From a virus (lineage: Duplodnaviria; Caudoviricetes), in IMG/VR virus record IMGVR_UViG_3300017766_003039, positions 2,985-66,984 of that record: a DNA stretch of 64,000 nt, one strand, 5' to 3'. The notes beneath the pieces are model-generated. The model had not been told where the DNA came from, searched no databases, and worked only from the letters and a program-made list of their open reading frames with translations. Shown one piece after another: positions 1 through 64,000 of this stretch; positions within the stretch are counted from its first letter, which is position 1, and each line of letters starts with the position of its first letter. The position numbers and the translations under genes are program-made.

Positions 1-1
1 G

Positions 2-289
2 GGTCACGCCATCATCGACGGCGAGGAGCAGGACCGGGGTATCGACTGGCGCTGCGCTATCAACGGGGCGACCGACTACATCGAAAAGGATCCGCACAAT
101 CCCGAATACCAATGCCGGATTCCGCTCAGCGCGGAGAAGGTCTGGCCTTGGTGCGCCAAGCACGAGATCGACGAGCCGACCTACAGGTTCATGCTCGACC
201 ACGGGAAGTACGCCCGAGAGCACGCCAAGCACCTACCCGATGCCCAGCCGCGGAAGGCGATCGACCGGCGCGGGCCTTCAGTTTTCTAG
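2..289 (+). CDS. Partial (5'-truncated) hypothetical phage protein
   Basis: Open frame from the window edge, GHAIIDGEEQ...VWPWCAKHEIDEPTYRFML...PRKAIDRRGPSVF*, followed by an RBS (AGGAGA) for the next gene; missed by the ORF track. Confidence 0.75.
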   Translation, partial: GHAIIDGEEQDRGIDWRCAINGATDYIEKDPHNPEYQCRIPLSAEKVWPWCAKHEIDEPTYRFMLDHGKYAREHAKHLPDAQPRKAIDRRGPSVF

Positions 290-297
290 GAGACAAC

Positions 298-594
298 ATG
301 CTTACCGAAGATGGACTGGCGCTGATCCTGTCGCGCATCGAAGCCAAGGCTGTGCAGAGCAGTGACAATCGCGGGCTCTACATGGCAGAGAAAAGGAAGG
401 TCGACGACCTGGAGCGGCGCCTACGCCAAGCCAACTACACCATCGGGCAAAAGGTCGCCGACCTCAAAGCCGCCGAGGACAAGATTGCCGAATGGCTATC
501 GCACTCGGAAAGCCTGTCCCGTCTCGTGTCCAAGGGACGCCGCAAGGAAATCCCACCGTTGCCCAAGCCCTTCGAAACTGAAATCCCGTTCTAG
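298..594 (+). CDS. Hypothetical protein
   Basis: ATG at 298 after AGGAGA; MLTEDGLALILSR...EIPF. Confidence 0.75.
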   Translation: MLTEDGLALILSRIEAKAVQSSDNRGLYMAEKRKVDDLERRLRQANYTIGQKVADLKAAEDKIAEWLSHSESLSRLVSKGRRKEIPPLPKPFETEIPF

Positions 595-602
595 GAGATC
601 AC

Positions 603-935
603 ATGAAAATCATCGGCAAGACGGAGACCGGCTTTATTGCCGAGCTAACACAGGGCGATCTGGCTGCGCTGGTAGGCGAGTCCTATTTCAGCGGCGAGGC
701 CTGCGTGAAGAAGATGCAGGACATCGGCCTGAAGTCCGCGGCCAGTTATCACGGCGCCAGCCAAGTCGTGGTCGGCGCCACCATCGACCTGAGCGGCCGG
801 TTCAGCCGGGTTACCCAACTCGAATACAAACATACCCAGTTGCAGGGAACGGCCAAAACCCTCCGGGAGATGGCCGATCTTATGGAGCACCTGGGCAACG
901 CGGTAATTGTGCCGCCCGAGCCGGAGGCGAAGTAA
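603..935 (+). CDS. Hypothetical protein
   Basis: RBS AGGAGA; stop overlaps next start (TAATG). Confidence 0.75.
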   Translation: MKIIGKTETGFIAELTQGDLAALVGESYFSGEACVKKMQDIGLKSAASYHGASQVVVGATIDLSGRFSRVTQLEYKHTQLQGTAKTLREMADLMEHLGNAVIVPPEPEAK

Positions 936-1699
936 TGGAAGCCGAGAACCCCCGCGTCAAACTGGGCGACAACAATCCCCCTGATCCGCTCATCACCGAA
1001 GCGGACGAGCGCGTCGACACGGCCAACAAGTGGCTGACCGACCGCAAGGAAATCACCGATGCCGAGATGGCGGACAAGGCCAGCTTTTTCATCAGCCAGG
1101 TCGATGCCACCTTCAAGGCGCTCGATCGCCAGCGGCTCGATGCCAAGAACGATTTCCTCGCAGAGCAGGACAAGGTTTACAAAACGCCCCTGTCCCTGCT
1201 GGAACGCGCCAAGGCGAAGCTGGTCGAGATGCGCCGGGCATGGCTGCTGAAGGAGCAGACTCGGGTAGAGACCGAGCGCGCCGCGGCACAGAAGAAGATC
1301 GACGATGCCCGACGCGAGGCCGAGGAAGCCCAGAAGCGCGCCGAGAAGGAGGCCGCCAAGAAGAAGGGCGGCGACGTGCTGCGCACCGAGCTTGCCGCCG
1401 AGGAAGCCGCGGCCAAGGTTGCCGAGGCGGAGAAGGCAGCCGAGGCAGTTCCGGAGCGCGCCCAGATCAAGGGCGCCTACACCCGCACCGCCGTCGGCCT
1501 GCGGGATTACTGGAGCGCCGAGATCACCAATATCTCCGCCGCCTTCAAGCACTACAACGCCAAGAAGAACCCCTACCGCGACCAACTGGGGCTGGCGATC
1601 AAGGCCGCCCTGGAGGACATCGCCGACAAGGACGCCAAGAAGACCAAGGACATCACCAAGGCGCCCGAGGGTGTCACATTCAAGATGGAGAAACGCTAG
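935..1699 (+). CDS. Conserved phage coiled-coil protein with N-terminal GDNNPP motif
   Basis: MEAENPRVKLGDNNPPDPL..., helical; immediately upstream of the RecT-like gene; start coupled to upstream stop. Confidence 0.75.
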   Translation: MEAENPRVKLGDNNPPDPLITEADERVDTANKWLTDRKEITDAEMADKASFFISQVDATFKALDRQRLDAKNDFLAEQDKVYKTPLSLLERAKAKLVEMRRAWLLKEQTRVETERAAAQKKIDDARREAEEAQKRAEKEAAKKKGGDVLRTELAAEEAAAKVAEAEKAAEAVPERAQIKGAYTRTAVGLRDYWSAEITNISAAFKHYNAKKNPYRDQLGLAIKAALEDIADKDAKKTKDITKAPEGVTFKMEKR

Positions 1700-2773
1700 A
1701 TGAACGCCCCCACCAAGCCCGCAGAAGCGCCCCAACTTCCCGCCATGAGCACCGGCGGCAGGGTCGCCGCGATCGTGCCGGCCAGTTGGCAGGAGATCAC
1801 CGCCATCGCCAGTGCCATCTGCCGGGCGAACATGGCGCCCAAGAGCTATGTGCTGAACGGCGTGCCCCAGGCCGACAAGGTGGCGGTTGCCATCATGCAC
1901 GGGATGGAAGTCGGCCTGACGCCGATGGCGTCGCTACAGTCGCTTGCCGTGATCAACGGCATGCCGGGCCTGTACGGTGACGGCCTCATGGCCGTGGTCC
2001 GCGCATCCAACCAACTCGAGGATCTTCAGGAAGGACTGGAGGTCGACGATCAGGGCAAGCCGACGATCGCCTGGTGCAAGGTCAAGCGGAAGGGCGAGGC
2101 CTCGTGGAAGGAGCGCACCCTTACCTACGTCGAATGCCAACGCGCCGGCTGGACCAACAAGGACGGTCCGTGGAAGCTCACCCCAGGCCGCATGATGACG
2201 GTGCGCGTCCGCGGCTGGCTGCTCCGGGATATGTTCGCCGACGTCTTGCGCGGGCTGCATTCCGCCGAGGAATTGCAGGATCAGGCCATGGTCGACGTCA
2301 CGCCAGCCGGCACCGCAACGGTTGCTCCGGCCGAGCCCAACAAGAGCGATTACGTCGAGAAGCCCAAGGACCCGCCGCCGGCCGATCCCAAAGCCAAGCC
2401 CGAGAAACCGAAGCGCGCCGCCGCCCACAAGGGCAAGAAGGACGAGCCCGCCAAGGATACGCCCCCCGGAGGTGATAAGCCGGCCGACCAGAAGCCCGGC
2501 ATCACCGACGCGGTGGACGAGAACGACAAGCCCGCGGCCGACGACGAGCCGATCACGTTCGAAATGTTCGACACGGCCCGCAAGTTCTTCGACTTCAGCG
2601 ACGAGTGGCTGGAGGATCCGAAGCGCACCCCGGCAGAGGCCAAGGCTTGGGAGGAGTTCTACCGGGTCAAGATCAAGGAGATGGCGGAGCACAAGTTCGA
2701 ACGCATCCGCGAGGCGATCGCCATGACGCTCGGCCTCTATAGCGCCGTGCTGGCCAGGGAGACGCCGGCGTAA
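1700..2773 (+). CDS. recT: RecT-like single-strand annealing protein with low-complexity C-terminal region
   Basis: VAIMHGMEVGLTPMASLQSLAVINGMPGLYGD...W...P.RMMTVRVRGWLLRDMFADVLRG pattern typical of phage RecT-like recombinases. Confidence 0.75.
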   Translation: MNAPTKPAEAPQLPAMSTGGRVAAIVPASWQEITAIASAICRANMAPKSYVLNGVPQADKVAVAIMHGMEVGLTPMASLQSLAVINGMPGLYGDGLMAVVRASNQLEDLQEGLEVDDQGKPTIAWCKVKRKGEASWKERTLTYVECQRAGWTNKDGPWKLTPGRMMTVRVRGWLLRDMFADVLRGLHSAEELQDQAMVDVTPAGTATVAPAEPNKSDYVEKPKDPPPADPKAKPEKPKRAAAHKGKKDEPAKDTPPGGDKPADQKPGITDAVDENDKPAADDEPITFEMFDTARKFFDFSDEWLEDPKRTPAEAKAWEEFYRVKIKEMAEHKFERIREAIAMTLGLYSAVLARETPA

Positions 2774-3231
2774 TGGCCGTCCAGACCTACATCATCCGGG
2801 AGGAACGGGACCGCCGCTTTGCGCTGGTGGCGGTCCAGCGGGCGCCAATCGGCATGCAGGTTCGCATCAGCAAGCCGACGCGCAGCGATACCCAGAACGC
2901 CGCCATCCATGCGTGCCTCACGGATATCGCCGAGCAGTTGGCGTGGCCCCCACCCCCGCGGAACGATGGCGAGTTCCACGATCTAGTCTGGTGGAAGCGC
3001 CGCTGCACGCTGGGCTGGCTGATCGAGACCAAGCAGGAGCGGGAAATGGTAACGGCACTGGAGGGCGACGAGTTCGCTTTCCTGCTGCCCCACACCAGCG
3101 ACCTGAATACCGAGCAGTGCGCCGCCTTGCGTGAGTGGATTTATATGTTCGGCGCCACCAACGGCGTCGTGTTCAAGGAACCAAAGCGCGGGCCAGAACC
3201 GCCGCCGCCAGAGCCGGGGGATTACCGATGA
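2773..3231 (+). CDS. ninB: NinB/Orf-family recombination mediator
   Basis: PTRSDTQNAAIHACLTDIAEQLAW...WKR...TSDLNTEQCAALREWIYMFGATNGVVF matches the NinB pattern. Confidence 0.8.
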   Translation: MAVQTYIIREERDRRFALVAVQRAPIGMQVRISKPTRSDTQNAAIHACLTDIAEQLAWPPPPRNDGEFHDLVWWKRRCTLGWLIETKQEREMVTALEGDEFAFLLPHTSDLNTEQCAALREWIYMFGATNGVVFKEPKRGPEPPPPEPGDYR

Positions 3232-3317
3232 CAGTCAAATGGCCTTTCACCACGGGCTTCCTCTTCGGCATGATCGCGGGCATGTGGCTCGCTCGTTTGA
3301 TATGGAGCCTAGTCTAA
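3228..3317 (+). CDS. Small membrane peptide (29 aa)
   Basis: ATGA overlap with upstream gene; hydrophobic MTVKWPFTTGFLFGMIAGMWLARLIWSLV. Confidence 0.5.
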   Translation: MTVKWPFTTGFLFGMIAGMWLARLIWSLV

Positions 3318-3778
3318 TGTCATTCGCCCGCGGCAAAGACGCCCAAGCCCGCAAGAAGGTCAAGGCCAGCAGGCCGAAGAACCTGGTGCCCAAGGCGCTG
3401 GGCGTCTCGCAGGATCCAAAGGGCCCGGTCTACTGCGAGAAGCACCTTGCATTAGTGCGCGCCCAGAAGTGTCTGGTCACGGGCGACCTTGGTTGCGTTG
3501 CTCACCATGCTCGTGAGCTCGTAGTGCGCTCCGGCGGCAAGCGCGTCACCGACTTCCTCGCGGTCCCGTTGCGCCCAGATTGGCACGACGGCGAAAACTA
3601 TTCCCTGCACAAGACCAACAACGCCCGCTGGTGGGACAAGAATTACACGGGCCGCGCCGGAGTGTTCCGGTGGCTCAAGGGCTTCTTTCTCCGCCACTAC
3701 CCACACGGCCATCCCGGCGTGACCCAAGCCCTCGAGATGATCGCAACCGAAGAAGCCAAGATGAAGGACGCAACATGA
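3317..3778 (+). CDS. DUF968-like putative recombination nuclease
   Basis: KHLALVRAQKCLVTG...AHHAR...DFLAVPLRPDWH...LH resembles the DUF968/HNH-like core. Confidence 0.6.
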   Translation: MSFARGKDAQARKKVKASRPKNLVPKALGVSQDPKGPVYCEKHLALVRAQKCLVTGDLGCVAHHARELVVRSGGKRVTDFLAVPLRPDWHDGENYSLHKTNNARWWDKNYTGRAGVFRWLKGFFLRHYPHGHPGVTQALEMIATEEAKMKDAT

Positions 3779-4122
3779 TGGACGGCATCACCATGGGCAG
3801 GCAGCCCGACGGCCGGAACCGGCGCCTGATCCGCAGCAAGGCCGCAATCATGGAAGCCACCCGCCGCGCCATGCAGTCCGGCATCTTCCAGCCCGCCGTG
3901 ACCGAAGTGGCCAAGGCCGCCGGTGTCTCTGTCCGGACCGTTTTTCAGCACTACGGCAATATCGAAGTCCTGCGCCGCGCCGCGCTCGAGGACAACGCCA
4001 CCTTCCAGGCCATCCTCGATATCGCCATGGGTAGCACCAAATGGCGCGAGGCCGTCACCCTGCCAATCGGCGCCGGCGATCGCATCGTGATCGGGATCGT
4101 CCTGGGGAGGCTGCCGACATGA
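3775..4122 (+). CDS. TetR-like helix-turn-helix protein with truncated C-terminal domain
   Basis: RSKAAIMEATRRAM...PAVTEVAKAAGVSVRTVFQHYGNIEVL is a TetR N-terminal HTH. Confidence 0.75.
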   Translation: MMDGITMGRQPDGRNRRLIRSKAAIMEATRRAMQSGIFQPAVTEVAKAAGVSVRTVFQHYGNIEVLRRAALEDNATFQAILDIAMGSTKWREAVTLPIGAGDRIVIGIVLGRLPT

Positions 4123-4634
4123 GCAAAGACAATCTACCCACCGCTGACGCGCTCGGGAATCCCGCCTCGACACCTTCCGACTCTGGTTCGGTGACGCAGC
4201 ATTTCGTGACGTTCTACAGCCCCGGCACTTTCATGTCGGAGCAGGACCAGAAACCAATCGCGTCTTGGGACGTTGAAGCCGCCCAGCAGATGGCGCGCTC
4301 GATCACGCAGCGACACGGCGCGACGCCCTATGGATTTCGCTTTTCAACGCGCGGGCGCGGCCCCAAGGACCCCGACAGCAAGGAAGTCGCCAGCAGCAAC
4401 ATGTACTACCTCGGCGGCCGGATCGAGACGCGCGAGGAAGTCGAGGCCCGCAACGACCCGAAGGAAGAAACCCTTCGATGGAATATGCGCGTCAACAGGA
4501 TCGACCGCATCCTCATCAACGACAATTCCTGGCGCTTCACGACCGCATTGAAGGACGGCGATGTCGTTCTCGATTGGAAGGCGTCCGGTATCACCCCCAG
4601 TTCCACAGACGGAGAAGACGGAGGCACGACATGA
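4119..4634 (+). CDS. Hypothetical protein
   Basis: ATGA overlaps at both ends; HFVTFYSPGTFMSE... Confidence 0.7.
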   Translation: MSKDNLPTADALGNPASTPSDSGSVTQHFVTFYSPGTFMSEQDQKPIASWDVEAAQQMARSITQRHGATPYGFRFSTRGRGPKDPDSKEVASSNMYYLGGRIETREEVEARNDPKEETLRWNMRVNRIDRILINDNSWRFTTALKDGDVVLDWKASGITPSSTDGEDGGTT

Positions 4635-5026
4635 GCGAATTAACCCTCAAGGAAAAGACCTCCTACGCCTCAATGCGCGCCGCAGAAATCGCGGCCGAAA
4701 AGCACTTCTTCGATGCGGCTCAGCCATTCTTTCCGCTCGGCTTCTCCATCGGCTATCGCAACCCGGGCCACTGGGATGTGTACGCGGAACAGTGCCCCGG
4801 CAAGGTATCGGCATGGCGGCACGCTCACCCCAATGGCTCGACATCTGACAAAGATGGCGGCCGTGAGCGAGCGTTTCGCATACGTGGCAAACCCGGTGAC
4901 GTTGTGGTGATGGACGAGCGTTGGAACCCGCGCCGGCCACATCCTCGCGAGAGCATGAATTTTCGCAGCGTGCTGGCCGCCATGCTTTGGATCGTCGAGG
5001 AATTGATGCAGGAGCCCACCCCATGA
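4631..5026 (+). CDS. Hypothetical protein
   Basis: ATGA-coupled; MSELTLKEKTSY... Confidence 0.7.
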   Translation: MSELTLKEKTSYASMRAAEIAAEKHFFDAAQPFFPLGFSIGYRNPGHWDVYAEQCPGKVSAWRHAHPNGSTSDKDGGRERAFRIRGKPGDVVVMDERWNPRRPHPRESMNFRSVLAAMLWIVEELMQEPTP

Positions 5027-5352
5027 CAGACAAACCAGACGCTGGAGAACACACAATGACAAAGAAGCAGGCCCAATGGCGCACGAGCCGCCTCGACGTG
5101 GCGAGCTTCGACGCCGAAACCGGCCTTCAGGTTTCGTACATCTATCCTCCCGGCGACGCCCAACGCATCCAGGTTGGGGGCGATGACCCGGTAAGTGCCG
5201 CCGCTCTCATCGTCTCCAGAATGAACGGCCTGCTCAATGCAGTCCGCGATCTGGTCGAGGTAGATGATGCCAGCGTACCACTCTCGGGCGACGAAGTTCG
5301 CAATCGCCTTGCCGCCGCGAACGCTGCTATCGCCAAGGCGGAAATGGCATGA
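5023..5352 (+). CDS. Hypothetical protein
   Basis: ATGA-coupled; a second in-frame ATG at 5056 has its own RBS. Confidence 0.65.
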   Translation: MTDKPDAGEHTMTKKQAQWRTSRLDVASFDAETGLQVSYIYPPGDAQRIQVGGDDPVSAAALIVSRMNGLLNAVRDLVEVDDASVPLSGDEVRNRLAAANAAIAKAEMA

Positions 5353-5669
5353 AGCGGCCCATCACAAGCAACGCCGACGAATGGCAGCTTTGGCTTCAGG
5401 ATCACGCCGACAGCGGAGACGCCTATAAGGCAGTCCAGATTGCTGAAGCCATCGACACCGCCCGCCTCTCCTCCTCCAAGCGGATAGAGGAACTGGAGAA
5501 GGCGCTGGAGAGAATTAGCCGAACACCAACTATGCCTTTTCCTGACGCCGGCGCGCATTCAGTGGCAGCCTGGGGCAGTGCCGTTTATTTAGCGTGGAAA
5601 CAAATCCAAAACATCGCCCGCGCCGCCCTCTCTCCCTCTAATGGGGGAGGAGAAATGGCCGGCGGCTAG
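5349..5669 (+). CDS. Hypothetical protein, last gene of the + strand block
   Basis: ATGA-coupled; converges on the lysis block with overlapping stops. Confidence 0.65.
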   Translation: MKRPITSNADEWQLWLQDHADSGDAYKAVQIAEAIDTARLSSSKRIEELEKALERISRTPTMPFPDAGAHSVAAWGSAVYLAWKQIQNIARAALSPSNGGGEMAGG

Positions 5670-5866
5670 TCCGGATCCTTGTTGAGCGCCGCCCGCAGCA
5701 CGGCGATCTCGGCATTTAGCGCGTCCCAGTCAGCAGCCGTCGGCTCTCGCCCGCTGGTCAGAATGTCAGAAACCCGGTCCGAGATGTTCTTGATCTCGAG
5801 CCCGGCCTGGATAGCCGTCGGCAGCAGGGCGATGACCTGGAGCAGGATGAGCATGTTGTTGTCCAT
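5666..5866 (-). CDS. Small lysis-region protein with hydrophobic N-terminus (possible spanin partner)
   Basis: MDNNMLILLQVIALLP..., last gene of the lysis cassette. Confidence 0.6.
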   Translation of the reverse strand: MDNNMLILLQVIALLPTAIQAGLEIKNISDRVSDILTSGREPTAADWDALNAEIAVLRAALNKDPD

Positions 5867-5873
5867 GGCTGGC

Positions 5874-6251
5874 CTATTTTACGCTGTAGGTGGTGAGCAC
5901 GGTCTGGAGCAGCTTGACCGCCTCCGTCGCCGACCGGGCCGCGGCGATCGCCACACTGTCCTGGACGCCCGGCTGGCGGACGATGGCCTCTGCCCCGTCC
6001 AGGGCGGCGCCGGCCACGGCATCGGCCTTTCGCAGTTGCAGCACGACGCTCTCGTCCGAGCAGATCGGGGGCGACGCCGGCCGGCCGCAGCGGGGGATGG
6101 CGTTGTACTTTGTGGCCACCACCAGCGCCCCGACGTAGGCCGTCTTGGCAGCAAAGACCGACTGGGCCGGGCTGGGCGAGCCGGACTGGCCCGGAGCCCC
6201 ACAGGCAGCCACGAAACCGGCCAAAGCGATCGAGATAAGCAAGCGGGTCAT
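5874..6251 (-). CDS. Lipoprotein in lysis cassette (spanin-like role possible)
   Basis: Signal peptide with lipobox FVAA-C (MTRLLISIALAGFVAAC). Confidence 0.7.
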   Translation of the reverse strand: MTRLLISIALAGFVAACGAPGQSGSPSPAQSVFAAKTAYVGALVVATKYNAIPRCGRPASPPICSDESVVLQLRKADAVAGAALDGAEAIVRQPGVQDSVAIAAARSATEAVKLLQTVLTTYSVK

Positions 6252-6262
6252 GGGGACCTCCT

Positions 6263-6568
6263 TCAGACGGGGCTAACGCCGTTAACCTTGGGATCGAGGG
6301 CCGCCGCCATGGCGCCCGCCGGGGCCGTGGGATCGACCGCCACATGGACGCCGGGCAGGGCGCCGGCCGCCGCCACTACCTGCTTGTCGGTCTTGCGCAG
6401 CAGCCCCCACACGAAGCTGATCGCCGGCGGCACGACCACCAGGGCGACCGTCAGCAGGTTGTTGATCTGGCTTTGGGTGGCCCCCTGCGAGACCAGGTAG
6501 CCAGCGAGCGGCCCGCCAGTGGTCAGGAGCCAGCGGACGATGCTTTCGATCTGTGCTTGATTGGGCAA
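6263..6568 (-). CDS. Holin-like membrane protein
   Basis: Two hydrophobic segments, directly downstream of the endolysin. Confidence 0.6.
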   Translation of the reverse strand: MPNQAQIESIVRWLLTTGGPLAGYLVSQGATQSQINNLLTVALVVVPPAISFVWGLLRKTDKQVVAAAGALPGVHVAVDPTAPAGAMAAALDPKVNGVSPV

Positions 6569-6577
6569 TGTAGCCTC

Positions 6578-7117
6578 CTAGTCGTCGTTCAGTTCATCGA
6601 GCCGGTTGGCCCAGCCCGCGGCGAAGATGGCCTGCCGGTGATCCTTGCCGACATAGCGCAGCAGCAGTTCCCAGCGTTCGGATTTGATCCGGTAGTAGAG
6701 CTCGGGGATGTTCTTGCACAGCGCCAGGGCCGCCCGGGTCTTGGGCCCCAGGTCGCCATCGACGCCGCCGGGATTGAGACCCATGCCGAGCAGGGACGTC
6801 TGGAGCGCCTTGGTCGCCGCGCCAGGCCCGCTGTTCACGCCGAAGTCGACCATGAATTCCTGTAGCTCGGGATCCTCGATCGCATCAAAGCCCGGGGCAT
6901 AGAAATAGTTCTTCCGGTAAATCTGCCGGGCAACGTCGATCGGCAGCATGGCCACCTCTTCGGCCGTCACCGGATAGCCGCGCCACTGGGACAGGGTGGC
7001 CTGCGTGATGCCCCAGCAGGTAGGGCCGCCGGCGTCGGCGCTGTTATTCACATAGCCGCCTTCACGCTTGATGATCTTGCTGATCAGGTCTTCGACCTTC
7101 TGTGACGGAACAGCCAT
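6578..7117 (-). CDS. Endolysin, glycoside hydrolase family 108 with peptidoglycan-binding domain
   Basis: IIKREGGYVNNSADAGGPTCWGITQ...DFGVNSG...FAAGWANR; true start MAVPSQK at 7117. Confidence 0.92.
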   Translation of the reverse strand: MAVPSQKVEDLISKIIKREGGYVNNSADAGGPTCWGITQATLSQWRGYPVTAEEVAMLPIDVARQIYRKNYFYAPGFDAIEDPELQEFMVDFGVNSGPGAATKALQTSLLGMGLNPGGVDGDLGPKTRAALALCKNIPELYYRIKSERWELLLRYVGKDHRQAIFAAGWANRLDELNDD

Positions 7118-7491
7118 CAGTCGTCTCCTACCCGGTGCGGCTTCTTGTGCCAGACGGCCTCGCGGAAGATCGCCAGCACCTTGTCCATGAACCGGCCGTG
7201 CCGTGCGCACCAGCCGACGTTGACCAGCACCGACATCCACGCCCCGGACGTAATGATCGCAGCCAGCGACCAGATCATCATGCCGCTATTCCACGGGATG
7301 AAGATCGCCAAGATTGCACCGCCGAGCCAAAGCAACCTTGCGTAGGTCAGCGCGTTACGTTCATGGTTCACCAGCAGGGCATAGAACAGGAGCCCCGCAT
7401 TCACGGTGGCGACCAGCGACATGCCCTTCCAGAACAGAGGGGTCGACGCGCTCCAGAGCACATGCTGGAGATTGTTGGGATCGTTCATCAC
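7117..7491 (-). CDS. Multi-pass membrane protein (holin/antiholin candidate)
   Basis: About three hydrophobic helices; coupled to the endolysin. Confidence 0.6.
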   Translation of the reverse strand: MMNDPNNLQHVLWSASTPLFWKGMSLVATVNAGLLFYALLVNHERNALTYARLLWLGGAILAIFIPWNSGMMIWSLAAIITSGAWMSVLVNVGWCARHGRFMDKVLAIFREAVWHKKPHRVGDD

Positions 7492-7820
7492 GGCTTTTCC
7501 TTCTTGCCGAAGCGATCAATGAGCCAGCCAGCGACCGAGCCATCACGTTCAGTATACGCCTTCACAATAGGGTAGGCGCCGAAGCCCGCCCCCAGTCCGA
7601 TCGGCACCACGAAGAACACCGGCAGCGCGAGATATTCTGCCAGGAAGAGATAGCCGGAGGCCGAGAACAGGCACCCCAGCGCCGTCGCCTGAAGCGCACG
7701 CCATAGGTCGAATTGCTTCAGGACCGCATAGCCCAAGCTCGCAAACAGGGACAGGACCGTGGCGCCGGCCATGCCTTCCTGGTGCTTCGACAGCAACGTC
7801 CGCAACGGGGAATCGTCCAT
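7488..7820 (-). CDS. Multi-pass membrane protein (holin candidate)
   Basis: About three hydrophobic helices, basic C-terminus GKKEKP. Confidence 0.6.
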   Translation of the reverse strand: MDDSPLRTLLSKHQEGMAGATVLSLFASLGYAVLKQFDLWRALQATALGCLFSASGYLFLAEYLALPVFFVVPIGLGAGFGAYPIVKAYTERDGSVAGWLIDRFGKKEKP

Positions 7821-8057
7821 CTAGGGTTTCTTTTCCTCCGGGGGCTTCGGCTTCTTCGCCTCGAGTTCTTTGCGGGCCTGCGTCACGGCGGCTGCACAGA
7901 TGATCAGCCATTCTTGGTCGGTCGCAGCGCGGCATGCGCGCCCATACAGGATCACCGCCGTGTCGACCTCGGCATCCGACTTCTCGATGGGATTCCGCTG
8001 CTCTTGGGCCGCAGCCGGCCACGCGAGAAGAAACAGAGCAATCGCAACGCGCTTCAT
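7821..8057 (-). CDS. Small exported protein with Sec signal peptide
   Basis: RBS GGGAGG; MKRVAIALFLLAWPAAA-QEQ; two Cys. Confidence 0.65.
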   Translation of the reverse strand: MKRVAIALFLLAWPAAAQEQRNPIEKSDAEVDTAVILYGRACRAATDQEWLIICAAAVTQARKELEAKKPKPPEEKKP

Positions 8058-8067
8058 CGGTGCCTCC

Positions 8068-8895
8068 CTAGTAAGCACATGCCCAGTAGGTGACGGCATC
8101 AGACAAAAGGAACGCCGATGAGAGAGAAATGACCCGGAGTGCCGTAGTCGTAGGGGCCGCCAGCGCTGCCACCATGATGATAGCCGTGGAGCCAATAATA
8201 CTGTTGCCCGCATACATGCCGTAAGTCCAAGTGGCCGCCGCAGGAAGGGCGGTGCCAGATGTAACTGTATAATCTCCGGCGGCGTTCATGGTGATCGTAG
8301 CCGTGTAGCCGACGTTCCGGGTGACCGTGGTGCCACCGCCCGTCCAGGTGACGCAGAGGTAGGCGATGCGATCGGCCGCGGCGGCAAAGGAGGTGGCGTT
8401 CCCGCTGCTGGTGACTGGGCCCGTCAAATTGGCATTCGTCGTGACGGTGCCGGCCGTCAGTCCGGCAGCAGTACCCGTCAGGTTGGTGGCCACACCGGAT
8501 GCCGGCGTGCCTAGTACCGGGGCAATCAGCGTAGGCCCGTTGTTCAGAACGACCGTCGACCCGGTGCCGGTTGTCGTGGCCGCCGCCAGCGCGGTGCCGT
8601 TGCCTGCCAGCACTGGCGAATTGATCGACGTCGAAAGCGTAATAGCCGGCGTCGTAGTGGCCGTCGCCACTGAGCCCGCAAGCCCGTTCGCGCTGACGAC
8701 GGAAACGCTGGTGACCGTGCCGGAGCCGCCGCAGGCCTGATTGCCGACCTTGCCGGCCGCGACGTACAAGCACTGATTATTGGTCCCGCCGATAACCGGA
8801 GTGCGGCCAATGGCTATTTCATTTCCACCCGGGATCTGAGCTAGGGCGGGAAATGCCAGCAACGCGGCGAATAGGCCAATCAGGATGCGCTTCAT
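8068..8895 (-). CDS. Thr/Gly-rich fibre-like protein with signal peptide
   Basis: MKRILIGLFAALLAFPALA-Q; GTVTSVSVVSANG and TLIAPVLGTPASGVATNLTG motifs typical of phage fibre shafts. Confidence 0.7.
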   Translation of the reverse strand: MKRILIGLFAALLAFPALAQIPGGNEIAIGRTPVIGGTNNQCLYVAAGKVGNQACGGSGTVTSVSVVSANGLAGSVATATTTPAITLSTSINSPVLAGNGTALAAATTTGTGSTVVLNNGPTLIAPVLGTPASGVATNLTGTAAGLTAGTVTTNANLTGPVTSSGNATSFAAAADRIAYLCVTWTGGGTTVTRNVGYTATITMNAAGDYTVTSGTALPAAATWTYGMYAGNSIIGSTAIIMVAALAAPTTTALRVISLSSAFLLSDAVTYWACAY

Positions 8896-8950
8896 AGGGT
8901 GTCCTCTAGGTCACAAGATACCACGGGTTGTGTGGGAAACTAATCAACAT

Positions 8951-9508
8951 CTAGGGGGTAGGGCCGGCCGGCGATCCGGCGATGGGAGCCCGGCGCTCGA
9001 GGGAAAAGGGCGTGAATTCACCATGGGCCTCGGCCGCACCCACCAAGTAAGCACAATACGCTGCTGCCACACAGTCAAAGTACCCGAGATGGCGACGCAC
9101 CCTATTGCGGGTTACCGAAACCTTCCATTTGCCCAACGGCTCAAACCAACTAACGCCCCGGAAGCCAGACGTATTGGTGCTGCGTAATTTGCTGTTGGTC
9201 GCATTCTGCGAGTCTGTCGCCTTACGAAGGTTGCACCAGCGATTGTCTGCTCGGCACCTGTTCACATGGTCTATTTCTTCTTCGGGCCACTCGCCGGTCA
9301 TGTATAGCCACGCCAGCCGACCGCCAACATGCTTCTGCCGATTGATAGAAATGTGGACATAGCCCTGATTGTTAATGGTCCCGGCTATTTTCCCGACCAT
9401 CCTCGGACCGCTTGTTGCTTCCGCGATCCAGATGAATTGCCCCGTCAGCGGCGAATATGACAGTCGCCGCCTTATCTCTATTTCGTCCGGCCGTATCGTT
9501 TGTGCCAT
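8951..9508 (-). CDS. HNH homing endonuclease with C-terminal AP2 domain
   Basis: EIDHVNRCRADNRWCNLR...QN...NTSGFRGVSW...HLGYF...A...Y; lower GC than its neighbours. Confidence 0.92.
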   Translation of the reverse strand: MAQTIRPDEIEIRRRLSYSPLTGQFIWIAEATSGPRMVGKIAGTINNQGYVHISINRQKHVGGRLAWLYMTGEWPEEEIDHVNRCRADNRWCNLRKATDSQNATNSKLRSTNTSGFRGVSWFEPLGKWKVSVTRNRVRRHLGYFDCVAAAYCAYLVGAAEAHGEFTPFSLERRAPIAGSPAGPTP

Positions 9509-12500
9509 TTATGGCGATCCCTCAATAGACACCCGCCTCTTCGCGGGCTTACGGACTCTCTCCCCCCCGAACTCATATCCAGCGCCCTTGGCTTCGTAAG
9601 AAAGCCCCTGAATATCTGCTCCGGAGCCAAAGCGCGAAAGGTCTCGTTGAGCACGCGGCCAAACCTTGACGACTTCTTCCGTCTTATAAATCTTTGCTGT
9701 TGCGTAGCGTGTAGCAAGTTCATTGGCGACTTCTGGTGAAAGATGCCTGATTTTCAGCATCACATCATTCACGTCGAGAATCGGACGCCCGACATACCCA
9801 GGCTCCCCCAAGGCTACCAAAGCGTTCCGCATCTCCATCTGGCCGAGCTCGCGGATGTTATCCAGCAGGTCGCGGCGCATCTCCGGGTCCAGCTTGACCC
9901 GGGCGCCGCCCTCGTAGGTGGCGAAGTTGTTTGTTGCCATCTCCTTGCGCATGCCGTTCACGATGGTCACTGCGTCATAGGCCCGCTGGAGCGGATGCAG
10001 CCGCTTCTCGTCGGCAGAGAACGCCGGCTTGCCATTCTCGTCCGCGGCCGATCGCAGCGTCACGAAAGACTTCTCCGCCGCCGGCAGCTTCGACAGGAAT
10101 TCCGCCGCCTTCTGCTCCTGGAAGCCCTTCACCAGCGTGTCATAGGCGCCAAGCGACTGATTGTATTTGCCCGTCGTGCGGCCCATGAAATCCCAGAACT
10201 TCGTGACGGCATCGCTCGAGCGGGTTGGATCCTTCACGAACCGGCGCAGGAAGATGCGATCGTCGAAGTCCTTCGCCGGCGCGTCCTCACCGACACCCTG
10301 GCTGAGCGCCAGCGCATCGCGCCCCCAATTGCCGAATTGCGAGCCGACGAAGTATTCGATCTTGATGGGCGACATGCCCGTCTGCTGGCCCAGCCACTTC
10401 GCCGCCTCGGACGTGCGGTCGGTGAATTGCATCTCGGACGGAAGGCCCTGCAACGCACTCGGCACAATGTCGCGGCCGGTGAACAGGCTCTTGCCCAGCG
10501 CAAGCTCAGTGCCCGACGTCACCAGCGGGATATCCTGCAACGGCAGCTTCAGCACATCCCACGCCGCTTCCATGAATTGGCCGCCGGCGCGCTGATCGTC
10601 CTTCATCAGCCGGGCAAAGGCGTACTCGCCCAAGGTGAAGCCCAGCCCCAATTCGAACGGCTTCGGCACCACCACGATCTTGTTGCCATATGGGACAACA
10701 ATGTGCGTCGCCTTGAACTTCACGCTGGCGTCCCGGTAAGCCTCTTTCTCCCAATTGATCGCGGCCCAGGCAGCGCCGGTCGCAGCGCCCAGTCCGCCCA
10801 TCTTGGCCCACGCCATGAGCGCGTTCTTGAACGTGTCGGAGTCTTCCGCGAAGACCTGCCCATCACGCATACGCTGCCATAGCGGCTCGATCATCGTCCG
10901 TCGCGCCTTGTCGAGACCCTGTGCCGTGGCATTCAGGAACGGGATCATCTTGGTGATCGCCAGCGTCCGGGAGCCATGGCGCGAGAAGTCCATAATGTCC
11001 TGGGCTTCCTTCACCGCTTCCGCCAAGGCCTCGACATCCGATAGCCCCTGCGACTTCTTGGTCTCGTAGACCTTGGCCACGATGGAATTGCGCGTGCCGG
11101 CCTCGGTGAAGCTCGCCAACTCGAGCAGACCCTTGAACGACGTGAACCGCTGCACCGCAAAGCCGCGCTTGCGCAGGGCGTCGATTTCCAGTTCCACCGC
11201 CCGGTCGATCGGACCCGTCGCCGCGCCGCCCGAGACGCCACCGGCCGCCGCATACTGCCGGGCCGCCGGCGCTTGGTTGATCTCGTCCGCCATGCCCCGC
11301 AGGCCGCTCAGGATCGGGATGTAATCCGACCGGAGAATGGCCGCGGCAAACTGGTCGCGGATGTAGTTGGAGAGGGCGAACACCGGGTTGGTCGTGATGC
11401 CGGCGCGCTTGATCCCGGCCGCCGTGCCGATCAACTGGACCCAGACGTCGCTGATCGCATCCGGCGCCGCGGTCAGGAGTTCATAGAGCGGATAGCCCTC
11501 CTTCTCGGACATGACGCGCCAGGCCACGAGTTCGCCGCCCTGCTTCGAAAAGACGATCGGCTCGCCCTTCCCGCTGGTCTGTTCCATCTTGAAGAACGAG
11601 CCCATCAGCGGGTCTTCGCGGGCCAGATCGCCCATCGACGCGAGGAAGGCATCGCCCTCCGCCTTCGTCATGCCCATCTCGCGGACCTTGTTCTCGAGGA
11701 TTTCCCCGAGCGGCACGACATGCTTGCGGGCTTCGAAGGCCGGGATGCGCTCGATGTATTTGCCGCCCGCCACGCCGGCGCGCTCGCCGAATTGGCCCAG
11801 CGCATTCACGATGTCATTCAGCCGGACTTGGTGCTCCATCAGGAACGTGTCCCGCATCAGGGACTCGACGGGGCTGTAGATGTCGCGCGACGAACCCTTG
11901 ATGCGGTGCGTTGCGTCGACCAATCCCGGGCCGCCCTCCATGGCGCCGCCCGTGCCGCTGCCACCGCTGCCCGGCAGGTCTCGCCGGTCGCGGTAGAACG
12001 GCACATAGAACCCATCGGTATCCAGGATCGCCTGGTAGGAGTCGGCCTTCAGCAATCCGGACTCAAACTTCTTCCGCAGGATTTGGCGCGCGTAGCCCTG
12101 CACCATCTCGCCCGCGTCCTTGAACGTAGGGAAAGCCGCCTCGAGTTCGCGCACCGCCATGGCCGCATCCCCGGGCGAGAACGCCACCGGTGGATTGGCC
12201 AACTCCCCGGCATCGAAGCGGCGCCACAGATCGACGGCACGGCGCGCAATCAGGTAGGTATCGAAGTCCCGCAGCCGCACCGGATCCCACGCGCCCCAGG
12301 CCGACGTCTGCCCCGTCGCCAGCACCAGTGCATCCGTCAAAGATGGCCCGTCCGGCGTGACCGAATCGCGAGGCGTGACGCCGTACTGCATCGCATCCAC
12401 CGCGCCCTGCCGGGAGCGATCCAGCAGCCGGATCATCTTCTCCGGATTGTAGGCAGCCTTCAGGTCGACCGGCACGCCGCTCTTGTCACGGATGGCGATC

Positions 12501-15004
12501 GCCATTTCCCGGATCGCCTGCGTCATGGGCGCGTACTTGTCGAATAGCGCGGTGTAGGACTCGTGCATGAAGGCTTTGATGACCGGCGGCATTTCCTTCT
12601 TCTTCAGCGCGGCCAGCGTCTCCTTAACGACGTGCTCGTCCTCATTGTAGGACCGCACCACGGCGCCGACGGCATCGACCGAACTGGCCTTGTCATAGGC
12701 GATCTTGTTGGCGGCCGTGGCATCCAGCGCGGTCAGCAGATCAGGATGCTCCTTCTGCATGAACGCCCGGAACGCCGTCGTGAACCCGGGCGCCTGCCTC
12801 TCAGCATAGGCCGGATTGTTCAGGAACAGGCGCACCCACTCGGCGAAGCCTTCGTTGACGCGCGCCTTGTCCTTCTCGTAGTCCATCGGCGCGAGCTCGG
12901 TTTCAAATCGCTCCGTCAGGTCTGTCAGTTCCTTGCCAATCTTGGCCTCAAGCGCGTGGCCGGCCTCGTGGCTCACCACTTCGAAATCAGGAACCTCACG
13001 CACCCGCACCACGCCAGTCCGCGGGCTGAATTGTCCGGACAGGTCCCGCGACTGCACGCGGCCCTGTCGCAGCGGGAAGTCCAACGCCTTCGCCAGATCG
13101 AACGACATCTGCTGAAGGCTGCGCACGGCTAGGTCTTTCTCCGGACTCGGCGCACCCGAAATGCCGTCGTCCGGGCGCACCGTCTCGCCCTCCATCCGGC
13201 CGCCCTTTTTGCGCTGGGCAATGCCTTGGACGTCATCCGGAATTTTGCGGCCAAGCAGATCACCCTGCGCACGGGCATCGGTATCGAACATGCCGCCCGG
13301 CGCCGCGTTGCCGCCACGCAGCGGCTTGGCGCCTTCCGCCTCGAGACGCTGACGATCGGTGATCGGCTCGACGCCCGGGATCAGGGTTTGCTCGCCTTGG
13401 GCCGTGCGCTCAGTCGTCAGCGCCGGCCCTCCTAGCCGTTCTGTCCCAATGGCTGCGGCTTGGGCCCCAAGCCGTTCTCCGCCACGTCCGCCGCCAGTTG
13501 CGCCGACCTCGCCGCCTCCAGCAGGTCCGCCTTCTTTTCCGGGTTCAGGGACGCGGCCTTCTGGAAAATCGCCGCCTTTCGCCGCAGTGCCTCCGGACTC
13601 AAACGGGACATCATTTGGAGCTCTCCCTGTCAATCCAGCCGTGGGCGACATGCCCTGCAACGTGCGCTCGGTGCCCTGCCCGAACGACGCCAGCTTGCCC
13701 TCTTGGTAGGTGAACGGCTGCGACGCATTCCAGCGATCGTAGTTCTCCTGGATCCGCTGCGCCTCGTCCCAGTCTGCCTTCAGCCGGCTGTCCGGCGTGT
13801 CGATGTCCGACAGCTTGATCGCCTTGGCCTCGACGTCGGCATACCACTCGTCTAGCGCACGCTCGAGAGCAGCCTTGGGATTCTCGCCCGGCGCCCGGTC
13901 GTAATACTTCGACAATTCGACGCCGACAGGCTCATCCAGATCGTACCGCTTCAGCAGGCCGTCGATGTCAGCGCCGACTTCCTCCCGGAAGGCAGCGAAG
14001 CGCGCCTCTTCCTTATACTTGGCGCCCTGAAGGCCATAGCCCTCCTGGATGCCCGCAACGACGTCGTTGAAAGACGTGGGCGGTCCCGGCTCGTATTGGC
14101 GAGCAACGGGCGCTTCCGCCGGAACCGCATCCGTCCGCGGCACCACGCCGCGCTCCAACGCGCCCATCTCGTCGGCGATCACCGAGTTCACATACGCCGA
14201 GTCCATCTTCCCCAGATCGGCCAGCATCCGGCGCGTCATCAGCCGGCCGCCAATCTCCCCAACCTGGTGTCCGCCGGCGCCGATCACGCCGCCCAAGCCC
14301 ATCGACAGCACCGTCTGCACCGGGTCGTATTGGTCCTTCACGCCGGCGCCGATGTTCGCGGCTTGGATAACCGGGTCCGTCACGCCCTGGATAACCGCCT
14401 GCTGCCCGGCCGCGCTCAGCGTGCGCGCCAGCCACGTCGCCCCCTTGGCGCCCCAGCCGATCCAGCTTTCCGGGCTGATCATCGTGCCCTCAAGCTGGCC
14501 GGCAAACGCCACCAACGCCTCAGCCGTCGAGCCGAAACCCGGAATCATGTCGTGCTTGGCAAGGTCCGCCACGACGCGCTGGTATTCCGCGCGCATCTCA
14601 TCGTTCACCGCCTTACGCTCAGGCGTCACGTCCGGGCCGTCCGGCGTCTCGTAGATATGGGCAAGCGCGGACAGGCGCATCGAGCCCGCCAAGCTGCCCC
14701 GGTAGAAGCCGTCTTGCCGGTTCAGGCGATTGCGCTCGGCGAGCTCTACGCCATCGTCTGGCGGGTCATTCCGGAATTGCGAGAAGAAGTTGCCCCCCGG
14801 CGCGACCGGTTCCGTCTGGGTCGACGGCGTGGCCTGTACCGGAGGCGCAACGCGCCGCCGCGGTAGTCTGGCAATCGTGGCTCGCGCAGCAGCGGCCTCT
14901 GCCGCCTGGCTGCCTTCACCGGGCTCCGCAGGTCGAAGCGAAGGCGCGGGAACGGGGGCATCTGTAGCCGTGAGTACGCCAACGTCATCGGGATCGTCAG
15001 CCAC
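9509..15004 (-). CDS. Large internal virion/ejection protein, polyvalent type (HExxH metallopeptidase-like region; LPD38-like C-terminus)
   Basis: 1831 aa at the ejection-protein position; VVSHEAGHALE...NEGFAEW; C-terminal IVVVPKPFELG motif. Confidence 0.8.
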   Translation of the reverse strand: MADDPDDVGVLTATDAPVPAPSLRPAEPGEGSQAAEAAAARATIARLPRRRVAPPVQATPSTQTEPVAPGGNFFSQFRNDPPDDGVELAERNRLNRQDGFYRGSLAGSMRLSALAHIYETPDGPDVTPERKAVNDEMRAEYQRVVADLAKHDMIPGFGSTAEALVAFAGQLEGTMISPESWIGWGAKGATWLARTLSAAGQQAVIQGVTDPVIQAANIGAGVKDQYDPVQTVLSMGLGGVIGAGGHQVGEIGGRLMTRRMLADLGKMDSAYVNSVIADEMGALERGVVPRTDAVPAEAPVARQYEPGPPTSFNDVVAGIQEGYGLQGAKYKEEARFAAFREEVGADIDGLLKRYDLDEPVGVELSKYYDRAPGENPKAALERALDEWYADVEAKAIKLSDIDTPDSRLKADWDEAQRIQENYDRWNASQPFTYQEGKLASFGQGTERTLQGMSPTAGLTGRAPNDVPFESGGTAAKGGDFPEGRVPEPGKEGGPAGGGEVGATGGGRGGERLGAQAAAIGTERLGGPALTTERTAQGEQTLIPGVEPITDRQRLEAEGAKPLRGGNAAPGGMFDTDARAQGDLLGRKIPDDVQGIAQRKKGGRMEGETVRPDDGISGAPSPEKDLAVRSLQQMSFDLAKALDFPLRQGRVQSRDLSGQFSPRTGVVRVREVPDFEVVSHEAGHALEAKIGKELTDLTERFETELAPMDYEKDKARVNEGFAEWVRLFLNNPAYAERQAPGFTTAFRAFMQKEHPDLLTALDATAANKIAYDKASSVDAVGAVVRSYNEDEHVVKETLAALKKKEMPPVIKAFMHESYTALFDKYAPMTQAIREMAIAIRDKSGVPVDLKAAYNPEKMIRLLDRSRQGAVDAMQYGVTPRDSVTPDGPSLTDALVLATGQTSAWGAWDPVRLRDFDTYLIARRAVDLWRRFDAGELANPPVAFSPGDAAMAVRELEAAFPTFKDAGEMVQGYARQILRKKFESGLLKADSYQAILDTDGFYVPFYRDRRDLPGSGGSGTGGAMEGGPGLVDATHRIKGSSRDIYSPVESLMRDTFLMEHQVRLNDIVNALGQFGERAGVAGGKYIERIPAFEARKHVVPLGEILENKVREMGMTKAEGDAFLASMGDLAREDPLMGSFFKMEQTSGKGEPIVFSKQGGELVAWRVMSEKEGYPLYELLTAAPDAISDVWVQLIGTAAGIKRAGITTNPVFALSNYIRDQFAAAILRSDYIPILSGLRGMADEINQAPAARQYAAAGGVSGGAATGPIDRAVELEIDALRKRGFAVQRFTSFKGLLELASFTEAGTRNSIVAKVYETKKSQGLSDVEALAEAVKEAQDIMDFSRHGSRTLAITKMIPFLNATAQGLDKARRTMIEPLWQRMRDGQVFAEDSDTFKNALMAWAKMGGLGAATGAAWAAINWEKEAYRDASVKFKATHIVVPYGNKIVVVPKPFELGLGFTLGEYAFARLMKDDQRAGGQFMEAAWDVLKLPLQDIPLVTSGTELALGKSLFTGRDIVPSALQGLPSEMQFTDRTSEAAKWLGQQTGMSPIKIEYFVGSQFGNWGRDALALSQGVGEDAPAKDFDDRIFLRRFVKDPTRSSDAVTKFWDFMGRTTGKYNQSLGAYDTLVKGFQEQKAAEFLSKLPAAEKSFVTLRSAADENGKPAFSADEKRLHPLQRAYDAVTIVNGMRKEMATNNFATYEGGARVKLDPEMRRDLLDNIRELGQMEMRNALVALGEPGYVGRPILDVNDVMLKIRHLSPEVANELATRYATAKIYKTEEVVKVWPRAQRDLSRFGSGADIQGLSYEAKGAGYEFGGERVRKPAKRRVSIEGSP

Positions 15005-17519
15005 CGCGGCCTTCTTTCTTGAAGATCACCGGGAATTTCTTCACCACGTCCTCAGCAGCCTTGTCGCCATATTCCTCACGGAATGCACTCAGGCGCTCAG
15101 GGTTGGCAAGAAGAGCCTGTACGGCACGCCCCGGCGGCGTGATGTTGATCACAGGCGACCCCTCAACCCCGGTGTCATTCTCCGGATTGCCGATCACCCG
15201 GGGCTGAGCACGCTGGCGCCCGGCGAAGTTCGGGCCGCGGTCGACCACGTTGCGATCGCCACCGGTGCCCGTCGGGCCCCATGCCGCCTTCTGGGCAGCA
15301 TCGACATCGCGCGCAAAGTCCAACTCCCGGGCGTCGATTTCGGAAATGCCCTCGCCGATCGCCATCTTGCTTATGATGCGGCCCGCCACCTGGGCCGTCT
15401 CGACGCTCACCTTGCGGGCCCGTAGCGCATAGGCCATGGCCGCCGGCGCATCGTCACCAAACATCTTGCGGAAGTTCTGGCCCATCTCCTCCAGCGCCTT
15501 CTTCTGCTCGATCGGCGACGGCGGCGCCCGCATCAGCGGCTCGGTCAGCTTCAGCCCTTCAGCCTTCGTAATGACCGCCTGATACTCCGGGTCGATCCCA
15601 AGGATATCCTGAGCGTTCTTGCGGGCAGCGGCCACGGCAGCGAACGTCTCCGGCTGCTTCGGGTCATATAGCTTCCACGCCGCCTGTACCGCCGGCATGC
15701 GGTCTACCGCGCCGGCCGGATCCTCGTACCGCTGCTTCGTTATCCGGTCGGCCTCTTTCTGTAGGCGCTGGACCTTTTCGACCTGATTGGCATAGCCCGG
15801 CGCATAGACGCCGCCCTCGCCCGGCTTGGGCATCCTGGCCTCGACCACCCGGCGGATATCCTGCTCCGACATCGTTTCGAACGAATGCCGGTCCGCACCG
15901 AATTGCACCTCGTTCACATACTCCTGATATTTCACCGGGCCCGTTGTGGGGCCGTACTGCTGGACAAAGCTGCTTTCAGGAATGGGCGACGTCGTGGCGC
16001 CGGTCATCATGGCTTCCGCCGTGCTGTCCTTCACCTGACTGTCAAAGGCGGTCTTGGTCGCGATCTGGGCCGTGCGCGAGGCCTGATAGGTGCGGTTGGC
16101 CTGGGCGATCGCCGACGCTTTGGCCTGCGGTGTCAGGCTGGGGTCGTTCTCGATAGCGTTCATCACGCTGGCCTGGTCCGGCAGCGAGTCGCGCCCCTCC
16201 GGACCGACTTGCCCCTTCACGTTGGCGCCCTCGATCGCGCGCCGGCGGGCATTGATTCCGCCATTGTGGGTGCCCAGAGCCGTGATGGCAGCCGCCAGCT
16301 TCTCGGTATCTCCGGCCTTCGCCGCTTCTCTCACCGTGGCAAGTTCCGGCTTCGACAGGGTGCCGTAGTTGTAGGCGATCGACGTCAGCGACGCCTTGGC
16401 GCGGGCATCGAGCTTGTCCCATGCCTCTTGGCCAATGGCCTTGCGCGCGTCCTGCTGGCTCAATCCGGCACGCCGGGCCAGGTCGCGCTCGGCGTCCTCC
16501 TTGGTCACGACGGTATCCTTCGTCACCTTGGAATAGGTGCCATCGGCGTGCGTCACCGTGTCTGAGCCGTAGCCCACTCGCCATTCCGTCTTGGCGCCCG
16601 GCGACTTGTCCTCGTAGGCCGCGCTTCGGAAACCCTCAAAATGCCGGATCACCCCCAGCGTATCGTCACCAGCCTTCAGTGACGTGCCGCCACCGATAAT
16701 GCGGTCCGCCGTCTCCTGCCCCACTTGCTGGTCGGCTCGAGCCCGGAACCGGCTGGAGAGATTGTCGTAAAGCGTCCCGGCCGTGGCCTTGTTCTTTTCC
16801 AGCATGCGCATCGCCCGCGCCGGGTCTTCGACGGCGATCGCATCCAACTGCACAGCAAAGGCATCCCGCTTCCCGCGCTGCACGGCCTCCTCGTACATCG
16901 GGTCGCCCGGCTGCGCGCCGTCCATCTCGGCAAGTTTGACATAGGCAGAGATCAGGTTCGACGTGCCATTGCCCACGGCCTCGACGTCGGTTGGCTTCAT
17001 GGAGATATCTTCCATGGCCAGCTTGGCGCTCGCCTTGTGCGTCCCGGTCGCCCAGACCTTCTCCTGCTGGGTGGCATAGTTGCCGACTTGGGCATTGGTG
17101 ATGTTCCGGAAGCGACGCGAGGATCCATCGAAACGCATCTGCTGTTTAGCCGTGAGCAAGTTGCCACGGGTCTGCTGCATCAGCGTCTCAATTTGCTTCT
17201 CGACCGCAGGGCGGGCTTCCAGCGCCGCCTTGCCTTTCAGGTTCAGAAACCCGGGCGTCCCCGTTTCCGGGTCGCCGTAAAGGACCTTGCGGACGCCCTC
17301 TTCGTAGTTGTTGATCTGCTCGTCAGCCGCGACGTCACCGAAGAAGTTCCCGGCCTTGATCAGGTCAGCGCCAACCTCCCGCGTCGCCGCCCCAAGCTGC
17401 TGCTGCGCACGGCCGACGCCGGCACCAAAGGCGTCCGGCGTGGCTTGGCTGGAATCCTGAAACGTCGCCGGCGCGCGGCCTGGCTCGGTCTCGGGAACAA
17501 GGGGTGCGGAAACAGCGAT
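14997..17519 (-). CDS. Internal virion/ejection protein with GH24 lysozyme domain; probable ATC start
   Basis: Frame is open 113 codons upstream of the track's ATG (17180) to an ATC 5 nt after AAGGAGG; IRHFEGFRSAAYED...WRVGYG...SLTSIAYNYG...RRRAIE lysozyme motifs. Confidence 0.8.
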   Translation of the reverse strand: MAVSAPLVPETEPGRAPATFQDSSQATPDAFGAGVGRAQQQLGAATREVGADLIKAGNFFGDVAADEQINNYEEGVRKVLYGDPETGTPGFLNLKGKAALEARPAVEKQIETLMQQTRGNLLTAKQQMRFDGSSRRFRNITNAQVGNYATQQEKVWATGTHKASAKLAMEDISMKPTDVEAVGNGTSNLISAYVKLAEMDGAQPGDPMYEEAVQRGKRDAFAVQLDAIAVEDPARAMRMLEKNKATAGTLYDNLSSRFRARADQQVGQETADRIIGGGTSLKAGDDTLGVIRHFEGFRSAAYEDKSPGAKTEWRVGYGSDTVTHADGTYSKVTKDTVVTKEDAERDLARRAGLSQQDARKAIGQEAWDKLDARAKASLTSIAYNYGTLSKPELATVREAAKAGDTEKLAAAITALGTHNGGINARRRAIEGANVKGQVGPEGRDSLPDQASVMNAIENDPSLTPQAKASAIAQANRTYQASRTAQIATKTAFDSQVKDSTAEAMMTGATTSPIPESSFVQQYGPTTGPVKYQEYVNEVQFGADRHSFETMSEQDIRRVVEARMPKPGEGGVYAPGYANQVEKVQRLQKEADRITKQRYEDPAGAVDRMPAVQAAWKLYDPKQPETFAAVAAARKNAQDILGIDPEYQAVITKAEGLKLTEPLMRAPPSPIEQKKALEEMGQNFRKMFGDDAPAAMAYALRARKVSVETAQVAGRIISKMAIGEGISEIDARELDFARDVDAAQKAAWGPTGTGGDRNVVDRGPNFAGRQRAQPRVIGNPENDTGVEGSPVINITPPGRAVQALLANPERLSAFREEYGDKAAEDVVKKFPVIFKKEGRGG

Positions 17520-17538
17520 TGGAGCCTCCTTGGCGCCC

Positions 17539-17691
17539 CTACTTGGGGACGTCCAGAGTGTCGATCAGTTCGCCAATGCTGGCGTATTCGGTATCGGGGA
17601 CGCCCCCGTCGGGGCCGCTGTCGTCGTGGCCCGGCACACCCGCACAAGCCATCAAAATCAGGCACAAAGCCATTACGAAAAGACGAGTCAT
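17539..17691 (-). CDS. 50-aa lipoprotein inserted between ejection genes
   Basis: RBS AGGGAG; MTRLFVMALCLILMA-C lipobox; mature part repeats the upstream protein's C-terminus. Confidence 0.7.
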   Translation of the reverse strand: MTRLFVMALCLILMACAGVPGHDDSGPDGGVPDTEYASIGELIDTLDVPK

Positions 17692-17770
17692 TGATGTTCT
17701 CCCTTGGTTAAGCGGGGGAACATTATCACACTCCCGTATCGGGGACACCGCCGGCCGGCCCGCTGTCGTC
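17591..17770. repeat. 35-bp imperfect direct repeat (17591-17625 and 17736-17770)
   Basis: 30/35 identical; 4 of 5 mismatches are synonymous third positions. Confidence 0.85.
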
Positions 17771-18355
17771 GCTGCCCGTAACCTCGCTGTCCCACTTAAA
17801 TTTCATCGGCAGCGACGAAGCCGTCTCGAGGAACGATCCCGCACCCGAAAGCATGGCCGCATCCCCGCTGGTCTCCCCCGCAATCCGGGCATTCTGAGCC
17901 TTCATATCCAGCAAATTGGCATCCGACTCGTACTGGTCCTTCTTGTTGCGATAGCCCCAATTCTCAAGCTGGCCCTGGTGGATGATGTTCTCGGCATCGA
18001 GCTTGTCGACCATGCGCTGGCCGGCCCGGACCTGCACCGCGCTGCCCGTATTGATGTCGACCCCGGACGCCGCCTGCCCGGTCGTGATCTTGCCCGTGCG
18101 CTGGGCCGTCTTCATGCCGTGATTGGCCTGCTTGGTGAAGGCCGTGCCGATCGCGTTCTCACCCAGCATCTCGGCAATGCGGGCGTTATTCCGAGCAACC
18201 TGGGCCTGGTACTGGTAGGCCTGAGCCGCGCCCTCTCCCGATCGCCGCGCACCTTGGGCGCCCTTGGCCGAACCGCCGAGTTTGGCCGCCGTTCCCGCGA
18301 CTGAAGCCGCGGCTGAGGCTCCGGCGAAGATCGTTGCTGCGCTAATTCCGGCCAC
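17726..18355 (-). CDS. Internal virion protein, T7 gp14-like core/ejection protein
   Basis: Ala/Gly-rich N-terminus; QAASGVDINTGSAVQV motif; position before the larger ejection proteins. Confidence 0.8.
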   Translation of the reverse strand: MAGISAATIFAGASAAASVAGTAAKLGGSAKGAQGARRSGEGAAQAYQYQAQVARNNARIAEMLGENAIGTAFTKQANHGMKTAQRTGKITTGQAASGVDINTGSAVQVRAGQRMVDKLDAENIIHQGQLENWGYRNKKDQYESDANLLDMKAQNARIAGETSGDAAMLSGAGSFLETASSLPMKFKWDSEVTGSDDSGPAGGVPDTGV

Positions 18356-18854
18356 GGGGCTCTCCGGTGATGATCGTGTGGTTCAGTTCCGGGTCCTTGT
18401 GGGAAACCAGCAGATGCGTTTCGTCGGTGAAGTCCGACTCGGCCGCGCCCACGTCCGTCGCTTCGCTCGGCAGGATCATGGTCAGGTAGACGTCAGACCG
18501 CGCGATGAACGATTGCTTCCGCCCGGCCGCGGCCGGCACGACGTTGTAGCCATCGAGCTCCAGTTCAGCCGAGCCGATGTAGACCAGCGCGCAGCCCTGC
18601 ACGATCAGGATCGTCGGCACCTTCACCAGCACGCCGGTGATGATCACCCGGGCCGGGATCTTCACCGTCCGGGCGTACATGCCGCCGTGAATGATATGGC
18701 CGGTGACGATCGAGACTTGGGGCATCGTCAAAAGAACGGCCTCAAGGTCGCGGACGTTCTCGATCTCGTGCGGAAGCATCGCCGGGATGGCCGCGCCCGC
18801 AAAGGGCACCAGCGGCGCCGGCTCGTGGGCCAGGGCTGGAAGGTTCTCAGGCAC
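18342..18854 (-). CDS. Cupin-like podophage tail-region protein
   Basis: GTG after GGAGG; HIIHGGMYARTVKIPA...G...GRKQ pattern. Confidence 0.65.
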   Translation of the reverse strand: MPENLPALAHEPAPLVPFAGAAIPAMLPHEIENVRDLEAVLLTMPQVSIVTGHIIHGGMYARTVKIPARVIITGVLVKVPTILIVQGCALVYIGSAELELDGYNVVPAAAGRKQSFIARSDVYLTMILPSEATDVGAAESDFTDETHLLVSHKDPELNHTIITGEPRGRN

Positions 18855-19389
18855 CGGCCGCCTCCGCCGTGTACTCGAGCCCGACGGCATAGCCGGTCCC
18901 GATGTAGTGCCGATAGTCCGGCGTCTCTTCCAGGTGCCGCTTGAGCGTCGCGCGGCCCCGTTTGGTATAGGCCGCCCCGGGCGCATCCGGGGCATGGAAC
19001 CCCAGAAAGCACACCAGCCGCAGAGCCGCGTCGTCCCCGGCCAGCACCGTCGTATCCAGGCGCGTCTTGGTCGACATGGCCTCATCCAGCACCCGGCGGA
19101 TTTCCTTCACGATCACCCGCGGCCGCAGGGTGATCTCCTCCGTCAGGACCATCCAGATGCTGCCCTCGCTCGAGGCGTACTGCCCGATGATGCCGGCGAT
19201 CGCCACCAGCCGGCCGTCCAGCAGCCACGCATAGCGCAGGTAAGAGCGGTCGAAAGAGTCCCGGAGCTCGCGGTGGGCATTGAGGCCGATATGGGACAGG
19301 GCCACCCGATGATCGAACCGCATGCGCCGCACGATGGCACCGCAGTGAAAGGGACGCGCTTCGATCCGCTGGAGGTTCATGGTCCCCAT
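18847..19389 (-). CDS. GNAT-fold internal virion protein A (T7 gp13-like)
   Basis: DGRLVAIAGI...IWMV...ALRLVCFLGF; follows the nozzle gene; start could be 19380. Confidence 0.7.
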   Translation of the reverse strand: MGTMNLQRIEARPFHCGAIVRRMRFDHRVALSHIGLNAHRELRDSFDRSYLRYAWLLDGRLVAIAGIIGQYASSEGSIWMVLTEEITLRPRVIVKEIRRVLDEAMSTKTRLDTTVLAGDDAALRLVCFLGFHAPDAPGAAYTKRGRATLKRHLEETPDYRHYIGTGYAVGLEYTAEAAGA

Positions 19390-19393
19390 TCTA

Positions 19394-22300
19394 TCACTTC
19401 CCCGCACGTTGCGGTTCCTTGTTCTGGGGAAGATCACCCGGCCACGCCTCGGCCACCAGGGACAGGATATTCACCGGCAGCGGCTCAAGTTGCTGGATAG
19501 CCATCTGGCCGCCGACGTCAAAGCCGCCCTGCACCGGGCAACGCAGCCAGCCTGTGTAAAGCGGCAGCGTGATCGACCCGTAGGGCGGGATGCTCTTTTC
19601 CGGAGCGGTGTCCAGGTTCTCCCATTCCGGCGCGGTCTGAATAGGGCTGAGCGTGCTGCCGTCCGGCTGATTGGACCCGACCTGAAAGACCCGGCTGTTC
19701 TCGACCAAGGCATTCACCGCGGCGATCTTCTTGCGCATGCCCTGGATCGTGGGCTCGCCGCCCTCAAGATAAATGGTCTGAATTTGCACCCCGTAGGACA
19801 GCCCGATCACGATGGCCGAAGCCGGCGTCGCCAAAGTGATCGACCCGGCGGCGCTCACCGTCGTCGGGGGGATTACCTCACCATCCGCCAAGCCGGTCAC
19901 TTCCATGCCGGCAAGATGCTGAAGACCACTTACCATCGAAACCGGTGCCGTCATTGTCCATTGGCCGGATGGCATCAATTGCACCCGGCCGCCGCTATTG
20001 GGGACAAGCTGGGTGAAGGGCGACGTGACGATGCCCTCGACCGTCATGGCATCCACATAATTCGTGATCGTGACCCGGCCGCCACCGCCGCGGATCACTG
20101 AGCCCTCGTCGCTGGCCTGGAACACCGCTCCCGTGGCCTCAAGCGTCACCGTGTTGTCCAGAGCCAGCACCGCCTCAGCGCCACTGCCGCCTTCGCTATA
20201 GGCCGTATCCGTGATCACCAGGCGCGGATTGATGTACCCGGTGCCTTGGCTGCCCGGCGCAAAGGTCACCGCCGTGATAGCGCCGCCGGCGATCGTGAGT
20301 ACCGGGACTGCCCCGGTCCCTGGACCATTCCCTTCGTCGTCAACCACCACCGCCGTCGTGCCGGCCGAATACCCCGAGCCGCCCACGAGCGACGTCGTGC
20401 CCGTGATGGCCCCTAGCCCCCTCGCCGAACTGGCGCTCAAGATCGCGTCCGGCTCAGGCTGCGGAAGCGACAGGCCGGCATCGACGCACCAGCAATCCTC
20501 GATCGTCAGCCATTGCCGGTTATCCATGCGCTCGATCATGTAAGCCGTGTTGTCGCCCGGGTAACGCTGGGTCGCCATGTAGAGCGCGTCGACCGGCGGC
20601 TCGGTGATCGAGCAGACGCTTTGGAAGATGCCGTTGGTGTCGTGCCGCGCCCAGCCGGCCACTTCCTGCGGCTTCACATAGGTGAGGCTCAGCATGGTGC
20701 CGTCCTCGCGCACCACCCACAGAACCTTGAACGGCTCCTCGCACCACGCATGCTCGCGCATCTGGTAGCCCGTGAAGAGATGCGAAGAGTTCAGCGTGAG
20801 ATCGGCGCCGGTATAGATGTTGTTGTTGTACTGGTAGGAGAAGTTTCGATAAATCGAGCCCTTCGCCTGCACAAAGATGATGTCGGAGTCGATCTTGATG
20901 GGCGGGATGTGGTCGTGGCACCCGTTATAGGCCTGCGGCTGGACCTGCTGCGTCGCCGGGCCGATTGGCTGCGGATTGAACGACGAACCGCCCGTACCGG
21001 TAAGCTGCCAGCCACCCTGTCCCGTCAGGACCACTAGGCCGCCCGGCATCGGCACGGCCGCCTGAATGCCATTCACCGCCACCGACCACGGCGTTCCCGA
21101 AATCGCATCGCTCTCGATCGGCGGAATGCGCACGTCGAAGTTCGTGTAGGCCCCCGGCTGGGAGATCCAGTACGAGTCCGGATTGTTGAACGAGTAGCCA
21201 TAGAAACGGCGCTGCTGGATATAAGCCGGCACGCCGGGATAGGTGCCGGACTGGGCGCCGATCTGGAGAGTCGCAGTGGCACCGGCGCCATCGCCCGTAA
21301 CCACCACAACATCGGTCGGTGCATACCCACTACCGCCCTGATCGACGATCACCGCAGTCAGCGAGCCGCCGACCAAAACGCCTCGCAGGACCGCGCCCGA
21401 GCCGGTAGACGTCGTGATCGCAAAGGCGGTGGTCGTGTACCCAGCGCCGCCCGCCACCGGCGTCACCGTCAAAACCTGGCCGCGGGCGAAGGGGTTTTGG
21501 AAGACCGGCGGCACCTGGTTGAAGTCCGGCACAATGTTGCTGTCGACAAACTGCGTACCGAAGGCAAAGCCCGCGAAGCCGAACTGAGCCCCTGCCACCG
21601 GCACAACGCCATAGCCCGGCGCCACCTTGTAGACGATGTACTGCGTCACGCCGGAAACCGCCGACCATGTCAGGGTGATAGAACCGGCAGTGGTCGCAAT
21701 ATCGACCGCACTCGGCACGGAAGCGATCGGGCTGGGCAGGCTTTCTGAGCCATCTTCTGGCGCCACGGAAGTGACCCGGTACTGATAGTTCACATTGCCG
21801 GCGGCCGTTGCCGCGCCGCTCACCGTAGCTGGTGCATCCACGCTAGGCGAGGGATCGACCTCTTCAAAAGTCCAATCCGTATTGCTGTTCCGGGACAAGT
21901 CCTCCGGCGCATATTCCGCGCCGCTTTGCTGGTTCACGCAGCAAATCGACATCACGTCGGCCGACTGCGTCCACTTCATGTATTCCAGATCCTGCTCGGC
22001 ATATGGCGAGCCGATCGTGTAGATGCGCGCCGCCTCACCCCCCAAGATGTAGACGCCATATGTCGTGGAATCGATCGGATTGCCGTAGACGTCATAGAGC
22101 GGGAACGAACTTCCCGTCGGCGCCCCCACCACCACGGTCTGCCCGTTCATCTGGGCCATACCCAGGATGTCAGACAACTCGATCCAGTCGCCTTCCATAA
22201 ACGGCACCACTAAAGACTGCGACAGCGTGAAGGTCGCGCCCGCTCCCGTGCCGCTGGTAGAAAGCTGCGACGCCGGGTTGGCGGGAAAGGCGCTATAGGC

Positions 22301-23296
22301 GCCGGCGCTGATGACCGAGACGACATTCGGCCCCATCAGAGCAAATTGAAAAGTCGCCGCCGTGCCCGATCCCGAGCTCGAGGCCTGCGTAAAGGTCGCG
22401 CCAGACGGGTTGGCCGTGAACACGCCGGCATTTGTGATCGTGAAGGTGGCGACGCCCAGCGACAGGTTCAACTGCGCGCCGATCAGCCCCGCGCCGGTCA
22501 CCGGCTCAGCCGCAGGGGTCGTCGGATTGACCGTGTAAGAGCCGGCCACGGTGATCGACAGAACGGCCGTGATCGCGCCGCCCGCCACCGTCACAGAGGC
22601 CTGAAACGGCGTCCCGGTGCCCGTCGTTCCCACCACCGTCTGCGTGCCATTGGCGCCGCCGGCGCCGCCCGCTGCGATCGTCGCCGAGACCACCTTGGTC
22701 GTGGCCACGGTCAATTGCGCCGGCGTGGTCTGCGTGCCACCGTTCAAGGCGATCGTGTTGCCCGGCGCATAGACACCAGTGCCAGGGGAATTGACCTGGA
22801 GACTTAGCAGCTTGGTGTTCGTCACACCCAGGATAGCCGGAGACAGATAAGTGCCCCCGCCGATCGTGATTGTGTCGCCAGGCGCGTAGGACGAAAGCAC
22901 TCCTGTGGTGATCGCCGTTGCCGCCGTCACGCCCATAGTCGAGACCGTCATTACTGCCGGGCTGGCCTGTGTCAGGTTGGTGATCAGCACGGGCGTCTCA
23001 GTGACGAACGCGCCTTGGGCGATCACACGCATGTAGAAGTTGCCGAACTCCAGGGCCAAGCCCTGATTGATCGAGAACTGGAACGGGATCAGCCGCGGAG
23101 GATAATTCCGGCCGGTTTGCTTGGAGAAGCCTACGAACTTCGTGCCGGCGCGCGAGGAGGAGCCGCCAGTATAGCGCACGAAAGCGTTGCGCATGGTTGA
23201 AGCCGCGGCGAAGTAACGCGCGAGATCGCTTCGCCCGAACAGGCTCGGTGCAGCCTCGCCGATCGTGAAGGTATTTTTTTCAATGGGGACAGCCAC
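19394..23296 (-). CDS. Tail nozzle / tail tubular protein B (T7 gp12, P22 gp10-like), enlarged by beta-rich insertions
   Basis: FTIGEAAPSLFGRSDLARY...RAGTKFV, RLIPFQFS, QSADVM, QQRRFYG, QEVAGWARHDT, YTG motifs; FCCH-like domain. Confidence 0.9.
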   Translation of the reverse strand: MAVPIEKNTFTIGEAAPSLFGRSDLARYFAAASTMRNAFVRYTGGSSSRAGTKFVGFSKQTGRNYPPRLIPFQFSINQGLALEFGNFYMRVIAQGAFVTETPVLITNLTQASPAVMTVSTMGVTAATAITTGVLSSYAPGDTITIGGGTYLSPAILGVTNTKLLSLQVNSPGTGVYAPGNTIALNGGTQTTPAQLTVATTKVVSATIAAGGAGGANGTQTVVGTTGTGTPFQASVTVAGGAITAVLSITVAGSYTVNPTTPAAEPVTGAGLIGAQLNLSLGVATFTITNAGVFTANPSGATFTQASSSGSGTAATFQFALMGPNVVSVISAGAYSAFPANPASQLSTSGTGAGATFTLSQSLVVPFMEGDWIELSDILGMAQMNGQTVVVGAPTGSSFPLYDVYGNPIDSTTYGVYILGGEAARIYTIGSPYAEQDLEYMKWTQSADVMSICCVNQQSGAEYAPEDLSRNSNTDWTFEEVDPSPSVDAPATVSGAATAAGNVNYQYRVTSVAPEDGSESLPSPIASVPSAVDIATTAGSITLTWSAVSGVTQYIVYKVAPGYGVVPVAGAQFGFAGFAFGTQFVDSNIVPDFNQVPPVFQNPFARGQVLTVTPVAGGAGYTTTAFAITTSTGSGAVLRGVLVGGSLTAVIVDQGGSGYAPTDVVVVTGDGAGATATLQIGAQSGTYPGVPAYIQQRRFYGYSFNNPDSYWISQPGAYTNFDVRIPPIESDAISGTPWSVAVNGIQAAVPMPGGLVVLTGQGGWQLTGTGGSSFNPQPIGPATQQVQPQAYNGCHDHIPPIKIDSDIIFVQAKGSIYRNFSYQYNNNIYTGADLTLNSSHLFTGYQMREHAWCEEPFKVLWVVREDGTMLSLTYVKPQEVAGWARHDTNGIFQSVCSITEPPVDALYMATQRYPGDNTAYMIERMDNRQWLTIEDCWCVDAGLSLPQPEPDAILSASSARGLGAITGTTSLVGGSGYSAGTTAVVVDDEGNGPGTGAVPVLTIAGGAITAVTFAPGSQGTGYINPRLVITDTAYSEGGSGAEAVLALDNTVTLEATGAVFQASDEGSVIRGGGGRVTITNYVDAMTVEGIVTSPFTQLVPNSGGRVQLMPSGQWTMTAPVSMVSGLQHLAGMEVTGLADGEVIPPTTVSAAGSITLATPASAIVIGLSYGVQIQTIYLEGGEPTIQGMRKKIAAVNALVENSRVFQVGSNQPDGSTLSPIQTAPEWENLDTAPEKSIPPYGSITLPLYTGWLRCPVQGGFDVGGQMAIQQLEPLPVNILSLVAEAWPGDLPQNKEPQRAGK

Positions 23297-23306
23297 ATCT
23301 CACCGC

Positions 23307-24200
23307 CTAGTAGGCTGCCGAGTTACCGAACATTACGTTGTCGAAGCCGCCCCACCACATGCCAATCCCTGGGCCGCCCCATCCCATCGCGCTGTTCCCA
23401 ATGCCACCCGACAGGCGGGCCCGCATCCAGTCGACGTTCAGGTCCGCATTGGCCCAGCTTTCATTACCGTCCGAAATCCGCGCCTCGAGTATTTTGCTTT
23501 CAGCGATCTTCATGTTGCGATCGCGCATGACCAGGCCGAACTTCTTGTCGCGAGCCAGCGGCATTGCAATCTCGGCCGCGAGATAGGCTACCAGTGCCGC
23601 GCGGAACTGCGCATCCCACTGAGTCGGATAGAAAGCGTTGAAGGTGTAGATGCAGCGCGCGTTCTGCACGTTGGTCATAATCACCAGCCGACCCGTCGGC
23701 CCCACGCCGGGCATGTCCACCGGAGTCTGCGCCACGCCGTCAGGAATGTAGTTTTGATCGGTCGTCACCAGAAAACGCGCCGGGATCGGACGCTGGCCCA
23801 GCAGTGCATTTGGCAGGCTCGTCGTCAGGGGCGACCCGGAATTGTCCGGCACAATGTTGTTGCTCGGGACGCTGACATTGATCAGCGGATTCCACGGGAC
23901 ATAGCGGACCTTCTGGCAGTCCGTCGGATAGGCGTACTCGTAGATAAACTGGCTGCCCGGGACCTGAGTGCCAACACCGGTCGTATTGCCCGTGCCGTCA
24001 GCCAGAAGCTGGAGCGGCGCTTCCTTGCGGGCGCAATTCCAGTGGGCCGCCCGGAGAAGCTGCCGGAGGCACTGGCCATAGGCGCGCAGGATCTTCTGGG
24101 CCTTGGTCGTGCCTTCCTGGATGTCGCCCAAGGTGAAGTCGACACCGGCCGCATCGAGCGCCTGATTGGCCACGCCGGTCGGGGAATTGTAATCGTCCAT
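23307..24200 (-). CDS. Head-tail adaptor / tail tubular protein A, paralog 1
   Basis: ANQAL...LLRAAHWNCARK...YEYAYPTDCQKVR...WDAQFRAALVAYLA. Confidence 0.8.
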   Translation of the reverse strand: MDDYNSPTGVANQALDAAGVDFTLGDIQEGTTKAQKILRAYGQCLRQLLRAAHWNCARKEAPLQLLADGTGNTTGVGTQVPGSQFIYEYAYPTDCQKVRYVPWNPLINVSVPSNNIVPDNSGSPLTTSLPNALLGQRPIPARFLVTTDQNYIPDGVAQTPVDMPGVGPTGRLVIMTNVQNARCIYTFNAFYPTQWDAQFRAALVAYLAAEIAMPLARDKKFGLVMRDRNMKIAESKILEARISDGNESWANADLNVDWMRARLSGGIGNSAMGWGGPGIGMWWGGFDNVMFGNSAAY

Positions 24201-24817
24201 CAGCCCTGCTCCGCCATTGCCGAGCTCGAGGACCGCGCCACGTCGGTCATGTCGACCTGATCGACATTGGTGTCCTTCAGCCCGCGCTTCAATCGCACGC
24301 CAAGCTCTGCCGCAAAGGCCTCCACATAGTCAGCCGGCCATTGCGCGGGATCCGTGACCTGGCCGGCGTAGGTCAGCACCGCATCGGCCACGTTCGTGCA
24401 GATCACACGCCGCGGCGGGGTGTAGCCCTGATCGTTCAGGACCGCGAACAGGTAGGGCTGCGGGTCCGGATTGAACATGAACAACGGCTGCGGCTTCACC
24501 GCCCGCACCTTCAGACAGTCGGTCGGGTAGGTGTAGGAGAACAACCACGGCATCGGCGGATAGGTCGTGGGATTCCACGACGTCGGCGGGAAATACCCGT
24601 TCGGGGGCGCCTGCTTCAGTAGGGTCAGCGATACGTTGCGCTCAATGAAATCCCAGTCTCCGTCGCGCATCGTGTCATCGCGAGTCTGAGAATAGATCGT
24701 GAGCGCTTGGCTGGCTGCCTTGGATCCGTCGTACAGGGAGCCTACCCTGAGCGTATAGCCAATGCGTTGCAGGCTGAGATTGACGACGTCGGTGGGATTC
24801 GAAACGGACGCGGGCAT
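24200..24817 (-). CDS. Head-tail adaptor / tail tubular protein A, paralog 2
   Basis: VNLSLQRIG...MRDGDWDF...WLFSYTYPTDCLKVR...WPADYVEAFAAELG. Confidence 0.8.
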   Translation of the reverse strand: MPASVSNPTDVVNLSLQRIGYTLRVGSLYDGSKAASQALTIYSQTRDDTMRDGDWDFIERNVSLTLLKQAPPNGYFPPTSWNPTTYPPMPWLFSYTYPTDCLKVRAVKPQPLFMFNPDPQPYLFAVLNDQGYTPPRRVICTNVADAVLTYAGQVTDPAQWPADYVEAFAAELGVRLKRGLKDTNVDQVDMTDVARSSSSAMAEQG

Positions 24818-24820
24818 TTA

Positions 24821-25390
24821 TCAGCCATCCCTGGTCATGGCAGCACCGGAGAATACACCGGCACTGCTCAGCAGCACCTGGGAAGTCTCCGGACGGCCGC
24901 CAAGGGCGATCGCGAATTCGCTGGCCAGCAGCCGCACAACGGCCTGGTGGAACAGGGCATCCCAGATCGAAGGATCGGGATTGTTGTTGTAAACCGCCCG
25001 CGCGTTCACAAGGTCGGCCCAGATCACCTTGGTCTGCACCGAGGCCACAAGAGTATTACCCACAGTCCAGTTGGTCGGCAGCGGGTTATTGGGATCGGCC
25101 AGCGTCCCCGGCATGACTTGCCAGATTTCCAATGCCGGCGCGGGATAAATGTATTCGTAGGCCCAAGGGAAGGGCGCCGTGTTGCCCGTCACCGTCAAGG
25201 CACCCGTGGCGCGCCCGAAGTCGAATTCGAACTGGCGCCCCACCGCGGCCACGCACGGCCCGTAGAGATACGATGCCGCAATGCCCGCCGCTGAGCCGTC
25301 AAAGCTCGGGTAGGTTCCAGTGACGGGCTTCTGGTTGTCGCCCATCAACTGGATGGCTTCGTTCACTACCGAGGTTGGAGTGATCGCCAT
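24821..25390 (-). CDS. Head-tail adaptor / tail tubular protein A, paralog 3
   Basis: VNEAIQLMG...RQFEFDF...WAYEYIYP...WDALFHQAVVRLLA. Confidence 0.75.
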   Translation of the reverse strand: MAITPTSVVNEAIQLMGDNQKPVTGTYPSFDGSAAGIAASYLYGPCVAAVGRQFEFDFGRATGALTVTGNTAPFPWAYEYIYPAPALEIWQVMPGTLADPNNPLPTNWTVGNTLVASVQTKVIWADLVNARAVYNNNPDPSIWDALFHQAVVRLLASEFAIALGGRPETSQVLLSSAGVFSGAAMTRDG

Positions 25391-25393
25391 TGC

Positions 25394-26779
25394 CTACTGC
25401 ACCCGGAAGGCGGTGACGGTGCTGTCTTTGCCGGCTCCTGAATAATCAAACTTCATCACGCCGGTAGCCGTAGAGGCAGAAGTGCATGAGATACGGATAT
25501 TACTTGCAGGAGTCGCAAGATAGCCACTCAGAGCAACAACCTGCGACTCGTTGGCCGTTTGCGGAACGCTTACCCCAGAGGCAATCACCGTAGTTCCGTC
25601 CCACAGCTTGCATTTCAAAGTAGCGGCGCCGGCCGTATCAAGAACGGTCACTGCGCCTGAAGCAAACCACGTTCCTGTGCTGCCCTGAGCAACCGTGGGA
25701 CCTGTCTGGTAAACGCCAGGATTGTTGAGAGGAACATCTCCCGACAGCGAGTTGGTGATCTGCGTGCCGCTCGGCACATACGCCGTTGATGCCGTATAGG
25801 CCGCAGTGCCAAGCGTGCCGCCGGTGCCGATGTTCAGCGTGCTGCCGTCCGTGCCCGCGAAGGTGAGTGTATTGCTCGCCGTAAGGGTCTTGGCCGCCGC
25901 GATGGTGAGCACGCCGGTCCCGGCCGTCCAAGTATTGCCGTTGTAGGTTTTGTTAGTGAATGCCTCGCTGCCAGCCAAAGTAGCCAGCGTCCCGGAGCCT
26001 GTCGCCGGAAACGTCACATTGGTCGTGGTCGTGGTCGTTAGCGTCAGCGCGTTGGCGCCCGACGTCGTGAAGGCGCCGGCCGTCGTGAGCGTGCCGCCCA
26101 GAGTGATGTTCTGGTTGCCGATCTTGGTGATCGTGAGCGCGCCGGTGCCGGTGTTGACCGTCGCATCCCCGCCTAGCGTGAAACCGCCGAACGCGCCCGC
26201 ATTGTTGTACTGGATCTGGCCATTGGTTCCAGCAACGCCGGGAAATGCCCCGCAGTCCTTCAGCAGCGTGCCGGTCGTATTGTTCCAGCAGGCGACATTG
26301 TTGACCGTGCTCGAGGCCGGCCCAACCACATAGCCATCCGTGAACGGGAATTGATAGTCCGCGCCGTTGACCTTCAGCGTCAGGGGAAGCGCCGAGGCGC
26401 CACCGGCCGAGCCGAAGCTGATCAGGCCGCTGCTCGAGACATTCGCCGACAGGCAGAGGTAGTGATAACCCGCCGCGTTGGTCGATACGGCGTCCTGGAT
26501 GCAGAACACTTCCCCGTTGGGGCCGGTGCCCTGCCCGGCATAGGGAGCCGTCCCCGTGCCGCGCGCCGTGATGTTGAGTTCCTTGAGGCCCTGGCCGGTC
26601 GTGTTGCCGCCAGCGGGGCCGCTGTCCTGGACGATCGGCTGAGCGCCGCCAGAACTGGAATAGGCGGGAGCGCGACCCGGAGACCAGGTTCCGCCCTGTA
26701 GTACCGTCGCCTGGCTCCACGCCTGAACGGGGAGAAGGACCGCAATCAGCGTGATCAACAGGCGCTTCATAGACTTCAC
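25394..26779 (-). CDS. Fibre-like structural protein with signal peptide
   Basis: MKSMKRLLITLIAVLLPVQAWS-Q; GTNGQIQYNNAGAFGG and TLATLAGSEAFTNKT fibre motifs; six Cys. Confidence 0.7.
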   Translation of the reverse strand: MKSMKRLLITLIAVLLPVQAWSQATVLQGGTWSPGRAPAYSSSGGAQPIVQDSGPAGGNTTGQGLKELNITARGTGTAPYAGQGTGPNGEVFCIQDAVSTNAAGYHYLCLSANVSSSGLISFGSAGGASALPLTLKVNGADYQFPFTDGYVVGPASSTVNNVACWNNTTGTLLKDCGAFPGVAGTNGQIQYNNAGAFGGFTLGGDATVNTGTGALTITKIGNQNITLGGTLTTAGAFTTSGANALTLTTTTTTNVTFPATGSGTLATLAGSEAFTNKTYNGNTWTAGTGVLTIAAAKTLTASNTLTFAGTDGSTLNIGTGGTLGTAAYTASTAYVPSGTQITNSLSGDVPLNNPGVYQTGPTVAQGSTGTWFASGAVTVLDTAGAATLKCKLWDGTTVIASGVSVPQTANESQVVALSGYLATPASNIRISCTSASTATGVMKFDYSGAGKDSTVTAFRVQ

Positions 26780-26799
26780 TCCATGGGCATCAGTGCCCG

Positions 26800-27144
26800 T
26801 TAGGTCCGATCATACAGCGGATTGCCCATCTTGCGTTCCGCTTCTTTGTTCTCGGCGTCTTCCGACTCGGTGCAGCACATATCCTCGATCTGCATCTCGA
26901 CCCGGCAGCTAACGCCGTTCTCACCATCGTCCCGGCTGACGTTCACAATCCGAGCCAGCGCATGGAAGTGAATGATGCCGCCCGAGCAAAGGTCCGACGT
27001 GTCAATCCCCAGCTTGATGAGCTCGCGCTGGTTCAGGCTGATGCGCGTGCCTGGCGGATAGTCCGGGCGCCCCGGCATCGGGATCGGCAGGATCTGATCC
27101 AGCTTTTCCTCATCCGACATCTCGAGCGAGACCATGGGCTTCAT
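26800..27144 (-). CDS. Putative capsid staple-like protein
   Basis: P.YPPGTRISL...L.KLG...VEMQIEDM pattern; ends GNPLYDRT. Confidence 0.55.
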   Translation of the reverse strand: MKPMVSLEMSDEEKLDQILPIPMPGRPDYPPGTRISLNQRELIKLGIDTSDLCSGGIIHFHALARIVNVSRDDGENGVSCRVEMQIEDMCCTESEDAENKEAERKMGNPLYDRT

Positions 27145-27147
27145 GGC

Positions 27148-27591
27148 CTAGCCCTCCGCGGGCTTGTCGGGCGGAGACTTCTCGGCAGAAGCGTCCTTCT
27201 TGGCCGTGCCGCCGGCGCCGAACGATAAATCGAAGTGATCGGCGATCTCCTTGTTGTGCCGCGAGCCCATCGTGCGATGCGCCTCGCGCATGCTGCCGTG
27301 GTGATCCATGCGCTCCTTCTCGTGGCGCTTATGGATCGCCTTCAGGCCATCCAGGAACATATCCTTGGGGGATGCGGCCTCTTCGGCCTCACCGTCGGCA
27401 GCCGCCGCGGCGCTATCGACCTCGGCCGCAGGGGCCTCTTCGCCGGCCTCGCCCTCGGCGGCAGCAGCCTCGGCTTCCGGCTTCTTCTCCGGATCGGGCT
27501 TCTCTTCGTCCTTGGGCTTGTTGTCGTACAGCGGGCTCTTGGTCATGGGCTTTATCCTCGAGGTAACGTCTGCCAATGTTGGGCTAGGCAT
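27148..27591 (-). CDS. Acidic/His-rich head-cluster protein starting with a copy of the MCP N-terminal peptide
   Basis: MPSPTLADVTSRIKPMTKSPLYDN...; second possible start at 27546. Confidence 0.75.
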   Translation of the reverse strand: MPSPTLADVTSRIKPMTKSPLYDNKPKDEEKPDPEKKPEAEAAAAEGEAGEEAPAAEVDSAAAAADGEAEEAASPKDMFLDGLKAIHKRHEKERMDHHGSMREAHRTMGSRHNKEIADHFDLSFGAGGTAKKDASAEKSPPDKPAEG

Positions 27592-27802
27592 TGATCTTGT
27601 CGTGACGGAACTTGCCCATCACCTCAGACCGGAAGAACGATCCTGCCGATTCAGCTTTCAGGAAACGATCGTACACATCCTTGGGCGCTTCAGGATAGCG
27701 ATAGAGGCCGCCAGACTTAAACCAGACCCACAGCCCGCTCTTGTCGTGAGCGACGCCGGAGATATTGCTGCTCTCCACCTTGACCTGCTTCGGGGGCTTC
27801 AT
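27584..27802 (-). CDS. KTSC domain protein
   Basis: VESSNISGVAHD...LWVWFKSGGLYRY...P.DVYDRFLKAESAGSFFRSEV. Confidence 0.9.
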   Translation of the reverse strand: MKPPKQVKVESSNISGVAHDKSGLWVWFKSGGLYRYPEAPKDVYDRFLKAESAGSFFRSEVMGKFRHDKINA

Positions 27803-27978
27803 TCTTTTTCCATCTCTTCGCGGTGCTTCTTTTGGAGCTCCGGCCAATCCTTCTCCGGAGTGTCGCGATATTCCTGCTCGTGCCGCTTGCGCATTTCCCT
27901 GCTGGCCCGGTTCTCCACCTGGGTGTCAGTGGCGCTCCCGGACCTGATGTGGTCGTACAGGGGCGGCCGGCCCTTCAC
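27799..27978 (-). CDS. Small charged protein (59 aa), missed by the ORF track
   Basis: GTG start overlapping upstream stop; MKGRPPLYDHIRSG...REMRKRHEQE...EMEKE*; stop overlaps the KTSC start. Confidence 0.7.
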   Translation of the reverse strand: MKGRPPLYDHIRSGSATDTQVENRASREMRKRHEQEYRDTPEKDWPELQKKHREEMEKE

Positions 27979-28148
27979 TTGCTCCTCGCGTGATCGTACA
28001 GCGGGTTCGCCTTGCGCTCAGGCAACTTTCCAGGCTTGTCCGCCGCCACGAATTCCTTAGCAACGGCTTGGGAGACGCCACCGGCGCCTCCCTTTTTCTT
28101 CGACGCCGCCCACATCAGGCGACGCTGCTTCTCGCTGACCGGTGGCAC
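27975..28148 (-). CDS. Small basic head-cluster protein (57 aa), missed by the ORF track
   Basis: MPPVSEKQRRLMWAA...GVSQAVAKEFVAAD...NPLYDHARSK*, a recurrent podophage mini-protein pattern. Confidence 0.75.
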   Translation of the reverse strand: MPPVSEKQRRLMWAASKKKGGAGGVSQAVAKEFVAADKPGKLPERKANPLYDHARSK

Positions 28149-28646
28149 TTAGCCGCCGACGCGGGCCACGCAGATATAGTCCCACTTGTTCCCGGACTGC
28201 GAAGCCTGCACCAGGGTGATCGCGGTGGCGCTCACCGAGTAGGCCGGCGTCGAAGTGCCCGGCGCGACCTGCGACGTCGCCACGCAGTAAGGCACCGCGG
28301 CGTAGGCCGTGGAGAAGGTGATCACGCAACCGGTGGCGCTGGTGCCCAGAGTGACCGTGCCGGCGCTGTCGGTGCCGGAGATCGCCGGAGAACCGGTGCC
28401 GCAGGACGTGAGCGCCGGGGTGCCAGAGTGGCCCGAGGCGCCGCCCAGCAGCCATGCCCGCATCTGGGTCAGGGTCGCGTAGACGTTGCCGGCGGTCGGC
28501 GCCGCGTTCGGGATCACCTGGACGACGTCGTTGACGCCCATCGAGACGGGGTTGGGCAGCGTCACCTGAGCGATGGCAAAGCCGCCGCCGAGCAGAAGGC
28601 CGATGGCAGCGAAGGCGCCGAGAATGCGAGTCTTGAGGGTCTTCAT
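28149..28646 (-). CDS. Fibre-tip/decoration-like protein with signal peptide
   Basis: MKTLKTRILGAFAAIGLLLGGGFAIA-Q; PALTSCGTG...GCVITF..AY...PYCV...DYIC. Confidence 0.7.
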   Translation of the reverse strand: MKTLKTRILGAFAAIGLLLGGGFAIAQVTLPNPVSMGVNDVVQVIPNAAPTAGNVYATLTQMRAWLLGGASGHSGTPALTSCGTGSPAISGTDSAGTVTLGTSATGCVITFSTAYAAVPYCVATSQVAPGTSTPAYSVSATAITLVQASQSGNKWDYICVARVGG

Positions 28647-28668
28647 GGTCTTCTCCTTGAACGAAGGG

Positions 28669-29526
28669 CTAGGCGCCGGCGGCCGAGATGCCCATCGACT
28701 GGACGGTCACGGCGGTGAGGCTGGTGAGGGTGACGATGAACCGGCGCGTCACGTTCTGGGCAATCGTCATGGTGCCCGTCAGCGTGATGCCGGTGTTGGT
28801 GGTGATGGTCGCGGTGTTGGCGCTGCCCGAGCCGTTGCGGATCTCCAGGATGTAGGAGAAGCCGATCTGGGCGTTCGGGATGGCAGCCACGACATCGGCA
28901 GCGGCCGGGAACTGGAGATTGCCCGGGGTCGTGCCCGTGTTGATGTGCTCGCAGACGTTGGCGCCGGCGACCGAGGCCGCGGCGATCGTGGCGCTCTCCA
29001 GAGCCGCGGTGACGAACTTCGCGTTCGGCAGGCTCATCAGCGGCACGACGTTGATGCCGGTCAGCGTGAAGGCGCCGGCGGTGTCCTGCTTCAGGAAGAA
29101 GTAGCCGACCGACAGGCCGGGGATGACCGTGAGGCCAGCCAGCGTGACGCCGGAAGCGCCGGCCGCCAAGGTCTGGGCAAAGGCCACCGTGTTCTTGATG
29201 GTCAGCAGGCGAGTGGCGCCCACCGGGGTATCGGCGCCCAGGGCCGCAAGGATCTGCGCGCCCGTGGCCGTCGTGTCGGTATAGACGTCCGTGGGGCCGG
29301 AGCGCGTGATCAGGCCGCCGGCGATCGCCGCCGCGGTCAGGGTGCCAGCACCCACCGTCGTGATGGCGGTGTTCTGCACATCGTTCGAAAGCTCGAAAAA
29401 CTGCGACAGGTTGCCGAGGTTCGTCTTGGCCGACCGAGGACCGACCGTGATGATGTCGACCTCCATGTTCGCCGCAAGTTCATCGGCATCCAGCATGATG
29501 GCGCCAGGAGCAATCGGGTCGACCAT
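28669..29526 (-). CDS. Capsid decoration-like protein with two tandem similar domains
   Basis: Two repeats of the pattern T..AA..AG...T.T...P/T.A.I.AA...G....L.I.N......T..G.G.TL.G. Confidence 0.6.
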   Translation of the reverse strand: MVDPIAPGAIMLDADELAANMEVDIITVGPRSAKTNLGNLSQFFELSNDVQNTAITTVGAGTLTAAAIAGGLITRSGPTDVYTDTTATGAQILAALGADTPVGATRLLTIKNTVAFAQTLAAGASGVTLAGLTVIPGLSVGYFFLKQDTAGAFTLTGINVVPLMSLPNAKFVTAALESATIAAASVAGANVCEHINTGTTPGNLQFPAAADVVAAIPNAQIGFSYILEIRNGSGSANTATITTNTGITLTGTMTIAQNVTRRFIVTLTSLTAVTVQSMGISAAGA

Positions 29527-29541
29527 TCTTCGGTCCTTTCG

Positions 29542-30420
29542 TTACAGAAGGGGAACCGACAGCGTCCGCGCTGCCTGTCCGGTTTCGCTGATACGATACT
29601 TCAGGGCTACATCCGACGCCGGCGTCACCGCCGTGAGGTTCAGCCGATAGAGCACCATGTTCTCAGGCTCGCCAAAGCTGAGCGAAATCGGCGTCGCCGG
29701 ATTCCACTGAGCCAGCGCGCCGGAGCCGCCGATGTTGCAGACGATCCATGTCGCGCCGCCGTCAAAGCTGCGCTCGAGTTGGACCGAGCCGGTCAGGCCG
29801 ATCGCGGCACCGGTGATGGTCGCCGCTGCGTCCACACCGGTCGGAACCGCGCCGGCCGCGGCCAGGGCAAATTCGTAGGGAGTCGGCTGGTCGTTGGGGG
29901 GAGAGGCCGTCGTCACCGCACTCAGGCTGACAGTGCCCTTGATGCCGTTGGGGACGTTGGGAGAAGGCGCCACCGCGGCGACGTCGATCGCCGTCACGGT
30001 CTGGCCCCCGGTCACGCCCAAGCCGGAAACAACCGCGCCCAGCAGGTCGCTGGTATCGGCGAGGTCCGTGATCTTGGCGATGCCGTTGATGATCTTGCCG
30101 GGGAGCGTGACCGTCGGCAGCACCATCTCGATGTCGGTTCCCGCGACGGAGCCGACCGTGGTGCCCCGCGGAACCAGCGAGCTATTGATCGCCGAGCCCG
30201 CCGCCACCGTCGTCGCCAGGACGGCCGACAGATCGGCAGCCGTCGTGGTCAATTCGTCCGTGAACTCTCCCCAGATGGCGAGGTTCATCGGGCCGAGGAA
30301 AGCAAAAGGCTTGGTCGGGCCGAGCGCCGCCAACGTCCCCTGAATCACGCCATTGGCCATGTCCCCGACAAGCGGTGACTTGCCAGAAGCGCCTACGCCG
30401 AGGGGAGCCGGGACGCCCAT
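29542..30420 (-). CDS. Structural (decoration-like) protein
   Basis: C-terminal GSVQLERSFDGGATW...EPE..VLYRLN...YRISE pattern; Thr/Ala-rich central insertion. Confidence 0.6.
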   Translation of the reverse strand: MGVPAPLGVGASGKSPLVGDMANGVIQGTLAALGPTKPFAFLGPMNLAIWGEFTDELTTTAADLSAVLATTVAAGSAINSSLVPRGTTVGSVAGTDIEMVLPTVTLPGKIINGIAKITDLADTSDLLGAVVSGLGVTGGQTVTAIDVAAVAPSPNVPNGIKGTVSLSAVTTASPPNDQPTPYEFALAAAGAVPTGVDAAATITGAAIGLTGSVQLERSFDGGATWIVCNIGGSGALAQWNPATPISLSFGEPENMVLYRLNLTAVTPASDVALKYRISETGQAARTLSVPLL

Positions 30421-30423
30421 ACG

Positions 30424-31200
30424 CTACACTCCAGCCGTCTGGATAACCGGCGGCGCCGACTTGCCGAGCACATGCGTGTGCGTCTGCTCCGGAGCCGAGG
30501 ACTGACCCGGCACGCGCGGATCGTTGAAAATCTTCTTGCTGGGCTCCGCGACTTCCGGCGGGGCGACGTTCGGGCGGCCCTTGACGATGCCCTCCTTGGA
30601 GAACACCCACGGGCTATCCGAGCGCAGCCAAGGCGCGTCCGGCAGGCCTTCGGCAGCGGCGCTGCCAATCGACTGCTGGAACAGGCCAAACACCTGAGCG
30701 GCGTTCTCGTCGTTCGGCACCATGCCTTCGTTCGGCGGCCGGTCCCAGTAGATGACCGTGTCGTTGAACTTCTTGGTGGCATCGTCCCGCCACTGCGGGT
30801 CCACCAGAGTGTCGTCCAGCCACATCTGCGTGCGGATCGTGTAGGTCGGGACGACGCCCCGGGCCCGCAGGTCCACCAGCAATGCCACCATCTGATCGCG
30901 AGCCACCTTGCGGCGCTCGACGACATCCGGCGCCACCATGCGCATCTTGTTCTTGGGATCGCTCGCCTGAACGATCGCCGAGGCCAGATGACGCGCGAAG
31001 TTTTGGTCCGTGTTGCCGCCGCCCGGATCGGCCGTGCCGGCTTCCGCCCGCGCGACGCCCACCGACTGCATCACCTGAGCGGTGATGCTGGCCACGAGGC
31101 TCGGCATCATTTCCGAAATACGGTCTTCGGCCTTGCGGTCGATTTCCGCGTTCTTCTCTGCCAGTTCCCGCGCGATCTGAGCGTTGGACTTCCGGGCCAT
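30424..31200 (-). CDS. Hypothetical head-cluster protein
   Basis: Long ORF downstream of the cement gene with typical codon usage. Confidence 0.7.
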   Translation of the reverse strand: MARKSNAQIARELAEKNAEIDRKAEDRISEMMPSLVASITAQVMQSVGVARAEAGTADPGGGNTDQNFARHLASAIVQASDPKNKMRMVAPDVVERRKVARDQMVALLVDLRARGVVPTYTIRTQMWLDDTLVDPQWRDDATKKFNDTVIYWDRPPNEGMVPNDENAAQVFGLFQQSIGSAAAEGLPDAPWLRSDSPWVFSKEGIVKGRPNVAPPEVAEPSKKIFNDPRVPGQSSAPEQTHTHVLGKSAPPVIQTAGV

Positions 31201-31201
31201 G

Positions 31202-31759
31202 CTAGGCGACCCCGCTCACGGAGTAGTTCCGCGCCGCCTGAGCCGCGAAGTAGTCGTCGCGAGCCTGGGTGACCAGAGCATAGGCGATCGTGCCGGCCGA
31301 GTAGTTGGTGCCGGCCAAGATGTTGAAGTTCAGCCGCAGGAAGCGCGGACGCAGGTTGTCCGGGAACGGCGGCAACCAAGGGATACGCGCGATCTGGCGA
31401 CCGGCGATGCCCTGAGCGGCCGTGATCAGCGGGCCGGCGCCGAGCACCTGGTAGGTGCCGGGCGAGCCGCTGCCGTTATCCGGAGCGGCCTGCAATTCGA
31501 CCTGAAGGATGGGCGAACCGGTATCGGCCACCAGAGCGGTGCCGATCGCCACGACGAGCTCGGGGCGCATATTGCCCTGGCCCATGGCGTCGGCCTGACC
31601 CGGGAGGGTGGCGATGCCGGTGATGTTCTGCACGGTCGTGCCAGCGCCATTGCCCAAGAGGTCGATGACCCCGGGAGCAAGGACATCGACGCCCGCCGCG
31701 GCCACGAGGGACAGCGGCGAACCGTAGGGCACGAAGGCCAGCTTGGAGTCGATCAACAT
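31202..31759 (-). CDS. Bbp16-like capsid cement protein
   Basis: MLIDSKLAF...VIDL...ELVV...LQVELQAAPDN...RFLRLNF; directly after MCP. Confidence 0.8.
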   Translation of the reverse strand: MLIDSKLAFVPYGSPLSLVAAAGVDVLAPGVIDLLGNGAGTTVQNITGIATLPGQADAMGQGNMRPELVVAIGTALVADTGSPILQVELQAAPDNGSGSPGTYQVLGAGPLITAAQGIAGRQIARIPWLPPFPDNLRPRFLRLNFNILAGTNYSAGTIAYALVTQARDDYFAAQAARNYSVSGVA

Positions 31760-31789
31760 GGTCTGTTGTCCTTTCGTGAACGGGGCCGC

Positions 31790-32839
31790 TTAGGAGACGG
31801 CGCTTTCGGTGATCAGGAGGCGATCGCTGACCTTCACCGGCACGCCGCGGAACACATCCTGCGGCCGGCCAGCGGCGTCGTTGATCGTGAGCAGCACGTT
31901 GCGATCGCGCATGCCCTGGGCGTCCATCCAGAAGCGGATGGTGCGGTTGGCGTAGATGACCGGACGCACGCTCGGGGTCGGATCCGTCGGCGAGTCGGTC
32001 TTCATGATTCCGGAGACGCCCTTGCCGAGCGCCGGCGGCAGCATGACCGCCTGCGACAGCAGCAGGAACAGGTCGGGAGCACTAGCGCCCGCGAGACCGG
32101 CGCTGGTGGTGTCGAGGTTGGCGATGCGCACCGCGTTGCGCCAATCCTCGGGCACGATGTTGCCCTGCTGGCGGAAGTAGGTGGTGTAGGCCTCGTAGCG
32201 GTTACCCACGTTGTCGTAGGCCGGGACCGTGTCGGCCTTGTCCTCGGAGACCAGGCCCGCCTTGGAGTTGCGCGGGTAGGTGCCGTACACCGTGCGCTCG
32301 CCCCAAGCGACCAGCCAGAGCGAAGCGTTCGAAGCGCCGACGCCGCCGCCGTTGATCACGTTCACCGCGTTTTGTGCGGTGGCCTGATTGAGCGTGTTGT
32401 AGAACAGGCTCAGGCCCAGGAAGGCGGCCGGGTTGGTGTTGGTGTTGCCGTACCAGAGGGTCTGCTCCCAGGTCTGGCCCATGCCTTCGATGAAGGCGAC
32501 GTCCTCGGTCGTGCGGAACGCCTCGATACCGGACGGGTTGGCTTCGGCCAGCATACGGTCGATCTGGCTGTAGCCCTCGAGCGAGCCCATGCCCAGGCGA
32601 GCCTTGCCGGTGGTCGACTTGCTGTAGCCGACGCCCTGATTCAACTGGCGGAAGTTGCCGGCCGGGAGCGACGTGCGGTAGCTGAACTCATGCCCGAAAA
32701 TCTCGGTGCCTTCCTTCAGCGGCATGTCCTCGACCAGCGCGGTGCTCTGCGAGAGCATTTCCGCGATATACATCTGCTTGCCCGCACCGTCGATACGGGA
32801 GGTAACGTCGGCCAGCGTCGGCCATGCACCTGTCGCCAT
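31790..32839 (-). CDS. Major capsid protein (HK97 fold, BPP-1 Bbp17-like)
   Basis: PTLAD...IAEMLSQ...RTSLP...FRQLNQG...EDVAFIEGMGQ...LWYGN...DWRNAVRIAN...FRGVPVKVSD.L..TE. Confidence 0.93.
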   Translation of the reverse strand: MATGAWPTLADVTSRIDGAGKQMYIAEMLSQSTALVEDMPLKEGTEIFGHEFSYRTSLPAGNFRQLNQGVGYSKSTTGKARLGMGSLEGYSQIDRMLAEANPSGIEAFRTTEDVAFIEGMGQTWEQTLWYGNTNTNPAAFLGLSLFYNTLNQATAQNAVNVINGGGVGASNASLWLVAWGERTVYGTYPRNSKAGLVSEDKADTVPAYDNVGNRYEAYTTYFRQQGNIVPEDWRNAVRIANLDTTSAGLAGASAPDLFLLLSQAVMLPPALGKGVSGIMKTDSPTDPTPSVRPVIYANRTIRFWMDAQGMRDRNVLLTINDAAGRPQDVFRGVPVKVSDRLLITESAVS

Positions 32840-32864
32840 GAAAATTCTCCTTCAGTCTGTGCCG

Positions 32865-33797
32865 CTACCCGCGGCCGTTGGTTTGAGAACGCGGGTGGTC
32901 GTGAAGCGGATTGCCGCTACGCTTGCCCCCTTCGGGAACGAGTTTGACGTCCGTATGAACCGGGACGGACGGCTCCGACAGCTTCCGTTGCGCGCGGTAG
33001 ACCATGCGCAGGAAAGCCGGATTGTCCCCCGCGCCGGTGACGCGGAGAAACATATTGAAATGATCCATGTCGGCCTGCCACTCGGGCGTGCCTCGCGGGT
33101 GATCCGACACGAACTCGTCGCGAAACTGGGCGATCTTGGTCATGGCCGCGTCGTGGCCGGACCCGCCGAGAATTTCGTCGGCCTTCACTTCCGTGCGCCA
33201 GCCGCGGCGCGTGTCGGCCCATACCTGGTGCTGATTGCGCTCGACGTTCTCGATCACTTCCGTGAGCGCGGTGTTGTGCAGATCGACGAGCCCTTGCAGA
33301 TCGCCCGTGCGCGCCATCTGGGCCGCGGCATGGAACTGATCGCGCCGAGCGTCGTCCATCTGGATCGTCTCGGGCAACTCGTACTTGAACTCGATCGGCG
33401 GCAACTCGGGGGCCGGAGCCTCCTCGACCTTCTCGCCGTCAGCCGGCTTCTCTTCGGCCTTGACCTCTTCCACCGGCTTGTCGGCTTCGGGCTTCGCCTC
33501 GGCGGGCTTGTCTTCGGCAGCGGGCTTCTCGCCATCGGCAGGCTTCTCGGCTTCCGCGGCCGGCTTCTCCGCCCCGACTTCCTCGAGCAGCGTGGCGCCA
33601 GCGTCCGGCAATTCCTTGGCAGCGGGGGCTTCGGCAACGGGCGCCTCGGCAGCCGGCGCTTCGGCGGCCGCAACGGGCGCGTCCGCAACAGGAGCCTCTG
33701 CCGCCGGGGCCGGAGCGATAGTCTCGCCGGCGGCCGGCGCCGCAGTATCCGCGGTCACTTCGGCCGACAGAGGAAGCTCGGGCTGTTCGTCAGCCAT
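32865..33797 (-). CDS. Capsid scaffolding protein
   Basis: Acidic Ala/Glu/Pro-rich N-terminus, YELPE, W..EVKAD..LGG, G.GDNPAFLR motifs; directly upstream of MCP. Confidence 0.8.
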   Translation of the reverse strand: MADEQPELPLSAEVTADTAAPAAGETIAPAPAAEAPVADAPVAAAEAPAAEAPVAEAPAAKELPDAGATLLEEVGAEKPAAEAEKPADGEKPAAEDKPAEAKPEADKPVEEVKAEEKPADGEKVEEAPAPELPPIEFKYELPETIQMDDARRDQFHAAAQMARTGDLQGLVDLHNTALTEVIENVERNQHQVWADTRRGWRTEVKADEILGGSGHDAAMTKIAQFRDEFVSDHPRGTPEWQADMDHFNMFLRVTGAGDNPAFLRMVYRAQRKLSEPSVPVHTDVKLVPEGGKRSGNPLHDHPRSQTNGRG

Positions 33798-34189
33798 TAT
33801 CGCTTGCCTTTTGGCTTGGGAAAGTGGGGATGGAATTCATCCATGAGCGAAAGGATCCCGGCGCGATCGAGCGCGGACCACGAGTGATAGAGCCGCTGGC
33901 CGAATTCATGCCGGCCAAGATTGAGCCAGGACCCTTCCGGGTGCGGATGGCCGTGCGGACCGAACCCAAGCTGGATGCTGAACGCATCCGACGCCTCGAG
34001 CAGTCCCCACAGGAACTTGCGACCGATCGGATCAGCAAGCTGCTTGGTGAGCCACGCCGCGAGCTCGCGCCGATCTTTCTCGGCGACGCTTTCACGAGCA
34101 CGCCGCTCGCGCTTGCCTTCAACAGCACTGCGCTGGACGGGCACATCTTCGGGGCGATCGACGGGCGCGTCATCATCAGGCTCGGCCAT
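33797..34189 (-). CDS. Bbp19-like protein
   Basis: LADPIGRKFLWGLL...F...NLGRHEFGQRL. Confidence 0.75.
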   Translation of the reverse strand: MAEPDDDAPVDRPEDVPVQRSAVEGKRERRARESVAEKDRRELAAWLTKQLADPIGRKFLWGLLEASDAFSIQLGFGPHGHPHPEGSWLNLGRHEFGQRLYHSWSALDRAGILSLMDEFHPHFPKPKGKR

Positions 34190-34631
34190 GGATCGCCGAC
34201 TCGGGGATCACGAGACCGCTCGGATTGCGGATGTAGACGGGCCGATTCTCGCGGTCGGTGGGGCGCGCGATCGGCAGGATGGCACCGAGGCGGCCGGTCT
34301 TTGCGGTGCGCAGCTTCTCGCACTCGGCCAAGGCGTCCTTCATCTTCACGCCCATGGCGAGGAATATTTCCCGGGCGGCCCGCGAACGAACCGCATCCCC
34401 GATACGCTGATGGAACCGGGCCATCTCAAAACCAAACCGGGCCCAGCGCATATCGGTGCGCCAATGAGCGGCCTGGCGCGACGCGCCCTCGATCAACTTC
34501 AGATTGTCGACGAGCTTGCGGTAGGTCGGACCCTGAGCGGGCAGCTTTGCCAGATTCTCACAGTGCTGGGCCGCCTCCCGGAGGTTGGTCCGGAGGCAGT
34601 CGAAGATTTCAACTTCAGTGAGTGTGGACAT
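34176..34631 (-). CDS. Hypothetical protein, first gene of the capsid transcription unit
   Basis: No SD upstream; promoter-like boxes just before the ATG. Confidence 0.7.
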   Translation of the reverse strand: MSTLTEVEIFDCLRTNLREAAQHCENLAKLPAQGPTYRKLVDNLKLIEGASRQAAHWRTDMRWARFGFEMARFHQRIGDAVRSRAAREIFLAMGVKMKDALAECEKLRTAKTGRLGAILPIARPTDRENRPVYIRNPSGLVIPESAIHGRA

Positions 34632-34639
34632 TGGGATGT

Positions 34640-34669
34640 ACTATGCGTCCCCAATCCGTCCCCATACAA
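34640..34669 (-). promoter_or_regulatory. Candidate sigma70 promoter (TTGTAT-18-CATAGT) with an 8-bp direct repeat CGTCCCCA in the spacer
   Basis: Repeats at 34646-34653 and 34657-34664; lies between divergent genes. Confidence 0.45.
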
Positions 34670-34732
34670 CATGCAGTAGCGAATAACGGGGAACGGGATT
34701 ATAGTTGAGGCCTGAGCCGGGGAAATTTAGGA

Positions 34733-34948
34733 ATGCCAGATCAGGACGAAACCTACCTCTCCAGGAAAGAGGCTGCCGATTACCTGCAACGTCGGCGCTG
34801 CCATATCTCCTACGCCACACTCGGCAATATGGCCGCTGGGAACAACTCCGGCGGCGGCCCACCCTTCTACAAAGACGGCGGCCGCGCCCTTTACACCCCG
34901 ACCGATCTCGATCAGTGGCGCCGCGGGCGTCTGCGGAGAGTCGAATAG
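34733..34948 (+). CDS. Xis/HTH_17-like winged-helix DNA-binding protein, on the opposite strand inside the head region
   Basis: YLSRKEAADYL...TL...A..G.GPPFYKDGGRALY..TDLDQW. Confidence 0.85.
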   Translation: MPDQDETYLSRKEAADYLQRRRCHISYATLGNMAAGNNSGGGPPFYKDGGRALYTPTDLDQWRRGRLRRVE

Positions 34949-34952
34949 CCCC

Positions 34953-34987
34953 AAAGAAAACGGCGCCCTATGGGGGGGGAGCGCCGT
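34953..34987 (-). terminator. Intrinsic terminator after the portal unit
   Basis: ACGGCGC/GCGCCGT stem followed by TTTCTTT on the - strand. Confidence 0.65.
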
Positions 34988-35006
34988 CGTAGTTTGGGGA
35001 GATACA

Positions 35007-35228
35007 TCATGCAGTAGACGTGAAAGGGCCGAGCGATACTCTGCCGGCCCGTGACCGCAGCATACACCTGGCGGCACCTTTCGCAACGTCGCGCGTTATC
35101 CCCAGAACCGGGAGACCGCCATGACCCTCGCCCCACCGCTTGCCGCGGCTGATCCGCTTGATGCTTTCCTCAGCCTCTTCAGCCTGGGTCTTTTTGGAAC
35201 GGGGATTGTCGTGGAGAGGGTTGGCCAT
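35007..35228 (-). CDS. Small protein downstream of portal
   Basis: MANPLHDNPRSKK... Confidence 0.7.
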   Translation of the reverse strand: MANPLHDNPRSKKTQAEEAEESIKRISRGKRWGEGHGGLPVLGITRDVAKGAARCMLRSRAGRVSLGPFTSTA

Positions 35229-35232
35229 CGGT

Positions 35233-37065
35233 CTAGCTCGGCACCGTGTCGCCGCTCAGCAGCGAATTCAGCATCGACCCGCCGCCAACCGGCGTCTGGC
35301 TCAGCACCTTCGCGGCATCGACCGCCGGCTTGGCCAGGCTCGAGGCCTGCTGCTGCTGCATCGCAAGATTCTCGGCATCCGCCCGGACCTTGTCTGCGTT
35401 CTGCACTTCCGTTTCCGAATACATCGAGTCGGCCGGGAAGTTGTTGAGATCGAGATAGTGGCGCGTGGCCTTGTCCCAATTCACGACGCGGCCAGGATCG
35501 GGGCGACCGGCGTTCTTGGCCGCCAGCGAAAGCTGCCCGACGGTCTGGAAGCCGTCCTTCATCGCCACCGACTCGGCACTCTTCTGCGCCATCCGCATCA
35601 ACGACATATAGTTGATCTTCAGCGGGATCTTCGCCAGCGACGGCGGCATGGGCTTCAGCATCCCGCGGCGCCCCATGATGGCGATCACGCGCTGGAGCAC
35701 CGGGCCGGCCACGTCGTTTTCGAACAGGTCGATCACCGGGCCCAGAACCTGTAGCCGCTCGAGATCACGCTTCGTGAGCTCCAATTCGTTGCGCGGCTGG
35801 ACACCCTGCATCTGGGTGATGGCCATGAACTGCGGGACGTAGAACACATCCTTCAGCCGGGCCTCGACTTCTTTAATATCGGCAGACAAATACTGAAGCC
35901 ACTGCGGCACAATCTCAAAGGCGGGCTCGAAAGCCTTCTTGCCGTTCGACGTGTTCACGAACGTCACCATGCCGGGCATCACCGACGCGGGCTCGTTCTT
36001 GAGCGCGGGATCCGCCACCATCGGCGGGCGCACGCCCTTCTCGATGAACTCGGCCTTGCGATAGGACTCCTGCTGAAGCTGCTTCTGGTCGCCCAGGCCA
36101 TCCATGCCGGGGCCGCGGCCGTAGGGATCGTTGCTCACCACCGACCACCGACCGGCCATGAACGGCTTCTCCATAAAGCCGCGAACGCTCAGGGGCTTCT
36201 CGGACTTGCGGCCCCGCAGCCAGTAGACCTCGCGGTAGGTATAGCGGCCGGATACGACGTCGATCCGTTTGCCGTTCTTTCCCTTGGGGCCGATCGCGAA
36301 GTTGGGCTCGATCGCATGGGCGACGATGAATTCCTGGTCAAGCTGGCCACCGCCCTGCTCCCACAGGCCCTTCACCTGGGCCGGGCAATTCTCCAGCCCG
36401 AACATCTCGACGATCTGGATCACCGTCAGCGTGAACTCGCGATAGAGCGTGTCGACCGAGAACCGCGCGCCGGCACCCAAGAAATACTCGCCCACGCAGG
36501 GCAAGTAGAACCGGACCACGTCCTCCTTGTCCTCGTAGCAGATCAGCGGCGACGTCCCGAAGATCGTCACGTCCTGGAAGAACTGGGCCATTACGCCGTA
36601 GAAATTCGACTGGTGCAGCACCGCCTGGACGCGCGTACCGGTGTCCTGAAGCCACTCCTTCGCCGCCTGGTCGAGCTTCACGTTGCTCAGCGCCGGTTCG
36701 AACTTGAACCACGGCCGCGCCGGATTGGTGAGACCGCTCCACATGCCCGACGCGCACGTCAGGGCCGCCATGCAGCCGACCGAGTCTATGATCGCGTCGT
36801 TGAGGTAATTGCCGCGATTGTAGTTGTTGGCGATGATCCAGGCCTTAGCACGCCGGGGCAGGAAGAACGTCCCCAATTGCTGCCACGTCGCCCACCAGGT
36901 CCAGCGCCACGTCCGCAGGCCGTTCATCCGGCGCTCGAGATGGCTGAAGGTCTGGTCCCACCACTTGGGCTGCTGTTCAAAGCCGCTCGGCAGCGTCAGC
37001 GGCTGGGCCGACAGAAAGTCTGGCCCCATCTCGGTATAGGCGGCCGTGCCGGCATCAAGCGGCAT
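35233..37065 (-). CDS. Portal (head-tail connector) protein, Bbp21-like
   Basis: W..L..F.LPRR...IIDS.G...A.G.WSGLTNPARPWF...SNFY...FGT...RW.....YGRGPG...RP...RLQVLGPV. Confidence 0.93.
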   Translation of the reverse strand: MPLDAGTAAYTEMGPDFLSAQPLTLPSGFEQQPKWWDQTFSHLERRMNGLRTWRWTWWATWQQLGTFFLPRRAKAWIIANNYNRGNYLNDAIIDSVGCMAALTCASGMWSGLTNPARPWFKFEPALSNVKLDQAAKEWLQDTGTRVQAVLHQSNFYGVMAQFFQDVTIFGTSPLICYEDKEDVVRFYLPCVGEYFLGAGARFSVDTLYREFTLTVIQIVEMFGLENCPAQVKGLWEQGGGQLDQEFIVAHAIEPNFAIGPKGKNGKRIDVVSGRYTYREVYWLRGRKSEKPLSVRGFMEKPFMAGRWSVVSNDPYGRGPGMDGLGDQKQLQQESYRKAEFIEKGVRPPMVADPALKNEPASVMPGMVTFVNTSNGKKAFEPAFEIVPQWLQYLSADIKEVEARLKDVFYVPQFMAITQMQGVQPRNELELTKRDLERLQVLGPVIDLFENDVAGPVLQRVIAIMGRRGMLKPMPPSLAKIPLKINYMSLMRMAQKSAESVAMKDGFQTVGQLSLAAKNAGRPDPGRVVNWDKATRHYLDLNNFPADSMYSETEVQNADKVRADAENLAMQQQQASSLAKPAVDAAKVLSQTPVGGGSMLNSLLSGDTVPS

Positions 37066-37068
37066 CGC

Positions 37069-37329
37069 CTAAGCCCCCAGCAATTCTTTTTTGGCCTTGG
37101 CCGTCGTGCCGAGGTTGTCCCCCTGTGACGACGTCTTGATTGTGCCGTCCATCCCCTTGCCATTCCCGGCAGCGGCGGCGCGATAGGCGGCCTGGCCGGC
37201 GACCTGGCCTTGCGCGTCAGCAAACTGCGGAGCAGCGGGAGGCGGCGGCGGGGGAGGAGGAGGAGCAGCCGCCGCGACGTAGGTGTTGCCCCCACCGCTG
37301 CTACCACCCTGGCCGAAAATAAAGCCCAT
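37069..37329 (-). CDS. Small Pro/Gly-rich protein upstream of portal
   Basis: MGF...PPPPPPPPP...GTIKTSSQG...KKELLGA, typical of the pre-portal gene. Confidence 0.7.
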   Translation of the reverse strand: MGFIFGQGGSSGGGNTYVAAAAPPPPPPPPPAAPQFADAQGQVAGQAAYRAAAAGNGKGMDGTIKTSSQGDNLGTTAKAKKELLGA

Positions 37330-37556
37330 CACTCGCCCCCTTTGGATACCGCTTCGACGGGAACATCCTTGGCGCGCTCCTGCACCTTATCGCCGCCGAT
37401 GTATTTCACCAGGCACTTCCGGCAGATGTCATGGCCGTTGACGGCATGGACGCCCAGAGCCTCTTCAACGCCATTGATCGGGTAGACCCCAATCGCCAAC
37501 GGATTCTTTTCGGTGATCTCCTCGCCGCACGAGTCGCAGAAAACCTTCGTGCTCAT
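37329..37556 (-). CDS. Small zinc-finger protein
   Basis: CDSC...HDICRKC. Confidence 0.7.
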   Translation of the reverse strand: MSTKVFCDSCGEEITEKNPLAIGVYPINGVEEALGVHAVNGHDICRKCLVKYIGGDKVQERAKDVPVEAVSKGGE

Positions 37557-37918
37557 GACGTCGGAATCTCCCGCTTCTTGCGAAGCCGCCAATGCTCGTA
37601 TTCCTCGCCGTTATTTTTGCGATCCTCATCCGACGGCACAGCCTTGAATGACGGCGTTGGCCCCTTGCTGCCGCCCTTCCGGTGCGCGTCGATGTCCTCG
37701 CTCATTTCCTTCATATCCTTGGGGTCGATCTTATCGGGATGACCCTCCGGCATGTTCTCCATACCGATGCTTTCGTACTCGCCCTTGAACTCCACCCGGC
37801 GCTGGCCGTCCTGCTGCTCAAAATCCTCCGTGCGCCGGTCGCCCTTTTTGGCTTCCTGCACTTCCTCGCGCTTCTTCTTGGAGCGCGGATGATCGTGGAG
37901 GACTTCCGACCGGGCCAT
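37553..37918 (-). CDS. Charged hypothetical protein
   Basis: MARSEVLHDHPRSKKK...; TGATG overlap with upstream gene. Confidence 0.7.
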   Translation of the reverse strand: MARSEVLHDHPRSKKKREEVQEAKKGDRRTEDFEQQDGQRRVEFKGEYESIGMENMPEGHPDKIDPKDMKEMSEDIDAHRKGGSKGPTPSFKAVPSDEDRKNNGEEYEHWRLRKKREIPTS

Positions 37919-38181
37919 CAGGAAGGCCACCGGATATCGAACAGCAGCACCACGCCGGCCGCGGCGCCCGTCACGATCGACAGCCACATGAGGATATGCT
38001 GCGTCGGCGGATTGGACGGCACCAGTTGCGATGCGTAGGTGAAGTAGGAGAGGCCGGCGCCCAGCAGCGCCAGCTTCCAGGCGAGCGGGTTGCCCACAAC
38101 CAGCCCGGCGGCAACGCACCCGCCGAGATAGGCAGCCGAACTGACGAAAAGGCCGATCGCGGCCAAGGTCTTGGGGTCCAT
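37918..38181 (-). CDS. Small multi-pass membrane protein
   Basis: Three hydrophobic segments. Confidence 0.65.
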   Translation of the reverse strand: MDPKTLAAIGLFVSSAAYLGGCVAAGLVVGNPLAWKLALLGAGLSYFTYASQLVPSNPPTQHILMWLSIVTGAAAGVVLLFDIRWPS

Positions 38182-38226
38182 AGCCCGGGATAATACCCGC
38201 TTTGGTGTCCCCGGGATAGGGGAGGC

Positions 38227-39744
38227 CTACCGGTTGAACGGATCGTAAGGGGTGACGGCGCCCTGCGGGGACTGCCCGGAGATCCGGTCAATATCGGCAA
38301 ATGGATTGTAGTGGCCGCCCATGGCCGACCGCGCCACGGTCGCGCGGGCCGTTCTCGATTTTGGGGTGACCGGCTCGGCAAAGGTCAGAGCGCAGGCATC
38401 GGCCTCGTCGGGGGAGAAGCCGAGCTTCCGCTTGATGTCGTCCTTGTCCTCGAGCATGAGGCGGTCGTTCTTGAACGTATAGACCGTCTCGGTGAGGGCC
38501 TTCAGCAATTCCCGGCTGCCCTCCTGATCCTCGGGCGGCAGCGCCCCGCCGGCCTTGATCCAGTCGACGAACAGGAAATACATCTCGGCGCGACGGTTGG
38601 CGTAGCGCATCTCGACCGAGGCCTTGGAATTGAACTGCACCGGGATCGACGCCTTGCCCAGCACGTTCAATTGGTCGATCCATGTGAAACCCAGGCCGCC
38701 GGTCGCGTCTACAAAGCAGGCGTCGGCATCGAACTCATTCCAGTGCCGGTTGGCGATCGAGGCGCCCGTCACGCCGTCCGGCACGTTCCGGTAGCGGCGG
38801 AGGTTGTGCATTTGGGGACCGTGGCGCATGGCGATCACGCTGGCATCATCGCCCTGGCGCGCGACGTCGATGCCCATGATCTTCGGCTGGTTGCCGATTT
38901 CCAGCGGCCGATACCACCGGCGCATGGCGGCGCGCACTTCGTCCGGGCCGATCAGGGCCGTCAGCGACGTCGGGGGGAAGCGCCCGAACACGTTCACGAG
39001 AACGAATGGATGCTCAGCGCCGTACTTTTCGATCTGCTGCCGGGCCCAGTCGATATGGACGCGGCTCGCGCGCTCGGGATCGTCCGGGTCGCCGGTGATC
39101 TCCTTGCGCCACCACAGATCCTTCTCGGAGGTCGCGGCGCGATAGAGCGGACCGGAAAGGTTGGTCGGATTGCCGGCCTGGACGATATGGCCTTCAACGC
39201 ACGACGCAAGCGCCGCTTCAGCCGCGGCCATCACCGAGTCGGGAATGCTGCCGCTTTCATCCAAGAGGAACAGCATGTAATCGCTATGGAGGCCGGCGAG
39301 TGTGTTGGCCTGCTCCTCGGCATTGCCCGTCTTCGGCCAGGTGCGGGCGGACATCCACCAGTTACCCGCCAGATCGGTCTGCTTCGCGGCAATGCGCGTC
39401 GTCGTCCACACGAAGTTGTCGCGCAGGAATGGGGACTTGGCCTGCCACTTCGCCATCTCTTTCCAGAGACCGTCGCGAAGCTGATCGCCGCTGATCGACG
39501 TCGCTGCAATGTTGGGGCTCGGCCGAGTCGCGAGGAAATTCCATCCCAGCCACGCCAGCACGGTCGTCTTGCCTGGACCTTTGCAGGCTTGGAGTGCAAT
39601 GCGCTGATTGTGGGGGAAGGCCTCAAGAACCGAGTCTTGCCAGGCATCCGGCGTGACGCCGAATTGCTCGCGGACGAAGATACGAGGGTCCTTGCGATAG
39701 AGCGCGATGCGCTCCTGCTCCGCCGACATCTTGGGCTTGGCCAT
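38227..39744 (-). CDS. terL: Terminase large subunit
   Basis: Walker A LQACKGPGKT, Walker B LFLLDES, coupling motif GNP, nuclease IMGIDVARQGDD and SPDEADA. Confidence 0.95.
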   Translation of the reverse strand: MAKPKMSAEQERIALYRKDPRIFVREQFGVTPDAWQDSVLEAFPHNQRIALQACKGPGKTTVLAWLGWNFLATRPSPNIAATSISGDQLRDGLWKEMAKWQAKSPFLRDNFVWTTTRIAAKQTDLAGNWWMSARTWPKTGNAEEQANTLAGLHSDYMLFLLDESGSIPDSVMAAAEAALASCVEGHIVQAGNPTNLSGPLYRAATSEKDLWWRKEITGDPDDPERASRVHIDWARQQIEKYGAEHPFVLVNVFGRFPPTSLTALIGPDEVRAAMRRWYRPLEIGNQPKIMGIDVARQGDDASVIAMRHGPQMHNLRRYRNVPDGVTGASIANRHWNEFDADACFVDATGGLGFTWIDQLNVLGKASIPVQFNSKASVEMRYANRRAEMYFLFVDWIKAGGALPPEDQEGSRELLKALTETVYTFKNDRLMLEDKDDIKRKLGFSPDEADACALTFAEPVTPKSRTARATVARSAMGGHYNPFADIDRISGQSPQGAVTPYDPFNR

Positions 39745-39847
39745 CGTCTCAGCCTACACGATCGGCGCTATAGCGGCCACCACATGCCTATCGAGAAGCC
39801 GAGCGCCATGCAGAAGGGGAGCGCGGCGAAGAACGCAGCCCAGATCG

Positions 39848-40054
39848 TCATGGTCTTATGTCGGCGCGCAGTCTCGCGCACGACCCATCTTCTGCCGTGA
39901 TCGGGCGCTGCCCTTGCGAGTCTATCAGAATGGCGTCCATGCCGCGTCCGGCTATTTCGTCTAGGGTCGGAACCCATGCCATGCACCCGCGCGCAAGACA
40001 CTTCGGTGCGATGCCCCAAGCGCATGCCCTTTCTTTGACTTCCGATTCCCTCAT
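39848..40054 (-). CDS. Small Cys-rich protein, paralog of 42533-42751
   Basis: MRESEVKERAC...KCLARGCMAW...GSC. Confidence 0.6.
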   Translation of the reverse strand: MRESEVKERACAWGIAPKCLARGCMAWVPTLDEIAGRGMDAILIDSQGQRPITAEDGSCARLRADIRP

Positions 40055-40257
40055 ACGACCACCTTGACCCACTCGCCCTTGAGATCGGAACCGTCGGCGG
40101 TGAGCTCCAGGCGATAGAGCCCGTGTTCCTTGGAGACAGCGACGGTGCCCCATGCGGTCCGGCGGATTTCCCACCGGCCGTCACCGGGCATCTTGCAGAG
40201 GTACTTGGCGCCAGTGCGAATCTCAGGGGCGGCCGGCGGCTGGGGGTCGCCCCTCAT
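40051..40257 (-). CDS. Hypothetical protein
   Basis: ATGA-coupled at both ends. Confidence 0.55.
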   Translation of the reverse strand: MRGDPQPPAAPEIRTGAKYLCKMPGDGRWEIRRTAWGTVAVSKEHGLYRLELTADGSDLKGEWVKVVV

Positions 40258-40628
40258 GGCATCACCATCCAGAGCATCCAAACGTAGGTGAGTTGGTGAA
40301 GCAGTTGGTCGAAGCCGAGCAGCCACCAGAAGCGTTCGTGCGTCAGCGGGCCCCATCCCATCTTGGCGTTGATGTTCATCTTGGCCCAGTCGATGTGGTA
40401 GTGCGCAACAGCTTCTACTGCCAGAATAAATCCTGCGCCGACGGGGAACTTCGGCATCGAAATCGCCAGAACGATCAGCGTCCCGATCATGTGAATGCCC
40501 ACATGCAGGAAGCCGCCGGGGTGCCCGTAGGTGCCCTTGTTGGCGTACTGGTACTTCCATTGCAGCGGGAAATCGCAGGCGAAGTGTTTGACCTGCAACA
40601 GGATGAGCAGCCAGAGAACGTCGATCAT
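40254..40628 (-). CDS. DUF3307-like membrane protein
   Basis: KHFACDFPLQ...KG.YGHPGG.LH..IH...HYHIDWAK...GFDQLLHQLTY. Confidence 0.85.
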   Translation of the reverse strand: MIDVLWLLILLQVKHFACDFPLQWKYQYANKGTYGHPGGFLHVGIHMIGTLIVLAISMPKFPVGAGFILAVEAVAHYHIDWAKMNINAKMGWGPLTHERFWWLLGFDQLLHQLTYVWMLWMVMP

Positions 40629-40906
40629 GGCGCCACCGGCTCGTAGGTTGCTTCGAAAATGTCGGGCTTGCAGGGGTAGAGTTCGCCTTTAACCCCACGA
40701 ATAATCCAGTCGCCGGGATCGGCCCGCATCACGCCTTCAAGCGTGAAGATGAGGGCCTGTCCGTTCTTGCCACGGGATATCCCGCCCAGGTGTTCACCAC
40801 GATGGCAGGCCACATTCCACCAATCGGGCAGAACCTCGCCGGGTGGCGTGATTACGCCGTACTGGATGGCCTCGATCACGACCGGCTTCTTGCGGAATTG
40901 CGGCAT
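40625..40906 (-). CDS. Conserved phage protein, PGDYG-like
   Basis: FRKKPVVIEAIQY...TLEGVMRADPGDWIIRGVKGELYPCKPDIFEATYE. Confidence 0.8.
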   Translation of the reverse strand: MPQFRKKPVVIEAIQYGVITPPGEVLPDWWNVACHRGEHLGGISRGKNGQALIFTLEGVMRADPGDWIIRGVKGELYPCKPDIFEATYEPVAP

Positions 40907-41061
40907 CAGTACCCCCTATGCTTTGCGAGAAACGCTTCGATCTTCTGGGCGCAGCGTTCCCACTCGCGCGGATCCTTCACCGCCAGCACGTTCAGCGCCC
41001 GCATGTTGGCGCGGCACCAGGCGTCGTATTCGGCGCGCGACTTCCATGCCGGGATCGTCAT
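40906..41061 (-). CDS. Small hypothetical protein
   Basis: ATGA-coupled; MTIPAWKSRAEY... Confidence 0.55.
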   Translation of the reverse strand: MTIPAWKSRAEYDAWCRANMRALNVLAVKDPREWERCAQKIEAFLAKHRGY

Positions 41062-41288
41062 CGGTAATCCCAGCCGTGGTGCTGCATGCAGCGGACCATG
41101 AAAGCCTTCGCCTCCATGCCGGCAGTGATGCCGCCGCCGAAGCTGGCCGCCACGCTGCGGGCGTCGCGCTCGCACTGGTAGGTGTCCTTGCGATAGTCGG
41201 CCTGGGTCGCGCCCGAGCGGTAGAATTTGCGCTCGTCGGCGCAGGCAGCGGCCAGCAGCGCGAGGCCGAGGATCAGGAGGGGCCTCAT
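41058..41288 (-). CDS. Small lipoprotein
   Basis: Lipobox LAAA-C; D.YQC...F..CM...GW. Confidence 0.75.
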   Translation of the reverse strand: MRPLLILGLALLAAACADERKFYRSGATQADYRKDTYQCERDARSVAASFGGGITAGMEAKAFMVRCMQHHGWDYR

Positions 41289-41650
41289 ACCTTGTGCGTC
41301 CCTTCGACGCCGCGGGCCAGTCGCGCTTCCGTCCTCGCTTTGAGTGACGCCAGCGCCTCTTGGCAGTGGTAGAGCGCACGATCGTTCTCGGCGCTGACAT
41401 ACTTGCCGGCCTGAAAGCTGCGCAGCCGGTCGATCACGATGGCCAGCAGGACCTCGTGAGTGAGGCCGTTGACGCCGGCCTCCTTGATCGGGCCGTTCTG
41501 GAATTGAATGATTTCAGGATCCTTGCCGGCGTCGAACCCGGCAATCGAATAGACATGGTGCGCGCCGCCGCTGCCGGGCGCATCTTCGGCCATGACAGTT
41601 AGTTCTCCATTCGCCGCATTCGTCTTGTGGTCCGTGATCTCGCGCATCAT
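41285..41650 (-). CDS. tad1: Tad1-like anti-Thoeris/anti-CBASS nucleotide sponge
   Basis: GSGGAHHVY...IQFQNG...LLAIVIDRLRSFQAG...ENDRAL.HCQEAL..L..R...R..RGVEGT aligns by eye with Bacillus phage Tad1 as recalled (GPGGAYHEY...IKFQKG...LLEIVRDRLKSFQAG...RENACALTHVEEAL...R..DR..RNVLGT). Confidence 0.85.
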   Translation of the reverse strand: MMREITDHKTNAANGELTVMAEDAPGSGGAHHVYSIAGFDAGKDPEIIQFQNGPIKEAGVNGLTHEVLLAIVIDRLRSFQAGKYVSAENDRALYHCQEALASLKARTEARLARGVEGTHKV

Positions 41651-41892
41651 CTCTCTCCTCTGGTTGAAACCTGCCTGTGCCGCGGGTTGCTGATCCCGTC
41701 GCGCTCGTTGCGGATGGAGCGCCAGACGGTGAACAGGCGCCGGGACTCGTCGTCGCCCTGCACGATGGGCGTTTGGCGATCGGGCATCTTGCTCTCGATG
41801 TAAGCGACGTAGGCCTGCCAGGCGGCGCGCTCCTGCTGGAAGATCGCCGTCGCCCGCGGATGCTGGCGCTGTAGGTTCTGAAATCCGGTCAT
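41647..41892 (-). CDS. Hypothetical protein
   Basis: RBS AAGGAG; ATGA-coupled. Confidence 0.6.
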   Translation of the reverse strand: MTGFQNLQRQHPRATAIFQQERAAWQAYVAYIESKMPDRQTPIVQGDDESRRLFTVWRSIRNERDGISNPRHRQVSTRGER

Positions 41893-42071
41893 GTGTCTTT
41901 CTCCTTCGGCGCCTCGCACTGGCAAAAAGACCCCTTCGCCATGCGCTCGCGAACCCGGCCATTCTCGACGAATTTCTCTTTCTTGAAATACATCTGACAA
42001 TTCTCGGGATGGCCACACTGCCGTAGCCAATCCAAATAGCTGATCATGTTTGGAATCTGGCGCTCGGTCAT
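41889..42071 (-). CDS. Small Cys/His protein
   Basis: CGH..NC...CQC; low GC. Confidence 0.55.
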   Translation of the reverse strand: MTERQIPNMISYLDWLRQCGHPENCQMYFKKEKFVENGRVRERMAKGSFCQCEAPKEKDT

Positions 42072-42334
42072 GGCTCGATCACCTTCTTGAGCATGGCCTG
42101 CCAGACGCTTCGTGCGATTGGATACAACGTGTAGACCCGATGAAATTCAACGGTGCCAATGTCCTCGATCTCATCGCCCGGCTCCATCAGCGTCGCCACG
42201 CCGGCCCGCATGGAGTCGACCGTGCGCAGGCGATCCTTCGGCGGCAACTCCTCCCAGGCGGTAAAGCGCGCAAACCCCGCCGCGGTATTTCCATGTTCGT
42301 AGGCCGCCTTCGCGGCGCGTTCGAGCGGCGTCAT
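42068..42334 (-). CDS. Hypothetical protein
   Basis: MTPLERAAKAAYE...W..L...AR..WQAML pattern. Confidence 0.65.
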   Translation of the reverse strand: MTPLERAAKAAYEHGNTAAGFARFTAWEELPPKDRLRTVDSMRAGVATLMEPGDEIEDIGTVEFHRVYTLYPIARSVWQAMLKKVIEP

Positions 42335-42532
42335 GTCTTCTCCTTCAGCCAATTCCAAAACCCACGCCAACACCAGCCGAAGAAGAAGCCGGCCAGGTAC
42401 AGGCCAACGGCCATGGCGATCACCATCTCGTCCGCAGTCACCGGCACCCCCGGCAGCAGCGCAGCCGATCGCGGGCGCGTTTCATCCGGGCCTTCCAGCA
42501 CAGATGCTCGATGTAGGCGCGGCGGGCGGCGG

Positions 42533-42751
42533 TCATGGCTTGCCTGCCAGTCCACAGAAACCTTGCGGGCCGTTTTTATTACCCGCCGCCTCGTCGGGCG
42601 GATAAGACCAGCGCCACGCCATGCAATCCGACCCGATACACAGCAACGGCGCTTCCGGATCGGTAATCCTCTTGCCTGTGGAAACGAGCAGTCCAAGAAG
42701 AATGATCTTCGGGCCGCAGCACTTCTTCGTCTTGGCTTCGTCTTCGGTCAT
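42533..42751 (-). CDS. Small Cys-rich conserved phage protein
   Basis: MTEDEAKTKKCC...CIGSDCMAWRW...GFCGLAGKP. Confidence 0.75.
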   Translation of the reverse strand: MTEDEAKTKKCCGPKIILLGLLVSTGKRITDPEAPLLCIGSDCMAWRWSYPPDEAAGNKNGPQGFCGLAGKP

Positions 42752-42755
42752 GCGT

Positions 42756-42968
42756 TCACCCAGCAGAGTTTGAAATGTTCCCGGGCACCAGTTTTGGACA
42801 CATCATGCCGAGCCCATGGTGGCCGCCGCAGTAGCCGCAGCGGTTCGGATCAAAAGACACAGGCTGCGGTGGCGTCGGCACGCGCATCCATGGATTGGCC
42901 TCGACTGCTGCTGCCAGCCGCTCCAAGGCATCGGCAATGCGCTTTGCCGTCTCTTCAGAAACCATCAT
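42756..42968 (-). CDS. Small protein with C-terminal zinc knuckle
   Basis: CGYCGGHH...C. Confidence 0.6.
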   Translation of the reverse strand: MMVSEETAKRIADALERLAAAVEANPWMRVPTPPQPVSFDPNRCGYCGGHHGLGMMCPKLVPGNISNSAG

Positions 42969-43303
42969 GGCTTGATCACCGGGCCGCCGATCTGGCCCCA
43001 AACCACGGGTTGGCCGGCTGCTGCCTGGCGCGACCAAATGCGGCCGCAAGTCCGGCAGGCGACCCGGGCCCGATAGACGGCATCGTCCTTCTGGAGCGGG
43101 CGGCCATCGCGATCGTAGGTCATCAGTCCGCCGGCATCGCTTTGCCGCTCGATCCGGTCGACCATCAGCACGCAGTCGGCCTTGACGCACGGCAGGCCCG
43201 TGAACATGACCGGCACCGTGCCGTCCTCCGGAAGCCATGTCGCCGCAGGCTTCGGCATCGTCTCGGGCGAAAGGCCCGTCATCGCTGGAATTTCTTTCAT
43301 CAT
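42965..43303 (-). CDS. Hypothetical zinc-binding protein
   Basis: PCVKADC...CRTCGR. Confidence 0.6.
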   Translation of the reverse strand: MMKEIPAMTGLSPETMPKPAATWLPEDGTVPVMFTGLPCVKADCVLMVDRIERQSDAGGLMTYDRDGRPLQKDDAVYRARVACRTCGRIWSRQAAAGQPVVWGQIGGPVIKP

Positions 43304-43560
43304 CTCACCGGCGGTTCGGGTGGCAGCATGTAGTGGGTGGCGGTTCCTTCGATCAGAGGAGGGTAGGGATTGAACCCGCTGGGGCGATACTCGCCCTGGC
43401 ACCAGCCGTTGAAGTTGTCCTCGACAGGTTCCCCTTTGCCGTCGAATGCCTGGGACCACCAGCAATCCGTAAGGCGGTGCCCCTTCCCGCGCGTGACCAC
43501 CCACAGGTCCACCTTCGTCAGGTCCTTCGGCGCGAACTTGATGTCGACCCAGGCGCTCAT
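43300..43560 (-). CDS. DUF551-like small protein
   Basis: W..I..APKD...DLW...W...THYM..PEPP. Confidence 0.7.
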   Translation of the reverse strand: MSAWVDIKFAPKDLTKVDLWVVTRGKGHRLTDCWWSQAFDGKGEPVEDNFNGWCQGEYRPSGFNPYPPLIEGTATHYMLPPEPPVR

Positions 43561-43970
43561 GCCTTGACGGCCTTCAAGGGCACCACGTTGTAGTCCGGGT
43601 GCTTCGTCTTCATGTGCCGCGCCATGTTGCCGAACGTGCGATTGCAGCATGGGCACGTCCCGGCAGCGGCGCGCTTCTTGTGCGTCTTCAGGGCGCGCTC
43701 GGCAGATGCGCGGGCACGCTCGATAGTGGCAACCTCTTCCTCAAGCCGGGCATTTTGCTGCTTTAGGCGATCGCGCTCCCGCTGAGCTACGGCAAGCGCC
43801 TCTTCGGATTCGCCTTTAGCCCATCCTCGCGAGTGACCGTTCGGGCAATGCCAGAAGCCGCCCTCGCGCTTTGCCGAAAGATAGCGCTCCTCTGGGAAAG
43901 CGTGTTGCACGCCGCAGGTCCCGCACGTCATTTCGATGCAGCGCGTACCGTTGACCAGAATGATTGCCAT
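43557..43970 (-). CDS. Zinc-finger/coiled-coil protein
   Basis: CGTCG...CPNGH...coiled coil...CPCCNRTF...HMKTKH (C2H2). Confidence 0.8.
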   Translation of the reverse strand: MAIILVNGTRCIEMTCGTCGVQHAFPEERYLSAKREGGFWHCPNGHSRGWAKGESEEALAVAQRERDRLKQQNARLEEEVATIERARASAERALKTHKKRAAAGTCPCCNRTFGNMARHMKTKHPDYNVVPLKAVKA

Positions 43971-44080
43971 TTACTTCCTCCCCCACGGCACGCGCGACGG
44001 CGTACCCTTTCGAATCTGAGCCCGGATGCGAAGCCGCAGCAGCCACCACTGGAACTTGGCGATGCGGATTTCCCGGTCGG

Positions 44081-44266
44081 TCATTTCGCCACCAGCCACA
44101 GCAGCGCCGCCGCGATCAGCCAGCCGATCGCCTGGTATTCGGAATGGTGCCGCCCACTTTCACTGCCGGCAAAGATCATCCCGGCCACCGACAGCAGCGA
44201 GCAGATGAAGGCGATCCAGGCCAGCGTAAGCGCCGCCTGCTGCGCGAATATCAGGGACTCGCTCAT
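44081..44266 (-). CDS. Small membrane protein
   Basis: Two hydrophobic segments. Confidence 0.55.
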   Translation of the reverse strand: MSESLIFAQQAALTLAWIAFICSLLSVAGMIFAGSESGRHHSEYQAIGWLIAAALLWLVAK

Positions 44267-44574
44267 GCGTGACCTGCCGGCTGGAGTTCGTCTTCAAGAA
44301 GCTCCCGGACGTTGGCCATAACGACACCCGCGTCACAATTGCTGTGCATGAGCAGGGTGCAGATCGCGTCCCCGATACTGTCGTTGCGCTGCTCCAAGTC
44401 CTCGATCCGGACGGCGACCGCAGCCGCCAGGGCCGCAATGCCCTCGATCACGCAGGCCGAAGGCACTTCCCGGTCCGGCGCCCCTTGGACGATCTCCAGA
44501 AGCGTGTTCGACATATCCTGGTAGACCCGGTCCGCGAAGCATTCCTCGCCGGCGATATCGTGGTGGTCGTTCAT
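44263..44574 (-). CDS. Hypothetical acidic protein
   Basis: RBS GGGGAG; ATGA-coupled. Confidence 0.65.
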   Translation of the reverse strand: MNDHHDIAGEECFADRVYQDMSNTLLEIVQGAPDREVPSACVIEGIAALAAAVAVRIEDLEQRNDSIGDAICTLLMHSNCDAGVVMANVRELLEDELQPAGHA

Positions 44575-45095
44575 CTGGCTCCCCCATTCGCCGCAGCGAA
44601 TTCGATCTCAACCGGATCAACATGGCGCCACGTCTCGCCACGAGCGATATTGCCGATCACATCCAGGGTTACCCCAAATCGCCTTGCGATGGCCGTTCGC
44701 CGGATGGGGCGGCGCAAGAGTCCCTTGATTTCGGCAACCTGCCACTCAGCCAATTGCGCCCGAGTTACCTGACTGCCTCGCAAGGCGCGATGGCGCCCCC
44801 GACGCATCATGTCGTCTGTGTTCTGAGCATGCGTCCCGAGCAACAGATGCTTCGGATTTTGGCAGAGACCTTGATCGCAAGAATGGCGAACGATCATGCC
44901 GGCGGGAATAGAACGGCCGGTAGCCAATTCATAACCAGCCCGATGGGCATAGACCGGACGCCCATCCACAGTGAAGCGGCCATGGAATACTTTGGCGCCT
45001 CCGGATGGCTGCGCGCACCCCGCCCACATCCAGCATTCATCAGGCCGACCGCGGACGATCTTCGCCCAATAGCGAGCAATCGTCTCTGGCGTCAT
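44571..45095 (-). CDS. HNH endonuclease (HNH_3 type) with C-terminal HTH
   Basis: DECWMWAG...YAHR..YEL..G...IVRHSCD...CQNPKHL..GTHAQN..DM. Confidence 0.92.
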   Translation of the reverse strand: MTPETIARYWAKIVRGRPDECWMWAGCAQPSGGAKVFHGRFTVDGRPVYAHRAGYELATGRSIPAGMIVRHSCDQGLCQNPKHLLLGTHAQNTDDMMRRGRHRALRGSQVTRAQLAEWQVAEIKGLLRRPIRRTAIARRFGVTLDVIGNIARGETWRHVDPVEIEFAAANGGAR

Positions 45096-45454
45096 TTCCC
45101 GGTCCTCGCCTTGGTCAGCGTCGCCCGGATCACTTCCGCCCGCGACCGCAGCCCCAGTGCCTTCCGCCGCTCCTCGAGCCACGCCAGCGTGTCGAAGTCG
45201 ACCTGCGTAAGGAAGGGCGGCGCCAACTTCGACCCGTCCGGCGTCTCCGGCCCCGCAGCCGCAACCTCTGCCGGCGGCTTCTTCGGCGGACCCTTTCCCG
45301 CCGGTGCCGGCTCAGGTGTAGGTAACGGCGAAGCCGTTCGCGTTTTCCCGGTAGCCCCAACCTTGGGCCGATCCTGGACGATGACGTCACCCTCTTGCGA
45401 GGCCTTCGCCTTCTTCAGCTTCTTCGAATATGCGATCTGATGTGTCAGTGCCAT
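45092..45454 (-). CDS. Protein with C-terminal ribbon-helix-helix (CopG-like) DNA-binding domain
   Basis: FLTQVDFDTLAWLEERRKALGLRSRAEVIRATL. Confidence 0.7.
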   Translation of the reverse strand: MALTHQIAYSKKLKKAKASQEGDVIVQDRPKVGATGKTRTASPLPTPEPAPAGKGPPKKPPAEVAAAGPETPDGSKLAPPFLTQVDFDTLAWLEERRKALGLRSRAEVIRATLTKARTGK

Positions 45455-45460
45455 ATATCG

Positions 45461-45490
45461 AACATATGCCTAGCTGAGACATATGGTCAA
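45461..45490 (-). promoter_or_regulatory. sigma70-like promoter TTGACC-18-TATGTT, 6 nt before the ATG (leaderless), overlapped by CATATG palindromes
   Basis: -35 at 45485-45490, -10 at 45461-45466; CATATG at 45463 and 45480. Confidence 0.6.
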
Positions 45491-45666
45491 TATGGGAGGC
45501 CGAAACACATCGGTATTATTTTGCAGAAATTTTTACACAAGGACTGGGAGACCTCGCTGTAGTGGCCCGGTGAGGGGGCCGACGGCTCCCCCCAAGTCGA
45601 TATACAGGCCGCGTTCTTTCCACTATCCGCGCCCTGGCCGACGGCGCCGCATGGTCACTAAAGGTG

Positions 45667-45694
45667 ATTTCCCATAATATACATTATGACGTGC
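45667..45694 (-). other. dif-like XerC/XerD recombination site
   Basis: GCACGTCATAA TGTATA TTATGGGAAAT vs E. coli dif GGTGCGCATAA TGTATA TTATGTTAAAT: 21/28 identical, central 16 bp identical. Confidence 0.75.
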
Positions 45695-45785
45695 ATCCTG
45701 ATTATGCTTGGCATATCAGCGGCTTAGCCTTGTTGCACTCTGTAACAATCGCTTTCCCAGCGACCGGACACAATAGCTAGTAGGT

Positions 45786-46328
45786 TTAGGCGTCGTCCTC
45801 CGGTGTCGTAGCCTTGCCTTCTATCACCTTGGCATCGTCGCCCATGCTGCCTGCCACCAGCGACGCTAGGTCGATCCGGCCGGAGTGCTCGACGGTCTTT
45901 GTGTCCTTCCAGTGCTGACTGACTCTGTTACCCAGGATGAACTGCGCCGCTGTCACGTTTGGCGCGTAACGCCTTGTAATATCAGTCTTTATGACCCGCC
46001 CATCGACTACGTTTAGCTTGGTCTCCCGGTGCTTGAAGCCACGCGCGGCCGAGTGCAAGGCGCGAACGACGGCCACAGGTGCATCCACGCGGGCTTTTTG
46101 GACGGCCAGCGCCAGGGAAGGGTGTTCAACCATCCACTTGGCAAAGACGTTTCGTTCAACGCCTAGAAGCTCTGCAATCTCTTCATTTGTGTGACCTAGC
46201 AGGGCATATCCGTTGGCTCGGCGGTCGAATGCCTTGAAGTAACGGCTTTGGACGGTTCCGAGTGCGACGCGGGCCGCGTCTCTCAACTCTTCCTCGACTA
46301 TCTGTCTGGCTTTGGATTTGCCGCCCAT
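45786..46328 (-). CDS. terS: Terminase small subunit (HTH type)
   Basis: LGHTNEEIAELLGV...F.KW...HPSL..A...R......V..AL...A.G....E......PNVTAAQFIL.NR....WKD. Confidence 0.85.
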   Translation of the reverse strand: MGGKSKARQIVEEELRDAARVALGTVQSRYFKAFDRRANGYALLGHTNEEIAELLGVERNVFAKWMVEHPSLALAVQKARVDAPVAVVRALHSAARGFKHRETKLNVVDGRVIKTDITRRYAPNVTAAQFILGNRVSQHWKDTKTVEHSGRIDLASLVAGSMGDDAKVIEGKATTPEDDA

Positions 46329-46334
46329 GTGGGG

Positions 46335-46364
46335 AGGATAGCGGAACGGGGCAGGGCGCGTCTA
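46335..46364 (-). promoter_or_regulatory. Candidate promoter TAGACG-18-TATCCT, 6 nt before the terS ATG (leaderless)
   Basis: Same geometry as the 45461-45490 promoter; no SD before the ATG. Confidence 0.5.
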
Positions 46365-46420
46365 GCGGGGTTAGATGTTCGCCCGGTGGTAGTGGCCGGA
46401 TTGAGCCGAGCTAGCGCCGT

Positions 46421-46675
46421 TTATGCGGGCTCCCCACGCATCAGCGACAGAGGATCGACCACATAGGGCAAGCCGCCCTCAGGCAGGCACAACGCCGAGC
46501 GGCCGTACAAGGCGATATCCTGCAATGCTTGGCGACAGGCTGCATTGTACGCAGCTACCCACGCCTCAGGGGTCGGGCCGACGATAGCGGGCGCGATCTC
46601 AGCCACCGCAGCCGCAGGGATGGCCGCAGCTATCGGCACCAGGGCGACCGATTGAAGGAACGCGCGACGTTTCAT
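46421..46675 (-). CDS. Small protein with twin-arginine (Tat-like) leader
   Basis: MKRRAFLQSVALVPIAAAIPAAAVA. Confidence 0.65.
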   Translation of the reverse strand: MKRRAFLQSVALVPIAAAIPAAAVAEIAPAIVGPTPEAWVAAYNAACRQALQDIALYGRSALCLPEGGLPYVVDPLSLMRGEPA

Positions 46676-46820
46676 GGTGTGACCGTATGCCGCATTGACG
46701 TTGATTTCATTGGCTCTTTTGGCCTGCGTCATCGTGCCACATGTCGGAGCATTAAACAACGTGCGATGGACCGGACACCCGGAAAACCTCCGGGCCGCAA
46801 CCGCTATGGAGCATCACCAA

Positions 46821-48389
46821 ATGACAAAGAGCCAAGAGATAGCAGCCGACATCGCGGCGCTATTGCGCGCCCGTAATCCGTTGCTCTGGATCGTATCCAG
46901 GGAAGAGGCCCGCGCCGAGTCGCACATCTTCGAAGCGGCCGCGAGCGCAGGCTACATCGCCCGAGCTTGGGACGTTGCCCAGGGAGTCACGGACCTCGCC
47001 GGAACCGTTCAGCCTATCGGTTCCGCCGATCCGGCCGACACGCTGCGAGCGATTGCCGAACGCTCCCAGGCCCAGCGGGGCGAACGCGGAGTCTGGATTA
47101 TGCGTGACCTCCCCGTTTGGCTTTCCGGCATCACAGGGGCCGCGACTTGCCGCCAGCTTCGCAATCTGGCGCGCACCCTGCCATCCGCTCCCAGGGAGAG
47201 CGCCCAAGCGGTAATTATCCTCTCACCCACGGCCGACATTCCCCCGGAATTGTCCGGTCATGCCACGGTCATCGAATGGGCAATGCCCGACCGCGAGGAA
47301 ATCGCCGCCATTCTGGACGCCGCTATCGCTGGCCTGCCGGACGACATGAAAGCCACCGCCGCCCCCAATGGCACCAGGGACGCCGCCATTGATGCGGCCG
47401 TGGGACTGTCAGGTGAAGAGGCCGCCGCTTGCTACGCCCGCTCCCTGGTGCAGCTACGCCGCATTGAGCCCGCCACCGTGGCCAAGGAGAAAAAGCGCGT
47501 TATCGCCAGGGAGCGAGTGCTGGAATGGCATGACCCCATCCCCGGCGGCTTGGATGCAGTCGGGGGCTTGGATCAACTCAAGGCATGGCTAGCTAGCCGC
47601 AAAAACGCCTATTCCCCCGCCGCCCGCGAGTATGGGCTGCCCGCCCCCAAAGGCGCACTTCTGGTAGGCATCCCCGGCTGCGGTAAAAGCCTTACCGCGA
47701 AAGCCATCGCAACGGCTTGGGGAATTCCCCTTCTGCGGCTCGACCTCGGCGCGCTCAAATCGAAGTTTGTCGGAGAGAGCGAAGGCAATCTCCGCCGCGC
47801 GTTCAGTGTCGTCAAAGCCCTCGGCCGTTGCGTGCTTTGGGTTGACGAGATCGAAAAGGCACTCGCAGGAGCCACCCAGGGAGGCGCGGACGGTGGCGTA
47901 TCGTCCGACGCCCTCGGCACGCTTCTGTCATGGATGCAGGAGCAGGAAGGCGCTTTTGTCATCGCCACCGCCAACGACGTTAGCAGCCTCCCGCCCGAGC
48001 TACTGCGGAAAGGCCGCTTTGATGAAGTGTTCTGGATCGACCTCCCCACCTACGCCGAGCGCACGGAAATCATGGCCGCCGCCCTCAAGAGCCACGGCCG
48101 CACGGTCGCAGGCATCGACCTTGGAGCCATCGCCGCCAAGTGTGAGGAATTCACGGGCAGCGAAGTTGCCGCCCTCGTTCCCGATGCACTCTATGCAGGC
48201 TTTGCCGACAACGGCCGAGCCATCACCACGGCCGACCTAATGGCAGCGGCCGCGACGGTCACGCCGCTCGCCAAGACCGCCGCCGAGAAAATCACCAAGC
48301 TTCGGCAATGGGCAGTCGGCCGCGCCCGCTCAGCTACCACCAGCGACGCGGCATCCGGTCGCAGCGCAGCCCGCCAACTTGATCTGTAG
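46821..48389 (+). CDS. AAA+ ATPase (Ycf46-like; degenerate N-terminal plus active C-terminal AAA domain)
   Basis: GIPGCGKSL Walker A, VLWVDEIEK Walker B, ATAN sensor-1, LLRKGRFDE arginine finger. Confidence 0.93.
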   Translation: MTKSQEIAADIAALLRARNPLLWIVSREEARAESHIFEAAASAGYIARAWDVAQGVTDLAGTVQPIGSADPADTLRAIAERSQAQRGERGVWIMRDLPVWLSGITGAATCRQLRNLARTLPSAPRESAQAVIILSPTADIPPELSGHATVIEWAMPDREEIAAILDAAIAGLPDDMKATAAPNGTRDAAIDAAVGLSGEEAAACYARSLVQLRRIEPATVAKEKKRVIARERVLEWHDPIPGGLDAVGGLDQLKAWLASRKNAYSPAAREYGLPAPKGALLVGIPGCGKSLTAKAIATAWGIPLLRLDLGALKSKFVGESEGNLRRAFSVVKALGRCVLWVDEIEKALAGATQGGADGGVSSDALGTLLSWMQEQEGAFVIATANDVSSLPPELLRKGRFDEVFWIDLPTYAERTEIMAAALKSHGRTVAGIDLGAIAAKCEEFTGSEVAALVPDALYAGFADNGRAITTADLMAAAATVTPLAKTAAEKITKLRQWAVGRARSATTSDAASGRSAARQLDL

Positions 48390-48398
48390 ATATTGAGG

Positions 48399-48426
48399 AC
48401 TGGCGACCGGGCAACCGGCCGCCTTT
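48399..48426 (+). repeat. Conserved intergenic hairpin, copy 1 (ACTGGCGAC...GCCGCCTTT)
   Basis: GGCGACCGG GCAA CCGGCCGCC stem with an A.C mismatch; second copy at 49325. Confidence 0.7.
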
Positions 48427-48466
48427 CCCCAGCAAATACAGGCTGGACAACAGAAGGGACAACATC

Positions 48467-49312
48467 ATGCGAGTTAGCACCATCCGCCCCGGACTCCTCG
48501 TGTCGCTCAGCACTCGAGTCGTGGGCAACGTCGAATACTACAAGCGCGACCTTCAGACCGCCCACGAGACCACGGACGGCAAGGTCAAGGCATCGTGGGA
48601 GACGGAAAAAACGATCAACGACCCGGCGGAATTCGAGGCCGCCACCAAGGTCAGAGGCAAGGCGCGCAGCCTCATCACTTCGCTCTGTGCGGCGTCATCG
48701 TTCGGCCTGCTCTGCCCCCAGGACCAAGGCGACAAACTCGCCGCCGCCATCACCGAAGCCCAGGCACTCGCGGACACGTTCAACGCTACGGCCAGCCTCA
48801 CCCGCGTGCAGGTGTACGTCATCGCAGGCCGCATCGCCGCCGATGATGTGGAGGCAATGCGCGCGATCAATTCCGAAGTGACCGACCTCCTCAACCGGAT
48901 GGAGTCCGGCGTCCGCTCGCTGGACGTTGACGCGATCCGCGAGGCCGCCACCAAGGCAAAGGCACTCGGCAGCATGATTACCCCCGCCGCATCCGAGCGC
49001 CTTGAACGCGCGATCGCCACGGCCCGCAGCGCCGCCCGGCAGATCGTGAAGGCTGGCGAGGCCGCCGCCATCGAAATCGACTCGCGTGCCATCCGCGCCA
49101 TCACCGAGTCGCGGACCGCCTTTCTCGACCTCACCGACGCGGCGCCCGTGGCCGCTCCCATCGTGACCGGCCGCGCCCTCGACTTGACCGAGGAGCCGAC
49201 CGAGCTTCGCCCCGATCCGACCAACCCGCGAATCGACCTCGACATGGACGACGAGCCGGAACGCCTCGCAGCGGCACCGGCCGCCACCATCCCGCAGCTT
49301 GAATTGATCTAG
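48467..49312 (+). CDS. Helical partner protein of the AAA module (DUF3150-like context)
   Basis: Directly follows the AAA gene; coiled-coil-rich; ends RALDL...RIDL...QLELI. Confidence 0.75.
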   Translation: MRVSTIRPGLLVSLSTRVVGNVEYYKRDLQTAHETTDGKVKASWETEKTINDPAEFEAATKVRGKARSLITSLCAASSFGLLCPQDQGDKLAAAITEAQALADTFNATASLTRVQVYVIAGRIAADDVEAMRAINSEVTDLLNRMESGVRSLDVDAIREAATKAKALGSMITPAASERLERAIATARSAARQIVKAGEAAAIEIDSRAIRAITESRTAFLDLTDAAPVAAPIVTGRALDLTEEPTELRPDPTNPRIDLDMDDEPERLAAAPAATIPQLELI

Positions 49313-49324
49313 TCGAGATTGACC

Positions 49325-49354
49325 ACTGGCGACGGGTTACACCCCGCCGCCTTT
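49325..49354 (+). repeat. Conserved intergenic hairpin, copy 2
   Basis: GGCGACGGG TTACAC CCCGCCGCC then TTT; same A.C mismatch. Confidence 0.7.
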
Positions 49355-49393
49355 GGCCAGCCAAGATCGCTGGACACCACAGGAGCCGAGACC

Positions 49394-49582
49394 ATGACAC
49401 ACCCCGACCCACTCACCCAAGGCGCCCAGGACTGCCGAGCGAACAACATGGACCGCGCCTTTGCCTTCGAAGGTCACGACCGCGCGAGCTATCGCATGGG
49501 ATGGGACCGCGCCTTTGCGCTGGCCTGCCAGCGGACAGACGTTGCCGAGATCATGCCGCACCACTTCACCCAGGAAGGCTAA
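49394..49582 (+). CDS. Small protein (Rmf/CrpP-like G..D...Y..GW pattern)
   Basis: RBS AGGAG; QGAQDC...SYRMGWDRA. Confidence 0.6.
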   Translation: MTHPDPLTQGAQDCRANNMDRAFAFEGHDRASYRMGWDRAFALACQRTDVAEIMPHHFTQEG

Positions 49583-49586
49583 GCCC

Positions 49587-49943
49587 ATGCCCTGCGATAC
49601 CAAGCTAAAGACCGGCCAGACCATCACCCAGCGCAAGGAGGAGATCACCCGCGCCGTGGCCAAGGTCACAGCCGGACTCGTCAATGGCTCGATCCGCGTG
49701 AAACTCAGCCCGCAAGGCGCCATCGCCTTTGACGGCCTCACCGAGCAGGACCGGAACAACGTGACGGACGCTTGCATGTACCGCCGACTCATGGCCACGG
49801 GCTCCCCGCTGGCCAAGGCGAAGATTGCAGCCGCAGAAGCCCTGTTAGGGCGCAGCGTCAATAGGCAAGTAGTGGCGAGCGGGTTACATTCCCATGATGG
49901 CGGAAAGACATGGGGAACGCATGACCACAAACACCACCACTGA
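49587..49943 (+). CDS. Small conserved protein of the AAA module with His-rich tail
   Basis: MPCDT...DRNNVTDACMYRRL...HSHDGGKTWGTHDHKHH. Confidence 0.75.
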   Translation: MPCDTKLKTGQTITQRKEEITRAVAKVTAGLVNGSIRVKLSPQGAIAFDGLTEQDRNNVTDACMYRRLMATGSPLAKAKIAAAEALLGRSVNRQVVASGLHSHDGGKTWGTHDHKHHH

Positions 49944-50559
49944 AACGATGGAATGCAAAGCGTGCGGGGTTACAAAGCCCCGCACCGGAGAGTTTTGGGA
50001 AATGGGAAGCGCCGGCACATTTAGACGAAAATGCAAAGCGTGCCGACGCGAGCAGAACCGCGCCGCGCGCCGCGCCAATCCCGAACGCAACCGAGAAGCC
50101 GCGCGCCGCTGGCGTGAACAGAACCCCGACTATATGCCGGGCTACACCAAAGCCAACCGCGAGCACATCACCAGCAAAGAGCTAGAGCGCCGCCGCGCAG
50201 ACCCCGAATACAACGCGCGACACCTTGCGGCAGCCCGCGCCTATCGCGCCCGCAATCGTGACCGCATCAACGCCAACCGCAGCCAGAGTCGATTGATAGG
50301 CGGACTCATCACGCCAGCCGAATATGCCGCCCTACTGGCCAAGCAAAAAGGCGCTTGCGCTATTTGCAAAGACCTACCCGAAGCACGCCCAGCACCAGGA
50401 CACACACGGCGCCGGGCATTATGCGTCGATCACTGCCACCAGACCAACCGAGTCCGGGGTCTCCTATGTCACCCGTGCAACGTCGCGCCTGGACTTTTCA
50501 AAGACAACCCGCAGCACCTTAAAACCGCCGCCAAATACCTAACAACCCGCACATTCTAA
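49921..50559 (+). CDS. Endonuclease VII-type HNH nuclease with N-terminal zinc ribbon (likely homing endonuclease)
   Basis: CKACG...CKAC; QKGACAICK...LCVDHCHQTNRVRGLLCHPCN..G.FKDNP. Confidence 0.9.
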   Translation: MTTNTTTETMECKACGVTKPRTGEFWEMGSAGTFRRKCKACRREQNRAARRANPERNREAARRWREQNPDYMPGYTKANREHITSKELERRRADPEYNARHLAAARAYRARNRDRINANRSQSRLIGGLITPAEYAALLAKQKGACAICKDLPEARPAPGHTRRRALCVDHCHQTNRVRGLLCHPCNVAPGLFKDNPQHLKTAAKYLTTRTF

Positions 50560-50624
50560 GCCCCTGCGACAATTCGCGCAGGGACCGGCGCCCAAGATCG
50601 GCAGAAGATCGCACCATCTAACGA

Positions 50625-50639
50625 GCGGCACACTGTAAG
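50625..50639 (+). repeat. 15-bp intergenic motif GCGGCACACTGTAAG, copy 1
   Basis: Identical copies at 51808 and 56259. Confidence 0.85.
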
Positions 50640-50663
50640 CCCGCAGATCAGGAGACACCGCCA

Positions 50664-50927
50664 ATGACACGCAAGCAGGAATTGCAACAGACCATCAGCC
50701 GACTCGTGGGGAAAGCCTACGACCAGGGCGAGCAGGCCGCGAAGGCTGGCAAGGATCGCCACACCGGCAACCCCTACGAACCCGCGAATCCCATGCTGGC
50801 CCAGGTCTACCGTATCGGCCACATGGAGCAGGTCGCGCGGATGCACTTTAACCCGCTCATCTCCAACCTTTCCGAGCGCCACGCGGCCGACGCCCGCGCG
50901 ATCCTCGCCACCACCGGCGCCAGCTAA
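50664..50927 (+). CDS. Small protein (Rmf/CrpP-like GNPY pattern)
   Basis: RBS AGGAGA; AYDQGEQAAKAG...GNPY. Confidence 0.7.
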   Translation: MTRKQELQQTISRLVGKAYDQGEQAAKAGKDRHTGNPYEPANPMLAQVYRIGHMEQVARMHFNPLISNLSERHAADARAILATTGAS

Positions 50928-51004
50928 TCCCTTCCCCCTTCACCCCTAGCAGCCCGCCCGGCTTGGAACCCGGCGCGGGCTTTAGGAGTCAGGAGAACCA
51001 GACC

Positions 51005-51346
51005 ATGACGATGCTCGACCAAGCCAACGCCACCACGATCAACCCCGAAGGATTTGCCCGCTGGCAGACGACTCGCGTTTGGGCGGCGGACCTTGTTGTC
51101 GCGGGCATGGGCGATTGCTTCGACGGTAGGCAAATCGGCTACGCTTACGACGGAGGATTCATTGCCGACCAGGGCGAGGGAGCGGAATTCGGCCGCTACT
51201 CCGTCCCCATTGAGTCGGACGAACACACGACCGACGACCTCGCGGAAGCGGAGCGCGTTTTGTTTGCGCTTTGGATTCTCTACCACACGCCCGACTACAC
51301 CCAAGGCGACTATCGCTACCCACCAACAGGGAGACAGGGAACATGA
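51005..51346 (+). CDS. Hypothetical protein
   Basis: RBS AGGAGA. Confidence 0.7.
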   Translation: MTMLDQANATTINPEGFARWQTTRVWAADLVVAGMGDCFDGRQIGYAYDGGFIADQGEGAEFGRYSVPIESDEHTTDDLAEAERVLFALWILYHTPDYTQGDYRYPPTGRQGT

Positions 51347-51804
51347 GCACATCAGGAACGCCGCATATCTACGCACACGGACTGGACGAATCGACATGGC
51401 GCGCGCTGCCCGACCACGAGCGGTGCGACTGCGGCGATTGCACATGGCGTGGCCGGCTGGAGGATACCAACATCATCCGCGACATTCACGAGCGCATGAG
51501 CGAAGGCGATCCAATGGCCGCCGGCGAATGCCCGGAGTGCGGCGCGCTCGCCAATAGCGCAGCGATGCACGCGCAGTGGAAGAAGGAAACCGACCAGATC
51601 GCCGCCGCCCGCGCCATGCTCGCCGCTCTGACTGCCCTGCATTCGTGTCACCGCGCTTTCAGTGGAAACGACAACTGGACCGCGCTGGACGACGAAGCCC
51701 GCGCCGCTACAGAGGCCGCCATCGACCAAGCCGAGGCCGCAGGCATCAAGCCGCCCGAGACCCGCCCCGAGCCTGCGACAATCCACCACATCGACCCCGC
51801 CTAG
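51343..51804 (+). CDS. Zinc-binding hypothetical protein
   Basis: CGDC...GECPECG. Confidence 0.75.
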   Translation: MSTSGTPHIYAHGLDESTWRALPDHERCDCGDCTWRGRLEDTNIIRDIHERMSEGDPMAAGECPECGALANSAAMHAQWKKETDQIAAARAMLAALTALHSCHRAFSGNDNWTALDDEARAATEAAIDQAEAAGIKPPETRPEPATIHHIDPA

Positions 51805-51807
51805 CTG

Positions 51808-51822
51808 GCGGCACACTGTAAG
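51808..51822 (+). repeat. GCGGCACACTGTAAG, copy 2
   Basis: Three nt after the TAG stop of 51343-51804. Confidence 0.85.
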
Positions 51823-51879
51823 TCCCGGCGCAACCGGCAGCGCCCACGAGCCGGACCAATTCACCAGGGAGATTTTACC

Positions 51880-52059
51880 ATGACACTCGACAAGGATCAG
51901 GCAGAGCTAGCCGCGTGCGCCTTGGGCATCGTGGCGACGCGCTGGATGGAAGAGGCGAAAGGCGCCAGCGCCACCCTCGCCCGCTATTACCGGGAAGGCG
52001 CCCAGAACGCCCGCGCCCTCAAAAAGCAGATCGAAGAAAGCCCCACGGTGTCGGCATGA
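51880..52059 (+). CDS. Small hypothetical protein
   Basis: RBS AGGGAG; MTLDKDQAELAAC... Confidence 0.65.
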   Translation: MTLDKDQAELAACALGIVATRWMEEAKGASATLARYYREGAQNARALKKQIEESPTVSA

Positions 52060-52277
52060 CCCCTATCGTTCTCACCATGCAGCCTATCGTGGTCGCGCAG
52101 ATCACCGGGAAAGCGGGCGACCTCACCATGTATTCGCGCGGCAAAGAATACCTCGCCGCCTATCTTCTCAATCCGCGCCGCTGGAATTGCCGCAAGGCCG
52201 GCGACGTTATCCAGTTTCACGAATTGCCCAAGCGGCTGCAACGCGCCGCGCTCGCCTTCGCTAGCTCCATCCCCTGA
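52056..52277 (+). CDS. Small hypothetical protein
   Basis: ATGA-coupled. Confidence 0.6.
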   Translation: MTPIVLTMQPIVVAQITGKAGDLTMYSRGKEYLAAYLLNPRRWNCRKAGDVIQFHELPKRLQRAALAFASSIP

Positions 52278-52376
52278 CATTCCCCCGAGGCGTGACCGGT
52301 CCGGTCCGCCTCCACCGAATGCCAGAAAGCGCGACCGGTAGCGCACACGCCGGAACCATCACAACAGGAGATCACA

Positions 52377-52685
52377 ATGCGAATGGCAACGATCAACGGG
52401 CAACGAGTCCCGCTTTGTGGCGACCAATTCACCGACGCGCAAATCGCCGGCAAGGTGCGGATGCTCTACCGCGACCAGATTGACCATGAGGCGGTTTGCA
52501 CGATGGCCCGCGACCGCATTGTGTGGCTGGCCGAACAGAACGCCGCTCTACTGGCTGCGCTCGATGGGCTCGTTAACAACGGCTTTACCGTCGAAGAACT
52601 CGCGCGCCGTTGGTCTTGGTCGGCCGATGCCATCAAAGAAGCCCGCGCCGCTTTCACCGATGCAACCGCCCAGGTGCAATCGTGA
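52377..52685 (+). CDS. Hypothetical protein
   Basis: RBS AGGAGA. Confidence 0.7.
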   Translation: MRMATINGQRVPLCGDQFTDAQIAGKVRMLYRDQIDHEAVCTMARDRIVWLAEQNAALLAALDGLVNNGFTVEELARRWSWSADAIKEARAAFTDATAQVQS

Positions 52686-53173
52686 GGAGCCGAGCAGCCA
52701 ACGACCGGGAGAACGCCCGCGAGGCAAAGCGCAGGGAACCGAAGGAACGCGCCTACGTTGTCCGCCTCGAATGGGCGAGCAAGATCGCATATTGCGACGT
52801 CGCCGTGATGGCCAGCGATTTGCCCTCAGCCATCACCAAGGCCCACGAGGATTGCGATTACGATTTGCAGGACGATTACGACGACGGCGGGGAAACCTAC
52901 GTCGGCGCCGTGGCCCTCCTGCCCAACATGGAAGCGGCCGAGCAGTGCGCCAACGACCGCAGCTTGTGGGATCACCACCACCTAGCCCTTCCGCGCGACG
53001 CGCAAGACCCGCAGCAGCAGGTTTTCGAGTTGCGTGAGCAGATCGCGTTCCTCCGGGCTGCGCTGGGCAACGCGCACCGCGCACTCGCCCAGACCCGCAC
53101 CGGCACCCTTGAGCCTGTCCAGATCGACAACGAACTGAACAAGGCCGCGTTTGTGCTGGCCAACGTCCACTAG
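52682..53173 (+). CDS. Hypothetical protein
   Basis: GTGA overlap; acidic centre, coiled-coil C-terminus. Confidence 0.7.
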   Translation: MRSRAANDRENAREAKRREPKERAYVVRLEWASKIAYCDVAVMASDLPSAITKAHEDCDYDLQDDYDDGGETYVGAVALLPNMEAAEQCANDRSLWDHHHLALPRDAQDPQQQVFELREQIAFLRAALGNAHRALAQTRTGTLEPVQIDNELNKAAFVLANVH

Positions 53174-53182
53174 GCCGGAGTC

Positions 53183-54682
53183 GTGACAATGGATAGCCTC
53201 GCCTTCGACTTCGACGCGAACGCCCAGACCGAGCCGCAGACCTCCGGCCACGTCATCCCGCGCGCCACCGTCCGCGATATGGTGGCACGCCGGCAAAAGG
53301 CCATCGACCTATTCGGCCGCGCCTATGTCGCCCTCACCGCGGCAGCCGGCGCCCTCACCGAGGCGAAGCTGGCCCACGCGCAGATCGACCAGCGCGCCAG
53401 GGAAGACAGCTATATGAACCTCACACGCGAGGAGGAGCGGCATTTCCTGAAAAGCCTCGACCTCCCGGCCTCAAAGGAATTCACGGAGACGGCGCGCAAG
53501 GTGATCGACCGCCGCATGTGGTCGGTCATCGTGGAACTCACCGACCTCGAAAAGCTGATGGACAAGAAGGCCAAGGACCAATTGCGTCAAAGCCTGATGG
53601 ACAACGTACCGGAGGCGACCGAGGAAAACATCTTCGCCACGTTGCAGACCTTCGCCGGCGACGCGGACCACATCTTTAAGCGCGGCATTGCCAATTGCTT
53701 TATGGCACTGGACCGCCGCTTTCGCAGTCACGACGGCTGGAAGATCGGGAGCCGCGTCATTCTCACCAACGCCTTTAACGAATATGGCGGATGGTCCTAC
53801 AACGGCAACCAGCGCGACACGCTGCACGATATTGACCGCGTGTTTAACGTGCTGGACGGCCGCGACAACCCGAACATGATCGGCGGCATTGTCGGCATCG
53901 TGGATCGCACCCGCCACCAGCGCCCGCGCGCCACCGAGCATGACTCGGACTATTTCAAAGTCCGATGCTTCCAGAACGGCAACGCACATGTCTGGTTCAA
54001 GCGCAAGGATTTGGTGGAGAAGGTCAATCTGCTACTGGGGGAATACTACGGCGCTCCGATCCCGGACCATGAGACGCCCGAGGACGACGGCGGACTCAGC
54101 ACACCCAAGACCAGCCTCGCCAAAAACTATGGCTTCTTTCCCACGCCCGACGCGGCAGCGCAAAGCATGTTTGAGCATGTGCCGCTCTATCGGCAGGACG
54201 AAGGCAAGCCGCCTTACACCGTCCTAGAGCCCAGCGCAGGCACCGGAAACCTTGCCAAGCTCGCCCAGGCCACGGGCGCGATTGTCGATTGTGTGGAGAT
54301 CCAGCCGGCACTGGCAGAGGCGTTGGGCGCCAGAGGCAAATACCGGCACGTTTGGCCGGCTGACTTCCTCACGATGCAGCCGAACCCGGACCGCCTTTAC
54401 GACCGAGTCGTGATGAACCCGCCTTTCGACCGGGAACGCGACATCGACCACGTTATGCACGCGCTGAAGTTCCTGAAGCCCGACGGCTGCCTTGTGGCGA
54501 TCATGTCGGCCGGTACGGAATTCCGGGAAACCCGTAAGTCGATCGCCTTCCGCGCGCTCATGGAAAAGATGGGCGCATGGTGGCGCGACCTCCCCGCCGG
54601 CAGCTTCGCCAGCGTGGGCACCCAAACCAATACGATCATCCTGCGAGTCTGGAATGACTCGCGCACTCAGAGCAGGTGGTAA
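53183..54682 (+). CDS. DUF4942-type N-terminal domain fused to an N6-adenine DNA methyltransferase
   Basis: FKRGIANCF...HDGWKIG.R.I...YF..RCF.NGNAH.WF; then FFPTP, VLEPSAGTG (motif I), VVMNPPF (motif IV). Confidence 0.88.
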   Translation: MTMDSLAFDFDANAQTEPQTSGHVIPRATVRDMVARRQKAIDLFGRAYVALTAAAGALTEAKLAHAQIDQRAREDSYMNLTREEERHFLKSLDLPASKEFTETARKVIDRRMWSVIVELTDLEKLMDKKAKDQLRQSLMDNVPEATEENIFATLQTFAGDADHIFKRGIANCFMALDRRFRSHDGWKIGSRVILTNAFNEYGGWSYNGNQRDTLHDIDRVFNVLDGRDNPNMIGGIVGIVDRTRHQRPRATEHDSDYFKVRCFQNGNAHVWFKRKDLVEKVNLLLGEYYGAPIPDHETPEDDGGLSTPKTSLAKNYGFFPTPDAAAQSMFEHVPLYRQDEGKPPYTVLEPSAGTGNLAKLAQATGAIVDCVEIQPALAEALGARGKYRHVWPADFLTMQPNPDRLYDRVVMNPPFDRERDIDHVMHALKFLKPDGCLVAIMSAGTEFRETRKSIAFRALMEKMGAWWRDLPAGSFASVGTQTNTIILRVWNDSRTQSRW

Positions 54683-54684
54683 CA

Positions 54685-54882
54685 ATGACCAAGACCCTCG
54701 ACATAAGCCCGCGCCTTGCGCTCACGATCCTGGCCGCGCTGGCGATCTACTGTTCCGACTCGCTGGCCGTGGTCTGGTTCGACTTCAACCCGCCGCCGCT
54801 CGCCCCGAGGCTCGACCCCGAGGCGAACGCTTCCGGCTTCACCGTCGGCGCCGGTCCCGCTGGGCCGTCGGGCCGGTTTTAG
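54685..54882 (+). CDS. Small membrane-anchored/exported protein
   Basis: Hydrophobic N-terminal segment. Confidence 0.5.
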   Translation: MTKTLDISPRLALTILAALAIYCSDSLAVVWFDFNPPPLAPRLDPEANASGFTVGAGPAGPSGRF

Positions 54883-54894
54883 GGAGATCGCACA

Positions 54895-55197
54895 ATGACA
54901 CAGACTGTAATTGCCGTTCATATCACGCACCGCCACGGCAGCGGGACCGAAGTTTTCAGCACCAAGGAGAACGCCACGGCCTACTTGGCGAATTGGGCGC
55001 GCGAATGGTGGCACGAGATCGACAGCGACACACCGGCCCCCGATGATGACGACGAAGCCATCGAGCAGTATTTCGACGGCAACGACTCCGAGTTCTACGA
55101 TTGGGACGAGGTGCAGCTAGACAGGTGCGCCCCTCACCCGGCCGAATCCCTGCGCTATGCCGTAGTCAATCCCGATGGCGAAGGAGTCAGCCCGTGA
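54895..55197 (+). CDS. Acidic hypothetical protein
   Basis: RBS AGGGAG; ITHRHG...F. Confidence 0.7.
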   Translation: MTQTVIAVHITHRHGSGTEVFSTKENATAYLANWAREWWHEIDSDTPAPDDDDEAIEQYFDGNDSEFYDWDEVQLDRCAPHPAESLRYAVVNPDGEGVSP

Positions 55198-55382
55198 CCG
55201 TATGGACATTAGAGCCCGGCAGGCTGATAGCCAAGGACGGCGAGCCGCTCCTAACCATCTCCCGCTACCCGCGACTCGGCGCGCACCAAAGCGGCTACAA
55301 TCTCACCGCAGGCGAGGCCGACGCGCTAGCACTCCGTATGGTCGCCCTGCTTAACTCTGTCCAGGCGACGGAGGCGGGCTAA
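55194..55382 (+). CDS. Small hypothetical protein
   Basis: GTGA overlap. Confidence 0.55.
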   Translation: MTVWTLEPGRLIAKDGEPLLTISRYPRLGAHQSGYNLTAGEADALALRMVALLNSVQATEAG

Positions 55383-55473
55383 GCCCTATTCACCGGCGAG
55401 ACCGAGCAGGAACGCAAGGCCGCCATCCAGCGCAGCTTGTGGGAGCAACCCCGCATCATCAAGGAGACGTAGC

Positions 55474-55965
55474 ATGGGACTCGATATCACCGCCTACAAA
55501 CAACTGAAGATCGAACCGAACGCCGCCAAGGAAGAGGACGGGAGCCCCGTCGATTGGAAGCGGCACGTCTGGATCCAGCCCGCCACCGTCAAATGGACCA
55601 ACGACAACTTCCCCGGCCGCGCCGATCCCATCCAGGGCGGCATCTATTCGGCCAGCGATAGCTTCGGCTTCCGCGCTGGCTCTTACGGTGGATACAACGC
55701 ATGGCGCGACTGGCTGGCACGGCTCGCCGGCTACCCATCCGCCGCCGCCGTATGGGAGGACAACCTGCAAGGCCCCTTTGCCGAACTTATCAACTTCGCC
55801 GACAACGAAGGCGTCATTGGCACGACAGCGTGCGCCAAGCTGGCCAAGGACTTCGCAGATCACGCCGACAAGGCCGGGACCGCCGGCTACGACGCCAAAC
55901 TGTACCAGGAATGGCGCACCGCGTTTGAAATGGCCGCCGATGGCGGCTGCGTCGACTTTCACTAG
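55474..55965 (+). CDS. Conserved phage protein (MGLDI.AY family)
   Basis: MGLDITAY...FRAGSYGGYNAWR..LA...PF.ELINF.DNEG.IG...AADGG.V.FH. Confidence 0.8.
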   Translation: MGLDITAYKQLKIEPNAAKEEDGSPVDWKRHVWIQPATVKWTNDNFPGRADPIQGGIYSASDSFGFRAGSYGGYNAWRDWLARLAGYPSAAAVWEDNLQGPFAELINFADNEGVIGTTACAKLAKDFADHADKAGTAGYDAKLYQEWRTAFEMAADGGCVDFH

Positions 55966-55976
55966 GAGCCCAGCCA

Positions 55977-56255
55977 ATGACCGACGCCAACCCCATCAAC
56001 GTCCTGCGATCCGTCCCCAGGCGCGTGCAGCTTGGCCCCTTCGCCTTCAATCTCAGTGCCGAGGACTGGCCGAGCATCAAGGACTGCGAGACCGCCGCCA
56101 GCCGTGCCGGCGAACTGCTCCGCCTCTATCACCCGGCTTTCTCCGCCCAGGCCGTGACCCCGTTCCTTGACGAACTGGCCGACCGGATCCAGCGCGAGCT
56201 TGAGATCGACCCCGGCCGGCCCTTCGGCTGCTCGTTCATCGTGGAGCCGGTCTAG
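55977..56255 (+). CDS. Hypothetical protein, end of the early island
   Basis: RBS AGGAG. Confidence 0.7.
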   Translation: MTDANPINVLRSVPRRVQLGPFAFNLSAEDWPSIKDCETAASRAGELLRLYHPAFSAQAVTPFLDELADRIQRELEIDPGRPFGCSFIVEPV

Positions 56256-56258
56256 CCG

Positions 56259-56273
56259 GCGGCACACTGTAAG
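56259..56273 (+). repeat. GCGGCACACTGTAAG, copy 3
   Basis: Three nt after the TAG stop, before the terminator. Confidence 0.85.
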
Positions 56274-56284
56274 CCGGCAAAGCA

Positions 56285-56317
56285 AAAGCCCCGCGCCAGA
56301 AATGGCAGCGGGGCTTT
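56285..56317 (+). terminator. Intrinsic (probably bidirectional) terminator
   Basis: AAAGCCCCGC-GCCA GAAA TGGC-A-GCGGGGCTTT. Confidence 0.85.
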
Positions 56318-56407
56318 CTATTAGAACTCTCTACGCTTGGGGAACCTACATGGCGAGCCCTCTGACTTGCTAGCGGTGTGCCCCGATTATGCGCGCGTCC
56401 GCCGGCA

Positions 56408-56441
56408 AAGAAAAGGGGCGAGAGCTCGCGACCCTCGCCCC
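56408..56441 (-). terminator. Intrinsic terminator for the - strand replication block
   Basis: GGGGCGAG/CTCGCCCC stem followed by TTTTCTT on the - strand. Confidence 0.8.
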
Positions 56442-56501
56442 ATACCCCTTGGTCCTAACAAAGTCCTTTGCTGGCAAGAGAGCGCCGACCGGGCGCCACG
56501 G

Positions 56502-56891
56502 TCACCCCTTGCGGGCGAGTTCGAAATACTCAGCGGTCAACCGTGCGGCTTCCTTCTGACTAAGCGGCTTCTTTGGCGTCCGCCCATGCGGACAGATCAT
56601 GCGGACCTCGGGCTTGTCCGGCGTAGCCCGCGCCAACGATCCGAACAGCCGGCAAATAAACGGCCGCTTTTCGTGGATGCCGCAGTTGCCCTTGGCCGAA
56701 TGCGGACACGTTGGCGACATCTGGAGAGAGAAGCCGTCACCCAGCGCCACCATCGGAATCGGCCCCATTGCCGGCGCCTCCAGCCCTGACAGCACAGGGA
56801 TGCCGGCACCACAGCAGTCTGTGCAGCCAGGAATGCAATCAACGGCCGGGATACGCCTATACAGGGCCTCTAGCTTATCCCGCGCGGTCAT
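56502..56891 (-). CDS. YkgJ-like cysteine-cluster protein
   Basis: CIPGCTDCCG...CPH...CGIHEKRPFICRLFG...CPH. Confidence 0.85.
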   Translation of the reverse strand: MTARDKLEALYRRIPAVDCIPGCTDCCGAGIPVLSGLEAPAMGPIPMVALGDGFSLQMSPTCPHSAKGNCGIHEKRPFICRLFGSLARATPDKPEVRMICPHGRTPKKPLSQKEAARLTAEYFELARKG

Positions 56892-57736
56892 GCCTCAGCC
56901 TGCGATTCGTCGCCTTCCGGCACCATGTCCCAGCCCGGATCCTCGGGAACGTCTGTGATCGGCCCAGGCGGTCCATTGTGCCCGGAATTATCGCGCCGCT
57001 GGGCCGGTTTTTCTGCCCGTGGCGGCATCCCGATATGAGCGGCGTCCGGCGCCGGCACCAGGACAGGCGGCCTATTCTCCAGCGCAGCCAGTTGCTCCTC
57101 AATAGCGTTTGCCCGGTCATACTGCCCAAGGCGCCTGTACGAGGCTATAGACGATGCCAGCCGGGTCTCCCGAGTTTCCTGCCCAGGCTGGGCCCGCTCC
57201 ACGATCCCGTGCTTTGCCCGCCATGCTGCGATCATTTCAGCCGGCGCCAAGTGCGGCCCGGGATCCTCCGGCCTGTTGCCCTCGGTCTCCTTGTGCCACC
57301 AGCCGCCGCGGCGATACCTATCCAGACGCCCGCGCCAGTCCTGCGAGCGCACCGGCGCCGGCGAACTCGAGCCCGCCACAGCCACAGGCTCCCCGCCATT
57401 GTAAAAGTCCTCGATCACCTTCCGCACCGTCGCCGGCCGAGTGAACCAGTCTAGGTTCGCCTTGAATTGCTTGTGCCCATCGCGGGGCGAGACGCGACCC
57501 ATGCAGAAGTCGCTGCGCTCGATCTTTTCAAGCATCGCCTGAAACCCCGGCACCCCGCCGTAGTCCTTCACCGCCCGCTTGAGCGCCGAGCGCCGGCCAG
57601 TGTCGAGAACCTTGGCCTCTTGCCACCCGTTCTTTTTGGCAAAGCGATTCCACAGGTCGTAACAGGACTGAACCGGGGCCGACGGCGCGTCCGCAAGCTC
57701 GCCATCGCTGAACAACGCAGGCTGAACAGCTTTCAT
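56888..57736 (-). CDS. Phage replication-initiator C-terminal-domain protein lacking the N-terminal HTH
   Basis: YDLWN...RRSALK...F..ML..IERSDF..G...FKANLDWF.RP....KV.E..Y. Confidence 0.7.
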   Translation of the reverse strand: MKAVQPALFSDGELADAPSAPVQSCYDLWNRFAKKNGWQEAKVLDTGRRSALKRAVKDYGGVPGFQAMLEKIERSDFCMGRVSPRDGHKQFKANLDWFTRPATVRKVIEDFYNGGEPVAVAGSSSPAPVRSQDWRGRLDRYRRGGWWHKETEGNRPEDPGPHLAPAEMIAAWRAKHGIVERAQPGQETRETRLASSIASYRRLGQYDRANAIEEQLAALENRPPVLVPAPDAAHIGMPPRAEKPAQRRDNSGHNGPPGPITDVPEDPGWDMVPEGDESQAEA

Positions 57737-58272
57737 TGAATATGCCGCCTGAATTTGCGTTTCTTAATGCCGGAGATTAACGCTGCCGTGACCCCATACT
57801 CGTCGGCAATATCCCACAGCTTGCGCTGATCGCTGCGGATACCCGGGATCGCCTCATCGGGAATTACTGTATTGGCGTGGCCATTCCCAAAAGGAGACCG
57901 ATGACGCCCCTTCGCCATTTTATCATCGACGTTGTCCTGATGCGTGCCGAGGCGAAAATGCAGGTCGTTCACGCAGCAAGTGACATCGCATTTATGAAGC
58001 ACTTGTTTGTTGGCCGGGATGGGGCCGTGCTTCTTAATCCAGATGAACCGATTGGCCCTCTTCAGCCGGCCTTTTTCAAATATTCTCGGATAGCCCTGCG
58101 CATCGACAGATCCCAGCCACAGCAGACACCCGCTGTTCGGCTCGGGCATCGTCCAATACTCGACCTTCTCTTGCCAAGTCGTATTGCGGCCAGTGTAACC
58201 CTTGATGATCCCAGGACCGAATGACCGACTTAACGATAGCGCCGGCTGCACGGCGGTCTTTGCCTTGGCCAT
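57733..58272 (-). CDS. HNH endonuclease
   Basis: EPNSGCLLWLG...ANR..WI.KHGPIP...VLHKCDVTCCVN..H..LGTHQDN..D. Confidence 0.92.
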   Translation of the reverse strand: MAKAKTAVQPALSLSRSFGPGIIKGYTGRNTTWQEKVEYWTMPEPNSGCLLWLGSVDAQGYPRIFEKGRLKRANRFIWIKKHGPIPANKQVLHKCDVTCCVNDLHFRLGTHQDNVDDKMAKGRHRSPFGNGHANTVIPDEAIPGIRSDQRKLWDIADEYGVTAALISGIKKRKFRRHIQ

Positions 58273-58541
58273 TAAGCCCTCGCCTCGATATGACGCCAGT
58301 GCGTAACGTCTTGGACCGGAAGATTACCGGCCTCGACAGATACCCAGCCGGCGCCGCATGAACCTTGCGGAGCGCCAAGCATACAATAGCGCTCCAATTC
58401 CCAGCGGCCGATTTCCTCGGTGCCGTCCTGGTAGCGAATTTCGACTGGCTCGCCGGTAGGTGGCGGGTAGGTCTTCGCCATCGTCATCGGCATCCAGCCG
58501 TCATGCGGCGGCGGGTCATCCGGTTGAAATATCGAGCCCAT
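58272..58541 (-). CDS. DUF551-like small protein
   Basis: GWMP...PPTGEPV...W...VTHWR. Confidence 0.65.
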   Translation of the reverse strand: MGSIFQPDDPPPHDGWMPMTMAKTYPPPTGEPVEIRYQDGTEEIGRWELERYCMLGAPQGSCGAGWVSVEAGNLPVQDVTHWRHIEARA

Positions 58542-58750
58542 CAGTAGCAGACCTCGCAAGTGCAGTGGTTCCGCTTCCCGCTTTCACAGCGGGCCGACGC
58601 ATCGTGGAACGGCGTGTTGCTCACCGCGGCGCCGTTCTTGTCGCAGGTCTCGCACTCGCCCAGCGGGGCCCGGTAGCGCCGCTTCGGGGACGGCTCTGCC
58701 TTCACCCGCTTGATCCTCGCCTGCGTCTGCCTCGCGTGATAGCCGGTCAT
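58541..58750 (-). CDS. Small zinc-binding protein
   Basis: CETCD...HDAS.RCESGKRNHCTCEVCY. Confidence 0.75.
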   Translation of the reverse strand: MTGYHARQTQARIKRVKAEPSPKRRYRAPLGECETCDKNGAAVSNTPFHDASARCESGKRNHCTCEVCY

Positions 58751-58965
58751 TGCATGGTTTCCTTCCGATCAGCATAAAGCCCGCGGATCATTCGACGCAT
58801 TGCAATCCCTGCGCACCCACCGCCGATCAAGGCGCCCCCCAAATACCAGAGCGGCAGCCATATCAAAGCCACGCCAAGCCCCGTGCAAATCACCCCTGCC
58901 GCCAGTACCGGCCATGCCGCCCAGCCCGGAATATCTTGGCGGCTTTCAATTTCCTTGTCCGTCAC
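58747..58965 (-). CDS. Small two-helix membrane protein
   Basis: GTG after GGGAGG; two hydrophobic segments. Confidence 0.6.
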   Translation of the reverse strand: MTDKEIESRQDIPGWAAWPVLAAGVICTGLGVALIWLPLWYLGGALIGGGCAGIAMRRMIRGLYADRKETMQ

Positions 58966-59002
58966 CCGCCCCACCCTCCCTAGTTGCTCGCGGCCTTCGC
59001 CG

Positions 59003-59491
59003 TCAGAAGTCGCCATCAGCGCATTGCAGGCAGATCAGTCCTTCGCTGCGCCACATATCGACCACGCGCTTACGATCCTCGATCGCCATCACGGGGTTGA
59101 ACCCGTCGGCCCGGATTTGCTCCAGAATCTTGCGCTTGAGCGTATCATCGTCCGCATGCAGATCGTCGGGCCGCATGTAGAGACGCGACGCTGAGACCAT
59201 CGGCAGATGGACATTCACCCAGATCCTCGTGGCGTCCCTAGTGCGCTCAGGGCGCCCAGTGCAGAAGATCAACTGATGATCTGCCAATGCCAGCGCCTCG
59301 ATCAGATTCACCACCGGCAGGATCGGCGCATCACCACCGCACGCTGCGAAGAACGAATCCCAGTCCTTCTTGAAGGTCCGCGCCACCTCCCGATCCTCAT
59401 CTCGATCGCTGCCAGTTTGCGGCGGCGTGATGAAGTGAAGCCGGTGCGTGCAATCCGCCAGCGTGCCGTCGATGTCTACGATGATGTCCAC
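59003..59491 (-). CDS. HAD-superfamily phosphatase (T4 PNKP 3'-phosphatase-like)
   Basis: IVDIDGTLAD, CTGRPE, LYMRP..D, K, IEDR..VV.MWR. Confidence 0.92.
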   Translation of the reverse strand: MDIIVDIDGTLADCTHRLHFITPPQTGSDRDEDREVARTFKKDWDSFFAACGGDAPILPVVNLIEALALADHQLIFCTGRPERTRDATRIWVNVHLPMVSASRLYMRPDDLHADDDTLKRKILEQIRADGFNPVMAIEDRKRVVDMWRSEGLICLQCADGDF

Positions 59492-59494
59492 GAC

Positions 59495-59791
59495 TCACTC
59501 CGGATTTTGAATGTGAGCTTTGATCGCTCGTAAGTCGGTGTCGATCTCGCCCTGCCGCGCCTTCTCCAAGATACCGGCGCAGCGATTGCGCTCCTCAGCA
59601 GCGCCGCACCGCCAGCCGATCTCGAACAGCGCCCACAGCGAACCGTCGACATGCTCCGGGAAAGCGGCCCACTTCTTAGAATTGGCGTAGCTTTCGGACT
59701 GCTTGAATTGCTCCCACGCCACCATCAGCGGAGACGCCGGATCCACAGGAGCCGACACGCCACCGGATTCCAGCTTCGATAGATCAACCAT
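59495..59791 (-). CDS. Hypothetical protein
   Basis: Coupled ORF with typical codon usage. Confidence 0.65.
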   Translation of the reverse strand: MVDLSKLESGGVSAPVDPASPLMVAWEQFKQSESYANSKKWAAFPEHVDGSLWALFEIGWRCGAAEERNRCAGILEKARQGEIDTDLRAIKAHIQNPE

Positions 59792-60236
59792 TTCCGCCTC
59801 CCTTGCTCAATTGCTTGGCGAAGAAATCCTCAACAGATTTTCCGCCTTCTTCCCGGTACATCCGCGCGTATTCCTTCACCTTGTCGCAGCGGCGACACAT
59901 GAGGCGCGCAACCTCTCCTTGCTGAAGGGCTTTGGCTCTCCTGTGCTCCCATTGACCGCAAGAGCAACGAACCACCCAGCGCGATTTGCCCACAGCCAGC
60001 CCCTTTACGGTCAGCCGCCCAAATATTTTCCCAACAAGTGCTCTCGCCAGAACTTGGGTCTCTGGTGCAGTCGACCTGATATCCCTCATAGGCAGCGGCA
60101 CATCGGTCGAGACATGATGGGGCGCCGGAGCCATGGTCGGCTCGTAATGCACACCCTTCGACATGACGCGCGCAGCAGTTTGATTCTGCGGAGTGGCGCT
60201 CACAACCCTGTTAAATTGATCGGCCTTGTCTTTCAT
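59784..60236 (-). CDS. Protein with the GxxFGRLTV...CSCG zinc domain seen at the N-terminus of AP2/HNH endonucleases; no nuclease domain
   Basis: LVGKIFGRLTV...RWVVRCSCG...CRRC. Confidence 0.65.
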   Translation of the reverse strand: MKDKADQFNRVVSATPQNQTAARVMSKGVHYEPTMAPAPHHVSTDVPLPMRDIRSTAPETQVLARALVGKIFGRLTVKGLAVGKSRWVVRCSCGQWEHRRAKALQQGEVARLMCRRCDKVKEYARMYREEGGKSVEDFFAKQLSKGGGNG

Positions 60237-60763
60237 GCGGCCACCTTAGCAAGTGCTTCCAATTCCTTGCGATACCGATCAGCCTTCGCCGTGTTCCCCA
60301 CTTTCTCGAAACTGGCGATCATGCTCTTGAGCCTTGTTGGCAAATCCTCAGAAGGTTCAATTATGGTTCCTAAGGTTTCCGTGTCCCGTTTTTGGGACCC
60401 TTTCGAGGGAAAAACGGGACTCTTAGGCGGGAGAATTGGTACCGTTTGGCCGGAAAGAGTCCCGTTCGCGGTACCGTTTAACGATCCCGATTTGGGGACT
60501 GTTATGTGGAAAACTTTGACCTGCTTGGTGCGACCCTTCCGCCGGCCCGTGTCCCGCAGAAACCCCTTCGCCACCAATGCTTGAATTGCCGACAGGATGG
60601 TTTTGCGATCAAGCCCCGTCATCTCATGCAACTGCCGCACGGACGGGTAGGTGTCGCCGCCTTTCTTGTCGTTGGCGCAGTTAGCGAGCGCGACCAAGAC
60701 AAACCTGGCGGAGGCTGGGATGGAGTTCTGTTTGAAGGCCCAAGTTAGGGCGGAATTTGACAA
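60233..60763 (-). CDS. Replication-initiator-like protein, N-terminal winged HTH (HTH_36-like)
   Basis: SALTWAFKQ...ARFVLVALANCAN...TYPSVRQL.EMTGL.RKTI..AI..L...GFL; start TTG at 60763 or 60778. Confidence 0.85.
   Translation of the reverse strand: MSNSALTWAFKQNSIPASARFVLVALANCANDKKGGDTYPSVRQLHEMTGLDRKTILSAIQALVAKGFLRDTGRRKGRTKQVKVFHITVPKSGSLNGTANGTLSGQTVPILPPKSPVFPSKGSQKRDTETLGTIIEPSEDLPTRLKSMIASFEKVGNTAKADRYRKELEALAKVAA
60383..60499. other. Iteron-like cluster, candidate replication origin inside the initiator gene
   Basis: Repeats of T[CA]CCGTT[TC]; perfect inverted pair GTCCCGTTTT (60383) / AAAACGGGAC (60411). Confidence 0.6.
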
Positions 60764-60776
60764 TGGAGACCCTAGC

Positions 60777-60863
60777 AAAAAGTGGGTGCGTAATCCGCCC
60801 GCGCTTTGGGCTAGGGACCAAAGAGCAGACGGCGGAAACAGGAGCTACCTGCTGTCCGCACCC
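60777..60863 (-). ncRNA. Structured leader/ncRNA (C4/CI-antisense-like) ending in a U-tract just before the initiator gene
   Basis: GGGTGCG/CGCACCC closing stem enclosing AGCAGG-TAGCT-CCTGTT and TCCGCC..CTTTGG/CCAAAG..GGCGGA stems, then ACTTTTT. Confidence 0.5.
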
Positions 60864-60931
60864 CCGGATATTGCCACGACTCCCGCCGCGCTGCCACTGA
60901 TTTTGCGCCGGCGCACAGGGCAGAGCGTGAA

Positions 60932-61183
60932 TCACGGGGAAGGCTCTGGAAATATGAAGCCAATCCAAGGGTATCCGAGGCTTTGATCGAACTGCACCAG
61001 GCCGCGCTTTTTCAGCGCCTCAATGGCATTGCACAGGCTGGGCCGCTCGCTGAGCTCAAACGTCGATACCCTCTTGGCCATCTTGAGCGCATGCAAAAGC
61101 AGGTCAGGATTATTCACCTGAGCCGGCTTCAGATCGTCCAAGGACGTGAAGCTATCTATCCAGATGCGTCCGCTTTTGCTCAT
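60932..61183 (-). CDS. Small winged-helix-like protein
   Basis: DSFTSLDDLK...STFE...AIEALKKRGLV...YPW. Confidence 0.65.
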   Translation of the reverse strand: MSKSGRIWIDSFTSLDDLKPAQVNNPDLLLHALKMAKRVSTFELSERPSLCNAIEALKKRGLVQFDQSLGYPWIGFIFPEPSP

Positions 61184-61491
61184 ACCCGATGCTTCGCGGC
61201 CCAGCGGCGGCGCTCCTTGCGGTTACGGAGAGGAGGCGGATCAGGCAGATCGCGCGGCAAGTTGCGCTCAATCCCCAGCCACCGGGGCTCCACAGGCTCG
61301 ACCGGCGCCACGTTTAGGAACACCTCCGGCCCGTAGATTGCTAGCGCCTGCTCGCGGGTAAGGACGCGCTCAAAGGCATTAAGTCCAACAGCGGACCACC
61401 CGCAGACCACCGCCCGCGCCGCCGCCTTCCGAAGAACCGGCTCTTCGATCCAAGCAAGCTCGTCGATAAAGATCAGCGGCTCGTCGGTCAT
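61180..61491 (-). CDS. Hypothetical protein
   Basis: RBS AAGGAGG; ATGA-coupled. Confidence 0.6.
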   Translation of the reverse strand: MTDEPLIFIDELAWIEEPVLRKAAARAVVCGWSAVGLNAFERVLTREQALAIYGPEVFLNVAPVEPVEPRWLGIERNLPRDLPDPPPLRNRKERRRWAAKHRV

Positions 61492-61624
61492 ATCAGCGCC
61501 TCCTTCCGCAGGCCGCCAACAACCAGCGCCCCAAGGAATAGAGGATCACCGACAGAAACAGCAGCCAACCGCCAAAAAAGGATCAGGAACCCACCCCACT
61601 CCAAAAGGGTCACGCCCACGGAAC

Positions 61625-61921
61625 TCACGGCCCGGTCACCTTGGGGCGCGCGGCCAGCATGGCTGCCCAAATCTTGTAAATGTCCCCGCCATCCGGAATG
61701 GCCGCCACCATCTCCAAGGTCGGCTTCATCGGTACAACCGCGTAGCCTGCGGCCTCGATCGCCGACAGAACAGCACGCAGGGAGTCGCCCACGTCCGGGC
61801 CCAGCGCATAGCACGGCAGGTCCGTCAGGTACTTGCCGCCCTCCCGCTCTTTCACCACCTCGACATGGCATCGCTTGCCCTGGCAGCAAATCGCTTTCCG
61901 CAGCGTCTCTACAAGGTCCAT
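61625..61921 (-). CDS. Hypothetical protein
   Basis: RBS AAGGAGG; AIEAAGYAVVPMKPT.EMV.A...W.AMLAARP pattern. Confidence 0.7.
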   Translation of the reverse strand: MDLVETLRKAICCQGKRCHVEVVKEREGGKYLTDLPCYALGPDVGDSLRAVLSAIEAAGYAVVPMKPTLEMVAAIPDGGDIYKIWAAMLAARPKVTGP

Positions 61922-61935
61922 GCTCTTGCCCTCCT

Positions 61936-62964
61936 TCAGGAGACGTCTGAGAACAGCGCACCCTGCCGCTCATCAGCACGCACGCCATTGTTGTCGAAGT
62001 TCTCAAATGCGGGGATCAATTCGTAATAGCGACGCACGGCCCATTTCTGGAATTCCCAGATCGGCTTGTGCGCAACCCGACCGTTGTAGCCACCGGCTGG
62101 CAAGTGCCTGAAGCGATCACCATAGATCATCGGGAACGGCCGAATGCCGCGGTCAACCATCTTGTGGAAGCGATACAACACCCGCTCCCAAGTCTCGCGC
62201 TTATCGTAGCCGACCAGCATGTAGGCCATGATGTGCCCAGGTGGAATGCCGGCACGCTCGAGACGATCGACGCCAGTGAAGAAGCGCCCTTCATCCCCGA
62301 CGTTATCCCACGCGGTATAAATCCGGCGGCTCTTGAAGGCATCATCGTAGTAGGGCAACGACGCCAGCACCTTGGCACTTTCATCGTCGATTAGCCGCAC
62401 ATTGATCCCCTGATTCAGGCAGACCTTGAACTTGCCCGTGAGTATTTCATCAACACGCGCCTCCCAATCTTCCCGAGGCTGCCCAAAGAAATCGTTATCG
62501 AGAAGATGCAGATGCTTTGGATAGTCACCGCCGCGCCAGATGGTGGCCACGGTGTTCACAGAACGAGGCTTGCCCTCTTTCTTGGGAACGACACAAAACC
62601 CACACTTCAAACGACAACCACGCTGCGTGAATCCAATCGACGCATCGAAGCGCGGATAGATCGAATAGTCGTAGTGCTCGTATTCATCGACACCCAGGAA
62701 TTCCTCAACCGTGGTCAAGCTCCCAAGGTCATGCGTGCCACCCAAGATGGCATCGGGCCATTGGGAGCGGAACTCGTGGACGCGATCGACGCTTACAGAA
62801 AAGATGGCCGAACCATAGACCCGGTCGTAGTCGCCCTCTTCCAATTCTCGCGCCACCGACTTTGTAAAATGGATCGAGTCCCCCCGCGTGCCGTGCCAGT
62901 GGGCGAGTTTCATCAGCGCCAAATTCGGCAGCTTTCCGTCGATATGGGTAAGGCGGACTCTCAC
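61936..62964 (-). CDS. Radical SAM protein
   Basis: GTG start MRVRLTHIDGKLPNLALMKLA; TQRGCRLKCGFCVVP (CxxxCxxC); LLDNDF. Confidence 0.9.
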   Translation of the reverse strand: MRVRLTHIDGKLPNLALMKLAHWHGTRGDSIHFTKSVARELEEGDYDRVYGSAIFSVSVDRVHEFRSQWPDAILGGTHDLGSLTTVEEFLGVDEYEHYDYSIYPRFDASIGFTQRGCRLKCGFCVVPKKEGKPRSVNTVATIWRGGDYPKHLHLLDNDFFGQPREDWEARVDEILTGKFKVCLNQGINVRLIDDESAKVLASLPYYDDAFKSRRIYTAWDNVGDEGRFFTGVDRLERAGIPPGHIMAYMLVGYDKRETWERVLYRFHKMVDRGIRPFPMIYGDRFRHLPAGGYNGRVAHKPIWEFQKWAVRRYYELIPAFENFDNNGVRADERQGALFSDVS

Positions 62965-63188
62965 TGAACACTCTTTCGAAACGGCAGTGCATAAGCCCAC
63001 ACCGCGTCGCGCAACACTTGGGCTATCGGCAATTTCTTCACCCGCGCCACATGCTCCAGGCACGCCCAGTCGCCCACCGGGAATGAGCCCGTAATGCGCA
63101 CCATCCCCGGCGTGGTCGCGGCCCGCGTGCCCTTCGTCGACATCTTCGAACCGCGGGCCGTCTTGCGGCGGATCTTGTGCGCTGTCAC
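62961..63188 (-). CDS. Small ribbon-helix-helix-like protein
   Basis: VRITGSFPVGDWACLEHVARVKKLPIAQVLRDAV. Confidence 0.6.
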   Translation of the reverse strand: MTAHKIRRKTARGSKMSTKGTRAATTPGMVRITGSFPVGDWACLEHVARVKKLPIAQVLRDAVWAYALPFRKSVQ

Positions 63189-63697
63189 GTTTCCCCCAGC
63201 ATGTCGTAGACCACGAGCGCGATGCTGCATGCGTCTCCTTGATGATTGTCGGCGCATGCGAAGCCTCGTTGTGTCATCACGTTCAGCATCAAGTCCTTGT
63301 ATTCGTTCTTGGACATGCCTTCCGGTCGACGGCCGGGAATATCGAAGAACGACTTGGCGACCTGCACGTTCACTTCCTCGCAGCGCCTCTTCCGCTGATA
63401 GGCTACCTTCTCGGCAATACTGACCACGCCAACCAACCGCCGGACTTGCTGCTCATCAGTTCCGCGCCCCTTGTGCCGCTGGAGCAGGAGCGGCGATTCG
63501 AAGGCCAAGATATCCGGCTGCATCACAGCCATCTTGTCCTCCAACCACTCCTCGAATTCGGCGAAGTAGCTACCGTACTCATCCGAAAGCCAGGTATCGC
63601 GGGCTGTCCACGTCCCGCACTTGGGCATGGCGGTTGGGCCCGAGAAGTAGGCCCAACCACATGCGCGGCTTGCATCCAAAGAAAGGATGGATACCAT
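63185..63697 (-). CDS. RuvC-like Holliday junction resolvase
   Basis: ILSLDAS..CGWA, LAFESP, K, DNHQGDA acidic motifs. Confidence 0.75.
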   Translation of the reverse strand: MVSILSLDASRACGWAYFSGPTAMPKCGTWTARDTWLSDEYGSYFAEFEEWLEDKMAVMQPDILAFESPLLLQRHKGRGTDEQQVRRLVGVVSIAEKVAYQRKRRCEEVNVQVAKSFFDIPGRRPEGMSKNEYKDLMLNVMTQRGFACADNHQGDACSIALVVYDMLGET

Positions 63698-64000
63698 CTA
63701 CTGGAACGAGGCCTTGGCCTGCTCGACGCCGACCTTGTGATTCTCCGACCAGATTTGGTAGTCGTCGGTCCCTTGAAGATAGGGATTGTTCGAAGCCGGC
63801 TCGGCGTTCTTGCCGGCCTGCTGGCCTTGAAGGGCAACGTCCACCTTCGGCGGAGGCTCTTGAATAGCGCCGAAGAGATTTAGCTGTTCTTCTCCGAGCG
63901 GAGATCCCATCAGCGTAAGCACCCGCGCCACGTTGGCATACGTGACCTGGGTAACGCCGTGATCGCTTTCGTCCAGCTTGCGCGCCAGCTTCACAGCATC
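63698..64000 (-). CDS. Partial hypothetical protein with QLNLF motif and C-terminal Rmf/CrpP-like pattern
   Basis: Frame runs off the window edge; EEQLNLF; G..AG...NPY...W. Confidence 0.65.
   Translation of the reverse strand, partial: DAVKLARKLDESDHGVTQVTYANVARVLTLMGSPLGEEQLNLFGAIQEPPPKVDVALQGQQAGKNAEPASNNPYLQGTDDYQIWSENHKVGVEQAKASFQ

Follow-up and report, generated by a model that had tools for sequence, protein, structure and literature searches.

A putative mini-lipoprotein gene carrying a copy of the gp14-like tail motif within the T7-type ejection operon of a podophage

In phage T7, gp14 is ejected first and makes a pore in the outer membrane, and the N-terminal region of gp15 is thought to join gp14 after ejection (PMC8954989). 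The segments of T7 gp14 reported as visualised cover only residues 1-78 and 37-139, and in the same podophage review the gp14-like gene adjoins gp15 (PMC8954989). Among the known exclusion systems, SieA of phage P22 has as its genetic targets the podophage ejection proteins that build the trans-envelope conduit, and it is expressed from the prophage (PMC10883804). Llp of phage T5 is a small periplasmic lipoprotein of the outer membrane that is expressed early and mediates exclusion from the periplasmic side (PMC9586334). Ltp is a lipoprotein described, in a citation carried by PMC3952083, as targeting the tape measure protein (Bebeacua 2013).

The window, i.e., the whole 64 kb stretch of DNA that was analysed in this study, belongs to a 66,984-bp virus contig and has a G+C content of 63%. 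Its minus strand carries a podophage late region that begins with terminase, portal, protease, and major capsid protein genes, continues with three tubular-A-like paralogs, a 1300-aa tubular B, and a short fibre resembling Bbp23 of Bordetella phage BPP-1, and goes on to a gp14-like gene, a small ORF, a gp15-like gene with a phage-lysozyme domain, and a gene for a 1831-aa gp16-like protein. The predicted ejection operon is of the T7 type (gp14-like, gp15-like with lysozyme, gp16-like). The best matches to the lysozyme domain were found in phages of Agrobacterium, Caulobacter, Brevundimonas, Rhizobium, and Ruegeria, which hints at an alphaproteobacterial host; comparison with cultured phages yielded none close to the window phage. 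The phage also encodes a RecT-like annealing protein and an exonuclease. The features discussed below are collected in Table 1.

Table 1. Positions, in window coordinates, of the ejection genes, the inserted ORF, and the motif copies
Feature	Position	Strand	Basis or remark
gp14-like internal virion (ejection) protein, 209 aa	17726..18355	-	phrog_418, homologs, synteny, AlphaFold model
Motif copy A, codons for DDSGPAGGVPDT in the gp14-like tail	17735..17770	-	43-nt repeat arm 17736-17778
Predicted RNA hairpin, 3' arm holding the lipoprotein Shine-Dalgarno AGGGAG	17694..17723	-	MFE and centroid folds
Putative mini-lipoprotein ORF, 50 codons plus TAG	17539..17691	-	ATG 17691, TAG 17539, open in all alleles
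Motif copy B, codons for DDSGPDGGVPDT in the lipoprotein	17590..17625	-	43-nt repeat arm 17591-17633
gp15 Shine-Dalgarno AAGGAGG (17525-17531), 5-nt spacer, ATC (17517-17519)	17517..17531	-	probable non-canonical start
gp15-like ejection protein, central phage-lysozyme domain	14997..17519	-	PF00959 3.9e-9, PHROG matches, homolog alignment
DSGPAGG near the N-terminus of a fibre-like ORF that has a Sec-type signal peptide	26606..26626	-	pattern search

The assignment of the gp14-like protein rested on four lines of evidence. It matched the PHROG family phrog_418, 'internal virion protein', at 2.5e-10; 9 of 15 of its homologs matched the Pfam family PF24072 (T7_gp14); its position upstream of gp15- and gp16-like genes and its size of about 200 aa are those of T7 gp14; and its AlphaFold model showed a helical hairpin formed by residues 28-97 and 105-179. 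The window protein itself had zero Pfam matches, and a PDB profile search was likewise empty. In a fold search with the model, the T7 infection entry 8e4g_a, which we take to be T7 gp14, ranked 30th with an E-value of 1.1. The C-terminal tail (residues 175-209) was modelled at low confidence and ends in SDDSGPAGGVPDTGV. Among the 14 distant gp14-like homologs, all at 48% identity or less, the tails past a conserved S-x-x-x-K-W differed in length and sequence, and none contained a DDSGPxGGVPDT-type motif. Within the phage group studied here, the motif was kept between two diverged gp14 alleles that differ mostly at silent sites. The tail of the gp14-like protein is thus probably disordered, and the motif it contains is a short-linear-motif candidate.

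Immediately downstream of this tail, the small ORF would encode a product of 50 residues composed of MTRLFVMALCLILMAC (a signal peptide with lipobox), AGVPGH, the motif DDSGPDGGVPDT, and the terminal stretch EYASIGELIDTLDVPK. Precursors of bacterial lipoproteins (the PROSITE PS00013 type of rule) carry a Lys or Arg among their first 7 residues, then a hydrophobic core free of charges, and a lipobox whose final Cys falls at positions 15-35. As judged by inspection, the N-terminus of the ORF follows this pattern, with M-T-R, the uncharged core LFVMALCLI, and then L-M-A-C16, and alleles P0021 and P0022 do so too. Codons 1-15 (17647-17691) would make up the signal peptide, and Cys16 of the L-M-A-C lipobox is encoded at 17644-17646; the Met at lipobox position -2 falls outside the strictest [ASTVI] consensus. 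The mature lipopeptide would be an acidic peptide of 35 aa with no hydrophobic segment and no confidently predicted fold, and its copy of the motif begins 6 residues past the Cys predicted to be lipidated and was invariant in all alleles.

The arrangement of the locus is compact. The gp14 stops TGA-TAA are followed by 34 nt, the lipoprotein ORF, 19 nt that include AAGGAGG, and the gp15 start. A Shine-Dalgarno sequence, AGGGAG, lies 7 nt upstream of the lipoprotein ATG, inside a predicted RNA hairpin of -12.3 kcal/mol (z = -2.1; 5 of 200 shuffles folded equally well) that begins 4 nt past the gp14 stops. The hairpin sequence was identical in all relatives, and hence no covariation signal is possible; across the entire cassette, RNA structure was not significant (z = -1.4). 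By terminating on gp14, a ribosome would open the hairpin, which suggests that translation of the lipoprotein is coupled to gp14 termination. A two-hexamer scan found no complete promoter or terminator belonging to the lipoprotein ORF. An extended -10-like candidate, TG-T-GATAAT, occurs at 17722-17730. The third codon positions of codons 21-50 were G or C in 25 of 30 cases, like those of the neighbouring genes, as compared with 11 of 20 in codons 1-20, and local G+C dipped to 0.45-0.48 at the 5' part of the ORF. Low GC in codons 1-20 is usual for gene starts and signal peptides and also fits a foreign origin of the segment. Overall, we consider the ORF to be probably a real, translated lipoprotein gene.

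The start of gp15 is itself unusual. Its frame is open from 17564 and contains zero ATG, GTG, or TTG codons before 17180, and the N-termini of gp15 homologs aligned to the stretch right after AAGGAGG, 5 nt, and ATC. Both the ATC and its Shine-Dalgarno were identical in 6 contigs from different runs, which ruled out a sequencing error at the ATC. This codon, 19 nt past the lipoprotein stop, is the probable gp15 start, and translation of gp15 may therefore depend on ribosomes that finish the small ORF. A fusion of the lipoprotein ORF to gp15 by +1 frameshifting was rejected: the overlap is 8 codons only, there is no pause or slippery site, and exporting an internal virion protein would be senseless.

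The first-pass annotation of this DNA had pointed out that the tail peptide of the gp14-like protein recurs right past the lipobox of the 50-aa downstream ORF, and both translations confirmed it. Its count of 30 identical nucleotides out of 35, with 4 synonymous differences and 1 replacement (A/D), was correct, and the repeat was found to extend to 36 of 43 nt at a spacing of 145 nt, which makes it longer than any other direct repeat in the 4.3 kb that were searched. A back-translated 12-mer pattern matched exactly two sites in the 64 kb, against 0.00 expected from 100 shuffles, and the looser DSGPxGG pattern matched three sites in the window against 0.01 expected. The third of these is the DSGPAGG of the exported fibre that had also been annotated and is indeed present; this match to the fibre-like ORF comprises 7 residues only and was chosen post hoc, and it was conserved in the sister lineage. 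Other sources of the resemblance were considered and rejected. A simple tandem duplication of 145 nt left only about 30% in-register identity upstream of the 43-nt repeat. The BPP-1-like short fibre raised the possibility of a diversity-generating retroelement, the repeats of which should differ only at template adenines; the 7 differences here include G/C, C/G, T/C, and C/A. The thrombospondin-type-3 calcium loop has the form DGDGVPD, and resemblance to it was rejected with zero Pfam matches at E-values up to 10.

The lipoprotein had a very narrow distribution. A word-indexed search of 5.8 billion proteins returned only its own cluster, a full HMMER scan of 1.84 billion representatives returned only its own 90% cluster, and no longer proteins sharing the lipoprotein tail were found. 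In these collections, the putative gene is an orphan confined to one species-level phage group. In the seven distinct distant gp14 loci that were inspected (L001 to L009, some of them duplicates), gp14 abuts the large gp15-like gene and no ORF is inserted between the two, which indicates that the cassette is a lineage-specific insertion. Closer relatives were obtained from Logan contigs of 66.7 kb, 54.7 kb, and 28 kb and several short ones, representing at least 5 runs beyond that of the window, and the 90% clusters added two lipoprotein alleles and four gp14 sequences. The ORF was intact, with start, Cys16, stop, and motif kept, in three alleles on at least 7 contigs and from at least 6 runs. 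The changes across alleles were V6A, I12V, L13M, G18A, and E41D, of which those in the hydrophobic core (V/A, I/V, L/M) were conservative.

Comparison of the motif copies suggested that the peptide has been under selection. In the sister contigs, the gp14 tail reads SDDSGPDGGVPDTGV, and the 12-mer DDSGPDGGVPDT is the same in the gp14 tail and the lipoprotein; the two DNA copies of this 12-mer differed at 7 of 36 positions, with 7 synonymous changes and 0 replacements. A hand count gave 108 possible single changes in the 12-mer codons, 26 of them silent; under neutrality, 7 silent changes out of 7 would thus have a probability of about 5e-5. Over the motif, the gp14 alleles were 7 nt apart, in five silently changed codons and the A/D codon. 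With the lipoprotein as the third DNA copy, the pairwise distances were about equal, at 6-7 of 36 nt, and the 2 to 4 changes that parsimony assigns to the lipoprotein branch were all silent. These comparisons indicated purifying selection on the motif in gp14 and no decay of the copy in the lipoprotein, which is old as DNA and still identical as a peptide. Selection on the peptide, already proposed from the window alone, was thereby strengthened, with the caveat that, should the copy derive from a third gp14 allele, some of the silent signal would reflect selection on gp14 and not on the lipoprotein. The proposed co-variation of the peptide between lipoprotein and gp14 did not hold up: the sole motif change, D to A in the window gp14, has no counterpart in the lipoprotein, and in both lineages the fibre has A. 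As a single event, this lack of co-variation is weak evidence against coupling.

Selection on the ORF as a whole was less clear. Divergence between the window and the sister lineage was 11.5% in the 5' half of gp14 and 16% in its 3' half (about 25% in the last 70 nt), dropped to 3.4% (7/205) in the cassette from the gp14 stop to the ATC, and was about 8% in the first 400 nt of gp15. In our reading, the cassette was recently exchanged or swept across backbones that had diverged, and the left junction lies inside the motif. Between the same two lineages, gp14 had 18 amino-acid differences among 87 nt differences and gp15 had 10 among 33. The lipoprotein ORF had 5 replacement changes and 1 silent change, as compared with about 35:85 in the flanking gp14 and gp15 (Fisher p about 0.012), giving a replacement rate of about 0.045 per site, equal to that of its neighbours, and a silent rate of about 0.03, some ten times lower than theirs. 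The dN/dS, GC3, and Fisher figures all come from hand counts on the alignments. The ratio of 5 replacements to 1 silent change indicated that recent evolution of the ORF is compatible with neutrality, the changes being too few to show constraint on the whole ORF. For selection on the entire ORF, the recent data neither prove nor disprove it.

The position of the stop codons offers a possible history. In relatives, the stop next to the gp15 Shine-Dalgarno is that of gp14; here, it is that of the lipoprotein, and on this ground the ancestral gp14 tail may have been longer. The ancestral gp14 may have ended in ...DDSGPxGGVPDT-EYASIGELIDTLDVPK, and a segment of about 100 nt would then have been inserted with duplication of the motif. 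By this route, a short low-GC segment bringing a stop, a Shine-Dalgarno, and a signal peptide would have been joined to a copy of the gp14 tail, creating the lipoprotein gene. A recombination event between the two repeats would bring the long-tailed form back. A search of viral contigs and JGI metagenome contigs revealed neither a repeat-deleted, long-tailed form of gp14 nor the motif elsewhere. As for the signal peptide, it shares MTRL...AC.G.PG with that of a 125-aa lipoprotein in the lysis region (5874-6251; pairwise E-value 7e-5). A copying of the signal peptide from that lipoprotein seems unconvincing, as the DNA alignment was unconvincing and lipoprotein signal peptides are alike in any case. 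Regardless of its function, the locus would offer a clean and datable case of phage gene birth, in which a signal peptide was joined to a duplicated tail.

A second recoded peptide was found in the same genome. The ORF at 27148-27591 opens with a copy of the capsid N-arm PTLADVTSRI in which 7 of the 10 codons carry silent differences. In a phage that carries RecT and an exonuclease, identical direct repeats 145 nt apart would soon be deleted, and a lineage that requires both peptides together with the intervening DNA should persist only if its repeats have silently diverged. By argument from the recoded capsid N-arm copy, the prior that the peptide copy in the lipoprotein is functional may be raised. 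A possible rule would be that, in recombinase-carrying phages, direct repeats that encode needed peptides drift apart silently.

These findings are best read as a young gene, specific to this lineage, whose lipopeptide product would face the periplasm and display the tail motif of gp14. We propose that the lipoprotein is translated within the late operon, and may in turn feed ribosomes to the weak ATC of gp15. In E. coli, lipoproteins with Ala at position +2 are sorted to the outer membrane; by this rule the product, in which residue +2 is Ala, would be lipidated and anchored facing the periplasm, probably in the inner leaflet of the outer membrane. The lipopeptide would thereby show, six residues from the membrane, the same motif that an incoming gp14 would expose after its ejection into the outer membrane, and as its most economical function would compete for the partner of the gp14 tail, whether the N-terminal domain of gp15 or a component of the host envelope. 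Such competition would disturb channel assembly by superinfecting kin, or by progeny in wasteful ejection into debris, and would amount to exclusion by mimicry. We put the probability of this full mechanism at roughly 0.3. An exclusion-type function is made plausible by the precedents of P22 SieA, T5 Llp, and Ltp. What counts against it is that the ORF lies among late structural genes and has neither a complete promoter nor a terminator to itself, unlike T5 llp, an early gene, and P22 sieA, which the prophage expresses; the recent substitutions, which look neutral, count against it too. If true, the mechanism would suggest what the C-terminal part of gp14-type proteins does, a part that the T7 structures reviewed in PMC8954989 did not visualise.

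A different account of the same operon treats the ORF as a recombination by-product kept as a translational relay, in which its translation opens the hairpin and feeds the ATC of gp15 and the peptide itself is functionless. The absence of a canonical gp15 start, with AAGGAGG-ATC kept in 6 contigs directly past the ORF stop, is in keeping with such a role, and because gp14 abuts gp15 in all more distant relatives, the two genes would ancestrally have been coupled to each other. The orphan status of the ORF and its 5 replacements against 1 silent change are also what a functionless peptide would give. A relay, however, would not need a canonical lipoprotein signal peptide, and exporting a useless lipopeptide would be a burden on Sec, Lgt, and Lsp at a late stage of infection; moreover, Cys, lipobox, and 12-mer were invariant in three alleles, and the 12-mer remained that of gp14 across 7 silent differences. 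We hold this account possible, and on the doubtful side.

The late expression implied by the operon would also suit a lysis or outer-membrane accessory, similar to an o-spanin or a colicin-release lipoprotein, that uses the envelope-targeting motif of gp14. The 50-aa precursor and the mature peptide rich in Pro, Gly, and Asp resemble Rz1 and the colicin lysis proteins, and a cluster of look-alikes retrieved with ESM carries Lysis_col, at a score of 0.82 that corresponds to the noise level. Against such a role, the ORF had zero Pfam, PHROG, or NCBIfam matches, with PF02402 unmatched even at E-values up to 10, and it is accompanied by no adjacent i-spanin or lysis gene. The lysis region lies about 10 kb away (about 5600-8200), and there a separate 125-aa lipoprotein and then a 66-aa membrane protein come after the endolysin. 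The only Cys of the mature part is Cys16, the lipidation site, and the Cys that forms the o-spanin disulfide is absent. A lysis role appears improbable on this evidence.

It is less probable still that the ORF is no gene at all, i.e., an untranslated remnant of illegitimate recombination with a lipoprotein-like N-terminus arising by chance. Short orphan ORFs of this kind, absent from all distant relatives, recently changed mostly by replacements, and with the Shine-Dalgarno buried in a hairpin, would be expected of such a remnant; neutral DNA, on the other hand, should reach at least the flanking silent divergence (about 0.2-0.4 per site), and the cassette diverged by only 3.4%. A chance origin would further require that a Shine-Dalgarno, an ATG, the full lipobox rule, and an exact fit to the gap coincide, in a frame that preserves the 12-mer.

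Very little weight was given to DSGPxGG as a shared docking tag, marking envelope-exposed phage proteins for a common periplasmic partner or modification with the lipoprotein as a cooperating anchor: the third site in the fibre-like ORF, against 0.01 expected, is kept in the sister lineage, and gp14 tail, lipoprotein, and fibre-like protein are all predicted to reach the periplasm or outer membrane, but the fibre shares only 7 Gly/Ser/Pro-rich residues, recognised post hoc, and lacks the GVPDT half. Equally remote is a broader conjecture, in which DDSGPxGGVPDT would be a periplasmic short linear motif that engages a host envelope system in the manner of the colicin TolB box (DGSGW, as compared with D-D-S-G-P here), with the lipoprotein, whose tail ends in the TonB-box-like DTLDV, as a Pal-like mimic occupying that system after infection; this would be one case of a genome-wide re-use of recoded peptide tags, including the capsid N-arm copy and head-cluster tags, with the recoding driven by avoidance of RecT deletion of direct repeats.

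Returning to the preferred reading, a motif-displaying lipopeptide, its relation to the described systems is one of partial likeness. It shares with T5 Llp, and with Cor of T1 and phi80, that it would be a small phage lipoprotein, anchored in the outer membrane facing the periplasm and encoded beside the entry machinery. Searches of PHROG, Pfam, and NCBIfam and of the 1.84 billion representatives with HMMER gave no homology to Llp or Cor. The 61 residues of T5 Llp form a folded, disulfide-bonded protein that jams the receptor FhuA, and its gene is early and adjoins the receptor-binding gene. The mature peptide here would have 35 residues and no confident fold, and its gene sits in a late operon, with ejection genes and not a receptor-binding gene as neighbours, and copies a phage peptide where Llp binds a known receptor. 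P22 SieA is likewise a podophage exclusion factor aimed at ejection proteins; it is an inner-membrane protein with membrane-spanning segments, whereas the mini-lipoprotein has no hydrophobic mature segment and no homology to it. Ltp of Streptococcus phage TP-J34, as represented in the citing source, resembles the proposed mechanism in being a lipoprotein that blocks DNA entry by way of the phage's own channel-forming protein. It differs in having a Gram-positive host, a folded two-repeat structure, expression from the lysogeny module, and a siphophage target. The operon itself is like the gp14-gp15-gp16 operon of T7 in gene order and sizes and in its helical-hairpin gp14-like protein of about 200 aa; here, as in no other of the 9 related loci that were inspected, an extra gene splits gp14 from gp15, and gp15 starts at ATC and carries a lysozyme domain. 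Competition of the lipopeptide with the gp14 tail, if it occurs, would make this the first exclusion factor to work through a copied part of the phage's own ejection machinery.

The peptide PTLADVTSRI, from the N-arm of the major capsid protein, recurred at the start of a 147-aa ORF (27148-27591, minus strand). Because the two copies differed silently in 7 of 10 codons, this genome contains another recoded peptide copy, in addition to that shared by the gp14 tail and the lipoprotein ORF.

A canonical start was absent from the gp15-like ejection gene (14997-17519, minus strand), and in the alignment the N-termini of gp15-like homologs lined up at an ATC start. A TG-T-GATAAT sequence resembling an extended -10 element, pointed out in the first-pass annotation, overlapped the gp14 stop codons (17722-17730, minus strand). 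RNA initiated just 3' of this sequence would not include the hairpin's 5' arm, leaving incomplete the structure that covers the lipoprotein Shine-Dalgarno site.

The Sec-type signal peptides at the N-termini of the fibre-like and small late ORFs were unexpected on virion parts. The 461-aa fibre-like protein was 81% identical overall to that of the sister lineage (near-identical relatives on contigs from other sequencing runs), with its last ~100 residues far more diverged than the remainder, a pattern consistent with a swap of a receptor-binding domain. Within the lysis region, the 125-aa lipoprotein and the 66-aa protein may form an atypical spanin pair.

Features of the late region and their coordinates
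Feature	Coordinates	Strand	Detail
Fibre-like ORF, signal peptide	25394-26779	-	MKRLLITLIAVLLPVQAWS-Q
Fibre-like or small late ORF, signal peptide	8068-8895	-	MKRILIGLFAALLAFPALA-Q
Small late ORF, signal peptide	7821-8057	-	MKRVAIALFLLAWPAAA-Q
Lysis region, whole	5666-7820	-	
Two membrane proteins	7488-7820; 7117-7491	-	lysis region
Endolysin	6578-7240	-	phrog_315
101-aa membrane protein	6263-6568	-	lysis region
125-aa lipoprotein	5874-6251	-	MTRLLISIALAGFVAAC
66-aa protein	5666-5866	-	lysis region; N-terminal membrane segment
gp15-like start signal	17517-17531	-	AAGGAGG, 5 nt, ATC; same in six contigs
247-aa short fibre	18342-19085	-	window's occupant of tubular B-gp14 slot
HNH gene	window 8951-9508	-	after gp16
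Endonuclease_7 gene	L015 2187-2921	opposite	between fibre and tubular A genes; sister lineage only
PTLADVTSRI, 147-aa ORF	27553-27582	-	
PTLADVTSRI, major capsid protein	32792-32821	-	N-arm

Homing-type endonuclease genes were located within the late region in both the window and the sister lineage. The gp16-like protein was 1831 aa long in the window, versus 2175 aa in the sister lineage. The position flanked by tubular B and gp14 was mosaic when the window was compared with the sister-lineage loci L010 and L015: the sister lineage has a pair of unrelated ORFs there (180 and 171 aa), and the window's short fibre resembles Bbp23 of Bordetella phage BPP-1.

Follow-up and report, generated by a model that had tools for sequence, protein, structure and literature searches.

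A short peptide shared by the scaffolding protein and six other small head-region proteins of an uncultured epsilon15/BPP-1-type podophage

A short peptide, L[YH]D[HN]xRS (hereafter the tag), is carried by the scaffolding protein and by six other small head-region proteins, all encoded inside 11 kb, of an uncultured podophage of the epsilon15/BPP-1 type with a GP7-type capsid, and we suggest, with a probability of roughly 0.55, that it is this clade's form of a family-wide docking peptide. In GP7-type podophages at large the corresponding peptide is a hydrophobic residue followed by Tyr, for which this clade has either Tyr or His, set between flanks that differ from lineage to lineage; besides the scaffold, the gp10-like protein and several small proteins that are highly charged and evolve fast carry it at one end or the other. 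As the same peptide is found on the scaffold tail and on the small proteins, we propose that the tagged proteins bind the same site as the scaffold tail on one phage-encoded head-assembly component, the likeliest candidate being the inward-facing side of the major capsid protein (MCP) in the procapsid, and that this binding would bring them into the procapsid as it assembles, where they would be internal or accessory proteins of the head. If true, the phage copies its scaffold's last residues to recruit small proteins into procapsids. The earlier, sequence-only reading of this DNA held that the scaffold motif is reused as an address tag; the analysis supports this in so far as the tag is of the same kind as the scaffold tail, is confined to the head region and co-varies with that tail family-wide, whereas coat binding and loading are carried forward here as proposals.

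The window, meaning the whole stretch of 64,000 nucleotides that was analysed, holds five six-frame matches to the strict pattern L[YH]D[HN].RS, and likewise five are found in the whole 66,984-bp genome, against approximately 0.007 expected from residue frequencies and none in 300 shuffles, which was the outcome of the six-frame search with shuffles that had been proposed as a check. The looser PL[YH]D gives eight matches (approximately 1.1-1.35 expected), six of which are tag sites. Adding the shorter copies SPLYDN and NPLYDRT* brings the total to seven, all on minus-strand head-module genes and each no more than 20 residues from a protein end (Table 1), and thus all seven of the head-cluster proteins to which the peptide had been attributed do carry it, and the strict copies lie in the head module alone, as had been claimed. 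The copies in the 147-aa protein and the gp10-like protein are partial. Codons differ at most tag positions while the peptide is kept, with synonymous variation among the copies (CTT/CTC/CTG, CAC/CAT, TAC/TAT, CGT/CGC/AGG and TCT/TCC/AGC), and this codon comparison bears out the view that conservation is at the peptide level, a view which the sequences support.

Table 1. Positions in the window of the tagged genes, their neighbours and the peptide copies that they carry
Feature	Position	Strand	Evidence or remark
gp10-like protein, 114 aa, PF21628	26800..27144	-	Pfam 1.4e-8, 35.3 bits, cut-off 27
Partial tag NPLYDRT*, C-terminal end of gp10-like protein	26803-26823	-	
147-aa protein	27148..27591	-	MCP N-arm copy, then in-frame Met, then partial tag
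Partial tag SPLYDN, 147-aa protein	27520-27537	-	
MCP N-arm copy PTLADVTSRI, residues 4-13 of 147-aa protein	27553-27582	-	
KTSC-domain protein, 72 aa from ATG at 27802	27584..27802	-	PF13619, 2e-13; among tagged mini-genes
59-aa charged protein	27799..27978	-	GTG start overlaps stop of 57-aa gene; GC3 0.80
Tag copy 5, PPLYDHIRS (MKGRPPLYDHIRS), N-terminus of 59-aa protein	27940-27966	-	
57-aa protein	27975..28148	-	phrog_16759 match; ends NPLYDHARSK*
Tag copy 4, NPLYDHARS, C-terminus of 57-aa protein	27981-28007	-	
Major capsid protein, PF20911 (GP7 type)	31790..32839	-	Pfam 2.3e-88; PDB matches 3j4u, 3j40, 8cjz
MCP N-arm PTLADVTSRI	32792-32821	-	
Scaffolding protein, 310 aa	32865..33797	-	directly upstream of MCP; phrog_458 match; tblastn finds epsilon15 gp6 and homologues
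Tag copy 1, NPLHDHPRS, 6 residues ahead of scaffold C-terminus	32886-32912	-	
73-aa ORF directly after portal gene	35007..35228	-	N-terminus MANPLHDNPRS
Tag copy 2, NPLHDNPRS, N-terminus of 73-aa ORF	35196-35222	-	
Portal protein, PF12236 (T7-type)	35233..37065	-	Pfam 1.6e-109, 367 bits
121-aa highly charged protein, between terminase and portal genes	37553..37918	-	GC3 0.77
Tag copy 3, EVLHDHPRS (MARSEVLHDHPRS), N-terminus of 121-aa protein	37880-37906	-	

The order portal, scaffold, MCP is that of an epsilon15/BPP-1-like podophage head module, and the MCP matches PF20911 with 296.5 bits (cut-off 27). Its N-arm PTLADVTSRI is almost invariant over 56 relatives and, as several tagged proteins also open with a copy of it, the MCP lattice is pointed to as the partner of the tag. 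In each of six relatives (L004, L005, L007, L008, L010 and L021) the orthologue of the 57-aa protein has the tag at its C-terminal end, and orthologues of the 147-aa protein retain either the N-arm copy together with a full tag (L006 and L007) or an N-terminal tag (L005, L018, L019 and L021). The 59-aa and 121-aa proteins found no homologue among the relatives' loci compared, and the latter had no Pfam or PHROG match; the true start codon of its gene, the ATG at 37918, shares bases with the stop of the membrane-protein ORF that lies upstream. For the 73-aa ORF, relative L007 has the same N-terminus in the same place after the portal gene, but coding statistics are weaker (GC3 0.66 compared to 0.76-0.89 in the other carriers) and so coding past the N-terminus is uncertain and its status as a gene is weakly supported. 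The KTSC-domain protein is without the tag.

From an N-terminus of low complexity, rich in A, E, P and K, the scaffolding protein is predicted to run through a domain of four helices into a flexible tail (about 35 aa); the tag comes next, with six residues after it. In an AF2 model of its last 130 aa the four helices have pLDDT above 95 and the tail that follows falls to 56-68. No Pfam domain was found in it and the model gave no PDB fold match, enzyme-like or otherwise. Its homologues epsilon15 gp6 and BPP-1 Bbp18 are annotated in databases as 'protease', but the model of the homologue in the window is that of an all-helical, scaffold-like protein, and both the synteny and this helical, non-enzymatic model fit the gene directly upstream of the MCP encoding a phage scaffolding protein. 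In an alignment of 42 scaffolds the Tyr/His column of the tag is at least 90% conserved, and outside the helical domain no scaffold residue is better conserved than the tail Tyr. A low-confidence tail behind a confidently predicted helical domain, bearing a tag that works at either terminus, is the anatomy of a short linear motif, and the model in this respect supports a docking peptide. Upstream of the tail there is a second conserved element, the helical domain with TGxGNHP (TGxGNHP...R), and this could be the true coat binder, leaving the tail for portal or scaffold-scaffold contacts.

Conservation in homologues, which had also been put forward as a check, was found, with the end that bears the tag constant among orthologues. 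Close relatives carrying the tag on the scaffold and on one to six small proteins comprise 15 viral contigs and prophages of Rhizobium sp. BK313 and of Bradyrhizobium and Acetobacteraceae MAGs; each orthogroup holds the tag at the same end, and this spans contigs whose MCPs are 58-73% identical. Judged by sequence, the shared tail is not peculiar to this phage, as the whole family appears to have a simpler version: a hydrophobic residue or R followed by Tyr lies within the last 16 residues of 62 of 67 non-identical GP7-type-family scaffolds, compared to 7.5% of internal windows, and in the remaining five the position is taken by LH or LF. The scaffold tail, in its lineage-specific form, is repeated on the gp10-like protein (PF21628) as well as on other small proteins, cultured phages included, with examples in epsilon15 (AFYP), phiV10 (SAAE[VT]LYG), BPP-1 (RLY[AG]AS), CP2 (RMY) and also Jess A. 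The scaffold and gp10-like tails are respectively DLISAFYPKK* and ELKDAFYPDGEDD* in epsilon15, SAAEVLYGK* and SAAETLYGNGGE* in phiV10, ARRLYAASNMNP* and AQRLYGASSMSA* in BPP-1, NRMYPDM* and ARMYADD.. in CP2, and RGWYDS.. and QKRWYG* in relative L038. With the two core residues left out, the flanks of scaffold and gp10-like tails score 7.3 within a genome and -1.0 for cross-genome pairs, and none of 100,000 permutations reached the own-genome score, although the tested lineages are related and their independence is thus overstated. As epsilon15 and phiV10 have different tail flanks and are both phages of enteric hosts, a phage-encoded, co-evolving receptor is favoured.

Among the gp10-like proteins, a hydrophobic-Tyr tail ends 31 of 41 non-identical family members and nine end in acidic tails without the motif; the L007 orthologue of the protein in the window ends in a full tag, SPLHDHKRSR*. 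The 114-aa protein matches PDB 3j40_N (E 1.2e-4), and AF2 models it as a long beta-hairpin, for which no matching PDB fold was found. It had been labelled 'staple-like', a label which is doubtful: it is a homologue of the 111-aa gp10 of epsilon15, which is reported from virions but is probably not the outer staple/decoration density according to a 2022 re-analysis, and this also calls into question the family description of PF21628 as a 'coat/staple' protein (PMC9207676). The apparent conflict of an 'outside' protein bearing an 'inside' tag is thereby removed, and an internal position is left possible for gp10. Of the proteins in BPP-1 virions, Bbp17 and Bbp16 alone were identified, these being the two major gel bands, suggesting that Bbp20 is not an abundant virion protein. 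This weighs against the proposed reading, as do the nine acidic tails, the two carriers of the window for which no homologue was found among the loci compared, and the weak support for the 73-aa ORF.

A docking peptide need not have the MCP as its receptor, and the portal or the scaffold's own helical domain, with the tagged proteins then riding on the scaffold core, is an unlikely but credible substitute. The separate TGxGNHP...R domain could bind coat, as with the helical elements of P22 and 80alpha, many tails in the family read [LM]YP and two tagged genes flank the portal gene; set against this, a portal would offer only 12 sites for hundreds of scaffold copies and up to six other carriers, the top conservation of the tail Tyr outside the helical domain better fits the main, stoichiometric partner, and the N-arm copies beside the tags point to the MCP lattice. 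We hold it to be improbable that the tagged proteins act as competitors or regulators in the manner of CpmB, occupying or displacing the scaffold-tail site and so timing scaffold release or tuning assembly. Seven carriers with unrelated, fast-changing bodies resemble a set of cargoes more than regulators, and the gp10 of epsilon15 is reported from virions, even though a site shared with an identical scaffold motif would make competition unavoidable, the N-arm mimic on some carriers could also compete for the scaffold, and CpmB against the 80alpha scaffold sets a precedent.

Readings in which the peptide does not dock on a head component fare worse. The 'protease' label of the scaffold homologues, and the fact that T4-type tags are protease sites, could suggest a processing or degradation signal, either a head-protease cleavage site or a host-protease degron that removes the scaffold and accessory proteins, but this is very improbable given that scans of 20 head-module proteins revealed no protease family or domain, that the labelled homologue is all-helical and scaffold-like, that cutting 1-11 residues off a C-terminus gains little, that the tag is found at both termini and that flanks differ among phages sharing a host group. 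Terminal short motifs on unrelated proteins often bind one hub protein, and the peptide might thus be what draws a host factor, for example a chaperone, a membrane component or a protease adaptor, to a number of late proteins; since the flanks track the phage's own scaffold and not the host taxon (epsilon15 compared to phiV10) and the motif occurs in the head module only, we give this little credence. Recombination or gene conversion among neighbouring late genes could have left the copies behind as relics with no common function, but this is barely plausible: the carriers do lie inside 11 kb and two copies are 41 nt apart, but most codons differ with the peptide kept, retention at the same terminus extends across contigs with diverged MCPs, and the same arrangement occurs in distant genera.

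The tag had been described as an apparently undescribed code, and this shared tail does seem to be a new form, but analogous precedents exist, the nearest of which appear to be the tail shared by the 80alpha scaffold (SP) and CpmB, the T4 capsid targeting sequence and the cargo peptides of encapsulins. In the staphylococcal phage 80alpha the scaffold ends in an RIIK 'helix-and-hook' that SaPI1 CpmB has at its C-terminus too and that binds the capsid protein N-arm; apart from this short tail, maps show the scaffold as disordered (PMC5644958). Here too the scaffold's extreme C-terminal motif is copied onto a second small protein, but 80alpha has one extra carrier, satellite-encoded and serving capsid-size redirection, where this phage encodes up to six with the motif at either terminus. 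The 80alpha tail is a helix and hook; the AF2 model of the present scaffold has no helix in its final 36 residues, so that the tag, a putative binding peptide, is predicted to be unstructured. P22 had been offered as an analogy, and its scaffold has a C-terminal helix-turn-helix coat-binding domain that pairs electrostatically with the coat N-arm (cited in PMC5644958). The likeness holds in that the C-terminal end of the scaffold is the candidate coat-binding element, but it is a loose one, as the P22 element is folded and is on no other protein, whereas here an unstructured, shared tail follows a separate helical domain.

The scaffold of herpes simplex virus binds portal through a Tyr-Tyr-Pro-Gly-Glu motif, also a short aromatic-Pro motif recruiting another head component, but one which is internal, portal-binding and absent from cargo proteins, and so this is a resemblance only. 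In T4, IPI-III and Alt, which are internal proteins, bear the capsid targeting sequence at their N-termini; it probably rides on the scaffold core and is cut off by the prohead protease gp21. It resembles the tag as a short terminal peptide shared by unrelated small, charged, fast-evolving proteins, which in T4 are loaded into the prohead, but it is strictly N-terminal, is protease-cut and is no copy of the scaffold's coat-binding end, whereas the tag is N-terminal in some carriers and C-terminal in others, equals the scaffold tail and has no protease beside it among the 20 head-module proteins scanned. Encapsulin cargo-loading peptides are short, disordered and usually C-terminal, sometimes N-terminal, and bind to the inside of a shell protein with the HK97 fold. 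The tag likewise appears to be a short, disordered end peptide on proteins otherwise unrelated; the encapsulin peptides differ in having a Gly/Ser/Leu-rich consensus and in serving shells without portal or DNA and, unlike them, the tag is also the tail of the scaffold.

A six-frame regex search for L[YH]D[HN].RS found five sites in the window, each within an ORF on the minus strand and all lying at 27.9-37.9 kb, and no further site in the whole 66,984-bp genome, a viral contig rated complete by CheckV of which the window covers bases 2985-66984 (expectation from residue frequencies 0.007 sites; zero in 300 shuffles). Two shorter copies, SPLYDN and NPLYDRT (the latter running to the stop codon), bring the total to seven, and the sequence-only reading had placed all seven correctly and had rightly seen them as confined to the head region. 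Leu, Tyr/His, Asp, Arg and Ser are encoded by different synonymous codons from copy to copy, and therefore the conserved object is the peptide rather than the DNA, as had been claimed; the seven-copy pattern is real and highly non-random. A tag-like TLYDNLSS also lies internally (about residues 137-143) in a 727-aa putative internal virion protein, ahead of its Phage_lysozyme domain (PF00959, residues 180-314); it may have arisen by chance, or it may serve an ejection protein as an internal docking site.

The tag-carrying genes belong to a head module of the epsilon15/BPP-1 podophage type, several genes of which are joined by start-stop overlaps. Apart from the scaffold and the gp10-like protein, the carriers are small and fast-evolving, with a very high content of Lys, Arg, Glu and Asp. 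GC3 values of 0.76-0.80 support the coding status of the small carriers with the exception of the 73-aa ORF (0.66). The KTSC-domain protein sits amid the run of tagged mini-genes and is itself untagged. An opposite-strand ORF resembling an excisionase/AlpA-type HTH protein separates the 73-aa tagged ORF from the head gene that follows. The 285-aa Thr/Gly/Ala-rich protein matches a PHROG family named "head scaffolding protein", appears unlike a scaffold in sequence and has no tail tag. The protein just upstream of the portal gene has a different conserved C-terminal tail, (T/E/A)LLG[AQG], found in the window, epsilon15 gp3, phiV10 p06, BPP-1 Bbp22, Ab31 ORF03, Jess A and a Vibrio phage; several of these proteins start with MC or a hydrophobic segment.

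Features of the window, listed in gene order from the large terminase, and corresponding proteins in related viral loci
Feature	Position	Strand	Basis or sequence
Large terminase	38227-39744	-	Position and own reading of sequence
Small membrane protein, 121-aa tagged protein, two 87-aa proteins		-	
Protein just upstream of portal gene	37069-37332	-	phrog_831
Portal		-	PF12236
73-aa tagged ORF		-	
71-aa opposite-strand ORF	34733-34948	+	PF12728, E 2e-4, below gathering score
Two small genes		-	
Scaffold, 310 aa	32865-33797	-	
MCP (major capsid protein)	31790-32839	-	PF20911, GP7 type
MCP residues 7-16 (N-arm)	32792-32821		
Five proteins without family		-	
292-aa neighbour of 285-aa protein	29542-30420	-	
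285-aa Thr/Gly/Ala-rich protein	28669-29526	-	phrog_673, 2.5e-17
57-aa and 59-aa tagged proteins		-	
KTSC-domain protein	27584-27802	-	PF13619
147-aa tagged protein		-	
N-arm copy in 147-aa protein	27553-27582		
gp10-like protein, 114 aa	26800-27144	-	PF21628
ORF of 727-aa protein	14997-17180		
Tag-like TLYDNLSS	16752-16772	-	
N-arm-copy proteins	L006:6924-7463, L007:12355-12897		M[SP]SPTIADVASRSTK-M-...SPLHDNPRS
N-arm-copy proteins	L010:16498-16842, L008:8471-8968		MP[SN]LTLADL[SH]SRSTKP-M-...LHDHPRS.. (stop)
N-arm-copy proteins	L004:15128-15508, L005:15251-15586		MPNLTLADLSSRTTK-M-...VLHDNPRSPK.. (stop)
N-arm-copy protein	L021:5890-6153		MKLTLADLASRP-M-...MYDNPKSHPSD (stop)
Pre-portal proteins with LLG-type tail	L013:3037-3243, L014:5509-5916, L015:1968-2222, L016:2061-2579, L107:3068-3274, L109:2193-2408		

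In nine related viral contigs with MCPs 58-77% identical, and in more found with an MCP profile, the same motif ends every scaffold and is also carried by one to six additional small proteins. When the carriers were grouped into orthogroups with the tag masked, each recurrent orthogroup held the tag at a single end, C-terminal in the 57-aa type (seven loci), the 62-74-aa type, the gp10-like proteins and the 85-89-aa type, and N-terminal in the 147-180-aa type and the post-portal proteins, so that the tag is conserved in homologues also. No homologues of the 121-aa and 59-aa proteins were present in the fetched loci, and a tblastn search of 50,697 phage records gave no match to the 57-aa protein. 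A blastp cluster joining scaffolds with 147-aa-type proteins was not accepted as homology, as it came from low-complexity A/E/P/K stretches with filtering off. Searching genome contigs with a single MCP query found nothing; the clade MCP alignment found alphaproteobacterial prophages. Among them, Rhizobium sp. BK313 and MAGs of Bradyrhizobium and Acetobacteraceae harbour relatives that bear the tag, and the host of the window phage is therefore probably an alphaproteobacterium. In three of these prophages (L096, from BK313, L097 and L100) the scaffold and two to three small proteins bear the tag, and that of BK313 is a possible culturable model of the clade.

Epsilon15 gp6 and its relatives are homologues of the window scaffold. 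The GP7-MCP family supplied 67 non-identical scaffolds, and in 62 of them the last 16 residues include a Tyr directly preceded by a hydrophobic residue (or Arg); of the internal 16-residue windows from these proteins, only 7.5% hold such a pair. The other five scaffolds, that of the window included, have Leu-His or Leu-Phe at this position. In an alignment of 42 scaffolds the tail Tyr is one of eight columns at least 90% conserved, and the 25 columns preceding it are variable. AlphaFold2 modelled the last 130 residues of the scaffold as four helices (pLDDT >95) followed by approximately 35 residues of pLDDT 56-68 bearing the tag; this model matched no PDB fold at E ≤ 0.001, protease-like or otherwise, and the sequence gave only a spurious low-complexity match to PDB chains. 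The scaffold is thus predicted to be a helical protein with a flexible tail that ends in a short linear motif. Its family (phrog_458; epsilon15 gp6, phiV10 p09, BPP-1 Bbp18, Ab31 ORF06, Jess A gp048) is publicly labelled "protease" or "endoprotease", which is probably a propagated misannotation, because no protease domain is found and the model is of a helical bundle with a flexible tail.

Each lineage's own form of the scaffold tail recurs on its gp10-like protein and on other small ORFs. Scaffold tails and their gp10-like or small-ORF counterparts, all running to the stop codon, are DLISAFYPKK and ELKDAFYPDGEDD in epsilon15, SAAEVLYGK and SAAETLYGNGGE in phiV10, ARRLYAASNMNP and AQRLYGASSMSA in BPP-1, NRMYPDM and ARMYADDPSMKD in Xanthomonas CP2, and AKSLYPNSNHN and AAKLYKDTD in Caulobacter Jess A. 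Among other related loci, L038 (scaffold tail RGWYDS..) has a small ORF ending QKRWYG and an N-terminal MAERKWYGK, L022 (GLRGLYKS..) has an N-terminal MAGLRGMYKK, and L060 (TLYPNMAG..) has three small ORFs ending KLYPNQK, TIYPKQGKK and KMYPKLATNDGD. Scoring ten flanking positions with the two core residues left out, across 19 lineages, gave a mean of 7.3 for scaffolds against the gp10-like tail of their own genome and of -1.0 against those of other genomes; none of 100,000 pairing permutations reached the observed mean, although the lineages are related and so their independence is overstated, and the co-variation is also plain by eye. Of 41 non-identical gp10-like proteins, 31 end in a hydrophobic-Tyr-type tail; nine of the gp10-like proteins listed have acidic tails instead. 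The scaffold-tail tag is family-wide and co-varying, extending beyond the window to well-studied phages, and this is the chief new finding of the analysis.

A second peptide is shared in the head module. The 147-aa protein opens with a ten-residue stretch that matches MCP residues 7-16 exactly, part of an N-arm which is nearly invariant among 56 MCPs, and a copy of this arm ([PS]TLAD[LV]xSR) starts several small, mutually unrelated proteins that also bear the tail tag. Directly after every copy there is an in-frame Met, and so long and short isoforms are possible. In P22 and 80alpha a C-terminal element of the scaffold binds the coat N-arm (PMC5644958), and by analogy the arm copies would tie the proteins bearing them to the scaffold-capsid interface.

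In its AlphaFold2 model (pLDDT 84), the gp10-like protein, which had been called staple-like, is a long beta-hairpin to which short helices are added. The model matched no PDB fold at E ≤ 0.001; an AbrB-type swapped hairpin was considered and found no support in this fold search. The assignment of the 111-aa gp10 of epsilon15 as the staple had come from virion proteomics, but a 2022 re-analysis of the map attributed the outer "staple" density to the 130-aa gp8, whose BPP-1 homologue is the cement protein Bbp16, rather than to gp10 (PMC9207676). Our hairpin model agrees with this re-analysis, and so the 114-aa protein of the window cannot be taken for an established outer decoration; it may occupy an internal position in the head. 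The PF21628 description, "major coat protein-like", derives from the old epsilon15 model and, given the predicted hairpin and the gp8 density, looks outdated.

On the sequence evidence, the best-supported reading is that the scaffold tail would be a docking peptide for a phage-encoded partner in head assembly and that the small proteins would borrow it to reach the same site. This part of the earlier address-tag proposal is supported; its choice of partner and the packaging of the tagged proteins are proposals only. A partner encoded by the phage and evolving with the tag is suggested because the flanks co-vary within genomes and are unlike in epsilon15 and phiV10, two phages with similar hosts, because the motif is confined to the head module, and because it can lie at the N- or the C-terminus, the freedom of position that a short linear motif would show. 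Recruitment of a host factor fits these data poorly, as the flanks follow phage lineage and not host, and a protease site is unlikely, since no protease family was found among 20 head-module proteins scanned and the tag positions would put cuts 1-11 residues from a C-terminus.

By analogy with studied systems, in which scaffold C-termini bind coat proteins, the partner is most likely the MCP, the sole component with enough sites for a high-copy scaffold and several carriers, and one whose N-arm the tagged proteins also mimic. Other candidate receptors are the portal and the helical domain of the scaffold itself. It may also be that coat binding is really done by the conserved TGxGNHP helical domain. 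When the MCP (56-row alignment) and the last 71 scaffold residues (42-row alignment) were modelled as a complex, the score was 0.00 against a mark of 0.32; the prediction was run without controls and counts neither way. Tagged proteins may also be competitors of the scaffold rather than cargo, as any protein sharing the scaffold-tail site must compete with it, as for CpmB in 80alpha.

A broader extension of the docking-peptide reading, which we regard as tentative and rather doubtful, is a two-peptide address code for the head interior, general in protease-less podophages of the epsilon15/BPP-1 type. A copy of the scaffold's hydrophobic-Tyr tail would be one peptide and a copy of the MCP N-arm, baiting the coat-binding domain of the scaffold, the other, and either, at either terminus, would be enough to bring any small protein into the procapsid. 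Epsilon15's 111-aa gp10, a puzzle of long standing, would then be internal cargo, and in alphaproteobacterial members the cargo set would have grown to six or more fast-evolving proteins which would enter the host with the DNA.

Were the tail a portable docking peptide, it would explain how small accessory proteins enter the heads of a large, widespread podophage family which lacks both a prohead protease and a T4-like targeting sequence. Epsilon15 gp10 and BPP-1 Bbp20, whose published capsid-map assignment has been questioned, would then gain a role and a location open to test, the functional end of a scaffold family labelled "protease" in databases would be identified, and foreign proteins could be directed into phage heads by a 10-15-residue tag, with epsilon15, phiV10, BPP-1, CP2 and Caulobacter Jess A as tractable laboratory phages and the lineage co-variation of the flanks supplying natural specificity variants for swaps. 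The interest of the finding is moderately high, since such phages allow a direct test of it. Within the literature searched we found no description of the scaffold tail or its sharing with gp10-like proteins, none of the MCP N-arm copies, and nothing on a tail motif in work on Bbp20/Bbp18 or the location of epsilon15 gp10.

Among known systems, the tag is not of the P22 helix-turn-helix type. The T4 capsid targeting sequence resembles it in outcome, but that sequence is by definition strictly N-terminal and removed by a protease, whereas the window tag lies at both termini and no protease turned up among the 20 head-module proteins scanned. Encapsulin cargo-loading peptides are, like the tag, short terminal motifs on unrelated cargo, and the shell they serve has the HK97 fold. 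The closest likeness is to the scaffold and CpmB of 80alpha, where one C-terminal capsid-binding tail is carried by two proteins.

Follow-up and report, generated by a model that had tools for sequence, protein, structure and literature searches.

In the 3.5-Å structure of the capsid of Bordetella phage BPP-1, the N-terminal peptide of the major capsid protein (hereafter, MCP) is oriented radially and is hydrogen-bonded to strand C of the cement protein, Bbp16, where it augments the CHEF sheet (PMC3863775). In PhiXacm4-11 the N-arm touches the base of the cement-protein jellyroll; pairs of cement proteins are missing at the portal vertex, and a cement protein without an MCP partner is not reported for this phage. 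The N-termini of the MCPs are intact in the solved relatives. In 80alpha the C-terminus of the scaffold binds mainly the helix of the capsid-protein N-arm, and the SaPI1 protein CpmB copies that tail (PMC5644958). The capsid targeting sequence of T4 is present on several genes per genome; it is not a copy of the MCP, it targets the scaffolding core, and it is removed by the prohead protease (PMC3012670).

The stretch of DNA analysed here (64,000 nucleotides; hereafter, the window) makes up most of a 66,984-bp virus record rated complete by CheckV. The source is an uncultured 67-kb short-tailed phage with a podophage head module of the epsilon15/BPP-1 type on the minus strand, and all window features described below are on that strand. 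The module comprises the portal gene (35233-37065; PF12236), a scaffold-like protein (32865-33797; PHROG 458), the MCP (31790-32839) and, adjoining it, a 185-aa jellyroll cement protein resembling Bbp16 (31202-31759). These are followed by four mid-sized genes without a Pfam family (28149-31200), a tightly coupled chain of a 57-aa and a 59-aa gene (27799-28148), a KTSC-domain gene (27584-27802; PF13619, E 2e-13) and the 147-aa ORF with which this work is concerned (27148-27591; hereafter, the arm-copy gene). Directly downstream of the latter is a PF21628 'gp10-like' gene that carries a C-terminal tag (26800-27144). Three adaptor-like genes (23307-25390) are tandem paralogs, all matching a single tail/adaptor family, PHROG 394. 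The related locus L001 has an opposite-strand gene for a 244-aa Endonuclease_7 protein (12221-12955 of L001), situated between its 458-aa gene and its adaptor paralogs; the window has no such gene.

The MCP belongs to the GP7 family of epsilon15/BPP-1 type (PF20911, E 2.3e-88): it scores 296.5 bits against the PF20911 profile, for which the cut-off is 27, over residues 17-348, and its profile matches include 3j4u_A (E 1.1e-59), 3j40_A and 8cjz_Y. No MCP more than 41% identical to it was found in any sequenced phage. Profile searches found no peptidase family in the head module of the window, in which the sole 'protease' label is that of PHROG 458, on the scaffold-like protein.

The cement protein returned nothing in a plain sequence search and was assigned by a combination of hhalign, AF2 and Foldseek. 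Comparison with Bbp16 using hhalign gave 93% (E 3e-7), and the two best PDB matches to the AF2 model (pLDDT 74) in Foldseek were Carin1 8cjz_A and BPP-1 3j4u_H, with TM scores of 0.75 and 0.67 on the target; profile similarity and best-matching jellyroll fold thus agree on a Bbp16-type cement protein. Between the window and L001 (5959-6513) this protein is 77% identical, while the MCPs are 99% identical, a divergence that would fit either fast evolution of an exposed surface protein or gene exchange. The PF21628 'gp10-like' protein was also considered as the surface cement and was rejected in favour of the 185-aa gene; it resembles bbp20 of BPP-1 and gp10 of epsilon15. The assignment of a protein of the epsilon15 gp10/bbp20 type to surface density has been questioned (PMC9207676), and the Pfam name of PF21628, 'Gp10-like, major coat protein-like', is misleading for the window gene at 26800-27144.

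According to the first-pass annotation, the arm-copy protein begins with an exact copy of the N-arm of the MCP that is encoded by largely different codons. Both points are borne out: residues 4-13 of the ORF (27553-27582) are identical to residues 7-16 of the MCP (32792-32821), seven of the ten codons differ, and each of the differences is synonymous, leaving 22 of 30 nucleotides identical. By chance, 4e-5 copies of any MCP 10-mer would be expected across all six translated frames of the window, and residue-shuffled translations have at most 8 residues in common with the MCP. When tandem-repeat matches within a locus are set aside, no other exact peptide that occurs at two places in the six translated frames is as long as the arm copy; 9-mers come next, in non-coding frames and for the most part Arg-, Ala-, Gly- or Pro-rich. 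With ten identical residues, differences that are only synonymous and an expectation of about 4e-5, the arm copy is far beyond chance.

The copy lies within a leader of 15 codons that runs from the first start codon, ATG1, to just before a second in-frame start, ATG2 (27547-27591), and that would be present only in the long isoform. The proposal that ATG2 has its own ribosome-binding site and is followed by a SPLYDN tag is confirmed. ATG2 lies at 27546-27544, with GAGGA (27555-27559) 8 nt upstream and the tag (27520-27537) after it. The two genes are also arranged as proposed for coupling of the long start to the KTSC gene, the end of which runs over ATG1 (27591-27589) to a stop at 27586-27584. 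The GAGGA element is formed by the Ser-Arg codons of the leader (TCG AGG A). The conserved Arg is encoded by the rare codon AGG in 11 of 15 distinct leaders, and by CGT or CGC at the same position of the MCP arm in all 11 loci for which the codon was printed. As the Arg codon is AGG here and CGT or CGC in the arm, the same nucleotides of the leader serve both as codons and as the ribosome-binding site of ATG2.

The two starts differ in strength. In the window, the energy of the anti-SD duplex is -5.9 kcal/mol for ATG2 versus -0.7 for ATG1, and the ribosome-binding site of ATG2 has -4.5 to -8.1 kcal/mol in 15 of 17 loci. In the relatives described below, ATG2 is found 11-17 codons into the gene, and the distance from ATG1 to the stop of the upstream gene is between -8 and +25 nt in all loci, with a ribosome-binding site that is mostly weak or absent. 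Despite indels the first start codon is kept in frame in every locus that carries the leader, although in L021 it is GTG and not ATG. There are thus two conserved in-frame starts, each with a plausible route of access. On record, this sequence is annotated with the 132-aa short form, ATG2 being the start that gene callers choose, and GC3 is 0.60 in the leader versus 0.83 in the rest of the gene, which was counted against use of ATG1. The arrangement suggests that the gene probably gives two products, a major short form and a coupled, probably minor, long form.

The short isoform (27148-27546; 132 aa), which is the form reported by gene callers, belongs to an unnamed family, hereafter type A, with 312 cluster representatives at E<=1e-3. 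It has the N-proximal PL[YH]D tag, charged linker and conserved His-rich helix of this family. The leader is absent from the called form of all 149 of the type A representatives listed. AF2 predicts a single long His-rich alpha-helix for residues 75-125 (27217-27369; pLDDT about 90); outside the helix the protein is predicted to be disordered, with pLDDT below 50 for residues 38-70, and a short helix is predicted with modest confidence in the leader. No Pfam or PHROG family was found for the 147-aa protein or for the three other leader-bearing proteins described below, tblastn against phage genomes gave zero matches for the 147-aa protein, and a fold search with its model returned no meaningful match. 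A resemblance of the His-rich helix to the neighbouring 59-aa ORF (27799-27978), noted from inspection, is not supported by profile comparison: 13 columns are aligned with 30% probability, the helices are not among them, and only the tag is common to the two proteins. The 59-aa ORF itself has no counterpart in any related locus, including L001, and gives the impression of having been inserted recently between the 57-aa gene and the KTSC gene, to which it is chained by overlapping stops and starts.

The SPLYDN sequence is one copy of a PL[YH]D motif that is also present at the C-terminus of the scaffold-like protein (32886-32912). Tags of this type occur in eight minus-strand coding frames of the window (at 26820, 27534, 27963, 28004, 32909, 35219, 37903 and 16775) and once elsewhere in the six frames, and wherever their position was checked they are near a terminus. 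In most phages of the clade for which the end of the scaffold can be read, the scaffold-like protein terminates in this tag. BPP-1 (bbp18/bbp20) and phiV10 (p09/p13) likewise have a C-terminal motif common to scaffold and gp10-like protein, of different sequence; as these phages pair the two proteins in the same way, a scaffold-type tail tag common to the whole family looks likely.

MCP loci were gathered from viral, genome and metagenome collections, and each locus was searched for a repeat of the arm of its own MCP. About 20 distinct loci, whose MCPs are 57-99% identical to that of the window, carry a leader that has a common core and a length of 10-16 residues. In L001, where the MCP is 99% and the accessory protein 83% identical, the leader remains in frame: two codons are deleted, others are changed synonymously, and the overlap with the KTSC gene is ATGA. 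The first scan of the genome collection gave no leader locus and the second added one (L078); the metagenome scan gave zero new leader-bearing loci. Among loci with an MCP at least 57% identical that reach far enough downstream, the leader was not found in L013 and apparently not in L014, and it is shortened in L017, L018 and L021, which argues that it is not indispensable. The arm-like match seen in L013 was discarded, as it lies inside an apparent Cys-rich gene of the opposite strand; this small gene (8760-8990) occupies the usual place of the leader, and the type D gene of L013 starts at the equivalent of ATG2. The leader was absent from all of about 45 viral loci with an MCP less than 40% identical. 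The leader gene is absent from BPP-1 and phiV10, and a second copy of the MCP arm was found nowhere in the BPP-1 genome. A 7/10 match to the arm in a virion protein of phiV10 was rejected, being at chance level given the number of comparisons.

The leader is found on four unrelated bodies and always belongs to the first small gene after the 57-aa or the KTSC gene. Body A, the family of the arm-copy gene, is present in the window, L001/2 and L005/6; body B in L003, L004, L011 and L024; body C in L007 and L009; and body D, a short Lys-rich protein, in L010, L015-L019, L021, L022, L025, L028, L030, L067/75 and L078. Body type follows the MCP tree, and in most of these phages type A genes are located one slot further on, without the leader. 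The idea that the leader is a feature of the accessory-protein family therefore has to be abandoned: the family is usually without it, and in the same slot it is found on three unrelated proteins. With four bodies in one slot and leaderless type A genes off it, the leader is better described as a slot-bound module, and the pattern is one of gene bodies exchanged at the ATG2 boundary with the leader left in place. In L024 both the leader (6152-6211), which is that of a different sub-clade, and the type B body are the same as in L003, L004 and L011, yet the MCP arm differs at five of ten positions, which suggests exchange of a small-gene module between phages.

The variation among the leaders supports selection on the copy at the level of the protein. 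Among 15 distinct leaders, the entropy per column is lowest at the second codon position (0.61), intermediate at the first (1.03) and highest at the third (1.43); pairwise codon differences are synonymous in 355 of 735 cases and non-synonymous in 380; and leader indels are in frame. Comparison of each leader with the arm of the same phage gives 16-23 identical nucleotides of 30 and, in all loci, 2-7 synonymous codon differences, and recent gene conversion is therefore no explanation for the matches.

The first-pass annotation had also raised the question of whether homologues co-vary with the N-terminus of their own MCP, and for this the comparison gives support in part. The relatives do carry the leader, and several lineages mirror their own MCP arm; the mirroring is patchy, however, and the distance-based test is null. 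Across 18 loci, own leader-arm pairs have 123 identities versus 105.3 +/- 3.6 for shuffled pairs, for a P of about 5e-6 when shared descent is ignored. Arm and leader share derived states on four separate branches of the MCP tree, namely the clade of the window, L001 and L005 (Val at arm position 6), L022/L025 (three positions), L028 (two) and L078 (one). No correlation between arm and leader distances was seen in a Mantel test (r 0.03, P 0.41) or in its partial form, and the arm is not mirrored by the leader in L005, L010, L024 and L030.

No other N-terminal feature of the GP7 family is as conserved as the copied motif, which aligns with residues 8-18 of the BPP-1 MCP and with the N-terminus of epsilon15 gp7. 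The copied segment corresponds, as a sequence copy, to the arm that contacts the cement protein in BPP-1. Since leader and PL[YH]D tag are on one protein, the long isoform would hold an arm-like and a scaffold-like element together. A topology problem arises at this point, in that the tag is common to the internal scaffold while the cement protein is external. Moreover, a free docking site on the cement of the virion is not evident, given that no unpartnered cement protein is reported in PhiXacm4-11 and that cement is missing from its portal vertex. Vacant cement proteins at the portal vertex were entertained as receivers of the leader and dropped, as in PhiXacm4-11 it is the cement proteins themselves that are missing there.

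The reading that we favour, at somewhat better than an even chance, is that of a dual-start gene in which a minor long form bears a capsid-arm docking peptide. Initiation at ATG2, with its own ribosome-binding site, would give the bulk product, a tagged, disordered protein with one long helix. ATG1, which has little or no ribosome-binding site and is situated on the upstream stop, would be reached by translational coupling, and its product would begin with 15 additional residues in which the N-terminal arm of the MCP of the same phage is reproduced. We infer binding: the arm copy would act as a portable docking peptide, through which a minority of molecules may, while the head is assembled, take a position that is normally filled by a capsid-protein arm, fixing the small tagged protein to the head. 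One candidate receiver is the jellyroll cement protein, whose sheet is extended by the arm in BPP-1; the other, by analogy with 80alpha, is the scaffold-type C-terminal tag. Because the stronger second start follows the leader, a rare long form would be able to dock and a common short form would not. Of the original suggestion of an MCP-arm mimic, what stands is the selection on the copy, the conservation of both starts and the role of the arm as a docking element in BPP-1; what does not is the attachment of the leader to one protein family. A wider version is doubtful and is offered as such: arm copying onto small proteins might be a general, so far undescribed route by which head components of tailed phages are addressed or regulated, with leader and tag as the two halves of a contact and the long isoform as a two-ended adaptor that chains tagged mini-proteins to each other and to the shell.

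The alternative that fares best, although we consider it unlikely, is that the leader acts as a decoy or chaperone, competing with MCP arms for free cement protein or scaffold-type tags without becoming part of the particle. It would cap binding surfaces in the cytoplasm, or time the binding of cement or the release of scaffold. The sequence evidence for such a role is the same as that for docking, and binding to a free protein is easier to picture when each cement protein in the solved relatives is already partnered by an arm; CpmB, furthermore, is a real case of competition for a capsid contact. The coupled start without a ribosome-binding site, however, suggests low abundance, a poor fit to the roughly 420 cement proteins of each head, and the scaffold-like tag on the bodies suggests that they are themselves recruited to the head.

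Less probable still is a relic, in which only the short form matters and the leader descends from an old partial duplication of the 5' end of the MCP gene, kept for the ribosome-binding site of ATG2 and for the coupling junction. Such an origin would sit well with the preference of gene callers for ATG2, with the Ser-Arg codons that double as its ribosome-binding site, with the lower GC3 of the leader and with its shortening or absence in some loci. But 5-6 nt suffice for a ribosome-binding site, whereas 9-10 residues are conserved here, and the residues upstream of it vary mostly at third positions across MCPs that are only 57% identical. The first start (GTG in L021), moreover, remains in frame in every locus despite indels, and several lineages mirror their own arm.

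A similarity held at the level of nucleic acid, as an RNA element or regulator site on both the MCP and accessory mRNAs or as a recombination boundary, is very improbable: both copies do lie at the 5' ends of coding regions, and the leader marks the point at which bodies are exchanged, but the 16-23 of 30 identical nucleotides are few and the differences are concentrated at synonymous sites, and folding of seven leader regions gave no structure in common and no gain in stability over shuffled sequences (z -1.4 to +1.6). Programmed frameshifting, by which the leader would be read as a C-terminal extension of the upstream protein, was suggested by several loci in which the leader frame stays open for some codons before ATG1 and is rejected because the offsets between stop and ATG1 (-2, +1, +5, +20) fall in both alternative frames, such that no single shift works, while the upstream gene is of two unrelated kinds and a start codon is always there.

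If the leader of the favoured dual-start gene does dock, it would provide a handle of 10-15 residues for loading or displaying cargo on capsids of the epsilon15/BPP-1 type, and would mark which small proteins are head components in uncultured phages. With two start codons, one peptide and three candidate partners, the system is also a simple one to test. T4, with its targeting sequence, already provides an example of a short address peptide, and CpmB one of a protein that mimics a capsid contact from the scaffold side; we found no description of a phage whose own accessory proteins carry a copy of the capsid-protein side, one that a second start renders optional. The S107 and S105 products of lambda arise from two in-frame starts and differ by a 2-residue N-terminal extension that alters membrane topology; here the extension is longer, at 10-16 residues (15 in the window), and what it imitates is an element of the capsid.

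One of the closest known systems is BPP-1 (PDB 3J4U; PMC3863775), to which the window is linked by a homologous MCP (E 1e-59), an aligned arm and a Bbp16-like cement protein, and from which it differs in that the BPP-1 genome has no second copy of the arm. The leader resembles the T4 capsid targeting sequence (PMC3012670) in being a short conserved N-terminal peptide found on unrelated small head proteins. It differs from a label shared by several proteins of one phage: each window or locus has one copy, so that a single gene per genome is marked, the peptide is a copy of the MCP arm, no protease was recognised in the head module, and the presence of the peptide is made optional by the second start. 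Another parallel is CpmB of SaPI1 in its dealings with 80alpha (PMC5644958), a small protein that reproduces one side of the contact between scaffold and N-arm and in this way takes part or competes in the assembly of the capsid, just as the scaffold-side tag of the window is common to several small proteins. CpmB, however, copies the scaffold side and is encoded by a satellite, whereas here it is the phage itself that copies the side of the capsid protein.
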